NCBI GenBank assembly: GCA_035084275.1
Contig: CM068752.1
Span: 13,206,001 to 13,270,000 of the forward strand
Reading direction: 5' to 3'
DNA from: Hydrolagus colliei
Taxonomy: Eukaryota
DNA length: 64,000 nucleotides
In this document: positions 1-64,000 of the stretch, one piece after another
Numbering within the stretch: position 1 is the stretch's first letter
Layout of the letters: each line of letters opens with the position of its first letter
Notes under the pieces: generated by a model
What the model saw: the letters and a program-made list of their open reading frames with translations, nothing else
Databases searched by the model: none
Told to the model about the DNA's origin: nothing
Position numbers and translations under genes: made by a program

Positions 1-90
1 AGTTGATGTTGTAACTTCCACCTCTCTCCACTAGAGCGAGCCCTGTCACTGGCTGTAGGTGCCCAGATAAAACCTTCTTGCAAACAAAGC
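1..90 (-). CDS. WD40 gene coding exon 12, truncated by window ([24 protein letters not shown]...)
   Basis: tttag acceptor at 91-93, L.GH..PVTGL start of a WD repeat. Confidence 0.85.
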
Positions 91-3000
91 CTAAATTCAA
101 CAGATAAAACAGACTGGAGGTAAGACACTGCATGTGAGCTACACACAGGGACCTCAGGGCCTAATATGCTACATTCACAAATGGTCAATTTTGAAGTGTA
201 ACCTGCCTCCCACCTCAAGAGTGCAGATAAATCCTAATTACTAATTAGCGCCAGCAACATTAAACAAGTCTCAGGGCATTTCATGTCAAGTGAAATGACT
301 TAATTCAACCCAAATTTAACCATTTCAACCACAAAATAGTCAATCAAGTTTACAGTATATCCTATGAAGCACTTCGCAATCTCTCAAAGATGTTATATGT
401 AATATAGTTATTACTATTATTATTATTATTCTCACTTGCTTCAACATCCTGTAATGTGCCTCCTTCGCAAGCAATTACAGGTAAGCCTCTATTTAGGATG
501 CTTCTATTTAGGATGTTTCGATTGAAGGAACATAATTTTTTTAACACCTTTTGATCAATATAGGACACTTGGATTCATTTTAATGAACACAATTTTTATT
601 TGCGCATTCGCAGTACATATTTTGAATATCGCGGTTGCACTTCGCACATCCTTTTTGTCCATACGCACAGTACATAGTGTATTCGTGGCTAAATCGCGCT
701 CTCACCTGATATCCAAGCGTTTGAACTGGCCAATAGCATGTTGTCACTTCATTGTTTAAAAGCAGCTGATTTTGAAGCGACACCAAGCCACGTCAGTATA
801 ACAGTAACTTCCGAACATTCCTGAGCAACTTTGAGCGATTTACAGCCTCTATTGCGATTCCAGCAAGTTTGTAGAAAATGAAATGAGCAGTGATAATACC
901 GCTTGTGGCCAGAGACCCCGCAAAGTCATCACCTCAAATACCAAATTGGAGGTGATAAAGCGCATCAATTCTGGTGAAAAAGGTACGGATGTCGGGAGGG
1001 CTTTAGGGCTAGATTGATGGTGGCTACGACAAAGCAGAATAAGGACAATATACTGGTAAGTTCAAGGTGTGTTACAGCTACAGGTGCAAGCAGATTAGCA
1101 AAACATAGGAGTGATGTGATGGAAAACATGGAAAGAATGCTGAATGTCTGGATTGAGGATCAGAACCAGCGTAATATACCACTCAACACCCTGGTTATCC
1201 AAGAGAAAGCAAAATAATTGTTTAAGGAGTTAAATGATCAGGAAGGAGAAGGCTCAACGGCACCATCTTTCAGTGCTGGCAGAGGGTGGTTTCAAATGTT
1301 TAAAAGATGCTGTGGGCTCCACAACATCAAGATGAGTGGGGAAGCTGCAAGTGCCACTGTCACTGTCACACTGCCAGGATTGCCAGTATTAAAGTACAAT
1401 ACTATACAGTTACCCCAAGTACCCCTTCTTGCCTTTGTGTGTTATGTTGTGTATTTTTGTGTGTTATTTAGTGGGTTTAAGGTCCGAAAAGTTTGTGAAA
1501 AGAATTTGGCATCTCTGGTTATATAATGGGGCCGCATGGGAAATCGTGTTTCTATTTAGGACATTTCGATCTAGATACAGTTTTTCAGGAACACAACCTC
1601 GTCCTAAATAGAGGTTTACCTGTATTTCTTTCCCTTTTAGAAAAATCTATTGCATTCTGCTCCAACACATTTTACAGGCTTTCTAATCAGCAGGAATCAA
1701 TTGCCTAAATTAACTTGTTGGATGCTTGCTTTACCTGAAACACGGTTTGTAGCAGAATCAGCATCGTTTTCATTGTCTTCAAGGTCAAAGAGATGGTCTT
1801 TGGGAGTTTGGTCCAAGAGAACTTCAAATCTCTGGAAAACACAGGAATAAAAACTTGTTGTGCCTTGTGACGGAGTAATTTGCAGCCTTTCAGGAGAATG
1901 TGCTGTTCTGGTTTTTACACGAGAAGTTTGGATGAAACGGAAATATTCACTCCATGCGATCTCATCCTTCCTAAATATCTAACCTACTGCCTTTCTATTA
2001 CAAGGTCAAGCTGTTTCTTACTATGGAGCATGTCTGTGGATCTGTGTCGTTTAACTTCCCATTTTGTAGTTTGTCTGAAATAAAAGTATGCAAATTCTAC
2101 TCTCTCCCAGGAAACCACATTAACTGGGACTCATGCGGACTCATGCGGGATATCAGGAGAGATTAGCGGTGGCTAATAGTTTGTAAAATAACAACCACTT
2201 GCATTTACACAGTGCTCTTCACACAGGATGGTGTCTTAGAGTGCTATCTTTGCTCCATTTTCCCCTCTTTATTTCTGAAGCTTAAAATATAGAGACATCA
2301 ACTACGTTTCATGAGCAGCAATGTATAACAGCAACAATAACTATGGAGTAGTGTCGTGAGTAAATATATTTTTTAGTAGATTTAAGGTCCAAAATTTAAT
2401 TTAGTCTGAGCAGGTTAGACTATTTTATCTTAAAAATTTAGTACTCAAAAGTATGGAGAATTCTCAAATTCAGTTCTAATAATTTTGAAGTAATTTCTTT
2501 TTAAAAACTGTGATGAACTGTCTCCAAAATAAGATGAAATTGAAGAGGTTTCCAAACTTCCAAGTGATTTTAAATTTTGAGATTAAATGGAATTGCAAGC
2601 TAAAATGAGGTTGAATCTTGGGTCTTCCGTGTATAAATGAACACAGAGAATCTGTTGAGAAACATTGGTGATTTCACCCAATATTGCAATTCAAGCCTCA
2701 TTTGTATCCTTTTATCCTATTGGATTGGACTCAGCCGTTCGCCTCCTTCCTTGTTTCTCTGTAGGTGATCTCACCCGTATCCTGTCTTGTTGCAGTTTGG
2801 CTTTTGAAGGCATCATCTTGAGAATGCTGGTGAGGGAGTCGTCAAATCCCCAGAGATAAATCTTCCCATCCTCAGCAGCCAGTATCAACAGATCCAACTC
2901 CTCCACAAAGATTGACCTGCGATGCAGACACACTGAGATCAGGCACTTGAATTTCTCACAATGTCAGCCGTATGAGAACTATCTTAATATTCCTGAAATT

Positions 3001-6000
3001 ATAGAGGATTCTTAAATTCAGTCGTAATTCAGAAGCCAGCTTCTTATTTCCAAATCAGCGCTCAATCTGTTTGAAGAATAGTGTGTATCAGCGACTTGGA
3101 ATGTCCTCCCAATGTGAAAGGTGTTCTATAAATGTAATTTTGTTGTTATTGTATATGCAGATTAACAGAGTTGGAAAGGATTGCAGAGATAGTGAGGAGG
3201 CTGATCTGGAAAGGTTTTGACGTTGATGACAAGGAGCTTAAAAATAATTTACTAGTCAAGGGAGCCAGTGAATCCTGGTGAGGACATGGAAATGGGTATA
3301 GAGATTCTAGTTAGAATTGTTAAATAAAATTTGGGACGTAGTCTTGACAGGAAATACACTAAACAAATGCAACTTGTTATTGTGTGAGCAGAGTACAGGG
3401 AGTTTTATCCTGACATAATAATAATAATAATCCTTGCGTTTGATATGGCACTTTTCACATCTTCTAGACGTCTCAAAGCGCTTCACAGAATATACTGTAA
3501 AGTGAATTGAATATACACTGTATATTTGTGGACGAAACGCAGCAGCCAATTGCGCATTACTTTATTAGTGATGAGAGCTGACACTTGTCATTACATTCCC
3601 CACTCTTACAACCATGGCAGGGAGACAGGCCTACCTGGTGAAACAAGGTCTTCTGGTTCGCTTGGGTGTCCTGCTTTCAGCTGATTTCTGGACTTTACTG
3701 AGCTTTGAGCCTCCAGTCCAGTACTTATTGTGGGTTTTATTGTATGTGGTTTTCCTCCACTGTGTTCTATTATTGTGCGATTCTTCTGCCTTTGTCTGCT
3801 CATCCAACAGGTTAAAGGCTTCATGACTGAGGAGAGAAAGCAGACAATGAGTGATGGTTTAAAAATATTTGAAGGAAGGAGGAAATGCCATAGCAGATCA
3901 AAGCTAGGCTCTGTTCAAGGCACTCTTGCCTTGCGTCAGTGGTTGACTTTTCAAAATCTGTGTTTGAGCTTCTAGTCTAGATTGAGACTCCCCTCTCCCC
4001 CACACTCTCCTTCAAGGAACATGGAAACAAGATTAGGCAATTCAGATCCTTGAACCTGAACCACCATCGAATTAGATCATGGCTCAATGCCTTTGCTCTG
4101 TATCGCTTCATACATAAATCTATCCAACTAATTCTTAAATTTTTTGATGGATTCAGCAACAACAACAACAACAACAACTTTGATTTACATAGCACCCTCC
4201 ATGCCCTCAGAAGGGTGGTGGTGGTGGGGGGGGGGGGGGGGGGGGGAGGGAGCTCCAGAATTCCACTTCACTTTGTATGAAAAAATGCCTCTTAATTCCA
4301 CTCCAAAATGCCTCAGCTCTAATTTTAAGATATGCTTCCTTGTTGTGGGTTCCCCTACTAGAGGAAATGGTTTTCTGTAGCTACCCAATCAAACCCTTCT
4401 ATTATTCTGTGGAGTCCTGTAGCTCACTGGTTAGAGCACTCACCTTAAGTGAGAGACCTGGGCAGGTCAAAACCTTAAGCAAATTTCCTCATGCCACATG
4501 CCTAATAATACTGTAATAATCCCTCCATCTCCAAGAAAACCCCCAATAATAAATTGTTCATTTCAATCCATTACTGTTCATGGGACACTGCTATGCACAA
4601 TTGGCTGCAGTGTTTCTCCCACATATATACAGTCAATTCACTTTACAGTATATTCCGTGAAGTGCTTTGAGATGTCTGGAAGACGTGAAAAGTGATATAT
4701 CAAATGCAAGGATTATTATTATTTTAACCTTAATCAGATCAACAACAGCAACTCTGATTTATATAGCGTCCTCCACGCCGCACAGTGTCTCTGCGCACTT
4801 TGATCATCCCTCAACCTTTCTAAACTCAAGGGAATACAGACCTTGTTTATGTTACCTGTCCTTATAATTTAATCCTTTAAGTTCTGATATCATACTGGTG
4901 AATCTACGCTCAGCACATTGGGACGTCCTCCCAATGTGAAAGGCGCTCTGTGAATGTAATTTTGTTGTTGCTGTACACCTCCTCCTGGGCCAATATATCC
5001 TTGCTGAGGTGCTGTGCCCTCAACTGAACGTAATTCTCCAGATGGGATCTGATGAAGTCTTTTTACAGCTGAAGCATCATTTCCTTTCCTTTATATTTCA
5101 GCAGCGTCAAGATAAAACTCCATTGGCCTTTTTGATACCTTTTTGTACCTGTGAACTAGTGATTTGTGTATATGAACGCATAAATTACTTTGCTCCTCCA
5201 CAATTCTTAGTTTCTCACAATTTAGAAAATATTCTATTTTTTTTTGATCCATAGCAGATGACCTCACACTTCTCCACATTAAACTCCCTCTGCCACAGTT
5301 TTGCCCACTCACTTAACCTGTCTAAATCCCTCTATAACCTTATGCTCAAATTTACACAATTTACTGTGTCTGCTAACTTTGTGTCATCTGCAAATTTGTA
5401 TATAACAACCAAAAATTACATTTGTATAGTACCTTTCACAATAATATAAAACTCTATTCCTTCAATCAAGTCATTTTATATATATGTGTATACTATATAT
5501 GATGAAAAGCCAGGGTCCCAATACAGACCCCTGGGGAACAACACTTATCACGTACCGCCAATCAGAAATCATTCTTTTGATCTCTGCCTCTGATTCATGC
5601 CTCCCAAACAATTATCAATCTACATCACAAGGTTACTTCCAATTCCATGCACTTTTGTTTTTGCAAATAAACTCTTGTGCAGAACCATCGGAAATTTCAT
5701 ATAGACAATATCCATAGACACTCTGTCATCCACCAAGTTAGTGACTTCCCCAAAACATCTGTCAGATATGACCTACCCATCATAAATCCATGCTGACTCT
5801 CTTTGATTAGCGCATGCTTGTCCAAACACTTGGCCACTCTATCCCTGATGAGAGATTCCAGTAACTTCCCCACAACTGAATTTGAAGATGACAGGACTAC
5901 AGTTACCTGATTTCTCCCTCCTTTCTTAAATAATGGAGTGACATTTGCAATTTCCTAATCCAAAGACACAATTCCTGAATATGGAGAGCTTTGAAAAATT

Positions 6001-9000
6001 ATGACTCACTCATCTGCAATTTCCTCCCTCCCAGCTATAATACCCAGGGTAGAATCCATCAGGTCCTGGTGATTTATCTATCTTTAGTCCCATTATTTTC
6101 TCCATTACCATTTGTTAAATTTAGATTAAATCCATTAAGTGCTTCTCTTTGGCTTATTTTTAGATTCCATTTTCCCGCTGGTGTTTTGTCGCCTTCCGCT
6201 ATTATGAAAACGGAAGCAAAGTATTCATTTAACAAGTCTACCATTTCCTTATTATCTATCAGTCTCACCTATTTTATTGGCCCCACATTCCCTTTTAGAA
6301 CTCTATTTCTTCTAATGTATTGATTAACAAAACGTTATTGTTGCCCTTGATATTTCCCCTCACAGTGTAGTCCTGCCAAAGCACTGCGTCACTGCATAGT
6401 TCAGATTGTCACTGTTGGATGAAATGTTAAACTGAGCTCTTCTTTGCCTGCTCAGGTGGATGTTAAAGACCCTATAACACCATTTGCAAAAAGGACGAAG
6501 TTTCCAACAGTCCTTCAGACAAATCGGTGTTCATTCATGCTAATATTATAGTCAATCGTTATCATCCAAATCATGCAGGTACCTAACTGTGTCTCAAACC
6601 AATTGTCCAGATCTCAATTTGGATGCTACAGTATTAGACATCTTTAGTTATAAACGTTACTAAAGTTAGAGCGTTGACTGACCTGTAGAGGAAGTAGGAA
6701 GATTGATGTCGTTCCCATTTCAGAATGGTCCCATCGCCGTGCCCACTGAACAGCAGGATTGGTACCTTCTGGGCTTCAGACAGAGTGAAAACAGTGTCAT
6801 TAACAAATCTCTCCTGAGCACAACTCCCCGATCTACCATGGGTTGAGTGGACTCTCCGACAATGAGCCACCCAAGCTTAGCTCTTGCAAAAAAAACATTC
6901 CTTAAGGAATCACATTAACAAATACCACAAAGTCGATACTCCAGTGCTTTCAGGTTTTAACTTGGCTCAGTTGGTAGCACTTTTGCTTCTGTTTCAGAAG
7001 GCTATGGGCTGAAGTCCCATTTGGGAACTTGAAATCACTATCTAGTCTTGGCTGACACCCCAGTCATGCTTGGAGACAGAACTATATTGTCAGAAATCCT
7101 GTTGTTAAAATGTTAATTTGTGATTCTGTCTGCCCATTAAGGTGAATATTAAAGATCTGCTGCCACTTTTTGTAAAGAGAAAGGAATTTCCCCACCCCCA
7201 TTGCCCTCAGATCTGGAATCCTCCAGATTCATCTTTCACTCTATGGATATTTGAAGGACCTTGCTGTTTTCAAAAGTCTACACATTCAGCATTTAGTGTG
7301 AAGTACTTTAACACATTCCGATTTTACAAATTCATTATCAAATGCAAGGATTATTATTGATAGTTTAGGTCCCTTCATTTCCTGCCTCATGATTAGCAGT
7401 CAGGCATCTCTGCCCCACACTCTGGAAGTCTATCCTCCAGTTCCTCCACCTTACCCACCTCTCTTGCTTCCTTCAATAAAATCAATCAATCAAAACTTAC
7501 ATTTATATAGCGCCTTTCACATCGAGAGGACGTCCCAAGGCGCTGTACAGTTAGATAGGGACAAGGGCAAGGGAGGAGGGGTCGGGGCAGGATGAAATAG
7601 AGTAGGAAAATTGACTGTTTATTTGTGGGTGAAACGCGGAAGCCAAATTGCACACAGCAATGTCCCACGAATAATCATGGAAGTGGGATTAAGGGAAATG
7701 GGGGGCAAAAGATGTCAAGGGGAGGGGTCAGGGCAGGGGGACGGAGAGCAGGAAAGCCAATTGTATACTTGTGGGCAAAACGCAGCAGCCAAATTACGCA
7801 CAGCAGTGTCCCACAAACAGTGGCAGAAATGGGGCCAGGGGAGAAAAGAGGGCAAGGGGGGAGAGGGAGGGAAAGGTAGTGTAGAGCAAGGTCAGGGAGG
7901 AAGAGGAAGGAGAAAGGGGGGGCAAAGGAGAGAGGGAGGGAAAGGTGGGTGGGGGGCAAAATCAGGGAGAAAGGGGGCAAGAGTGAAGAAGGAGAGAAGG
8001 GGAAAAGCGGGAAGAGAAAGTGGAGAAAGGGAGTGAGGGAAGAAGAAGAGGGGTGGGGGGGAAAGGCCAGAGAGCAAGGGGGTGGGAGGAGTGGGGAATC
8101 AAACAACAGCAATAAACAACAAAATCAACCCTTCATTTCTCATCTAAAGACCTTCCTTTTCGACCGGGCCTTCAGCTAGTCTCCACCACCGAGCTGAAGT
8201 CCTGACTTCCCTGTGGGATCCGGAGGTACCATGTGTCCTGACTTTGATCATATATAGTCTATTCTGATATTGTAGTGCAGTGCTGGGCGTTTGTACATTG
8301 TTGGAGGTGCCTTCCTTCAGCGAAGCTATTAAATTGGCTGCTTGTTCAGGAGGACGTTAGAGATCCCATGGCATTTTTTGGAAAGAGATGGAAAATTTGC
8401 CTCCTGGCCAACAATTCCCAAAATAAAATGCGATATTTAATTTATAGCTGTTTGCGGGACACTGGTGTGACCAAACTGGCTGCCGTGTTTGCCTACAAAA
8501 TACAAAGTTGCTCTACTTTACAGGATATCCTATGAAGGGCTTTGAGATATTCTTCCAATGTGAAAGGTGCTATATCAAATACAAGGATTACAAATTAAAT
8601 ATAATAGATGATTGTTATTGCATGTTTTTTACCACGAGATGGTGCCAGATTCCCTGAATCTGTGCAGCTGTTCATTACCAATGTCCTCTCTGCAGCCAAT
8701 TGCAAAACTAACACTTAGGAAGTGTTGATATTGTCCATATTGAGAAACTGGGGTTATGCAACAGTTTTAACACCCGTTTATGCAACAGTTTAAACTCAGA
8801 CTGCCCTGTTTGGTCAGGTGAGTGAGACAGGAAATTGTAACGCAATAACTATGGGCTTCAGTAACTCATAAATAACAGTCAGACTAGCAGAGAGAGAGGT
8901 GGGAGGGGTGCTGATGTTATTGATGTTGGTCCAGTTGGAAGCAACAACCAATTGCATTTATATAGCGCCCTACACGCGGGGTAGTGTCCGGGAGTGTTTG

Positions 9001-12000
9001 ATAACACTCCCACAGTCTGGTCTGACACTATAAAGTCTCTGGTCTGACAACACTCTAAGTGTCGTCTTGCTGCTGAGACATTAAAACCAGATTGCATGTT
9101 CAGATCAAAATTGATATCCCACAGCCCAATTCAAAGAGTCAAGTTTCTTCTGGCAAGCAACCCCTTAGATATATACAGTTTGGCTGCCATGTTTACTTCC
9201 CAAATACGTTTGGTCTTGTTTTGTAACCTTAAAAAATTGGTTACTCAATCCACAACTGGTATGCGCAATAGGCTATTGGGATTCGCCCACAAAAGTCAAT
9301 CCACTTTACAATAGATTCTGTAAAGCGCTTTGAGATGTCTCAACAACATGATAAAGCGCTATATCAAATGCAAGGATTATTATTTACTATTGGCCTAAAT
9401 TACCTAGTACAATAATAATCATTGCATTATCTTGTTGTCTGATAAAATCAGAATTTCCTTTTCTTAATAAACCCTCCATGAATCCATCTCTGCTCTCAAA
9501 CTACTGCCCCACCTCCAACCTCCCTTTCCTTTCCAAGATCGTGGGATGAGTCAATGCTTCCCAGCTTCGCTCCTTCCTCTCCCACCACTCCCTTCATGAA
9601 CCCTTCCAATCGGGTTTCCGTACCGCCCTCAGCATAGAAACAGCTTTGTTCAAAGTGATGAATGACATTTTTCCATCTGCGACCAGTTGCCTCCTCATCC
9701 TCCTTGACCTCTCTGCTGCCTTTGATACCGTAGACCACACTTTTCTGCTCAATTGCTTCCCCTCTCAATTCAACCTTCATGGTTCTTTCCTTGAATGGTT
9801 CAGATCCTATCTCTCACACTGTCTCCACTTCATTTCCACAAATAGCCTCTCCTCTAGCCACCACACTGTCTTGTGCGACGTTCCTCTGGGCTCTATCCTT
9901 GGTTGCCTCCTCTTCAATATCTATACGGTACCTCTTGGTGACATCATCTGCAGATATGGGGTCAACTTCCATGTACACGGATGACACACAACTCTATATT
10001 TCTGCCTCCACCCTCAACTCAAGGACCATTGCTGTCCTGATAGAATGTCTGTCAGACATGATGTACAATAAGTTTGTACAGTTGAACATCGATATGACCA
10101 AGGGCCTCCTGATTGGCTCCCATCAGAACCTCCACACCTCAGGCACTGACAATTGACAGCATCACCATATGAGGATGCACGCTCCATCTCACTGAGCCAA
10201 TCTGCGGCATCTTGTTTGACCCTCAACTATCTTGTTTGACCCTCAACTATCCTTTCTATCCCACATCCATGCTATGCCATCCCCGCACTCTGCAACATCG
10301 CTTGGCTCTACTACTGGCTCACATCAAAGACCCTCATACACACATTCATAATATCCAGGCTTGACTACCTTGCTTGTCGGCCTCCCCAACTCCTCCCTCC
10401 ATGGGCTGCACATCATCCAGAACTCTGTAGCATGTGTCCTCTCCCGCAACAGGCTCTGTGACTCTCTCGCCCCCATCCTCACCTGACTCCACTGGCTTCC
10501 CATCACACTGAGGATATAGTTCCAGATCCTGTTCCCCATCTTCAAAGCATTCCATGGCCTTGCTCCCTCTACCTCTGCAACTTCCTAACCCCATAACAAC
10601 CTGCCTGCTCCCTCCGCTCAGTGGGTTCCAGCCAGCTCCACATCCCCGTCTCACCCACTCCACCATTGGCGAGAGGTGGCCACTCTGCCCCCACCTTCTA
10701 GAACTCCATCCCGCAGTCCCTCTGCCTCCCCCCGTCCCTTGCCTCCTTCAACATCTCAAGGTTCTCCTCTTCGACCATGCCTTCGGTTATCCTCCTTCCC
10801 CACCTGCCCTTCCCCTCCCCAATCCTGATACCCAGCTCGGGTCCAAACCACTAATTGTCCAGCACCTTGGGACATCCTCCAGACATGAAAGGCATTGTAT
10901 AAATGTAATTTTGTTGTTGTTGAATTTAGGAGATTGTTAGCCAGGACACTGGGAGATAATAATAATCCTTGCAGTTTCTATAGCGCCATATCACATCTTT
11001 GAGACGCACTTCACAGAATATTCTGTAAAGTGTAGTGACTGTAGATAACGTGGGTAAAATGTGGCAGCCAATTGCGCACAGCAGTGTTCCACAAATAGTC
11101 GGGATTGAATGATAAAATTAGAATTATTAATTATGATTACCATGTTATGAAGCTCTGTCTTTTTTTTGATGGATTCACGCTTTTTGTTTTGTATAGTGCT
11201 ACAGGATTATTAATGTTCACCTTAACAGGTAGACTGGACCATGGTTTAACATCTCATCCAAATGACAACACAATACTCTGCTCCCCTGTAGTGGACTGAA
11301 GTGTCAGCCTAATCTTATGAACTCAAAATCCCAACGTGAAGCTTGAACCCACACTCAGAGGCAAGAGTAGTACAGATATAGCTAGCCTGTCAATGATGGA
11401 AATTGATCAGTAGTTGAGGATGTGAACTGGAATTAAGAGGATTTAAACAGGAAACAAAGCAAGACAAGGGTGGGGTCAATTAGGGACCTAGGAGGAAATC
11501 TCATTGTGGAGGCAGAGGGCATGGCTGATGTACTGAATGAGTACTTCGCCTCTGTCTTCACAAAAGAAAAGGATACAGCCAATCCCATGGTATTGGAGGA
11601 GACGGTAGGAGAAATGGATAGAATAATTATAACCAGAGAGGAAGTTCTAAAAAGGTTGACGTCGCTCAAGGTGGATAAGTCACCTGATCCGGATGGGATG
11701 CACCCTAGGTTACTAAGGGAGGCACGGGAGCAAATAGCAGGGACTCTGGCCACAATCTTTCAATCTTCCTTGGACACAGGGGTCGTGCCAGAGGACTGGA
11801 GGATAGCTAATGTTACTCCCTTGTATAAAAAGGGGCAGAAGGACAAGCCTGGTAACTACAGACCAGTCAGTCTAACGTCGGTAGTGGGCAAACTTCTAGA
11901 GTCCATAATCGGGGACAAGGTAGATCTTCACTTAGAAAGATATAGGCTAATAAAGGACAGTCAACATGGATTTGTTAAAGGCAAATCTTGCCTTACAAAT

Positions 12001-15000
12001 CTGATAGAATTTTTTGATGAGGTAACGGAATGGGTGGATAATGGTAGCGCAGTTGATGTAATTTACATGGACTTTCAAAAGGCATTTGACAAAGTGCCAC
12101 ATGAAAGACTTATTAGGAAATTAAAGGCCCATGGCGTAAAAGGGACAGTGGCAGCGTGGATCCACAACTGGCTGCGAGATAGAAAGCAGAGAGTTGTAGT
12201 GAGCGGATGTTTTTCAGACTGGAGGGAAGTGAGCAGTGGTGTGCCACAGGGATCAGTTTTGGGACCATTGCTGTTTGTAATCTACATCAATGATCTGGAC
12301 TTGGGTGTACGGAGTACAGTTTCCAAGTTTGCAGATGACACTAAGTTAGGGAGAATAGTAAATAGTGAGGAGAATAGTAGCCATCTGCAAGAGGATATAG
12401 ACAAATTGGTAAAGTGGGCAGACACATGGCAGATGAAGTTTAATGCAGAGAAGTGTGAGGTGATGCATTTTGGGAGAAGAAATGAAGGGAGGCAATATAG
12501 GCTAGATAGTACAATTTTAAATGGTGTAAAGGAACAGAGAGACCTGGGGATTTGTGTTAGTGACTCGTTGAAGGTGGCAGGACAGGTAGACAAGGCTGTT
12601 AAGAAGGCATATGGGATACTAGGCTTTATAAATAGCGGTATAGAGTACAAAAGTCAGGAAGTGCTGACTAACCTCTATAAGACTTTGGTGAGGCCTCAGC
12701 TGGAATACTGTGTTCAATTCTGGTCACCACATTACAGAAAGGATGTGAAGACATTGGAAAGGGTACAACGAAGATTTACTAGGATGGTGCCAGGATTGAG
12801 GGACTTCAGCTATGAGGAGAGGCTAGATAGGCTAGGGTTATTCTCTCTGGAGCAGAGAAGATTGAGGGGAGACTTAATAGAGGTTTATAAAATCATGAGG
12901 GGTTTCGACAGGGCAAATAGAGAAAAACTATTTCCACTCATGGGCGAATCTGTGACTCGTGGTCACAGATTTAAAATAGTTTCAAGGCGAAGTAGAGGGG
13001 AGCTGAGGAGAATTTTTTTCACTCAGCGAGTTGTTCGAATCTGGAATGCATTGCCTGAAAAGGTGGTGGAGGCTGATTCGATAACAACTTTTAAAAGGGA
13101 ATTAGATCTTTATTTAGGGAGAACAGATCTATTAGGCTATGGGGAGCGGGCAGGGCAGTGGGATTAAATCGCTCTTTTCAAAGAGCCGGCACAGACTAGA
13201 TGGGCCGAATGGCCTCCTTTTGATTCAGAAGTTCAACCTAAAGGTAAGAAACATGAAGAGAAACTAAAGTAATGAGGATCAAGAATCCTCTTAAAAACAG
13301 CTAAATTTAGCTTTAGAGAAAACAAATAAAGCATTAGAGGAAGTAAGAGCAATATGCAGACAGTAGCTAGCGAGACCCAATTTAGCCAAATTAACAATAA
13401 TAATAATAAACCTTGCATTAGATAAAGCATTTTATTCCCCTCCACCTCCTTGGGCAGTTACTCACTGTAACTCAGACACTCCACAGGCTGCCTGCATTGT
13501 AGCGCAGTGACACAGCCTTGCTTGTTGTACTTCCACACACTCACTGCTTTCTGCTGGATGGTAAATCCTACAGTCAAAACGTAACACAGTATTAAAATCT
13601 ACTCTTTGAAACATCCAACTATTTGCCTGCAAAATGCACAGTTGCTACACATCACAGTAATTGCGGTGAAGCACTTTGAGGCATCCTCCTGATGTGAGAG
13701 GTGCAAGAAAAGTATAATCCTACTTTTAGTGGTTAGGTGATGCCAAGTTTGGAGTTTAAACATGTATGGTATGTAAGAGGAGATAAAGGATACAACTTCA
13801 CAGTCTCAAGTTTTCACTGCAAACAGTGCGACTACATCCAATCTGAGAGACTGTCTCCATGTTATCAGCCCAAGAGCACCAGAGAGAAGACACACTTACA
13901 TGCGTTTTTTGCCTAATTCTAGGCACAAATTGGTGCCACTCCATACCTGAGCTCCCCTCCTCTCTGCCTTCTGTTTTTTTTCCTCATTTGTACAATTTTT
14001 CTGTCATAAAATAAGAACTTAAGAAAAGCTAGGCAAAAATTACCTTCCACCTTTCTGGCAGTCGAATGCACGTATGACTCAAACTATCTATATGCTATAT
14101 ATCATAATGTTATTTTCTGTCCCTTCAATTTTTTCTTTTTCCTCCCTCTTCAACTGTTGAAATTTGCTTTCCTTTCTCATCCTGGCAAATATTGTACCAT
14201 TGTCTGAATTCCCCACCCAAAAAACATCTCGATGTTTACGAGTTGTGCTGGTGCAAAGTGATGGCCACATTTGCCAAAATAACAACTTTTATATTAAATT
14301 CAACTTCATGGCTGTTTGTGAAACATGTTGTGAACAAATTGGCTGTCAAATTCACCTACAAAATACAGTTATTGCAGTTTACAGTATATCCTGTGAAATG
14401 CTTTGAAATGTTCTGCTGATGTGAAAGGCACTATACTAAAAGCGAGGATTATTTACTTTTTTTCAGATCATTATCCTCTTTTTAATTAAGTCATTAATTC
14501 TGACTCCCTTGTGATCTGCGTGGATATTCAGGACTATTTCAAAGAAATGCAGAGTTTTTCTCCCTGTTAATCTTGGTTCATGTTCCCCATCACATCTGAA
14601 TTTAAATCAATTGGCTGGGTATCTTATTGTTGTACGGGTGCATTCGCTGGGAAAGGTTAGCTGATTTACTTAATAACATTACCTCTATTTCTAATTAATC
14701 TAATTTTGTTGAAGTGCTTTAAGATATTTACTTCATGTGAAAGTAAGTGGATGAGGTTCTGCTAACAAATGAGGTATAAATTCCTCACAAGGAATTTGGA
14801 GGAGTGTTCAGTATGTGAGTGTAAGTGCAGCGTGTAAAGTGGTGTGTGTGCAGTGCAGTGTGTAAGGTGCTGTGTTTGCAGTTCAATGCTGTGAAGACCA
14901 CAGTAACATTCATTAAACACGCACTTGTATTTTTCCCTTTCATAAAGCAAGGTCTGGTATTTGCTTAGGCTGTTTTGCAGCTGCAGTGGAGGGGGTTTAG

Positions 15001-18000
15001 TCCGAAAACAGCACAGGGTTGATCTAAACTTCATTCTTGGGTGAGCGTTGACTTTAGAAGCTTTGTTGCCTTTTATGAGCACCAAGTAACAAAGCTGATC
15101 CTAGCACAGCATCCCCACTCCACCCCCACACCAGCCAAATGGCTTGTGGGTTTCACTGACTAGCACTGTAGTGGAAAGCTTTACAACAGTGTATTTATTA
15201 AAAAAACGGAACCACCCTGTAGGCCTTATTAATTAATGATTCACGTTAACACCAGGGTAAGATAAACATTAATGAAAGGGTATTACATGCTTAGCATAAC
15301 TTCACTGGACCTGTTGCAGGATTGATGCATTAGGTTGGTTTCAAAATAAGTATTAAAATCAAGCGTTAATTCTTTTTAAAAAATATATTTTACTGTACTT
15401 CCTTTTAGCAGCTTGGAACAGTTCCAGTACAAGGTCAGATAGTTTTTAAAACATTATTTTTGAAAGGTCAGGAATCAGAAGCTGGCAAGGCACTCCATTA
15501 ATACAGTAATGCAATAATCCTTGCATTTAATATAGCGCCTTATCATGTCATTGAGCTGTCTCAAAGCGCTTCTCAGAATATACTGTAACATGTGGTGACT
15601 GTGTATTTTGTGGGCAAAAATGTCTGTGGAAGTATTGCATGACTTGGGAAAAGCTGGTACGTGGCTGAGGAAATGTTGCGCAGGTGGTGAAGTACAGATT
15701 TATAAACTTGCCAATCACGTGGTTAGTCTCTGGGAGGCAGATCACTTGATTCAACCTTGATCCATTCCTGTGCTTTTGAAAGGTGTCAATAGACTCGGAC
15801 ACCTGCAATCGGTTTGATAGTGAAAGATAATATCATTGAGAGAGTCCATGGAAGGCAAATATCATAAGGACAGTATCTTTTGTGGATTTACTCCAGTTTG
15901 ACAGAGGGGACAAAGCTATTCGCTCTCTGACAGGCAGAGAAGAATATAGTCCAACAGCGGCATCAACAACCACACACAACAAAACGACATTTATGAGACT
16001 CACAATTTCTCCAGAACTCGGGTCAAACAAAGTGGGGACTCTAACCCCACTGCAGATCCAGATGACGTTCACACAAGGCACAAAGCACAGGCTGCTGACT
16101 GTTCCTGGCAGATGGTGTAACTTCTGGATCAGCTGCCCGTCCTGCGACCAGACTTTTATGGCTCTGTCAAAGGAACCGGTCACCAGCCTGTTGAGTTCAG
16201 AGGAATTTGTTACAATAATTTAGGAATAGATAGCACACTACCCAGTGCCAGCCACTGGAGTTGTAGTTGTACTACAGGAATACACTTTTTAGCATGATGT
16301 TTTTCATTTGTTGATCAGTTCCTTTACTAGCGCATTGAAATGCTGCCCCGTGTGAAGGTTATACAAGTGTAAGTTGTTGGTGTCGTTCGCAGTTCTCTCT
16401 TGACTCTGTCACCCTCTCGTTTGGCCTTTGTCAGCGCACAAGAAGAACTTCAGTCGAAGTAAACATTGAATTGTAATATTGTCTTGTTATATCTCCAGCA
16501 ACTCCACACTTACAACCCTTAACACCAACGCCAAGGTACACTTACTCTTGCTCTATCCAGAAGTGACTGACCTGACCAGTTGTTGAGTTGTGGGTCACTC
16601 ACACTCACCGTGTGCTCTCGTGCTCCTGTACAAGCTGTAGACACGTGATGCCAGCCTCGTGCGCGCTGGCATTGCAGTAAACCACCTGAAGAGGTTTGTT
16701 ACTTGGGTTAGAACTGGTTTCATAAATGACCAGCTTCTTGTCGTACCTTTTCAATGGAGAACAGATATGATAATAATAATCCTTGCATTTGATATAGAGC
16801 TTTTCAAGTCTTCTAGATGTCTCAAAGTGCTTCACGGAATATACTATAAAGTGAATTGTCTGTAATATTTTGTGGGCAAAATGCGGCAGTCAATTCTACA
16901 CAGCAGCGTCCCACAAACAGTCATGGATTGAAGTGACCATTTTGTTTTGAGGGATTATTATTAGGCATGTGGAGTAAGGAAACTTGCCGAAGGTTTCACC
17001 CTGCCTGGAATTGAAATTGGTCTCTCTTTTGTAAGGTGAGTGCTTTAACCACTGCATTACAAGACTCCACTGTACTCCTTCCTTCAAGCCTCTATCCTTC
17101 ATTTACCTTCTTGCCTCTTTCAAGTCACGACTAAAGACTTGCTCTTAAACTGTGCATTCAGCCACCCTCCCACCCCCACTGATCTCCAACCCACCTGGCG
17201 CCAACTCCCAGCTTGAGTCCAAATACCCCTGACCGTCCAGCACCCTGGGAGTTCTTTGTAATGTGAAGGCCACTAACTCAATGTTGTTGTGTACCTTCAT
17301 ATTCCAAACACCAACTTAATGCCGAATGAAGTTCAACCTTGATGGAAAATGGTAACTAAACAGCAAATGCCAATTCCCAGTGTGTTGGCCAACAATCATT
17401 CAGATAATTATTCATTTACAATTCCAACTGTTTGTGGGACCTTTCTACGCACATTATGACTACTGGCTTTGGGGAAGACATTGGGAAAGAGAGTTCCAAA
17501 GCTTTGGGAGGCAGTGGTAATGATAACATGGTATTAGTTTAAAAAGCAGGGAATAACTCTTGGTTCCCCTTCTGATATTCCTCCCTTATCCAAATTCACC
17601 CCAGCAGAGAATCTCGTCATCATCTCTTTGCTGGCGTGGGATGTTGCTAATGGAGATCAATTGCTATTCATATCAACATTACACCAGTCACTACATTTTG
17701 AAATAATACTGCATGAGATATGTTGATTTGATAAAGTGCAATATCAAAAGTTTTTCTTGTATTATTATGAGTATTCTACTATTCTCCTGACAATTATCCT
17801 GACTATTATCCACACTATCCTTTAACTCCTCTACACAGGTTTTACACTTTTATAGTGCATTAGTTCTACAAATTGGGTCATCTAATCTGTGATCTATTCA
17901 ATTCCTCATGAGGATCCCAACATTGTTTTTGGTCAGTTAATGTACTTTTACCAGCTGGGTGCCTGACACGGGCAGAAACTCATCACCATGTCTAAGAGTA

Positions 18001-20366
18001 TGCTAAACTGTGTAGATTTCTATTGAAAGTATTGTCTGGCAGCCAAATCCCCAGCCCCAGCTCTGCCCCTCCAAGTTCTGCTGATGAAGTCAAATTAGTT
18101 TCCTGTGAACAGACAGTGACTGGGTCCCCCTATGACTCCAGTTTGTTCAGACCCAACATGTTAGCTTGTAATCTTTGACCACATCAAAGATTATTTGTTA
18201 GTAACACTTTGACGCATCAACAGTTTTATTTAGTGCAGGACATACCCAACGGAGTACACGCGTGTGTCCAGGCAGACCACACATGACACAACATCACTAT
18301 GCCTGTGATCAGAGAAACTTCTCTGTATGTCAATCACGTGGCCAGATTCCTTCTTCTCGTCCAAAGGAAAGACTCTCAGGCGCTTCTTGAAACCACAGAT
18401 GATTTGGTGGCGTCGGTGGCAGATTGCCATACAAAATACAGCAGCATTCAACTGGGAACACAGGAAGGACTTAATCAAATCAAAATTCACTAAAACCAAG
18501 GGAAGCTTTTAAATCTGTTATCACTTACAGCGATATAATCAGTTGCTGCATGCCCAACACAAATTCCTCTCTGTCACTCTATCACAGCTAATAATAATAA
18601 TCTTTGCATTTGATATAGCATCTTTTCACGTCTTCTAGATGTCTCAAAGCGCTTCACGGAATATGCTATAAAATGAATTGTCTGTATATTTTGTTGGCGA
18701 AACGCAGCAGCCAATTATGCACCGCAGTGTTCCACAAACAGTCATGGATTGAAATGACCAATTTATTATTGTTTTTTTGAGGGATTATTATTAGGCATGT
18801 GGAGAAAGCAAACCTGCCAAAGGTTTTGTCCTGTCGAGAATCGAACCCAAGTTTCTCGCTTGCAAGACAAGTGTTCTAATCACTGAGCTGCAGGAATCCA
18901 CCTGTAGCTATTTATTCACGTAAATACACTTTCATACCATTCTGCACAGCATTTGGGGTGTAGTCCTTGCAGTTCAATTAAAAGGAAAATGTCTGAGTGA
19001 AGTGAGTGAAAGGTCTTACCACAATCCTGTCAAACACAGTGGCAGCTACGTTCCATATCACTATTGTGCCATCGTTGGATGCTGAGAAGAGAAGCTTGGG
19101 TTCAGCCCAATACAAGAACTGTGTGATTATGCCACTGTGCACCTGGCACACAAACGTCATTTTTCCAGTCTCTAAATCCCACCATTTAATAACACCGTCT
19201 GAAACAGGAGAAAAACAGAACTCAGAAATGTACCGATGTGGAAAAGATTTGGCTGGTCCCAAAGTGATGAAAACATGTTATTTCCTCAATTCCCTTAATA
19301 CATTTATGTGTCAAATAACTAACTTTTTTGAACTTCACATCCAAACACCCACTGTACTGTGTGTAAAATAATTCAGCATTCCTTCTTTGCTTGATTTTGA
19401 TATGTTTAATTGTTTACACCTACAGTGTATATTGTCAAAATATCTACACTTACTTAGATGTAAATCTCCATTACAACTGACCTTGGCAACAACAATAACA
19501 ACAAAATTATATTTGTACAGCGCCTTTCACATCACGAGGAAGTTTCAAGGCAGTGATCTGATAACCCGGAGTTTGACCTTTTTTAAACATGAGAAGATAC
19601 GAGTAAGCAAATTTGGTTTATAATGTACATTGGAGTGAGGGGAATGGGTGGGTGGGAATCTTTATCTTTCTGTCTTGTGAACATTTCAACTTAATTAACC
19701 TCTGTGTTTCTGGGTCAGTGCGCTCTGATCTAATCTTCCCAGCTCTGACTGTAAGGATTATGTTCCCATATTTCGGAAAACTCTCTTAGCAGATAGAATC
19801 GACCTCCTTGTAGTTTGCCAACTCCCTTTCTTAGTTTAGAAATCTTAATTGGATCACCCCAAAACTCTTGGAATTATAAATAGAACCCAAGTTTACCCAG
19901 CCTCTAGCTGTCAAAACTATAAATCAATGATTTGAAACACCGAAGTTCATTTAATCATAGAATCATTGAATATTACAGCACCGAAGAAGGCCATTCAGCC
20001 AATCGTGCCAGCTGTTTAGAAGAGCAATCAAATCAGTCCATCTCCCTCACTCTTTCCCCATATCCCTGCAAATGTTTATTTTTCAACTACCTATCCAATT
20101 CCTTTTTGAAGTTGTTATTGAATCTTTTCCCATCACCCTTTCAAACAGTGCAGTCCAGATTGTAACAACTCTCTGTAAAATAAAATGTCTCCTCATCTCC
20201 CCTCTGGTTCTTCTGTCAATTATCTTGAATAACTGGTTAGTGGTGGTTTCTCAGATTTCTTACCTTCAAAACCTGTTAGGAACTCTCTGCGAGCTGTGTG
20301 GTAACCCAAGGCACTCACTGACCGGCTGTGGCAGTCTGCGATTGTCAGGTGTTGCTGCATAGACAT
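1..20366 (-). CDS. Uncharacterised multi-exon WD40-repeat (beta-propeller) protein gene, 3' end beyond left window edge; coding exons 20366-20264, 19198-19020, 18451-18246, 16746-16609, 16187-16004, 15802-15712, 13567-13466, 6773-6683, 3826-3635, 2916-2775, 1831-1735, 90-<1
   Basis: All 12 exons have AG acceptors and GT donors (one GC) with matching phases. They join into a stop-free frame of about 538 codons: [118 protein letters not shown]. An in-frame TGA lies 4 codons upstream of the ATG. Confidence 0.88.
478..1622 (+). mobile_element. Internally deleted Tigger/pogo-like (Tc1-mariner superfamily) DNA transposon
   Basis: 23-bp TIRs (CAGGTAAGCCTCTATTTAGGATG / CGTCCTAAATAGAGGTTTACCTG, 2 mismatches) and TA on both sides. 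Decayed CENP-B/psq HTH ([15 protein letters not shown]; [12 protein letters not shown]; [19 protein letters not shown]) at about 883-1355; no DDE domain. Confidence 0.9.
1735..1831 (-). CDS. WD40 gene coding exon 11 (RFEVLLDQ...DSATNRVS)
   Basis: ttttccag acceptor, CAG|gtaaag donor, phase 0/1. Confidence 0.82.
2775..2916 (-). CDS. WD40 gene coding exon 10 ([26 protein letters not shown]...QQDRIR)
   Basis: cgcag acceptor, CGG|gtgaga donor, A.EDG.I.LW motif. Confidence 0.88.
3635..3826 (-). CDS. WD40 gene coding exon 9, basic linker ([11 protein letters not shown]...RTRRPCFTR)
   Basis: ctcctcag acceptor, AG|gtaggc donor, phase 2/2, 63 open codons. Confidence 0.8.
4213..4250 (+). repeat. (GGT)n plus poly-G microsatellite
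   Basis: gggtggtggtggt followed by a run of about 20 G. Confidence 0.9.
4409..4723 (+). mobile_element. Full-length tRNA-derived Deu-domain SINE
   Basis: A-box-like tagctcactgg, Deu-like gggacactgctatgcacaattggctgc, L2-type tail with (ATT)n. Confidence 0.85.
6683..6773 (-). CDS. WD40 gene coding exon 8 ([31 protein letters not shown])
   Basis: pyrimidine tract plus gaag acceptor, AG|gtcagt donor, SG.GDG.I.KW motif. Confidence 0.88.
7690..8100 (+). repeat. Purine-rich (G/A) low-complexity tract
   Basis: Largely G/A with many G3-G7 runs; generates spurious ORFs. Confidence 0.85.
9495..10922 (+). mobile_element. Decayed L2 LINE (RT plus 3' tail)
   Basis: [31 protein letters not shown] with frameshifts; ends in a stem-loop and (TTG)n. 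Confidence 0.88.
11440..13225 (+). mobile_element. Young 5'-truncated CR1 LINE with intact reverse-transcriptase ORF, antisense within a WD40 intron
   Basis: ORF 11470-13167 with [23 protein letters not shown] and FADD motifs, the CR1 C-terminus (TRGHRFK..FFTQRVV..WN.LP), and a 3' UTR ending gatgggccgaatggcctcc. Confidence 0.95.
11470..13167 (+). CDS. CR1 ORF2 fragment (reverse transcriptase, 565 aa; endonuclease missing)
   Basis: Uninterrupted frame with all RT motifs; non-ATG start at the truncation point. Confidence 0.85.
   Translation: MGSIRDLGGNLIVEAEGMADVLNEYFASVFTKEKDTANPMVLEETVGEMDRIIITREEVLKRLTSLKVDKSPDPDGMHPRLLREAREQIAGTLATIFQSSLDTGVVPEDWRIANVTPLYKKGQKDKPGNYRPVSLTSVVGKLLESIIGDKVDLHLERYRLIKDSQHGFVKGKSCLTNLIEFFDEVTEWVDNGSAVDVIYMDFQKAFDKVPHERLIRKLKAHGVKGTVAAWIHNWLRDRKQRVVVSGCFSDWREVSSGVPQGSVLGPLLFVIYINDLDLGVRSTVSKFADDTKLGRIVNSEENSSHLQEDIDKLVKWADTWQMKFNAEKCEVMHFGRRNEGRQYRLDSTILNGVKEQRDLGICVSDSLKVAGQVDKAVKKAYGILGFINSGIEYKSQEVLTNLYKTLVRPQLEYCVQFWSPHYRKDVKTLERVQRRFTRMVPGLRDFSYEERLDRLGLFSLEQRRLRGDLIEVYKIMRGFDRANREKLFPLMGESVTRGHRFKIVSRRSRGELRRIFFTQRVVRIWNALPEKVVEADSITTFKRELDLYLGRTDLLGYGERAGQWD
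13466..13567 (-). CDS. WD40 gene coding exon 7 ([34 protein letters not shown])
   Basis: tgtag acceptor, A|gtgagt donor, open frame. Confidence 0.85.
15712..15802 (-). CDS. WD40 gene coding exon 6 ([30 protein letters not shown]), GC donor
   Basis: tgcag acceptor in phase 0; G|gcaagt donor gives phase 1, matching the next exon (G+GA = Gly). Confidence 0.75.
16004..16187 (-). CDS. WD40 gene coding exon 5 ([17 protein letters not shown]...FDPSSGEI)
   Basis: cag acceptor, ATT|gtgagt donor, classic TGS.D..IKVW WD40 motif. Confidence 0.92.
16609..16746 (-). CDS. WD40 gene coding exon 4 (YDKKLVIYE...[19 protein letters not shown])
   Basis: aag acceptor, CG|gtgagt donor, WD-type AH..GITCL motif. 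Confidence 0.88.
16768..17070 (-). mobile_element. Full-length tRNA-derived Deu-domain SINE
   Basis: Same head, Deu domain and tail, in reverse orientation. Confidence 0.85.
18246..18451 (-). CDS. WD40 gene coding exon 3 ([11 protein letters not shown]...[19 protein letters not shown])
   Basis: ttcccag acceptor, GG|gtatgt donor, phases 0 and 2 fit the neighbouring exons. Confidence 0.9.
18589..18901 (-). mobile_element. Full-length tRNA-derived Deu-domain SINE
   Basis: A and B boxes (gggttcgattc), Deu domain, (ATT)n tail. Confidence 0.88.
19020..19198 (-). CDS. WD40 gene coding exon 2 ([12 protein letters not shown]...[22 protein letters not shown])
   Basis: tttcag acceptor, GTG|gtaaga donor, two WD motifs. 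Confidence 0.92.
20264..20366 (-). CDS. WD40 gene coding exon 1 (exon acceptor at 20426; [34 protein letters not shown])
   Basis: tttacag acceptor, ATG at 20366, GAAG|gtaaga donor; phase 1 joins AC to give Asp of [11 protein letters not shown]. Confidence 0.85.
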
Positions 20367-20519
20367 TTCACTCGATCACTGCCTGTGTCCTGCACCAGTA
20401 TCTTAACCTCAAACTTTTTGAATCCTCTGTAAACCCGATAAGAATCACCCAGACAATGGAAGCATAGCTCTTGAATTTCTCCAGTGCCTCTATTTCATCT
20501 AGAAACCCAACTTTTGGAT

Positions 20520-20855
20520 ATAATAATAATCATTTTGATATAACCTCTTTCACATTGTCTAGACATCTCAAAGCACCTCACAGAGTATAATTTAAAGTGA
20601 TTGACTGTACATTTTGTAGTCAAACGCGGCAGCCAAATGTGCACAGAGATGTCCCACGACCAAATTATTTCAGTTAATTGAGGGATTATTACCTCTTGTT
20701 AACCAATCAACTAATCGACCAACAAGTGGGTTCCTACTTACTTCTAGGTAAACAGAGGCGTGTGACGTAAGAAAACATGCCTAACATTTCACCCTGCTGG
20801 GCATTGAACCTGGGTTCCTCTGGCTTGCGAGGCGAGAACTCTAAGCTAAAGGACT
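20520..20855 (-). mobile_element. Long-form SINE (tRNA head, extended CORE-like segment, Deu domain, tail)
   Basis: Extra segment gcctctgtttacctagaagtaagtaggaacc...; related copies at 29531-29706, 30098-30398 and 33636-33938. Confidence 0.75.
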
Positions 20856-21750
20856 TCTTATAGAATACAAAAGAGAGTCTGGAAAATGTTGTACGGCAGT
20901 GTTGTATTTCAGTGCAGAAGTTAAGCTTGGCAGTTACCAGGATTGTTCAACAACATCCTGATCTGTAGGCATGGAAACATGACGCTAAATCAACCAAAGA
21001 ACCAACCCGAGACTCACTCAGGGTCTTAGTGCCTTTCCTGTTTCTTAAGAACAACTGATGTAAAGAAATAACAAGGGCCTACCCACCTTTGAGGTATATT
21101 AAATGCTTTGAAAGAACACTGTGTTCCTTAAGGTCGGGAGTCTGTAACCAGGGATAAACAAGCATTAATATAAGGATATAAAAGAGAATTTAGAAGGAAC
21201 TGGTTCACCCCGAGGGTAGTGAGTTTGTGGAACTCATTGCCTGAAATGACAGTGATGGATTAACAATGATACCAATAGCGCCATTCTGCCAGGCCCACAC
21301 TCAGAATGATCCCTCAAAATATACAGTGAATTCACATTGTAGTGTATTCTGTAAAGCGCTTTGAGCTGTCCCAAGGACATGATAAGGAGCTATATCAAAT
21401 GCAAGGATTATTACTATTATTCAATGGTGCATTGGAATATACTGTACAAGAAATCAGGGCATTTTCTGAGAGCCCTCATGTTTGGTTACCGAGCACCTCC
21501 CACAAAATCGCACCCCTATTTGAGCCAGTCTGCCACTGGGCCCATTGCTTATAATTAGATACCTGAATAGTGTGGTTGAATCAAATAGTGTAGAGTAAGC
21601 TAGACCTTCACATGAGGGAGAGGGAAGAGAAGGTTATATGAGGGAGGAAGGAATGGGTGAAGACCAGTGTGGAGTATAAACACGGGCATAGACTGGTTGG
21701 GCTGAGTGACCTGTTTCTGAACTGTACAATCTTTGTAAACCTATGTAGTT

Positions 21751-22052
21751 GTCCTGTAGCTCAGTGGTTAGAGCACTCACCTTTCAAGCGAGCGACCTGT
21801 ATTTGATTCCCGGCAAAAACCTTGAGCAGGTTTTGTTACTCCACACACCTGATAATCCCTTAAGAAAAACCCCCAATAATAAATTGGTCATTTCAATCCA
21901 CAACTGTTTGTGGGACACTGATGTGTGCAATCGGCTGCCTGGTTTCTCCCACAAATATATAGTCAATTCACAGTATTTTCTGTGAAGTGCTTTGAGACGT
22001 CTAGAAGACGCGAAAAGCGCTATACCAAATACAAGGATTATTATTATTATTA
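21751..22052 (+). mobile_element. Full-length tRNA-derived Deu-domain SINE
   Basis: gtcctgtagctcagtggttagagc head; tail caaggattattattatt. Confidence 0.88.
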
Positions 22053-25000
22053 TATTTATACTTGTGTGTCCTAAACGTCATGTCTCTGAACCTGTGTCTG
22101 CCACCAGGAGGGAAGAAAAACACTTTTCCAGTGTTTGTCCACGTGCAGTGAGATTTATTATTGGAGGTTGTTTGCTCGGGCTGCTCTCACCGTGTACAGA
22201 TCCTCTGATAACGTCACTGCACTGTTTGCCCTGTGCTGCAAAACACATCACAACTAATACATCTGTATTTGTAGGCTGCAGGACTTTCCAACCATGCTGG
22301 GTGATCATTGCGTCCAAGTGAAGCATTTTTATCAATCAACGGAGAAAATTACAAAGGTAAGACCAGCATTAATTATCCTCTCTGGGTTTTACAGAAGCCA
22401 AAAAGGTTTCATTGCAGCATGGTTAGCAGTAGTATTTTAAACAAATATGCAGTATCTAGCTTTGAGGAATCAAAGGTCCATCCGACCAACATTTATCTGG
22501 CTGAAGTGAATTGCTCTTTTTCATTTGCTAGAACAACCTTCAAGAAAAAAGCCCATAATAAATTTGTCATTTCAATCGACAACTGTTTGTGGGACACTGC
22601 TGTGTGCAATTGGCTGCTGTGTTTCGCTCACAAATATACAGTCAATTCACATTACATTCCGTGAAGCGCTTTGAGACGTCGAGAAGATGCGAAAAGCGCT
22701 ATACCAAAGACAAGGATTATTATTATGGTGGTGGCTGGCATTTTGTTTTTTTTCTTCAACAAAAAATGGTCAACTCGCATTTTGTGAAGCATTAATGATG
22801 GAGGTAAGCGGCCTCAATAGATATAAGCCGCTGGTTTTGGAGGATTGTGGAATAGACCTCATGGCAGGTGTAATGACCATTATTTGCTTCCACAAAAAGT
22901 AGAACAAGTTTCTGCTTTAGAGGGCTGTCATTCCTCTCTCCCGGCTCGGAGTCGTCCACCACTGTCAAGCGCTCTGGGACGCTGCCCCGCGTGAGATGCA
23001 CTATACAAATGCAAGTTGTTGTTGTTGAATGGGATTTGGCAAGGTAAAGATCGTGATGGAAAATTGCTCTTTGGGGCACAATGAGTTCCAACTTCCATTC
23101 ATCACTAGCACAATCGTTTAGTTTTTAACAATGGGATTTCCATTATAGCAAGCAGTTAACTATTTTAAGCAATTAGTTTTCAGAAACACTCAATTGTTCC
23201 GTGGTGTTGGTGGTTAAATATAGGGAAGGAAATGATAAGATGAAGTTAGATCAAGTAAGTGATCTAGCAATATCAGTGATTTCAGATATACAGTACATAG
23301 ATATGAACATTGCAGTAATTTCCGATTTGTGAGCAATGCAATCAGTAAATCTAAATCACAAAACATTACTGTACTTTTTTCCAATAAATAATGTTTCTGC
23401 TTTTCTATTCAAATTGTCATACTGAATTCTCATTCATTTCCCAACATTGTGTTTTTCATAATAAAAACCAAAGCTTCAAGAATATAAAATGACCACAGAA
23501 CTGGGACTAAATGCACGTTGTTTTAATGCTTATGTTTCGTTTTGTAATTCAGTGGTGTGGAATCCTGTAGATCAGTGGTTAAAGCACTCACTTCATAAGT
23601 GAGAGACCTGGATTCAATTCCCAGCAGGGTGAAACCTTGGGAAAGTTACTTTACTATGCCTGATAATAATCCCAAAATAATTTTGCAGGGTGCAGGGTTG
23701 GGATGAGGGAGGGTGGAGAGGTAGGGGAGTGGGACATATTATTATAATAATATGTCTCAAACTGTTTCACATTCTTGCTGATAAGTGTGACTGTGTATTT
23801 GGAGTAAATTAATAATTATGATACATAAACTCAGGTTTGTTGATAGAAGAGATTGCTAGGGTTGAACAGAGTTTTACCCATTACCCTTCAAGAGAAAGCG
23901 ACTTTACTCTTCCATTCCTTACACCACGACATCTTCAGCAATTGAGTGGGCCTCTCTGACCGGGCAAGCCAAGTGACTAAGAACTGAAGGCAATTCTGTA
24001 TTCCTGTTTCTCCGCTCTTCTTTGATCTTCTTGCAGATCAAACTCCTCATATCTGGACCCTGTCCCATCCTGATCACAACTAACAGAGGGCCAAAGGCAA
24101 AACATTCCTGTCAGCCTCCAAATCCCTATCGTGTGGAAGTTCAGGTTATCTAATTCCTACAGAATCTGGACTTCAAAGACTTTGTCAGGTGTAACAGTCT
24201 AACGAGTAACTGAAAAGGCACTTGGCCTCAGCCAAAAAGTCAAGAAGTGAAGAGTGAAAAAGGGGAAGTTGGGAGAGGCTGCCTGTTTATATACATTGTC
24301 CTTTGATATTAAAGGTATGGAATGTGACAAGGAGATTTAGGGGACTGGGAAAGATCACGTAAGTTACTGATTGGCTGCTATAGGGTAGAAAACTATCCAC
24401 CACCTGGTCAAAGTGACCAGTCTTGTGGAAGGGCAAAGTCAGACAACAACAACAAAGTTTACCTTGTATAGTGCCTTTCACGTCAGGAGGATGTCCCAGG
24501 GTGCTGAAGGTTATAGGCGCAAGTCCCATATTGGGACTTTAAACTCAAGACTGAAATACCAGTGCTGCATTGTTGTCCTGCCGACGAGATATTCACCAAG
24601 GTATCGATTGCCAGTTCAGATGGATGCTAAAGACCGTGACACTGCTTGAAAAGGGAAAAGTCTCTCCAGAGGTGTTGGCCAACATTCCTCTAGATAAAGG
24701 TGACTCAGATTAATACTCCCTACTATGTCACCACCTTCATGGTCTGCGTGCGCAGGAAGTGTCACGGACATTACTTTCTTTGTGAAGTGTCATCCTCGGT
24801 GATGTTCACACAAAGCCAGGGAGCCATGTTTAAAGGTTCCTTGTTGGGGTCGGCCCACAGTGGGGCCTACAGTCCTGTACACAGCAGTGAGGGTACTGTA
24901 ACAGAGCTCCTCTCCTGTAATGACAAACAATGGAAAATCTTAATGCTTCCTAATTTGTTTTGCCTTATGCATTAGCCAGTTTTAAACAAACACAACTAGT

Positions 25001-27573
25001 AAATTGCACTCAGGATTTTTGCTGCAAGCAGTTCCCTAGCTACACAGATAATGGTAGCACTTGGGGAAAATTCAGATTAGCCTGACGTGGGCAAGATTAT
25101 TGCTATGACAGCAACACAATGTAAACAGGGAGTGATTTAACTGGTCCACATGCTACCCACACATATTTGTTATGGTTCACGTTAACAAGGTTTTTTTCAG
25201 CACAGAACCACTTGCATTTAAATAGTGTCTTTTACGTAGGATAACACCTGAAAGAATTTTACAAAGATGTGAATCACCAAGCTGAGCAGCAGCAACAGGA
25301 TTTTTTAGGATGTTGATCAAAATGTAGGCAGGTTTTCAAAAGAGTTTTCAGACTAGAAGAGAAGGATCAAGATGAAGGGATATTGTGCACGAGTCTCAGA
25401 AAGCAGGGGAATAAGGCTGTAAGCTTGATCATCAATGTTAGGACATAGTGGGGAGGGCAAGGAGCAGGAGGCCTGTGGCAACAACAACTTGTATTTGTAG
25501 AGCACTCCACACTCACGTAGTCGCTCAGAGCTTTGTAGTTGAACAAAGAGGATTGATGGGCTGGCGGAAGTTTGAGTTCAGCGAGGATGAAGTGTAATGG
25601 GTATGTAGAGCTTGGTGGGGGAGAGGATATAGGCAAGTGTTCAGTATGGGCTAGAATTTATAAAGAATTGTTTGAAGTATGTTTTGCATGAAATCTCATC
25701 TTGGGTTAACAAGTGCGATGCCAGCTACTCATAGTTACAACCCTGGGAGTTCTAATCCCGGGATCCTATATGATAATGATGCTTCCAAATTCCAGGATTT
25801 ATGGAAGAGCATTTTGTGAATCTATCAAAAAACTAGTTTTAAAAAAAGCAGCAAGGTTGCTTTCTGCTCATTGTTGTGTTGTTTTATGTTTATCTCTCTT
25901 TCTTTCTCTCTATTTTTTCTTAAGTAATTCCTGTAGAAAAGCAACAAAATCATTGACTACTTCCAACATTGGGACCCAACATCTTTTGGATGTGATGCTA
26001 AACATCATTCTTGTCTCTCTGTTCAGGTCGACGCTAAAGATCTGAGGCAATATTCAAAATGACAAGCGAGTTTTTTCCGCAGTGTCCTGGCCAACAACCT
26101 TCCAAATAAAATTGGTCACCAACTTCATGGCTTTGTGGAGAGGTCATTGTTGTTGTGGAGGTCATTGCTTTGTGGAGAATGGCTGCCACGTTCATCTACA
26201 CAATACACAGTCACTATCCCTAAAAAATTCTATGAAGTGCTTTGAGATGTTTAGACAATGTGATAAGATGCTGTATCATATGCTAGGATTTAAAAAAAAT
26301 AATAGTAATCCTTGCATTTGATATAGAGCCTTATTACAACTTTGAGATGCCTAAAAGCGCTTCACAGAATATGCTGTAAAGTGAAGTGAGGGTATATTTT
26401 GTGGATGAAACAGAGCAGCCAATTGTGCACAGCAGTGTCTCAGAAATAGTCATTTATCCTTTATAACTTCTCATTCTTTTCAGACACAGAAATTCCAGGG
26501 GGGTGGGGCTTAAACAGGACCAATTGAGGTTTCTGTGCATTTTGAAGCTGGACACCTGACATCAGACCAATTGTCAATGTGATTGAATAGATGGAATGTG
26601 ATAGGTTATGTCCTTGCACTATAAGTAAAGAGTTATACGGTTTTTGTGCCTTGTTGTGGAGAGCTTTGCCTGTTGCTTCCTGGTTTAAGAACAGCTGCAG
26701 AGCTCACGAACACTGCATGTTTTTGTCAGTTACGAAACAATAATCATCCCTGAGAGAGACGGTACGTCAGTGATCTGGGTCACAGTTCATTTATTTGTCT
26801 GTATGTAAGATAATCCTAGGGCGGAGTACAATGTGACACCTTCAAAAATGGTTGGTTGGTTAGTGCTGCCAAAAAAGTAGGTTAGAAGATCATAATTCAT
26901 TCTCTATTGAGTCAGCTGATCTCAACCCGGGTAGTACAGGGTAGTGCCACACTTGACTTCAACAACAACAACAATTGTATAATGTCTAGGTGGTTAGGAC
27001 CAAGAGGGCTGAAGAGTGGGGAGAGTAGGGATAGGAGGGTGACTGAAGCATGGTTGAACAGGAGGGTCGTGAGACAGGTCTTGAAAGAGGCAAGGGAAGG
27101 GATGAGGTAGAGGGACTGTGAAGTGGAGTTCTAGTGGGTGGGGACAGAGAGGCTGACTTAAGCCACTGTGGGTGGGCTAGACAGGAGTAAAATTATCCCG
27201 GGCTTTGGGTCCCTATCCCCCACTGGAAATTGTGGATGTCCACTAAACTCAGGATCAGCCTTAGCTTTGGAGATCATTTGTGGTCAAATACTTTGCAGAT
27301 ACTCACCATGGAAGTTTGAATAATGGGATTGTGGGTAAGGAATTTAACACCGTCAGAAGACATTTGGGGGCCAAAGAAAATGATAGGATAGATGCTATGG
27401 CACTAGAAAGAATAGAGACAATCTGAGAGAACTATCTGGTCTTGATAATCCATCCATAAATTACAATTTATCCCAAACTCCTCTGCACAGCCTCAGCCTT
27501 CACCAGGCTCCACTATCTCCCATCAGATCAATTATGGGGTCTTCATCACATAGATTCCCTCCATACTCTAGTA

Positions 27574-27604
<31 letters not shown>

Positions 27605-27969
27605 TAAATTAACCACCAGCAGGTCCTCACAACCCAAACTTTTTTTGCTGAGACCCAAATTAGCCTTCAATCGGTCCTCGCACCATTAGGGGGCGTTATC
27701 GCGAATGATGCTCAGCCAAATTGTTATCTCTGTATGTTTTGTGGACTCAGCGCAACTCGTAAGTACGCTCTTTATACAAATTGGTTGGCGGTGTCGCATT
27801 TTGTTTAGCGTTAAAAGCTTTTTTTAGTTGTTAAAAACTTTTTTCAGCATTAAAAAAGCATTTTCAACATTAAGTTTTTTTAAAAAAAATAATTCTGATG
27901 ACCCTTCGCGACCCTACTGAGGACCCCCGCAACCTTGATTTAGGTCGGGACCCGAGCTGGGAAGCACAG
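27574..27969. mobile_element. hAT (Charlie-like) MITE, about 400 bp, inserted in an L2 fragment
   Basis: Left end CAGTGGTTCCCAACC, right end GCTGGGAAGCACAG (degenerate TIR); flanks ctctagta / ctctatct resemble an 8-bp NTCTAGAN-type target duplication. Confidence 0.7.
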
Positions 27970-30584
27970 CTCTATCTCTCTGACCTTTTCCTACCACATG
28001 CTCTCTGCTCACCTTTCTCTGCCTGGCTAAGTCAGGCTTGCTGCACAACCCACCCTATCCAGGCAATCATCAGTGGCCAAGCTTTCAGTTTCTACTTCCC
28101 CAAACTTTGTAACTCCCCTATCTTCGTCCCTCTTTGCCCTCAAGTCTAATAATAATCCCTCAAAAAAAAGCAATAATAAATTGGTCATTTCAATCCACAA
28201 CTGTTTGTGGGTCACTGCTGTGCACAATTGGCTGCCGCGTTTCGCCCAAATATATATACAGTCAATTCACTTTACAGTATATTCTATGAAGCTCTTTGAG
28301 ATGTCTAGAAGACGTGAAAAGCGCTGTATCAAATGCAAGAATTATTATTATTAATATAAGTCTCATCTAAAAACTACCTTTTCTAACATGGCTACAACAA
28401 CAACAACTTGCATTTACATAACATCCTTCACGCGGGGCTTCAGGATGGCCATCTGCCCCTTCACCTCTCCTCTCTCCTATTGTGAAGCATTGGACATGTT
28501 ATGCAAAGTGAAGGATGCTCTAAAAATGTAAGTTGTTGTTGTATTACAAAGTGAGTGAGTGGCCTGTTGGTGGGAGTTCCTTCCTAATCGTGTCTGCACC
28601 TGCCAGCAGGCAGGACCACACAGGGTAGTGAGGCAGGGATGGAGAAGGAGGCTACTGACCTGTAACCTCCTGCATTTCATCCTAGTATAAAGGAACAAGC
28701 CACAACATTCAATTACATATATTTATGAGTCAGTCAGACAACAAAAATTAAAGGTTAGACAAATTATTTTGGGTAATTTGGTGTGTTCTGGGTTGTTTTG
28801 CACATTAGATCTAAAACTCTCGTATTCACTTAGAGTGGAAATGAGAAGTTTCCTGTGCTATGAATCTGCAGGGAGCTGGTTTCTGCTGTTCTGTGGTGCC
28901 TGCACAGCTGGGCGGGTCTGTCTGTCACTACTGTTTCTCCTTTAATGTTGTGTCTGACTTTTGTGTAACGTGTTGAATGTTCCTGTTGTACCTCTTTGGT
29001 CTTAGTTCCTGTAACAACAGAAGACCTTTTGTGTGTACAGGTTTTTATAACAAGTATTTCCTCTCCAACAGAAGACTGGGCAATTTAAGGAACTACCAAA
29101 GCGGTTTGGGCAGGAATACCAGCGCTCCCCCTGCCACAGGAGGCTGGGCAGAGCAAAGGCGTTTGGTGGCAATCCACTGGAGAAGCTGGAGGTGAGCAAA
29201 ATCATGGAAATTACGTCTCAGTAGCCGGCCATTCGGCCCAATGAGTTCTTATCTGGTGCTAGATCAAACATTGGAGCTAACTGCTTTAAACCACATGTCC
29301 TATTCATTTGATGTAGCTTTTACTTCTATTCGAATGTTTATCCAATTTCCTTTTAAATGTTGTTGTAGATTCAGTTTTAATCTTCACCAGCTGTAAGGTA
29401 TTGTTTCCTGTTTTGTTTATATTCAAGTGCTCAAGCATTGCCGTACTCTTGTTAGACAGGAAAAATAACAATGTTTGGCTGCTATAGGATAGAAAGGACT
29501 GGAGAGGACACAATTTTTAAAAACTGATCATTACCTCAGAAATTGATCCGTCAATTGACTAACAACACAGTTTAGACTTACTGCTAGGTAAACAGAAGAG
29601 TGTGGCGTAGAGAAAGCTGCCTAAGGTTTTTCCCTGCCTGGGAATCGAACCCGGATCCTCTTGCTTGTGAGGCGAGTGGTCTAACCAATAAGCTACATGA
29701 TACCACTGGAGTACAGTTGTGGTTAAGCCACAGTGGGAGTCACTTTGACTGAACCGTACACAAAGTGCAGTTTTGACAGCTGGGGGTGGAGTGTTGGGGG
29801 AGGGGTAGCGCAGTTCTGTTCAAAGTAACGTGTAAATTCTAGGCCCAGGATCTAGAGCCAGTGAATACCAGAGCCCTAGTCACAAGTGTTAGAGGGATGA
29901 GCCATGAGGAATGAGTTTAATCTAAGGTTCTTCAACTGAAAGAAACATCCCAAAGATATTCCAGAGGCTGACTTTCTTGAAGTGCATACAAGACGTTAAA
30001 TGCGATCAGCAAATAATAATAACAATGACAATCCTAGCATTTGACATAATAATCGTTGGATTTTACCGCCTTGTCACTTCTTTGAGATAAAAATATTAAT
30101 AATAATAATCCTTGAATTTGATATAGCGCTTTTCAAGTCTTCTATATGACTCAAAGCGCTTCACAGAATACAATGTAAAGTTAATTGATTTTAAAGAGAT
30201 GTCACAAATTGCACATAGCAGTGTCCCACAAACATTTGTGGATTGAGTAACTATTTTTTTGGAAGAAATTATTGCCCCTGGGAATAACGATCCACTAATC
30301 GACTATCAACTGGGTTCCTACTTATTGCTAGATAAGCAGAGTTGTGTGGAATGCGGAAACTTACCCAGGGAATCGAACCCATGTCCTCGAGCTTGCGATG
30401 CAGAAGAATACTTCCAGGCGCATCAAGGCAACAGGAAAAGAGGACAATTTTAGTACAGACACCCGGAAGTGTTTCTTTATGTTAGTGTTCATGGTTGGAA
30501 TGGGTTAGCAGGAAGGGTTGGGCCAGGATACAAGAATTGACTATAAAGCAACCTAATGCTGAAAATGGGAAGGCAGTAAGTGTG

Positions 30585-30930
30585 TAATAATAATAATAAT
30601 AATCCTTGCATTTGATATAGCGCTTTTCACATCTTATCGACGCCCCAAAGCGCTTCACAGAATATACTGTAAAGTGAATTAACTGTATATTTGTGGGCGA
30701 ATTGCGGCAGCCAATTGCGCAAAGCAGCGTCCCCACAAACAGTCGTGGATTGAAATGACCAATTTTATTATTTTGGTTTTTTTTCGACGGATTATTATTA
30801 GGCGTGTGGAGTAAGGAAATTTGCCCAAGGTTTCGCTCTGACCTGCCTAGATTCGAACACAGGTCTCCCCAGCTTGGCTTCCCCAGCTTGCAAGACAAGT
30901 GCTCTAACCACTAAGCCACAGGAGCTCCAC
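30585..30930 (-). mobile_element. Full-length SINE, subfamily with duplicated head segment
   Basis: CpG-rich, little decayed; shares the gctgggga-- duplication with the 50189 copy. Confidence 0.88.
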
Positions 30931-31954
30931 ATTACAACACAGTAGTTGGGGTCCATAAAATCCCAAACAACGTTATAATGGGAAGTGATCAGCCGGCAAT
31001 ACTTTTCCATCCACTTGTGAATACAAGCAGAAAGTCAGCTTGCTTACAAACACCAGTCAATTTTTGTGACATGGCTGGCTGACTTTACGGTCATCAGATT
31101 GTTGTTCATGTCACTTCCTGTGCTTGGGCATGGAAGTGAACTTCCATGAAGCGATGCTCTATTGAGGCAAGGTGACCAGCTTTGTGTTTGCATTTTAAGA
31201 ATTTTGTTAATAAGTAAATATCAGCATTTTACACCCAAATGCGTTATAAGCAATCGTCCATTGCAACAAAGTATGTTTTATTGGCATTCTATTGGATTCT
31301 GGAAAGATGAGATCAAATGGGTCAAAATGCCTTTTTTATCCATAACATTTATGTGATCTTCAGATCCCCATTTGTGTTCTGATGGTTGAACATAGATCTG
31401 GATAGGCTGTTGGATCCATTTCCTCCTCCACCACCCGGTCAAACAGTCTACCAACACTCGCTGTCTAGACTTGCTGATAGGTATTAACCCTTGAGAAAGG
31501 AAACAGCTTTATTAATGGAACAAGGAAGCTATGGAGCAAGGCAGAACAAGAGAGCAAGAGAGGAGGAAATGGAACACAAATAGGATTATATTTAAACTCA
31601 ATAGCTCAGAAAATACTTGGATATCCTGGGATTGTCCCAGACAAGGTTCGATATTCTGACAGCAATAAGGGAACAGGAGACTATGAAAGGAATTCAGCTT
31701 GTTTGCTTTCCTATTGTGTCACACCTGGTCACTGTTCCCCCTCTCATCGCCATCAGAAAGTGACCTTCACTTTCAATTAGTCATAAGTAAATTGGGTTAA
31801 CCCAATAAGAGTGAATTAGGTAGAGAAATAAATAGTGTGAAATAGTATGTGGGGTATATTAAGGTGTGAGATTGTGCATTTGTTCCTCTATTTCCTGCCA
31901 CTGTCAAGAACATGTCAAGTCTAAGACGAGTGCTCTAATCACTGAGCTACAGGA

Positions 31955-32430
31955 CTTGTATCTATGTTATTTCTTCCCACATGAACAACTGCAATTGTTT
32001 CCTCACCTGCTCCCTGTGGCATTTGGTCAATTCTTGCCCGAGGTATTAGATTCTTGACCCGGATACCCAGTAGGCAAGTTACCTTTCTGTTTTCTGGGTC
32101 TGATTTGCACAAAACGTGATCTGTGAACTGAATAGTCAAATCCCTTAATATCCCAACTTGTCTGCTACTCTTTCTCTTCTTCCCGGGAAGACTGTTGGAT
32201 TGCCTCGGTGTACAGCACTCCCTTGCCTATCTCAGACATCACTTGGGTTTCCATATCATCTCTCTCCAAAGGAGAGAAACTGTTGGAGAGGACCAGAGAT
32301 GTCTGCTCCTGCTTCATTAGCCAACCACAATTTCTGGCCCCTTTCCTAACAGAGACTAATCTTCTCCCAGGCCTAGCCATTCGCTGACCACTTCAGCCTT
32401 GAGAAACTCTACCAGCTTGAAGTTATTGAA
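31955..32430 (-). mobile_element. Decayed CR1 ORF1 fragment (SGNH/GDSL esterase-like)
   Basis: Remnants LSNSFSPL, RKVTCLLGIRVKNL and IAVVHVGRNNI resemble the CR1 ORF1 esterase blocks (CCLPGARV; VVVHVGTNDI). Confidence 0.7.
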
Positions 32431-34349
32431 GAAGACATTAAATGCATGGATTATTATTAACTCTTTCAGCACTTTTAAGTCTTACAATGAAATATATATA
32501 AATGTAAATTATTTTCAAGCGTCTGTTTGAAAAAAACAAGTTAACACATTATTATTTTTTCCATTTTGGTTAAAGAATGATCACTAAATACTTAACTTGG
32601 GAATTAGTAGAGCTGGAAACATCTATTAGAAAATTGTCACACACTCCATGACTGTTTGTGGGATATTGCTGTGCAGAATTAGTTGCTGTGTTCAGCCACA
32701 AAATATACATTCTGTTACACTACTTTACAACATAGCCTGTGAAGAGCTTTGAGACATTTCAGTGACGTTATAAGGCACTATATCAAGTGCAAGGAATATT
32801 ATTATTATTATTATCTTCTCAAAGGAGAAGTTAATATTTACACAGGGTAATTAACAACAAGAACAGGTTACCAGGAAGGGTGGTTCATGCTAGGACACTT
32901 GACTCATTGGAAAAACAGACCGATGATCTCATGGAAGTGGGGTGAGTGTTCTGGAAGGATGAGATCAAATGGGTTGAAGCGTCTTTTTCATCCAAGCCTC
33001 TGTTGTGATTTTGTTATATTGACAGTGCCATTAACCCAAGAGTACTTTGAGTCATTGCAACTGTGTATATTACAGTAGCTCATTTCCTTCACATAGTCAG
33101 GCTCAATGACTCGCTCACAGCCAAAAATTTCCCCTGATGTCAGCATTCATTGTTTAAACACAATCTGTTTTCACATTTGCAAGTGTGTGCGTAGAGAGGG
33201 GGAAGGAAGGTGTTAAATTCAAGTTGCGGATGTGCTAACCTCCTAAATAAGTTAAATGATCTCTTTCATTTGTATGGTCATTATTCGTGTAGGTATCAGA
33301 TAGGTTTTGCCTTTTGCCTCTGCTTTAGAAGGTTGTGTGTTTAACCATTATGGCTCATTCTCTATGCTGGGGGAGTGCTGCTTAGGGAGTTTCTCCCAAT
33401 GTCCAGAATCACTGGCCAGTCACCTCATGAAACTCTTACATGAAAATCCTTGCGGTCTTGTCAACTTGCTTTCAAACCCATTTTAAAACATTCCCCTTTG
33501 ACCTTTACTGTGATCAACACCTTTCATCTTTTCCTCTTCATTTCTCTGCTTGGTGATCCCCTCCCACAACGTTCATCATATGAGAAAATGTGTATGTGTG
33601 AAATGTTGGATGAAATGTGGGTGAAAAAGGTGAAATTTTGGGCACGTTTCCTTACCGAATGCCTCTGTTAAGAAACATAGGATATAGCAGCCGGAGCAAG
33701 CCTGCCCCGCATGTAGGAATCTGGTTGTTAGTCGATTGACGGATCGCTTTACCAGGGATAATAGTTTAAAAAATTATAAATGAGTCATGCAATCCATGAC
33801 TATTTGTGGGACACTGCTGTGCACAATTGGCTGCCGGGTTTCACCCACAAAATATAAGACTTTACAATATTCTGTGAAGTGTTTTGAGACATCTTCAAGA
33901 TGTGATACAGCACTATATCAAATGCGAGGATTATTATCATGATTAATATATGAGCAGATTACAGTTTGCATATAAATAGGAGGCAGATTGCAGTACAGAA
34001 ACACTCATGCTGCTTGCACAGGATGTCAAATGTTGATCCATGTGAAACACATTGCTGGATCTTTCCCTTCCCTTTCAAACGCATGGATCTAACAACTTGA
34101 GTTCAGTTGCAATCCAAGCTGATTGAGCCACATTAAAAGGAAACATAAGACTACATGGGGTGTATTGCTTTCCAATTGGCAGCTTCATATTCTTCAAACA
34201 CATTTTGTGTCAATGGTTCCTTTATTACACAGGGGAATCAGCTGCCGAGGCTGTTCAGACTATCACTCCCTTTACAACCAAATACCTCATAATAATAGTT
34301 CTAAAAAAGCAGACGAGATCAGTGAAATTAAAGGGTGGCTTACAAAACT

Positions 34350-34430
34350 TAAGTCATCACTTCCTTCTGTGGTTTGTTACCATGGCAGTCCTTCCTGAGA
34401 GTGACAGGAAGAGTGACAGCTGTACCGGAG
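34350..34430 (+). promoter_or_regulatory. Putative RGS14 proximal promoter motif cluster
   Basis: ETS (cacttcc, acaggaag), RUNX (tgtggttt) and X-box-like (gttaccatggcag) motifs 100-180 bp upstream of the ATG, in repeat-free DNA. Confidence 0.45.
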
Positions 34431-34531
34431 GTAGGACACATTTGCGAGCGGATTCCATCAATGTATAGCCGATCACCTCTTCTCAGCCAGCCACCTTCAG
34501 TTGAAATTATCAGATGTTCTAGATAAAAGAC

Positions 34532-34570
34532 ATGGCAGGAAAAACAAAATGCATGGTGAATGGGCGTCTG
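34532..34570 (+). CDS. RGS14: RGS14 first coding exon ([13 protein letters not shown])
   Basis: gacATGg Kozak context, CTG|gtgagt donor, similar to MPGKPK..NGRM. Confidence 0.8.
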
Positions 34571-37500
34571 GTGAGTGCATAAGCTTTGAACCATGCAGTT
34601 AGTTACTAGCTGTTTTCTGTTACGCTAACAGGAAGGGAACAGTTTTCAGTAACCTGTACTAATCTTAATCTGTCTTCAGGTTAGATGTACATTGCGGGAT
34701 GTTTTTTTATCGATGTGTTTGTTTGAATTTCGGAGGCTCCATAGCCTTTAATTCTTTTTCATCCATTCTTGAAAATTGGAGAGGTGATGACTTTCCCTTC
34801 CGCTAGTGGGATCTATACCAAGGAGACTTAAAATTAGTGCTAGGATAGTTGGAGATGAAAACAAGTCTTAACTTAGGGTTGTGAGAATATGGAATGTATT
34901 GGAATGCTCCCGAAGGCATAGAGGCAGAATTAGTTTGGATACTTCAACTGAAAGATGCTTGGGAAGTAAAAGTATGCCTGATAATAATCCCTCAGAAAAA
35001 AAGTTAAATTGCTAATTTCAATACATGACTGTTTGTGGGAACCTGCTGTGTTTCACAATTAGCTGCTGTATTTCGCCCACAAATATACAGTCAATTCACT
35101 TTACAGCATATTTTGTGAAGTGCTTTGAGACGTGAAGATGTGAAAAGCACCATATCAAATGCAAGGATTGTTATTATTATGGAGTAGCTTGGGCAAAGGG
35201 TGAGGTGAAGGGATTGAAAGATCTGCCCATGGTTTAATATTTTGATAAAACAGATTGGATAGCTGAATGGTTATCTTGTTTTTAAGTTCTATTATTGTGC
35301 TGTGGCAATATGAATGAGTTAATACTGCTCAAATGTGGACTATAAATGTTACATGTGGCCATTTATCTATTAGATTTCTGTTTCCTATCATTTGCTGGGG
35401 TGTACATGTGCTGATAGTACATTACTAGTTTCTCGTTATTCATGTGTGAATCTTGAGAATGAATGTCGTTAAAGTACTCAACCACAGGGTGTGGAGTATC
35501 ACTAACCGAGCCTCATCCTGTTCTCACCCCACATCCGTGCACATCGATTCTCCAGCACCAGGGTGTGTGTGTTTGGGGGGGAAGGGGGTTGGAGTTGAGA
35601 ATGTTCTTGGGTCAGCAATCAGGAGTAGAAATTTGTCTCAATTTCGTCTTCCTAATCCACGCACACCAATCAGAATCTCAGCAAGACTACTTACAGATTT
35701 GCAATTCATAGCGTTGTCCACCAGTTCATTTTCTATTCCGATGTTTTCAACTTTACCTTTTTTTTAATCATTCTATGACTCATGGGGTATTTCATTCCTT
35801 GTGATTTCACTCTCAGTTCATGACTGGTTAACAAGATAGGAAAATACAAATAGGAAGAAGGCATTCAGCCCTTGAGCCTATTCCATCAATTTCTTAAATC
35901 CTGGAAAATCATTCAATCCAATGATTCAACCAATTTATGAGGAGACACTCTTCCCTCTTCCAACCCACCTGATACATTGTTTAAATTGTTTTATCCCAAA
36001 CCATTCACTGCCATTGAGCATGATTGCCGGTAGTGCCTTCAATCTGCCACTGCCGACACAGATGACCCCAATACCTCTGAGCCAATTTAGAGAATTTTGT
36101 ATCCAATTTATGCAAATAATTTAATTCAAGTTTTGAACCTTACATTTGAACCCAATGGTCAGAAAAAAATAATTTCCCTCAATGGGAAGTCTAGCTTCTA
36201 CCTCTTATCATTGAATGGGACTTTTTTTTGGTCAACTGGGTGCTTGACACATGCAGCAACCATGATTCAGAGTATCTAAACCTGACTGAGAGTTTCACAT
36301 ATGCATGCTATCTATTATACCTAGAATATTGTATGTGGTTTTGATCTCCTTATCTAAGAAACGATATACTCGCCTTAGAAGGCGTGCAATATAGATTTAC
36401 TAAATTGGGATGAGGGGGTTGACCAACGAGGAGAGGTTGAGTAAACTAGGCCTGATGATGATAATAATAATAATCCTTGCATTTGATATAGCGCTTTTCT
36501 CGTCTTCTAGACATCTATACTGTAAAGTGAATTGACTATATATTTATGGACAAAGCATAGCAGCCAATTGCACAAAGCAGTGTCCCACAAACAATCGTGG
36601 ATCGAAATGATCAATTTATTGCAGTTTTTTTTGACGGATTATTATTAGGCGAGTGGAGTAAAGAAATTTCCCTAAATGGCGGGGCAGGCTCAAGGGGTTG
36701 AATCGCCTTCTCTTGCTCCTGCTTCTTATGTTCTTATGTTCATGAAAATCTCACTGTCTAGAAGGATATGTATACTCTCTCCCTGGAAGGCAGTACTCAC
36801 ATGCTAATTCTAGAATGTATTAGGCACAGCTTGTGAAGAGTTAAGAATTGGGGATCCTAGATTGTGAGTTACGGCACTGTTGGAGTTTAGCCAACTAAAA
36901 CAGCATAGCTTGCCTTGCCATTGTGAACAAATGCTGTATGGCAATCTTCCTCTGTTCGTCAAGCTGGGACTATTTTATCTATCCTACCTTTAGCTTGCAG
37001 GGTTAACAAGAGCTGAGTGAGAATGAACCCTGCCCCCAGTGACTGGGCTTTCACCTTTATGTTCTGTCAATGAGTCAGACTGGCTGGTTTGTCAATAGCA
37101 GACCACCCTCACTCAGAAATCAGACTATCAAAACTGCCATAGAGGATTGATCTGATTGATTCCTTTCAATGGTGAGGTGCCACTTGCAATAATGAACTCC
37201 TGTGTTGCATTGCCAGTGATGTATCCTTTAGATAGGATTCTAAACTAAAGATTTGTGCTCTCTGTTCATGTGGATGTTAAGATCCTATGAATATTCAAAA
37301 AGAAAAGGTAGTTTCTCCTTATGCCCTGTTCAGAAAAATCTCCACCTGTACCCGGCCTAAATCTACTGATCTGAAATAGTACTAAACTGTGAGTTACTCA
37401 GGCATTGGCTTACAAATTGTCTTGTAATCACAATAGATTGCATTTATTTAGCATCTGACGTAAAACAAACGTGCAAATTAAGAAGCACTTTACAAAGTAA

Positions 37501-40500
37501 AATTGATTAGAACTGAAAATTAATGTTGTCATGTAGCAAACACCACAGCTAACCTGAGCAATATCCATTGAATGAACAGCAAAAGCAACAGCAAAAGTGC
37601 TGGCTACTCAAATAATTTGAATTTGGAGGTACATGAGGAGTGGGTATATAAACTAGAAGAAATACTCCACATTTTTTTGAAATAGTAGCAACAGGGCTTC
37701 CTTTACCTGAATCATAAAAACAGGCAGAACATAAATTAATAACATAATGTGCTAATAAATAGTTTTGTTTAGTATTTAGGGCACTTTGTGCTTTGTTTGA
37801 TGCTCTTTTACTTCTGTAAATATTTCCTGAAATGTACTATTTCACTTGGCAAGAAGGGTGGCAACTGCCATTATCCCTCATTGTCAATATTCCTGTCTAT
37901 ATTTAGTCTATATTTCCTTTTGCAACTTCCATTTTTTCCTACATTGTCCTGAATAAGGGTTCTCACAGTAATATCTCAGTCACTTACTGCTTAACACCTT
38001 CACCTCCCAAGTATCTGCCCTCCCTATTGTATACCCTAAGTGATTCTATGCAATGGCCTCCCAAGCCATCCATTCACTCTTATCTTAATCCTCTGACTTA
38101 TAAAAAATATTTTCTGATCTCATTTTGAACAAGTTTAGCTCTGGTTTTAAGATTACAAACATTGTTTTGGTTCCCCTATCCGGTTTGTCAATTTCCTTCA
38201 TTACAGAAACACCAAAACAACACAATTAGGTCACCTCTTATAATGAGCTGTGAGAATATAACCCAATCTTCTACACAGCCTTTCACTGAGCAGAGCCCAT
38301 TCATCCCAATAAGACATGCATTTCCTCCCCACCGCTTGTGTCGAGAGCTCCCGTTGCTCTGATAATGCCATCGCTGACTGTTTAATCGGATGATTAAAAA
38401 AAACTTAAAGTTGAAGGGATGTAGCATGAAATTGTGGTTAAGAATGCTACTTGCTGATAACAAAGCTATTTAAAGGAGGATCACTTGGTTTGGCCACAAT
38501 CATTCTATTTACAAGTTTGAATTTGCATTTATACTCCATGTTTTGTGGCCCCATTTCACTACCTCAACCCCAGTTTAAACTATCTGGCAGTGATTCATTT
38601 TTTGTAAATTTTTAAAGGATATGAAATACCATTCAAACTAGCGTTTCCCTCATCTCTATTCATTTCATTATTATTATTTATCCCATTTAACCTTTTGTTA
38701 TTTCTCATCTCCTGTCTGCAGAGATGGGCTGAAAGGCCTTCTACTGTGTCATAAATTTCTAGGGTTTTATATCTAGCTCCTGCTTTCCTTTTACTGGGTT
38801 GTAGCTCCGAAGCCTGCAAGCACTTTCTAGTCCCTCAAGTTCAGCCCATGGAATCTTCTCTGAATCACCCGAAAAAGCAGACAGGCCCTTGTATTTAATG
38901 TTTCATCTGTAATATTTATTTCTCAATTCTCCTATTCTCCAAGCTAACACTGCCTGGCTAGGATACTGTTCTGTACGGATCAGGTCCTACATTTACCTAT
39001 AAACAGGTCCGTGGAGTCCTGTAGCTCAGTGTTTTTTTAAGCGAGCGACCTGGGTTCGATTCCAGGCAGGATGAAACCTTGCACAAGCTTCCCTACTCCA
39101 CACGCCTGATTATAGTCCTTAAATTTTTTTATAATTGGTAATTTCAGTGCATGGCTGTTTGTGAGACACTGCTATGCAAAATCGGCTGCCGCGTTTCGCC
39201 CACAAATATACAGTCAATTCACTTTACAGTATAAACGCTGAAGCGGTTTGACACATCTAGAATACGTGATAAGGCTTTTTCAAATGCAAGGATTATTATT
39301 ACTATTATTAAGTACACAGTCAGTACACGCTGTAGTAAAAGAATGGCTTTAAGATATTTAATTTACGTCTAGAATAAATTAAGGGATATGCATGAGACTA
39401 TCACAATTGTAATCTTTAAAGTTTTACACTATCGGAAAGCCTGAAAGCTCTTTACAAAATTTGCTGTGAAGTAAAGTGATTGTATGTGTGTGGGCAGCAA
39501 TCATTATGTTAAATTGCAATGTGCCACAAACAAAAAGGAAATCAATGATCAATTTATGTGGAGGAGTATTGGCTAGGACACCAGTAGCAACTCCAAGCTT
39601 TTTTCAAACAGTATCATAAGATCTTAAAAGCCAGCTAAAAAGTAGATGGAACTTCAGTTTAATGGCACCTCTAATGTTGCAACCCCATCCCCCCTGTTGC
39701 ACTGATGTGTCAGTGAAGCACAAGTTGCTGAACATCCGATGGCAGCACGGAAGGGTTAAGAGCTCAAGTTACTGATGCTTGACCCACAACTTTCTAATCT
39801 TGAAGCAGAAATGCTACGAGCAAAATGACACCTTCACATATAAAGTTAAAATTGTAGAATAGGGTTGAAATGGTATTAAAGAGCTGGTTTATGTTCTTTT
39901 CCATTTAAAGGAGCAATTCAGGAATTGTTCCGAAAATTTCTAGGATGGTTCATTTTGCAGCGACAGTTTTAACCACAATCGGTTAACCAGTGAAAATTCT
40001 TCCTTGGTTTTTGAGAAATAGCAGAAAATTGTGGCCACAAAAGGAACTTATAAATTTCTCGATTTATTTTCTGTTTAATTCCTTAAGCACTCTGAGACGC
40101 TGTCCAGTGTAGAGAATGCTATATAAATTGAAGTTGTTGTTGCTGTTGCCTAGGCACATGGTAAGTACACTACTGAGGGCATCATGTGTTGTGAAGCCTG
40201 TATCCTGAATCTGGATTTGGCAGAACTATCTTCAAAATCAGGTGACCTGTTGACCCTGCATACACGTTTAATACCAGAGCAATGGGACCCTGAGATATTT
40301 GGTATGTGCTTGAAAATCTAATGGCAGCACGTAAGGGCTATTGACTGATTTGGGGTACATGAGTACACAGATGTGCCTTGTACAGTAATTTTAATTCCAT
40401 GATGAATGAGGCTTGCTTGTTCAGAAATGGATCTTGTAATCTACACATATAATAATATCAATTGTGTTGCTACAGTACCAAGCTTTTGCTTTATAAACTC

Positions 40501-43500
40501 AACAATGATGCCAGTCTCCAATTGATCCAGATCTGACATGACAATATATTTGTGCCAGGCTTGCACTCTGGCTTCACGACAAGCTGATTCAATCAAATGA
40601 TAATCTGTTTTATTTTCTGCAAGAGCTCTGATGTAATGTTTGGCTTGGTGGATAGCATTCTTACCTCTGGGTCAGGAGGTTGTGGACTTATTTTCCATCT
40701 CCACTTGTAGGAGTAGGCTAGGCACACTTACATTACAGTATGTTTTGTGAAACACTTTAAGGGACTATATCACATCAAGGCTTATTGTTATTGTAGACTG
40801 ATCCAGTGCAATATTGGGAGAGGACTGTATTATGGTAATAATCCTTGCATTTGATATGCATTTTGTACATCTTCTAGGTGTCTCAAAGCGCTTCACAGAA
40901 TATACTGTAAAGTGAATTAACTCCGAGATGCTCTCTTTTAAATGAGATTCAGATCCAAAGTCCTATCTGGCTAATCTTCAAGTGGACATTAAAGATTCAT
41001 ATTTGATATTATTTGAAAAGAGATGTACATTTATCCCTGTGACTACGGATAATACAATAGATAAACTGGTCATTCATGGCTAGTTATGGAATTTATGCAC
41101 AAAATAGCTGCAATGCCTGCAAAGTAGTCAGTATTTTGTAATTACTGTAAAAAGTTTTGAGACATTTGATTTGATAAGGTATTATTAATAATTGCATTCA
41201 TTCTCAGCAATACTTGTTAGATGAGCACATGTAAAGGAAGAGTATTGGTGTGTGCAGAGGATTGGGATAGATGGAATAAGAATTCAGGTTAGCACATATG
41301 GTTTTGTTGGAGATGCAAGTAGGAATATATAGTAGTAATCGAGTAGAATATCAGCCATGATTGAATGACGGGACAGGGTCGATGGGTCGAATGGCCTACT
41401 CCTGCTCCTATTTCTTATGTTCTATTTCTTATGTCAGGGACTGACTGGCCTCCTACAGTGTCATTGATTTCAATCGTTCTATAGTCCCTATCTAAGAGCT
41501 GATTTTCATACCAATCTATGTGCAGTGATCTAATGGGTTCTGTGCGCTGACACATGTGGACTTTCCATTTACACATGTAAACTGCGCATCCCACCACATT
41601 GTGTAGGATGGTGTTTTGCTAGAGTTAGTGTATTTTGCCCAGGTTACGCTCTTTGCTGACGAAAACACCAGTGATGACAATGGTTTTACTTTTACAGAGA
41701 CCACTCACAGTCGGTGTTCACAAAGTAGAGGAAGAACACAAACCACATTCTGAAGTCTAAACAAGTGTGGTGTATGAATGCCCATCTTTAGTAACTGTAC
41801 GGTGGGGAACCCCACAGTGAGAATTTCCAATACAGCAATGTAATACTCACAACTTCACTCCACCCTTGATTTAGAATCCAAGTGGGTGATGGGTAAATCT
41901 CTAACCTTTCAGTCTTGGAAATTTATTTGATTTGTGTTTTATGTGTGAATCGGGGAGGAAGGGGTAGGGGCAATTCAGCATTAATTATTAATTTGGTTAC
42001 TCGTTTGACTCTGCATGACTCCCAGGAAGGAGATTGATTCTGGTTTGTTGTTCTGTTTGATCTTGTTTACTATGTAAATAACCATTCAAAGTAAACTGAG
42101 AAATTCCCAAATAACTCCCGACTGTACATTAAAAAAGTTAATCTAGACTTCTGAAAGGTGTTCGACAAAGTACCACGCAACAACAACAACTTGGATTTAT
42201 ATAGTGCCCTCCATGCCAGACAGGGGGCTCAGAACACTTCACAATAATGGATTCCCGGGCTGAGCCAGGGGGAGGGGGAAGGTGATCGTAGCCTCGGTCG
42301 AATAGAAAGGTCTTCAAGCACGACCTGAAAATGGAAAAGGAGGAAGCGAGGCGAAGGGATTGAGGAAGGGAGTTCCAGAGCTTCGGGGCCTAGTGGCTGA
42401 AGGCATGGCCGCCGAAGGTGGAACGGAGGATTCGGGAGACAATGAGGAGGCCAGCCCAATAGAGCGGAGGCAGCGGGTACTGATCTGAGGAGAGAAGAGG
42501 TCAGAGAGGTAGGAGAGTGCAGAGGAGTGGAGGGATTTAAACATGAGAGTAAGGATCTTGAAGTCGATCCGCTCTGTGACCAGGAGCCAATGAAGTCTGG
42601 CAACGTCTGGGGTAATCGGGGAGTGAAGTTTGATTCGGGTGAGATTGTGGGCGGCATTCACTCCTTCACAAACTGGGTATCAAGGTTAAGAAATATACAT
42701 AGATTTGAAAAATGGCAGGAAAGATGGAAACAGAGGTTCATTGATAAGGAAGTTAGGGCAAAATAGAGGAAGTAATAAATGGAGTGCTTCGAGGATCTAT
42801 ACGGGGAACCTCAGTTTTTTGTATATATCAATGAACTGGATTTACAGACCTAGTATAAACGAATCAAGAATTAAGGAAAAATTAGGGAAGAATTAAGGAA
42901 GAATTGTGTAAGGTTGTGAAGAATTATGGAATCAGAGAAGGGAGCAGAAGTCTTATAAAGACTATATGGTTTGATGACTGGCAAATTAAGTTCAATATAG
43001 ACGATGCCAGGAACTACATCATATAGGAAGTAAGAATAGGAAACACATATACTCCATGGCTGAGATAGAACTTGGGACTGATTAGAACTTCCCAAGTGGG
43101 AAGCTGAAAGACATCTAGGGATTGTTTATTTCCTTGTTTCCTTTATTGCCACTTCACACAGCGTGGATAATATTGAGTGATTCATAGCTCAATATGATCA
43201 TGAAAGTGTGAGGTGGCAAAAAGCTATTTGGTGCTCTAGTCAGACAGTACAAATATTAATAATAATAATAATTCTTGCATTTGATACAGTGTTTTTCACA
43301 TCTTCTAGACATGTCAAAGCACTTCACAGAGTATGTGAAATGACTATATTTGTGTGTGAAACGTGGCAGCCAAATTGTGCACAGCAGTGACCCACAAACA
43401 GTTGTGGAATATACAAGAATGCAATGTACAGTACTGGTTCTCGCAATATAAGACAGCAGCCCATTTAGAGGCAATGAAGAAGAAAGCAATGATGATGAAT

Positions 43501-46500
43501 TGTAATGCTATCAGAATGAGCTAAGAGTAAAAACTAAATAAGCTAGGGCTTTTCAATCTTGAAAGGATATTTCTCAGTGGGGACCATATAGATTAGAATA
43601 ACATTTGAAATATACAACGATAATAACTAACCCTTGCATTTTATATAGTGCCTTATTTATAGTGCCACATCTTCAAGATGTATCAAAGAGCTTCATCATA
43701 TACTGTAAAGTGTAGAGACTATATTTTGTGGGCAAAACGTGGCAGCCAATTGCGCACAGCAGTATCCCACAATCATGGAGTGAATGTCCAAATTATCATA
43801 TTTGAAGAAATTGAAAAGGTAAACCAGTACAATACTGTAGTTTTTGATGTACCAAGACAAGAGGATAAAGGCTTTGTTTGTGAAGGTCAATTTCAGGACA
43901 GACACCAGGAAATATTCCTTTACTCAGAAGGAAATTAACGCTGGAACAGGAAGGCAATTGAGGCCAGAATGCTGGATTCATTTCAAAACCAGTTTAATGC
44001 TATATGGAGAAGATGATAGCATGGGAATCATTTTGCCCACAAAATATACAGTCACTTCACTTTACAGTATATTCTGTGAAGCGCTTTGAGTTGTCTAGAA
44101 GATGTGAAAAGTGCTATACCAAATGCAAGGATTATTATTATTGTGTCAAGATGAGATCAAATAGCTGAAGGGCCTTCTTCATTTGAACCAATTTTGTGAT
44201 CATATGATCTGCAATGAGCAGTTTTGGAGTCTGCAGAGCTACCTGACTGAGGAACCAAACTACTCAGAATGGTATACACAATCAATTTCCAGTGTATAAT
44301 GAACTCTAATGCTATACATTGCCAAAAATATATCCTTAGAGTGAAATTGTTTACTTAAAGGGCTTGTGTCTTTAGTTTAGTGGACAACAAGGATCTCATG
44401 CCTCTAATCAAAAACAGAAGCGAGTTTCTCGTGTGTCTTCACCAATAGTTCTCCAGATAAGTTGATCTTACATTTCTTGACTGTTATGAGCAAATTGGCT
44501 GCCAATTTCTCTAACCTTGAAACATTTATCTGTGAAGTGGCTTGAGAAATTTCTACATTATAGGCACAGTATCAAATCCAGGCATGGTTGCAAATGAAAG
44601 TATAATTAATCCTGAACTGACTTGATTCCGACTATCTATTGCCAAGAATGTTCCTTTAAGTCAGCTTAGCCCACATCTGTGCCATGACCTGCTCTGCCTT
44701 CCCCCACCTCCACAACATCGCCCAACTCTGCCATTGCCTCACACTGTAGGCTACCGAAACTCTTATACACTCATTCATAACATTCACTCATTCATAACAT
44801 CCATTCTTGACATTGCAAACTTCCTGCATGTCTGCCTCTCCAACTCCTCCCTACTTAGGCTTCAGATCATCCAGAATTCTGCAGTCCATGTCCTCACCCA
44901 CACCAGGCCGTCTGATGCCTGTAGCCCCCATCAACAACAAAAAAATTGCACTTATAGAGCACCTTTCACGTCGGGAGGACGTCCCAAAGCGCTGAACAGT
45001 CAGGTCAGGACCTGAGCGGTGGGGGAAGGGTCGTGGTAGGGGGAAGGGGAAAGAGAGTGGGAGAAGGGGAAGAGTTGGTGGGGGAGCCGAAGGCGTGGTC
45101 GAAAAGAAAGGTCTTGAGACCGGCCTTGAAGGAGGAAAGGGAGGAAGTGAGGTGGAGGGGCTGCGGGATGGAGTTCCACAGTGTGGGAACAGAGCGGCTG
45201 AAAGCCCGGCCGCCGATGGTTGGGCGGTTAGGGCGATGGATGCGGAACAGGCCTGAATCTGCTGAATGGAGGGTGTGGGCAGGCTGGGGGACAGTAGGTC
45301 AGAGAGATAGGCTGGGGCAAGGCCGTGAATGGCCTTGAAAGTGAGAAAAAGGATCTTGAATTCGATCCTCTGGGTGACGGGGAGCCAGTGGAGATGGGCG
45401 AGGGTGGGAGTGATGTGGTCGCGAAGCCTGGTGCGGCAGAGTACACAAGCTGCAGAATTCTAAATGATTTGCAGCCTGTGAAGAGAGGAGCTGGGGAGGC
45501 TGACGAGGAGAGAGTTCCCGTAGTCGAGCCTGAAGTGATAAAGGCGTGGATGAGAGGGGATCCTCATCCGAATACAATGGCTTCCCATCAGGCAGAGGAT
45601 ACAGTTCAAGATCCTGGTCCTCACCTTCAAAGCACTCAATGACTTTGCTCCCCTCTACCTCTATGCCCTGCTAACCCCCTACGATACTGCCCACTCCCTC
45701 CACTCAGTGGAATCTGGCCTGCTTCATAACCTCCACCTCACCTACCCCACCATCCCAGAGTTTCTCCGCCTCGCCTCCTCCCTTACCTCCTTCAGGACAC
45801 ATCTCAAGACCTTCCTCTTCGACTATGCTGTTGTAATTTATTGTTGTTGTCTTGTTTGTTGTTGTTGCTTTTCATCATCTCCCCAGTTCGGGTCTGAAAC
45901 ATTGACTATCCAACACCTTGTTAAGTCCTCCCGACATGAAAGGTGTTTTACCAATGTAATTTTGTTGTTCTATTTGTTGTTGTTTACCCTTCCTCACTCC
46001 CTTCGCCTCTCCCCCTCTCTTCCCAGTTTCAGGTCTCAGCTTTCTCTTCGACCATGCCTTTGGTCACCTTTCTCCTCCTGCCCCTGGCTCGCCCCCGGGA
46101 TCTGTTGTTGTGAAGCACTCTGAGATGCCGTCCGGCATGGAGGGTGTTATATAAATCAAAGTTGTTGTTGTTCTTGTTACCATCAGTCCCTATCAGTGTG
46201 TTTTGCATTGGGGGTGGATTCAGTACAGGCTGCTCAGTTTTAACGTTCTGGAATGTTGTTTGCTCACTGACTAAATTACCAGCCTGCCGTCTGTAAAGTT
46301 CCTTGGCATTTGAGGATACTGTGAACCAGAAATCCTTTGATATGCTTCACTTCCTGTAATTTGAACTTACAATGAGCTTTAATAATTGAAACTTGAACAT
46401 TAGAGATGTGATGGAGATTTACCACAAATACCCCTGAGGATTCAAAGCTGATGAAAACAATCCCAACCATTTTTCAATTGTGGTTTGGAGGAACATGGTT

Positions 46501-49500
46501 ATTTACAACGAACAAATTACATGTGCAGCCATCCTGCATAATAATACTACTACTAATAATAATAACAATGACACATGCATTTAACATAGCTCCTATATTG
46601 TTGAAATGCTTCACCTGACATTTGTTCTAAACTTCTCTGACTGCTTTGTACATATAGCAAACAGTTTACGTACAGAAAAATCCACAGCAATTAAGCAAAT
46701 AGGGAGGATTATTGGCCAGGACACCTGGGGAAATTTCCTCTCTCATTTTCAAGTAATGTCATAGAATCTTTAATATCCACCTGAACAGACAGGCGGGTTT
46801 AATGTCTCATCCAAAGAAAGGCATTCTCTAACAATACAGTATTTCTACTGTCATGCCAATCTAAATTGTGGACACAGACTCGATGGGCTGAATGGCGTCC
46901 TTTTGTGCTGTAAGATTCTAAGTCGTAATGTGGGGCCTGAACCCACAACCTCTGACTCAGAGTTCTAAGGATCAGGTATAAAGCTGGCTGCTACTGGGCA
47001 TAGTTCACTGAAATAATTTGTTCTCATTTTATATTTATTAATGAAGTTCATAAAGAAGAATAACATTTCTGTGAAGCCATCTCAAAATACATATTTTCAG
47101 AATGAAGTTCCCCCCAGTCAGAGAAAAGTGTGTGATGTGCCAACGGCTGCCACTTGGATTTAAAAATTAAGAAATATCAAAAAATTGATCCTAAAATCTC
47201 AGTCAAAGTCATCTACATTTTTGCATCTTTTGGGGGGATATGGGCTCTATGTGCCTTTCTGCTTATTTGATCTCCTCCATCTCCAATTCTGGCCCTACCA
47301 TTTTCTCATTGCAGCATCAGACTATTTCTTAAATGAGTCCTGTAATATTTCCTGGTATCTACAAACTTTTAACTTTCCTATTCCTGAACCTATGCCTGCT
47401 CTCTGAAGGTATTGTTCCAGATTAATTCTTTTTGTCCTATTCAGCATTTTATACAGCTTCACAATACTGATCTTTTTCCAATTTCCTCACTCCTCTTTAT
47501 TTATCTGACCACCTTACTCCGCAATCCACCACTTGCTGCCTCCACTCAGCTTGCTCCAGCCTCCTGTTTGTACCCTACTGTCCATCATCGTTGGGTGTGC
47601 CTTGAGCCACGACTCCCTGAAACTCTGGAAATCTCTCCCTTGATCCTTCGATCGATCTTGCCCTCTTCCTCCCCACCTTGAAATTCTGCCTAAAGAACTA
47701 CCTTTTAGATTGTGCTTACAATCACCTCTCTCCCTGACTCATATCAGATTCCAGCACTGCCAAGCGCCCCGGCGTGGGCTAATAAACGCAAGTTGTTGTT
47801 GTTGCCGCCACTGTTGTTGTTTTTAAAACTAAAGAACCCTAGATGATATAGTTCCTCATGTCTAATTAATCTAAAAACGGTCATTGCTCTTCTCTGTGCT
47901 TCATCCAGAACCTGAGCATTCCACCTATGTTGCATTGACCATAATTGTATATATTACACTCAGGCCAAAGCAAAGCACATTACAGCAAATTGGGATCTTG
48001 AACTCAACTAACTCTGTGAAGTATCCCCCCCACCACTCCCCCACCAGCAGCTGTATGAAGCACTTTGACAAGTCCTCCTGATGTGAAACACACCACATTT
48101 TTTGGTATTGCATTGTATTACATAGTTTAATACAATGTGTTCCTGAAACTAGACAATTGTTAAACAGTCAGAACATTTTTAACATTTTAAAGATATTTGT
48201 GCAATGTTTCCTGGAATGCAAATCAGGTGCAAGACACACTCTAGTTCTTGTTTACATCAGATCTTTGCCTTATAAGTTTGTGTGCTGAAGAGTTTATTCT
48301 CTGTAAATCTTATATCAGTGATAGGCTTTAATACAGTGTACTACACCTATACATTAGTCTTTGACAAATCAAAGTGTACCAGAGCAGTGTCGTAAACTAT
48401 TGATGAGAGTTGTATAAACACAGTAAATGTATTGAATGGAAACCTGGCCTGACTAGAATGGGAGATGTAGTTGTATCACCACATCGTTTACTACTCTATT
48501 ATTCTATGTCAGTCCCACATTGGGACTTTGAGCTCATATTATATGCTGACACTCAAAATGCATTATTGGAGATGCTATTCTTTGGATGAGATATTAAATT
48601 GATTTATATATATCTGTTCAGATGCACTTTAAATGGTATTTGAAAGGGGAAGAGAATTTCTCCCATTGCTAGGAGAAATTCCCTGGCCAACAATTTCCTA
48701 GATAGCAGTCTTCCCTTTCTCCTACATTCCTCAGGCTTTTAAAATCCTCCCTATTTATCTGACCAACTTACCCCGCAATCCACCAGGTTAGTGGAATTCA
48801 GGCACCTTTGTTGATTTCTTGTCATTCCTATTATTTCAACCTTGGTGGTAGTCTGTCTTGTGCCTTTGATTTTGTGCCTTGGTTTCTCAATATGAAAATC
48901 CCCAAATTGTTGCAAATATATTTGTACCCATGGATCTTAGAAAAAAGAACTTGAATTTTCATAGGGCCTTATCATACTGAAACATCCCAAAACACATTAC
49001 AGTAATTGATGTCAAGTGTTGCTACGTACTTTGGAGGACAAACATGGCAGTCATTTTGCACGTCAAGTTCCCATAAACCGCCATAAGTTGAATGACCAAG
49101 ACATCTGAAGTTTGTTGGACAAGATCAAGAGGAAATTCTCTTTTTTTGTCATGGGATATTTAGTGTCCATTCGAAAAAAACAACTGGTAGGCTTGGTTTT
49201 AATGTCTTGTTCAAAGAACTGCAACTGTTGCAATGCAATGCTTACAATGCAGTAGCGTGTCAGCTTCAACCGAGCTTAAATGTCTGACGTGGGGCGTAAA
49301 ACCACAATTTATGGTCCACAGGTAAGTGTTCTAAGCAAAGCTGCCGCCCTTATCATCAAAGTACATTGTTGGCCGTCAGTGATACAGTGTTACAATACGC
49401 ATCCTGTTGAGGTACTCAGATGAGACGGTTTGTTTTATGTGCCCTTCACATCATATGAAAGAGGAAATGATTGCAATAACATCCCTTGTCTGTATTAACT

Positions 49501-52500
49501 TACCACAACCTGCTGGAAAAGTTTCATGCAGCGTCTCGGTTACATTAACACAATTGGCTTTTTGAACTTCACGTTTGACAGTTAACTGGTGGCTAATTCA
49601 GTTTTTTTTTGTCTCTGGCGTGATGTGAAGAAGTGTATTAGTCTTTTAGAGTCAAGTCATTAACATTTTCAACTGACGCCACACCATTCAGTCTGAGTGC
49701 ATTGTATACAGTTATATCCATATATGGATTACAAATATTTGACGGATCTCATCAAATGTGGCTGTTCACATACTGGTTTGGGTCTCCAGAACTGAATCAA
49801 ACATCTTATCAGCATGACTTTTGACCAGCTTGAGTTGTACCATTTGAACTCAAGAAGGTGTCTTACTGTATCTCCTCTAGTGAGGTATTTTCCTTTCAAA
49901 GCAGATTTGCATACTAACGTAAAGTTCACAAGAATGGTTTGGATAAAGAAGGCCTTTTGGCCACTTGGTCTCAGCCTTCAAAAATATCCAATGTACTTCT
50001 ATGGGATTAACTTGTTTCTCAAATTAGTCCATTGTCCTGGCTTCTGCATCCTTTGCATTCCAGTCATTGATTCATTCTATTCAAAGGAATATTCCCTGGT
50101 GTCTGTCCTACATTTTCCATTCATACTGTTAACCAGTGACCAAGACTAAATTCCTTAAAGCCCTCCACAGCTCCTTGATCCACTATTTGGAGCTCCTGTA
50201 GCTTAGTGGTTAGAGCACTTGTCTTGCAAGCTGGGGAGACCAAGCTGGGGAGACCTGTGTTCGAATCCAGGCAGGTCAGGGCAAAACCTTGGGGAAATTT
50301 CCTTACTCCACATTCCTAATAATAATCCATCCAACAAAACCACGATAATAAAATTGGTCATTTCAATCCACAACTGTTTGTGGGACGCTGATGTGCGCAA
50401 TTGGCTGCCGCGATTCGCCTACAAATATACAGTCGATTCACTTTACAGTATATTCTGTGAAGTGCTTTGGGACGTCGATAAGATGTGAAAAGCGCTATAT
50501 CAAATGCAAGGATTATTATTATTATTATCTGTGTTGGTAGTTTGATTGACATGCCTATAATCTCTTTGCTTTATCAAGTGCTGTAATTCCAACAGAATTT
50601 AAATAAAGCTACACATGCAGAAAAGAGTGGTCTTCAAAAAACACCTCAGAATTAAGCAACTATGGCAAGTGGCTCAGTTAGTAGCACTCTCTGGTGGGTT
50701 CAAGGCCCATGTCTGATCTTGGAACTCATGCAGTCGAAGTTGACACTACATTGCTGGAGATGTGCTGCATTGTAGGAGGTGCTGCCCTTCAGTTGAGATG
50801 TTAATCCAAGGACATTAAAGTTCAATGGACATTAAAGATCTCATAACCAAAACAATATTGGTGACTGCCTGTTAATGCATTGTAATTGTTTGAATCCCAT
50901 GATCAGAAGATGGCAAATAAGCTAACTTCTGCTCACGCCATTCAATAAGTCAAAGTTGATACCCTGGCCACTGAAGGCAAACAAGGATGGTGAGGCAGCT
51001 GCTGGGCTAGGACAGAGGGAGTCTTTTAAAAAAAAGTCTGTATCAGTCCCGGGCTGGCTAGGTACAAATCCCGGAATCCAGTAAGCAGTGGGTGAATAAT
51101 AATCATAATAATAATAATAGCAATCATTCCATTTTTATAGCGCTTTTTTAAAACTGGAATGCGTTAGCAAGGGTTTACTGTAATCTAGAAACATAACATA
51201 AACAGAACATTGACTTGATAAGTGTGCTGCATCATTACGTTCATGGCAACTCAATTATATTTCCCTGCCTATTCTCTATATCCTCATTATCCTTTCTCAC
51301 CTTTGTCTGGAATTCTACATATGGCATCAAGATCAGGAAATAATGTGTAACATGACTCACGTCATCACACTGGCTATGAAATGTGTATTGCTGAATAGTG
51401 TTCCTGGGGATGAGGAAGTGTAATGTTCTAGCAGATATTTTGATGATAGACAGATTATCTCATCCCTTTGTTACATACATGGTTTAGCTTAGCATCGTCT
51501 GTTTGATAACACTCTAGATTGCTTGCCTTGTATGTTTGTTACTCCTGGAAATTAAACGGAAATGAAGTTGTCGTATTTGCAGATGACTGGGTTTGCTTGC
51601 ACTATGCCATCCTGACGTGAAAGGCACTGTATACCTACAATTTGTTGTTATAGCACTGAATGTTATAATCTAACTCAGTTAATTGCCCTCTGGTAGCTGA
51701 TGGATTCTTACCTGTCCCCTAAGCTGTTCTCAGTTGCAATCTCCGTGAGGTTGTGCCACTGGTTTCCATTTATCTCCATTTAGGATTCAACTCAATACAG
51801 ACAGCCCCCCAGTAACTGATCTACCCTTCCTGATCTTGCCGATGAGCCAGGCTCATCAGCGGTGCCCTGGAATACTACAGACCCATCTGCCTCAGCTCCA
51901 AATAAACCCTGCTCACCCACCACCCCGCCACCACCAACCACCCGGATGGATGCACAGGAGCATTTGTTTATCATTAGCGGGGGCATGTGACATGCATGTG
52001 GTCTCTGTATCTATTGATCATCATTATCCTGTCAGAGCTAAACTCTATTAATTATTCTACAAATGAATTCATCTTTCTAAATCCAGGGCATGGAGTTTCA
52101 TCAGACTGACTTACAATGTTGTTCCAGCTTTTAGCACCATCTGCTGGTAGTGAATGACAGGCCATATGTACAGTACAGTATATAGAGTTGCTTTCACTTT
52201 CTTGCATCTTCATCTTCTGCTCTATTATACATTGGATTTCTTGCTGCATACTGTGTTTCTGGACACATTGAAACTTCTCTACCTGATGCCCAGAGACTTG
52301 GGTAAAACCATGGTTTTAGTTCAGATTTGGCATGGGTTCAACACTATGCATTTAGATTTTGCAGCAACAAGGAATCAGTGGTATGATTGCAAAATGGCCA
52401 GCGTACGAATACAACCAGGCATCATAAAGTGCTTTTCAATGTTTACCTACAAATACACAGTCACTCCACTCAGATAAACTTTGTGTAGCACTTTGAGATA

Positions 52501-55500
52501 ATGTTCATAGTATATCCTGTGAAGCGCTTTGAGACGTCTAGAAGACGTGCAAAGCACTATATCAAATGCAAGGAATATTATTGTTATGTTGAAGCTTTGG
52601 GTGCTATAATCAAAGACTTAGAACAAATGCCTCGTCAACTCTGAGTCAATGGGTCCAGGGAATTATCACAGGTATCTAACAGGTCAACCAAGCAATATTT
52701 CACAACAGGAGTGATCACATTGAGTTTCTTGTGAAATATTATAATTTTTCACATATTCTCTATTTTGTACTCTGAGACTGATGGGAGACTCGCAGATCTG
52801 AAGTTCCAGCATGAGTGCACAAATGTTTAAAAATTATTTTTAATGCAAAATATAATGTGTTTGCTGCATATAATGCTGCAGTTATGTATATGAATATCTC
52901 TCACCTTTGCATTTGTTCTCTTGCAGGCCATGGCTGTTTCCGATGGAGGTTAGTATTGAAAACCTGTGTGATGTCGATGGCAATGATCTGTGGTAGGATT
53001 GAGCGTTGACAGCAGTAATGTTTTACATGAAAAATGGTAAAGCGATAGATTGACTGCTAAATTTAGGACAATAAACATTATCTGAAGACATAATCTCAGC
53101 CTGTAGTGGACCATTTTACTGCACATCTGATTTCCAATAAGATTCCCTTGACCTCTGGCTCAGTTCCCACACCAGACATCATGTAGTTAGGGTGCACAGC
53201 ATTGTTGGATGTGGTGTCCTTCAGATGAGGACACTTGTTTGCTTGTTCGGGTGTTTGTTAAAGGTCTCATAATAATAATAATCCTTGCATTTGATATTGC
53301 GCTTTTCACGTCTTCTAAATGTCTCAAAGTGCTTCATAGAATATACTGTAAAGTGAAATGACTGTATATTCTCTGAGTGAAATGTAACAGCCAATTCCAC
53401 ACAACAGTGTCCCACAAGCAAGAGTGGATTGAATTGACCAATTTTTTTCAATTGTGGTTTTGCTGAGGGCCTGTTATCAGGCGTGTGGAGTAAGAAAACT
53501 TACTTACCCAAGGTTTCGCCTTGCCTGGAATCAAACCCAGCTCACTCAGTTGCAAGGCGATTGCTCTAACCACTGAGCTACAGGACTCCCATGACATCTT
53601 GTGAAAACAGTAGGGAGTTTCATCCAAATGTAGAACCCTGCATTGTTCACACGGCTCTACAGATTATTTTGTACAGTAGTTATTATTTTCAATCTCTGAG
53701 AGAAGAGGAACTGAGACTGGGTTGTGCTGACTGTAGTAGGGTGGGGCAAACACCTTTTATCAAGGTGTGAACCATGTTTAAAGCCGGTTACAACCACAGC
53801 ACGGCAGTACGGCTTTCCACTTGTCTGGTTTGACATCAATTTGTCTACTGTGGGTGGCGCTCACATCCATTTAGGGAAGTAGGTCTAGAGGCTGTGTGGT
53901 TTCAGCCCGCTACAGACTCCTCTTGTTAGCCACTCACTACGCTTCGTAGATTCAATATGGCCACTGAATTACAACTGTCTTGTCAAACTCTCTGTATAAA
54001 TTGTGTCGCTAAAACTAACTTGCTCTCTGATAACTGGAGATGTTGTACCTTATAATGGTAAGATCTTATAACAAAAGAGATTTGGATGTAGAAAGCACTT
54101 TGATCAATTTGCCTCGTTTAATCTTAATCTTTCAGAATAACTCATTGAGGAATAATGAACAATAGTAGTTTTTCAGAATAATAGTATTTTATTGTTAAAA
54201 ATGGATTTCCTAGTAAATGACATGTTGTGATCAAACAAATGATTTTCTCTGATGTAAATTACAACAGCAATAGCAAATATATATTTGTTTCGCGCCTTTC
54301 ATGTCAGGAGGACATCCCAAGGCACTGGACGTCAGGGATCTGCATCCAAACCGGTGGTTGGGATCAGGATGGGGGTTGAGGGGGAGAAGGGGGGAATGTG
54401 TAGGAGGGTGACTGAAGGCACAGTAAAAGAGGAGAACCATGAAGGAGGCATGGGAATCCTACCATAAATCCACAAGGGTAGAATAATATTTTGCTGCAGT
54501 TAGTGTGTTAGGCCCAGCATGTACTCCTTGCTGAAGAATTTTCGCAGGATCTTTTAAATCCAGCTGAACAGGCAGATGGGACCTCAGTTTATAATAATAA
54601 TAATCCTTGCATTTGATATAACGCTTTTCACATCTTCTAGACTTCTCAAAGCGCTTTACAAAATGTAGCATAAAGTGAATTGACTGTATAATTGTGGGTG
54701 AAATAACAACAAACAACAACACAATTAGATTTATAAAGCGCCTTTCACGTCAGGAGGATGTCCCAAGGCACCGAATAGCTAGGTCGGGACCTGAGGAGGG
54801 GTGGATGGGTCGGGGTAGGGGCAGGGGGAAGGAGAGTAGGAAAGTGGGGAGAGTTAGGAGGGGAGCAGAAGACACCATCAAAGAGGAAGGTCTTGGCAGC
54901 CAATTGCACACAGCAGCGTCCCACAAACAGTCGTGGATTGAAATTACCAATTTTATCGTCTCATTCCAAAAGAACGGCATCTTCAACATTACACAGCACT
55001 TCCAGCACTGCAATGGAGGACCAGCTCACAGTGAACACAATAAAGGCACCTGCAACCAGCCACTTTCATTGCTGCTCCCCGCAGCCAAATAACCAGTGAG
55101 GGCAATTTTCCATTCTGCGTGTGTATGGCCTCTCTGAAACAGTTTCTTTCCCCCAGAGGATGATAATGTTATCCCATCTGCCAGGAATGTTGATATTGAA
55201 TAGAAACTGGAGATGACACCAGCACCAATCTATCAATGCCAATTGCAGTATTTACTTTATGAAGGGCACCTCTAGTCATCCTATGTACATACATTTACAC
55301 AGGGTACTTAATGAATCACGTTGAATGAAGTGATACTGATTATAACCTGTTTGGGATCAGTCACTTCCGTGTATTATTTATGCGTGGGAGAGAGAGAAAG
55401 CAGAACTCATTTGAGAACTCTGAAAGTCTGCATTGTGAACATGTTGGCATACACGTCTATGATCATGTTTAATTTAAGACGTTTAGGATTCTTCAAAGTC

Positions 55501-58500
55501 CGTGATAGTTTTACAAAGTCTGGTGAGTGTCAGTTTGTGTGCTTACTGTAGATTGTGGAAGTCGATAGCTTGGGAATACTATACAATCAATACAATATAA
55601 ATTAACAGTTGTATACAGTAGCATCTTTCAAATGGCTGTCCAAGGTGCTGGACAGTCTAAGGTTTGCACTTGAGCTAGGAGTGGTGGGGAAGATAGATGG
55701 CTGAAGGTGTGGCCCAAGAGGAAGAGTTTGAGAGAAACTTTGAAGCAAGCCGAGGGAAGGTGGTGAGTCAAACGTGCTTCAGGAAGGAGTTCCAGAGGCT
55801 GGTGGCAGATACCTGGAAAGCCTGACTGGCAATGATGAGGTGCGCAGCGCAGGGGCTATGAAGCAGGCTGGTATCCACTAACCAGAGGGAGATGCCATAT
55901 TGGTAGGGGGTGAGATGGTTGCAGAAATAGGATGGAGCAAGATAATGGCGGGATTTTAACAACAAAAAAAAAAAAAATTACTTTTAGAGAGCGCCTTTCA
56001 CGTCAGGAGGACGTCCCAAGGCGCTGAACAATCAGGTCAGGAAGGGTGAGACGAGGGTCTGGAACTTGAATACTTTCTAGAGAATTTGTGAGTATAAGTT
56101 AAGTTCCGAGCTAATGAGTGCTTGAATATTGATAGTGTTTGTTTTTATTTATTCAGAAAGTTGTTATTATAATAATGCTTATATTCGATACAGAATCTTA
56201 TCAAATTGTTTGAATGTTTCAAAGCGCTTCACAGTACATAATGGTCAACTATTTTACCAAGTTGTCAGCTTGGCTCAGTGGTAGTTAGCTCATTGTGTTC
56301 TGTTGTTGGAGGTGCTGTCCTTCAGATGAGACGATAAACCAAGGTCTCAGCTGCCTGTTCAGGTGTACATTAAAGATCCGATACACTATTTGAAAAGAGG
56401 AGGGAGTTTATTCCATTATGCTGGCCAACAGTCCCTTAAATAAAACTGGTCACTCAGTTCATGGATGTTTGTGGTACCTTGCAATGCACAATTGGGCTGC
56501 TGTGTTTGTCTACAAGTACAGTCAATCCATTTCATAGTAAATCCGAGAATGTGCTGTGAGTTCCCTTTTAAATGTGATCAGGCGCTATATCAAGTGCATG
56601 ATTATTGTTATTATTATTGGTTTAATATCTCATCCAAAGGAAGGAACTACTCTCAATTTAGAACTTCCTCAGTACTCTATTGGAGTGTAGTTCTAGTCTA
56701 TGAATTTAAATTCTGACGTGGAATCGAATTTTGATAGAAAATTGGTCCACTTTATTAGAATATGCAAGATTAGAGTTAACAGGTGTCAAGCCTCACTGCA
56801 AGTTCCAGGAGCTTCCAGGTCCATCCATGATCGCATTTAGTGCTATATTGGGACGTCCTCCTGATGTGAAAGGCCCCATACAAGTGTAATTTTGTTGTTG
56901 TTGTTTTATATAGTGGAATGATTAAAATACCTTTCAGCCACCAAATCATTTGTTTGAGTGTTGAATAGTCAGAGAACTCTATTATCTGTTGCTCTTTAGT
57001 TGGGTCCATTTATGTCTTCCATTTAGCGTAGGTGTTGTGGGGAGGGAAGAGGTCATGGGAATAAGAACATCTCGCTATTTCTTCTTGATCCTGACATGGG
57101 ATATACTTTACCAGAATCTTTTCCTGTCTCCTTTCATTGTTTATGTGTACACAAGTGAGAATGATATTGGCCTTATCCATTTTACTTTGTAGCTTCACTC
57201 CTTCTGTTCCCTCAGTTCAAAGTTGCAGCATGCACACCACATGACTTTGACTTTTTGTTTTGATCGGCCAGATGTCTGACACCTGAACAAACCCATCACA
57301 TGCTTACGAGTATTTAAACGAAACAGAGCTCCCTGCAAATTCCCATGCATTGGAATGGAATGCGTACTCTCTACTTGGAGGGATATATCACGTTTACCTA
57401 ATTCTGGAGAGTATTTGACTTGGGGGCCTCAGAGTGTGCTTTGGGGAACTGCTGTAGTTTAACAACAACAAAATTACATTTATAGAGTGCCTTTCACATC
57501 GGGAGTACGTCCCAAGGTGCTGAAATTAACCAACTAAAACTGCGAAGCTTGCCATTGTAATCATTGTTGTCCATCTAGGACTACCCTTCCCATTGGGGCT
57601 TTGGCTGCTTTGACTGGTAGCAGATTGTATTGGAGTAGCGTTCTTGCAGGGACGGAGTGATGGTAGTCTCCAATTACTGTCAGGAATAAGTATTTCCAAA
57701 TCCTGGGCTTCTGATTGCTATTTCATTTTTAAAATCACATAAGTTGAGTACCACTGGTTATGTGGGGTATTGATGATAAGATTTAAGATTCGGTTCCTTC
57801 TGTCATTTTCACCTCAGTCCGGACGGTTCCTGTTTGTGGCATGCTACATCACATTCCTGCCCAAAGTGGGGCTTTTGGCTAATGTTCTGTAGGAAAGGAA
57901 GTAAGGCTAACATTGATATTGAAATAAATCAGATGAGTCAAACAAACCTTCACCCCTGCCTGTCTCCATCTCTATAGATCCATTAAAATGATAGTGTCAG
58001 ATGACTCAGGTGACACTTGAGCTCACAAGACTAGACTGACAATGAGGTAGTGGAGGGGTTGTTGTAGTGTCATTGCCATTCTTTAGATTCGACTTTAAAA
58101 CTGTCCCATCCAACTGTCTGATTTAATAGAATGTCCAAGGTATAGTAATACACCATCAAAATGGAACATATGTTTCAGACGTGTAAGAATTCAGATTGTC
58201 TGAGTTGAATTAAGTCAAAACTGACATTCCTGAATAGTGATGGGTGTGTGTTACATTGTTGAAGCCTGGACTCTTGTTTACAAGGCGAGTGCTCTAACCA
58301 TTGAGCTCCGGACTCTAACCACTGAGCTCCGGACTCACATTGCTGGGGATTGCACATGCCTATTCGACCAAATTTTGTACAATTTTTGTGACTAATTAAA
58401 TGAGCCACGAAACATACCAGTTATAAGATAACACAATAGATCAGAAATTAAACCTTCAGCAACTACCCTCCCTTTCCTGCTCTGTTTTGCCCCTTCTCTA

Positions 58501-61500
58501 ACTAAAAACGACAACTTACATTTATTCAATACCCTATTTGTGGGGCAGTATTTTGGAGTGCTTAACAGTGGCGGAGACTGATGCTGAAATGAGTGGGGAG
58601 GTAGGAGGCGACTATAAGCACAGCCGAAGAGGTAGTGTGAGTTAAAAGTGGCGAAGGAAGGAGCAAGTCAAAGGGATTGGGCGAACGAGTTCCAATGCTT
58701 TGGGGTGCAGTGGCTGAAAACTGGCTTTCAGTCGCATTTAAAAATGTCAAGCACGGAAATATGATTCAACATGAAGGACATTAAAGGGCACTGTTTTTGA
58801 ACAACAACAACACAATTACACATTTATACAGCACCTTTCACATCAGGAGGAAGTCCCAAGGCGTTGAACAGTCAGGACGGGCTGTTCAATGCCGAGAAAG
58901 GGAGAGGGGCAGGGCAGAGGGAAGGGGCGGGAGAGAGTTAGGAGGGGAGGGAGAGAGTTGGGAGGGAAGCAGGAGGCACGATCGAAGAGGAGGCGGCCTT
59001 GAAGGAGGCGACGGAGGGAGTGAGGCGAAGGGACTGTGGGATGGAGTTCCAGAGTGTGGAAGCAGAGAGGCTGAAAGCCCGTCCGCTGATGGTAGGGCGG
59101 GTCGGGCGTGGGACATGGAGCAGACTGGAGCCTGCTGAATGGAGGGGGCAGGGAGGTTCATAGGGGGACAGCAGGTCGGAAAAGTAGGGGTGGGCAAGGC
59201 CGTAAATGGCCTTGAAGGTGAGGACGAAGATATTGAATTTGATCCTCAGGGGGATGGGGATGATCCAATGGAGCCGGGCGAGGATGGGAGTGATGTGGTC
59301 ACGGAGCTTGGTGTGGGTGAGGACACGAGCTGCAGAGTTCTGGATGATATGCAGCTTCTGAAGGGAAGAACCAGGAAGGCCGACGAGGAGTGAATTTCTG
59401 TAGTCAAGCCTTGATGTGATGAATGCGTGGACGAGGATTTCAGCAGCCTGAGGGGTGAGTCAGTGGCGGAGTCTGGCGATGTTGCGAAAGTGGTGGAAGG
59501 CCGGATGTGGGGAAGGACGGATAGTTCAGGGTTGACTAAGATGCCCAGGTTCCTGATTGGCTAAGAGAATTGGAGTGCAGCCTTGGATGCTTATGGTGTC
59601 AGCGCCTGAAGTGCGGAGGTGCTGATGCGAGATAATCAGTGTTGCGGACATTCAGCTGGAGAAAGTTGTTTTTTGTCCAGGACTCAATGTCAGACAGGCA
59701 GGCACTGGTGGTCATGGAGTTGAGGGTGGAAGTGGAAAGGTAGTTGCGTGTGATCCATTTACATGTGGAAATTTACCTCATGTCTGTGGATGATGTCACC
59801 AAGGGTGAACATATAGAGTGTGAAGAGGAGGGACGAAGGACAGAGCCCTGAGGAACACTGCAGGAGACAGGGCTGGAGGAAAAGCCATTGGCGGACGCGA
59901 AGTGTAGGTGGTGTGAAAGGTGGGACCAGAACCAGGCGAGGACGGAACCTTCAACAACAACAACTTCGATTTATATAGCGCCCTCCATGCCGGATGACGT
60001 CTCAGCTTTGAAGGTTGAGGTGGGACGAGAGGTGATGGAGGCGGTACAGGATAGAACTGAAATCAACTTGCAGTTCTATCCTGAGTACAATTGGTTAATT
60101 GCACTCTTTCTGAGTGATTGATGACATTAGAATCTATTTGCCTTGTGAATCCTTATGACCTTTCCTTGTACATTTGTCCCCCCCCACTCCTTTGGATTTA
60201 TCTAAAATTCTAATTAATTGGCTACTCATCGCCTTGTAATTTGTAGGACATCACAGGCACAGTTAACTGCTGTGTTTACCTCCTTAACAACATTCACTTA
60301 ATTTCTAGTGAATCACTGTTTATAAGGAGCTTTGAGGCTTTTTTTTGTGTAAACGTGGGTGTATGTAAGTTGTTGATCTGGAATTGTGTAACTTTCAGTA
60401 AGTAACTAACAAAACAAAACAAAACCAATTTATGGTTTACAGAGTGTTTATAATGATTAGATAACATGATAGTCACACATTTGATTTGGCATTTGATTGT
60501 TCCTATATAACATACTTACTTCTGCTTACATAGTGATGTTTCACATGATGTGTGGTCTGGTTCTTGCAGTTGCTCTGAAATGTGGTTCTGCGTAACTTAC
60601 CGGTAGTTGAGATTTTTGGGACCTTTCCTTTTCTATTTGAATTCTAGTATGTCCATTCAGCCCATTTGGAATATGTACAGTCAGTAAAGATGTAGCAACA
60701 TGGAGTGTGAAACTGAAAGTCTCATGAGTCAATGTAATATACAGGAGTTTGTTTTCATTAAAAACAGAATTTACCCTGTGAGAAGCTTTTACTGGAGGCC
60801 AGGCTGGATTGACAGCAACAACAGCAACAAAATTAAATTTTTAGAGTGCATTTCACATCAGGGGGACATCCCAAGGCGTTGAACAGTTAGGTCGGGACCA
60901 GAGCGGTGGGGGGAAGAGTCAGGGTAGGGGTGGGGGGAAGGAAAGTAGGAAAGGTTAGTTAAGAGGGCAGCAGAGGGCATCGTCAATGAGGAAAGTCTTG
61001 AAACCGGCTTGAAGGAGGAAAGGGAGGAAGCGAGGCTAAGGGATTGCAGGATGGAGTTCCAGAGTGTGGGGGCAGAGAGGCTGAAAGCCCGGCCACCGAT
61101 GGTAGGGCGGTTCGGGCAGGGGACATGGAGCAGGCCAGAGTCCGCTGAACGGAGGGGATGGGCAGGCTGATAGGGAGACAGTAGGTCGGAGAGATAGGTG
61201 GGGCAAGGCCGTGAATGCCCTTGAAGGTGAGGACGAAGATTTTGAATTTGATCTACTGGGCAATGGGGAGCCAGTGGAGACGGGCGAAAGTGGGAGTGAT
61301 GTGGTCGCGGAGCCTAGTGCGGGAGAGTACACGAGCTACAGAGTTCTGAATAATCTGCAGAAGGGAGGAGCTGGAAAGGCCAACGAGGAGAGAGTTCCCA
61401 TAGTCGAGCCTTGATGTGATGAATTTAAGATAAGCCTACTTAGCATTAAACCCACTCTGAACTTTCACCCACAAATATTGAGTCAATTCACTTTGCAGTA

Positions 61501-64000
61501 TATGTGAAGCTCTTTGCGACATCTAGATACCTTGGGGAAGTTTTCTTATTCCACACACCTAATAATAATCCCTCAAAAAAGCAATAATAAATTGGTCATT
61601 TCAATCTGCGACTGTTTGGGGGAGACTGCTGTGTGCAATTGGCTGCCATGTTTTGCCCACATATATACAGTCAATTCACTTTATAGTATACTCTGTGCTT
61701 TGAGGCATCTAGCTGACGTGAAAAGGCGCTATATCAAATGCAAGGATTATTATTATTATGCTGATGGTATACACTGAAAACATGTTGGACCTGTTAGGTT
61801 TATAATGTTTGCAATGCATATCAAATGTACTATATCAAATGCAAGGATTATTTCCCCACGTAAACTTCTTGTAAAACTTGCTGTATTCCTAAACCTGTTC
61901 TTTTTGTTTTTTAAGGCCTGGATGAGTCAAATATTTCTGTGAAACCTTCTTTTGCTATTTGTAAATGTGGAACTTGGCCTCTCTGATCTTATTCTTCGGA
62001 AACCCCCATATAACTCACATTATGTTAGAGCAGTATCCCCTGGATGAACTCTAAAATTTTCAGTGAACTAAATGATCCAAAGTAAACCGGTATACAAGCA
62101 AAATCCAGGATGTGGCAGTCATGTTTGGGCGACACCAACATTCAGTCATTGGGGAGGGGTTGGTAATACACAACAAATTTTAAAATGTTTACCTACAGAG
62201 CGAAGAGAACGTGTTTGGGGAATTTTAATCCTCATTCTCTGTATTGGTACGCCTTTTCATTCGAACTCTGTAACTCGTAGAGATTGTTTAATAATGATAT
62301 TGGTTAACTATAAAGTTTTTTTGACAGAGTTGAACATCACTGAGGTAGATGGGTATGTGAGCGAGCAGGTGCTGAACATCAATGCCAGTTTGCCCAGTGT
62401 CCAGAGCAATGAGTGCTATACTGAGAGAGTGGTGGCCAGCTGGGCTGTGTCCTTTGAAAGACTTCTACAGGACCCCATTGGTGTCAAGTATTTCACCGTG
62501 AGTATTGGATGCTGGAGTCCAGCATTGTCATTCTTTGATCTCCAGAAGAGTTCTGTTCATCATTACTGTTACAAGTGCTCTAAATACATCTGTGTGTTGA
62601 GGAGACAAAAACAAGAAAGAGGGAGAGAATGGGTATATGGGAGCAGGGAACCCATTACATCATTATCAGTTACATAATTTTTTGGTTCCATCATTATTAG
62701 TGGTGCTTGATGCGATCCAAAACAAATAAACCCCAAGAGTAACAAGATCTTGCAGCCTCTTTCATTTGAAGTAATATCTCAAAGCACTTGAGAAACCTAA
62801 TTGTGGCAACAAATAGAGAAATTAGAGATTTAACGCTATTGATGAAAGGTTGAAACAATTTTATTTGGTGGTGGGTTGCTTTGGTAAAACCTCCCTTCTC
62901 TTCAAAGTGCAATATTAGAAATTGTGCTAACTATTACAATGACAATAAATTATGGCTAGTTTGGGAAATAAGGAATTTCATGTTGAAACGATTCAGGCAG
63001 GAGCAATTATATGCTAGCAAGGAAATTATATACAAAAACACAATTGCTACGTTTTATAATGAATCTTGTTAAATGGTTTGCAATGCCATCCTGAGGTTAA
63101 AACTGGTCTATTTATTCTCTCTCTCTTTTTCAGGCATTTTTAAACAAAGAATTTAGCGCAGAAAACATCCTGTTCTGGCAGGCCTGTGAGTCCTTCCAGC
63201 AGATCCCAGCAAGTGACTCAAAACAAGTAAGTCTTTATTTGCCTTCACCAAAAGGTTAATTAACGACTGGAACAGGTTATCAGGAAGGGTGGTTGAGGCC
63301 AGACACTGCACTCTTTTTTAAAAAAAAACTTAACGCATTGAGGTGGATAAGGTGAGTGATCTGGAAGTAAGAAATGAGATGGGCCGATAGGCCTTCTTCT
63401 TCCAAACCAATCTTGTGATAAGCGCAATGATTGACTTTTTCCCATTAGATATGATGAAGAGTATGGTGATAAATTAATAATTGCTGCAGCTTGTGTTTAA
63501 TGTGAGCATTCCTAGTTTCCCATGAAGCTGCTGTAATACCTGCTTGGCTAATGTTCACAATGAGCCTAGTACTTGCTCTGACATTGATTGTGTTCACCTT
63601 TGATATTGGTGAACAGATATCTGTTTTGTCAGTTTGAAACCTTTTTTTCCCTTCTGCTTCAAGGATTATTTTCTGGGCTGGATCCATTTAGCGTTGCAAA
63701 ATTTCACACTTTCCCCAGATCAGAACATTTTATTTTGTGTTAGAAATTGGGACAAGTCAGCGTATTACAGCAGGTTTAGTATTACTGAAAGCAGTGGTGA
63801 TTTGACTATTCGTTCAATGTATGTTCTTTCTCTTTCTTACACTCTCTCTCTGTGTAAAGCTTGCAGAGGTAGCACGGGAGATCTTTAACACCTACTTATC
63901 CAGTAGTTCCCTGAGCCCCATCAACATTGACAAGCAAGCTCAGCTGGAGGAGGATGTACTAAACTCACCTACTTCAGACATGTTTAAGGCACAACAACTT
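34532..64000 (+). CDS. RGS14: Regulator of G-protein signalling 14, 5' part; coding exons 34532-34570, 52927-52948, 62328-62497, 63134-63226, 63860->64000
   Basis: Spliced peptide [26 protein letters not shown]...[100 protein letters not shown]. It matches the recalled RGS14 N-terminus ([24 protein letters not shown]; [15 protein letters not shown]; FQQIPASD). All junctions are GT-AG and in phase. Confidence 0.9.
39011..39309 (+). mobile_element. Near full-length tRNA-derived Deu-domain SINE
   Basis: A and B boxes, Deu domain, tail. Confidence 0.85.
42135..44200 (+). mobile_element. Old CR1 RT/3' fragment split by one L2 and three SINE insertions
   Basis: LDF..VFDKVP codons at about 42142, later CR1-like pieces ([11 protein letters not shown]), tail near 44150-44200. 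Confidence 0.7.
42179..42660 (-). mobile_element. L2 LINE 3' fragment
   Basis: [28 protein letters not shown]; (TTG)n tail. Confidence 0.85.
44690..46172. mobile_element. Nested L2 cluster: minus-strand L2 (about 44930-45560) inside plus-strand L2 pieces
   Basis: L2 C-terminal peptides ([13 protein letters not shown]) on both strands; three tails with stem-loop and (TTG)n. Confidence 0.8.
50189..50528 (+). mobile_element. Full-length SINE, subfamily with duplicated head segment
   Basis: caagctggggagac-caagctggggagac duplication; Deu domain; (ATT)n tail. Confidence 0.88.
52927..52948 (+). CDS. RGS14: RGS14 22-nt micro-exon (AMAVSDG+G)
   Basis: tttgttctcttgcag acceptor, GAG|gttagt donor, AVSDGE motif of the R12-family RGS proteins. 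Confidence 0.85.
53270..53589 (-). mobile_element. Full-length tRNA-derived Deu-domain SINE
   Basis: Head, Deu domain and tail in reverse. Further partial copies lie at about 3415, 9230, 10957, 15510, 21320, 22540, 23557, 26300, 28147, 32645, 34960, 36460, 40835, 43256, 43618, 44030, 52505 and 61530. Confidence 0.88.
54705..54894 (-). mobile_element. Short L2 3' fragment nested in a SINE (54590-54960)
   Basis: SINE sequence stops at gtgggtgaaa and resumes at ggcagccaattg. Confidence 0.8.
56265..56620 (+). mobile_element. Older SacSINE1/AmnSINE1-like Deu SINE
   Basis: cttggctcagtggtag head, ggaggtgctgtccttcagatgagacgataaacc...gttcaggtg..attaaagatcc, Deu domain and tail. Related decayed copies lie at about 6960-7360, 8200-8590, 11060-11380, 39430-39830, 40640-41190, 46560-46960, 48950-49340 and 50670-50850. 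Confidence 0.7.
58798..59950 (-). mobile_element. Decayed L2 LINE (RT 3' half plus tail)
   Basis: Reverse complement contains VPQGSV-like codons (agtgttcctcagggctctgtcc) and an L2 tail at 58798-58870. Confidence 0.85.
60813..61425 (-). mobile_element. L2 LINE 3' fragment
   Basis: Closely similar to the 44930-45560 copy; tail stem-loop. Confidence 0.85.
62328..62497 (+). CDS. RGS14: RGS14 exon, start of RGS domain
   Basis: tttttttgacag acceptor, ACC|gtgagt donor, [15 protein letters not shown]. Confidence 0.93.
63134..63226 (+). CDS. RGS14: RGS14 exon, RGS domain ([31 protein letters not shown])
   Basis: tttttcag acceptor, CAA|gtaagt donor, EFSAEN..FW.ACE signature. Confidence 0.95.
63860..64000 (+). 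CDS. RGS14: RGS14 exon, RGS domain, truncated by window
   Basis: taaag acceptor after a CT tract, [15 protein letters not shown]. Confidence 0.92.

Follow-up and report, generated by a model that had tools for sequence, protein, structure and literature searches.

The window analysed here, a stretch of 64,000 nt from the Hydrolagus colliei genome (contig CM068752.1), contains the first 12 exons of an intact, single-copy WD40 gene of 17 exons, which belongs to an unnamed protein family found across eukaryotes. In kind the gene is nothing unusual: it encodes a probable WD40 scaffold with two propellers and is already a RefSeq model. What is new is the family-level picture, namely a eukaryote-wide family without a name, with a range that suggests cilia and with apparently repeated loss in the main model vertebrates. 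The earlier note on this DNA, made from the sequence alone, had called the gene unrecognised. This does not hold, since the orthologue of Callorhinchus milii is present in RefSeq as XP_007889613.2, but the name given there, 'probable U3 small nucleolar RNA-associated protein 13' (UTP13), is a wrong automatic label.

Gene structure and genomic neighbourhood

A tblastn search with the C. milii protein against the window and 200 kb to its left revealed 17 colinear exons on the minus strand. Joined at the exact splice sites, they form a CDS of 2262 nt, which encodes 753 aa and a stop codon and has no internal stops. The protein is identical to that of C. milii at 692 of 753 positions (92%) without gaps, and the 61 amino acid differences, among them no indel, are concentrated in the disordered exon 9. 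Exons 1 to 12 account for 1615 coding nt in the window, so that the 12 phase-matched exons with 538 open codons, which had been read from the sequence, are confirmed by exact splicing.

Coding exon 1 (20264..20426, minus strand like all exons of this gene) starts with a 5'-UTR (bases 20426-20367, with three in-frame stops), which is followed by the ATG at 20366 and the codons for aa 1-34, 33 of them identical to C. milii. Parts of the predicted propeller 1 are encoded by exon 2 (19020..19198; aa 35-94, 56/60 identical to C. milii), exon 3 (18246..18451; aa 95-162, 62/68 identical), exon 4 (16609..16746; aa 163-208, 40/46 identical) and exon 5 (16004..16187; aa 209-270, 61/62 identical). Exon 6 (15712..15802; aa 271-300, 28/30 identical) precedes a GC-AG intron, and exon 7 (13466..13567; aa 301-334) joins the two propellers at about aa 315. 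To the predicted propeller 2 belong exon 8 (6683..6773; aa 335-364, 28/30 identical), exon 9 (3635..3826; aa 365-428), which harbours a short helix and a basic disordered loop and is the least conserved exon with 51/64 identical residues, and exon 10 (2775..2916; aa 429-476), which contributes a blade and the beginning of a helical insert. Exon 11 (1735..1831; aa 477-508) encodes an acidic disordered loop and then a short conserved helix. Exon 12 (1..90; aa 509-540) straddles the left edge of the window, with 5 bases crossing it, and exons 13-17 at 3.6-8.3 kb left of the window (aa 541-753 and the stop) complete the gene. Thus, of the span 1..20426 originally assigned to the gene the exons stand, but it begins with untranslated sequence and the gene extends another 8.3 kb beyond the left edge. 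A candidate exon at 8707-8633 was dropped because it does not align to the C. milii protein, and so were longer versions of exons 5 and 8, the extra parts of which could not be aligned to it.

All 16 introns end with AG and 15 of them start with GT, intron 6 being the GC-AG intron. Its GC donor is spanned without difference by a contig from a read run, which covers the introns evenly, corresponds to genomic DNA and may be the assembly's own source. In the region 13300-20600 this run differs from the assembly at a single exonic position (18260, a third codon position), which we read as silent. A search of the whole genome (1.0 Gb) with the C. milii protein returned the 17 exon matches at this locus and one generic match of 30% elsewhere, in agreement with a single-copy gene. 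Stops, frameshifts and broken splice sites are lacking across the 17 exons; thus a pseudogene, a possibility raised in the earlier note, is ruled out by clean exons, an open frame and the absence of indels relative to C. milii.

The WD40 gene and its neighbour on the plus strand are in divergent orientation, with about 14 kb between the two ATGs and with no other coding gene evident between them in the window. The probable first coding exon of the neighbour (34487..34570, plus strand, ATG at 34532) was assigned by phase match and a likeness to the RGS14 N-terminus. It is followed on the same strand by a probable micro-exon (52927..52948), the exon with the beginning of the RGS box (62330..62498) and a second RGS-box exon (63134..63226), the best PDB match of which is RGS14 with E 1.4e-11 compared to 3.3e-10 for RGS12. 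One of the two RGS-box exons matches RGS12 slightly better and the next one RGS14, which places the gene in the R12 group. In the same neighbourhood exons of an SLC34-type gene come next, which fits the human gene order RGS14-SLC34A1; the neighbour is thus likely RGS14, and the head-to-head arrangement with RGS14 proposed earlier is supported. No 500-base window between 19000 and 42000 passed the cut-off for a CpG island, and a CpG-island promoter shared with RGS14 was not found there.

The left flank harbours a tandem cluster of Siglec/CD22-like genes, a name which is based on our reading of the Ig exons. Further out are an ARL3-like gene (about -114 to -118 kb) and a VIP36/LMAN2-type gene, LMAN2 or LMAN2L (about -180 to -188 kb). 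The order of the block is therefore VIP36/LMAN2-type gene, ARL3-like, Siglec-like and WD40 genes, and then RGS14. Fused database models, two from sturgeon and one from a gecko, connect the WD40 gene with an ARL3-like gene, in one case via an Ig-like stretch, which suggests that this neighbourhood is old. If LMAN2 directly adjoins RGS14 in human, as we assume, the whole WD40/Siglec-like/ARL3-like block is missing there. A lizard lung gene reported as selected, 'ALL2124' (PMC9942394), was considered as this gene and rejected: it adjoins PRODH2 and CABP5, not RGS14 or ARL3.

Predicted fold and charged loops

The protein meets the description of a WD40 double beta-propeller, with a Pfam WD40 score of 144 bits. 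The AlphaFold2 model, based on an alignment of 41 sequences, has a mean pLDDT of 83.6 and a pTM of 0.75, and 14 blades were counted from its strand list, corresponding to two seven-bladed propellers. In the fold search aa 315-739 align to single seven-bladed propellers with Z 34-36 and an rmsd of about 2.2 over about 297 residues, and aa 1-314 should therefore form the first ring; accordingly, the predicted limits are aa 1-314 for propeller 1 and aa 315-739 for propeller 2. Together with the 753-aa open frame this bears out the original description as an intact multi-propeller WD40 gene. The model of an algal member shows the same 14-blade layout with the insert at the equivalent blade, at lower confidence (pLDDT 68.8).

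Two loops of low confidence (pLDDT<50) are present in the model, at aa 376-420 (exon 9) and aa 477-500 (exon 11). As stated earlier, exon 9 is basic (14 K/R and 6 D/E in 64 aa) and exon 11 is acidic (3 K/R and 9 D/E in 32 aa). In the earlier note the two inserts separate WD40-type motifs; in the model both lie within propeller 2 and not between propellers. The exon 9 insert has a net positive charge in 37 of 41 aligned members and the acidic flexible insert, which spans exons 10-11 (aa 455-508), a net negative charge in 34 of 41, while the sequences themselves vary. In the four protist and algal members checked (Diphylleia, Gloeochaete, Gefionella and Myrmecia) the basic insert has shrunk to 6-8 residues; thus it is not a universal binding element of the family. 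The invariant columns of the family alignments are mostly structural Trp, Asp, His and Gly residues of WD40 blades, and no catalytic motif was seen among the conserved columns.

Members and taxonomic range of the family

A word-based protein search, which covers proteins of 414-1318 aa, was conducted with the C. milii protein as query. Among the best 120 of 209 matches, 96 further members were found at E<1e-95; the matches after these, from 1e-54 on, are generic WD40 proteins. For 87 of the 96 an organism name is given: 14 are chondrichthyan, 7 come from non-teleost ray-finned fish, 1 from a lungfish, 24 from amphibians, 21 from squamates, 19 from invertebrates and 1 from a fungus, which is Piromyces. 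The ray-finned and lobe-finned carriers include sturgeons, gar, bichir and lungfish, and the invertebrate carriers are a sea urchin, hemichordates, molluscs, an annelid, nemerteans, cnidarians, placozoans and a sponge. With exon 3 of the window gene as query, a single protein had been returned, namely this C. milii orthologue.

HMMER was then run over 1.84 billion representatives (50% library). From 150 listed representatives 20 were looked up, picked by their score on family-specific regions and not by organism, and in this small sample 13 carried an organism name. These are a lamprey, Seison, a tardigrade, Sycon, Diphylleia (two), Myrmecia, Gloeochaete, Gefionella, Chara, Mastigamoeba, Chromosphaera and Sorochytrium. 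A profile of six distant members, for which the best 7994 candidates were scored, added Asterochloris (assigned from its JGI tag), two Trebouxia, two Apatococcus and the lycophyte Diphasiastrum. There are thus 15 named non-animal members, namely those from Piromyces, Sorochytrium, Chromosphaera, Mastigamoeba, Diphylleia, Gefionella, Gloeochaete, Myrmecia, Asterochloris, Trebouxia (two), Apatococcus (two), Chara and Diphasiastrum. With a profile of the family-specific middle part (aa 240-375) they reach 36.6-164.6 bits, compared to at most 18.5 bits for 32 generic WD40 proteins. In non-animal members the C-terminus is often extended by a tail, which bears a conserved motif (7 of 23 sequences tested).

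The family is vertically inherited, and a tree of 71 sequences broadly tracks the species tree, with the window protein as sister to that of C. milii; this is a quick maximum-likelihood tree, rooted at the midpoint only, in which eight long branches are of unsure placement. Identity between the chimaera protein and those of corals and sea urchins amounts to 44-46%, and Strongylocentrotus purpuratus LOC752732, Xenopus tropicalis XENTR_v10008326, Petromyzon LOC116945906 and Trichoplax adhaerens TRIADDRAFT_51347 are 38-49% identical over most of their length. As members occur in animals, fungi, Amoebozoa, malawimonads, CRuMs and Archaeplastida, the family would have originated near the root of the eukaryotes. 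The great age supposed for the gene in the earlier note is therefore supported, with members in protists, algae and fungi, but the idea of a relic kept in cartilaginous fish has to be given up, since sturgeons, gar, bichir, lungfish, amphibians, squamates, lampreys and invertebrates also have the gene. Literature searches with the identifiers of LOC752732 and six other members, and by topic, retrieved no paper naming a member of the family.

Among the 67 named vertebrate matches (best 120 of 209; proteins of 414-1318 aa) not one belongs to the mammals, birds, turtles, crocodilians or teleosts. The searched databases are presumably far richer in mammals, birds and teleosts than in squamates. 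We conclude that the family is very probably absent from mammals and birds and, with less assurance, probably absent from teleosts. Loss or relocation in mammals, as suggested at the outset, agrees with this count and a loss appears likely, but it is not proven, since the word search misses true members. Named members from Dikarya, flowering plants, red algae, nematodes and insects were likewise not found in the word and profile searches. For Chlamydomonas, ciliates and trypanosomes no named member appeared either, a weak result since the distant profile was scored for the best 7994 candidates only.

Possible function and comparison with known systems

In this small sample, each of the 15 named non-animal members belongs to a lineage that has a flagellated stage. 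Such stages occur in the lineages of Diphylleia, Gefionella, Myrmecia, Asterochloris, Apatococcus and Diphasiastrum. For the groups of Piromyces, Sorochytrium, Chromosphaera, Mastigamoeba, Gloeochaete and Trebouxia ciliated cells or stages, and for Chara sperm, are recorded in PMC6492006. Based on this distribution, it is fairly probable that the protein has no catalytic activity and serves as an accessory scaffold in the motile cilium or at its basal body. The evidence for a ciliary function is the taxonomic range, and this profile is suggestive rather than specific, since flagella tend to be retained together with many other ancestral genes. The cilia concerned would be motile and not sensory ones, because there are carriers whose sole flagellated cell is a sperm or zoospore. 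WD40 propellers without a catalytic motif are binding platforms, and with tandem propellers and no such motif this is also the most likely role here. Each of the two propellers may bind a partner, the protein tethering one to the other as CFAP52 or AIP1 does, and the basic loop, the charge but not the sequence of which is kept across animals, could contact acidic surfaces such as tubulin tails. Possible sites would be the central apparatus, a radial spoke, a dynein-linked position or the basal body, or the protein may have an assembly role in the cytoplasm. It is probably not an inner protein of the doublet microtubules, because the solved sea-urchin doublet contains no chain of the family although sea urchins have the gene. 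Nor would it belong to the core machinery, since the gene seems to be missing from mammals and birds, whose cilia are motile nonetheless; it may be dispensable enough to have disappeared separately from mammals, from birds and probably from most teleosts.

It is tempting to speculate further that the family is an unnamed structural part of motile cilia or basal bodies which was present in the last eukaryotic common ancestor, with independent losses in mammals, birds, most teleosts and perhaps Chlamydomonas, a tentative proposal for which we see nearly as much in favour as against. Losses in the standard models would then explain why genetics and cryo-EM never saw the family. Catalogues of ciliary genes derive mostly from human, mouse, zebrafish and Chlamydomonas, and a family missing there stays invisible, however old it is. 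If the proposal is true, the family marks an ancestral ciliary substructure which human cilia do without. A ciliary role would add a part to the ancestral flagellum and provide a clean case of repeated loss in vertebrates, and double-propeller densities which are unassigned in non-mammalian axonemes or basal bodies would have a candidate. The gene is present in Xenopus and sea urchin, which makes the idea directly testable there, and the sea-urchin and Nematostella ciliomes (bioRxiv 10.1101/153437) bear directly on it.

An old WD40 adaptor acting outside cilia, for example in ubiquitin-ligase substrate binding, trafficking or actin control, with a range that reflects the retention of ancestral genes, is unlikely, but it carries some weight. 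Double propellers serve many non-ciliary roles, as illustrated by the top Foldseek rows (SSU processome, Apaf-1, Gemin5, AIP1 and COPI), and Chlamydomonas, ciliates and trypanosomes are not among the named carriers. Further, no solved ciliary structure contains a member: by sequence, with two profiles or with two folds, no chain of the family was found in the PDB, many axoneme structures included. Most of the solved axonemes, however, come from species in which no member was found. Against a non-ciliary adaptor speaks that among fungi, ichthyosporeans and land plants the carriers belong to the minority with flagella, while groups without flagella, although heavily sequenced, gave no named match. 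Even if the protein is not ciliary, an orphan eukaryote-wide WD40 family needing a correct name remains. Quite improbable is that mammals and birds have a hidden orthologue, i.e. a named WDR gene which is strongly diverged or fused and has moved from RGS14. True members with 22-32 exact 5-mers in common with the query (the lamprey and two sequences without organism label) escaped the word search, the 50% representative library bears no organism names, and one unlabelled sequence groups with gar in the tree and may come from bowfin or an early-branching teleost. On the other hand, the 21 squamates were retrieved with 23-42 shared words, a range overlapping that of the missed members, no unlabelled representative branches as sister to the squamates, and no human PDB chain lies above the generic WD40 level by sequence or profile.

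We give practically no credence to the view expressed in the RefSeq name, that the protein is UTP13/TBL3 or another double-propeller protein of ribosome biogenesis. Chains of TBL3 and WDR3 do appear near the top of the fold and profile searches, and the Pfam family for the first propeller of WDR3 (PF25173) is just above its cut-off (157.6 vs 154 bits, summed over four partial stretches). Identity to human TBL3 and WDR3 is however only 12-14% and the TM score 0.34-0.36 (for TBL3, chains 7mq8_LR/7mqa_LR, 12% and 0.34-0.36, with a generic profile score). The C-terminal helical Utp13 domain is missing from the model, which ends with the last blade (strand 731-736) and a disordered tail of 17 residues to position 753, and PF08625 is absent among the matches listed for the protein (25 of 37 Pfam families). 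A search of this genome with PF08625 for a separate TBL3 gave two sub-threshold matches, both on one contig. Moreover, the names assigned automatically to the orthologues in the databases are many and unrelated, and no family member was named from yeast or flowering plants, although TBL3/UTP13 and WDR3/UTP12 are universal. An identity with WDR3/UTP12 was also rejected: identity is 13-14%, PF25172 is far below its cut-off (75.5 vs 140 bits) and the C-terminal Utp12 domain is missing from the model.

Among the named WDR genes tested (TBL3, WDR3, CFAP52, AIP1 and Gemin5) none matches the protein, which bears out the failure to place it in the earlier note, and identity to TBL3, WDR3 and CFAP52 is 10-14%. 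No match named WDR87 or WDR97, to which a loose resemblance had been noted, appeared in any search, the word search being limited to 414-1318 aa and both proteins being longer. In the ESM Atlas the whole protein led to generic WD40 clusters only, and the algal middle part to mixed WD40 clusters including fragments of CFAP43 and CFAP52; these are leads, which we do not count.

The closest parallels are therefore parallels of architecture. Like the window protein, TBL3/UTP13 and WDR3/UTP12 have an N-terminal double propeller and are top generic fold matches, but they continue into a C-terminal helical domain. AIP1/WDR1 and Gemin5 likewise consist of tandem seven-bladed propellers, at 12-14% identity and TM 0.32-0.35 and with a sequence signal that is only generic WD40. 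CFAP52/WDR16 shares both the two seven-bladed propellers and a ciliary range, and it is the analogue on which the proposed role is modelled. It is not an orthologue: identity is 10-12% with TM 0.32-0.35 in the fold search, and the sea-urchin CFAP52 matches only aa 8-122 (E 1e-16), a partial and generic match, while the sea-urchin family member matches over the whole length at 46%. Unlike the gene described here, CFAP52 has been kept in mammals.

Loci flanking the WD40 gene and RGS14

To the left of the window, at a distance of 29-135 kb, the Ig exons read in loci L004-L015 belong to a tandem cluster of Siglec/CD22-like Ig genes. The repeated Ig exons are near-identical and lie on both strands, and the cluster probably represents a recent, local expansion. 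It flanks an ARL3-like small GTPase gene (L013, positions 1979-5605, minus strand), whose linkage to the WD40 gene is also found in sturgeon and gecko models. The ARL3-like gene is the second ciliary-family gene of the block, beside the WD40 gene, for which a ciliary role is proposed. In human, the block with these two genes seems to be missing between LMAN2 and RGS14.

To the right of RGS14, the loci L030-L035 contain SLC34-type transporter exons, followed by a multi-exon amine-receptor-like GPCR gene and a forkhead (FoxI-like) gene; these names are our own reading of the translations. On the plus strand at window positions 22275-22356, 1.9 kb from the WD40 start, lies a well-formed exon that includes an ATG and has a phase-0 donor; RGS14 could use it as an upstream or alternative first exon.

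Introns of the WD40 gene

A non-canonical GC-AG intron follows exon 6 on the minus strand (GC at window positions 15711-15710). This GC donor is read likewise in one contig of the DNA read run X1, which is possibly the source of the assembly itself.

Intron 7 harbours a CR1-type LINE copy on the plus strand (window positions 11437-13167), antisense to the WD40 gene. Its reverse-transcriptase frame is open over 576 aa, and it looks like a young insertion. Intron 11 contains, also on the plus strand, the broken remnant of a DNA transposase (about 880-1380), which we take to be Tigger/pogo-like.

C-terminal tail of the WD40 family

The non-opisthokont family members P0146, P0153, P0161, P0171, P0174, P0179, P0195 and P0285 carry a C-terminal tail in which a helix is predicted and a short motif is conserved. 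In contrast, the animal proteins of the family are without this motif and helix.
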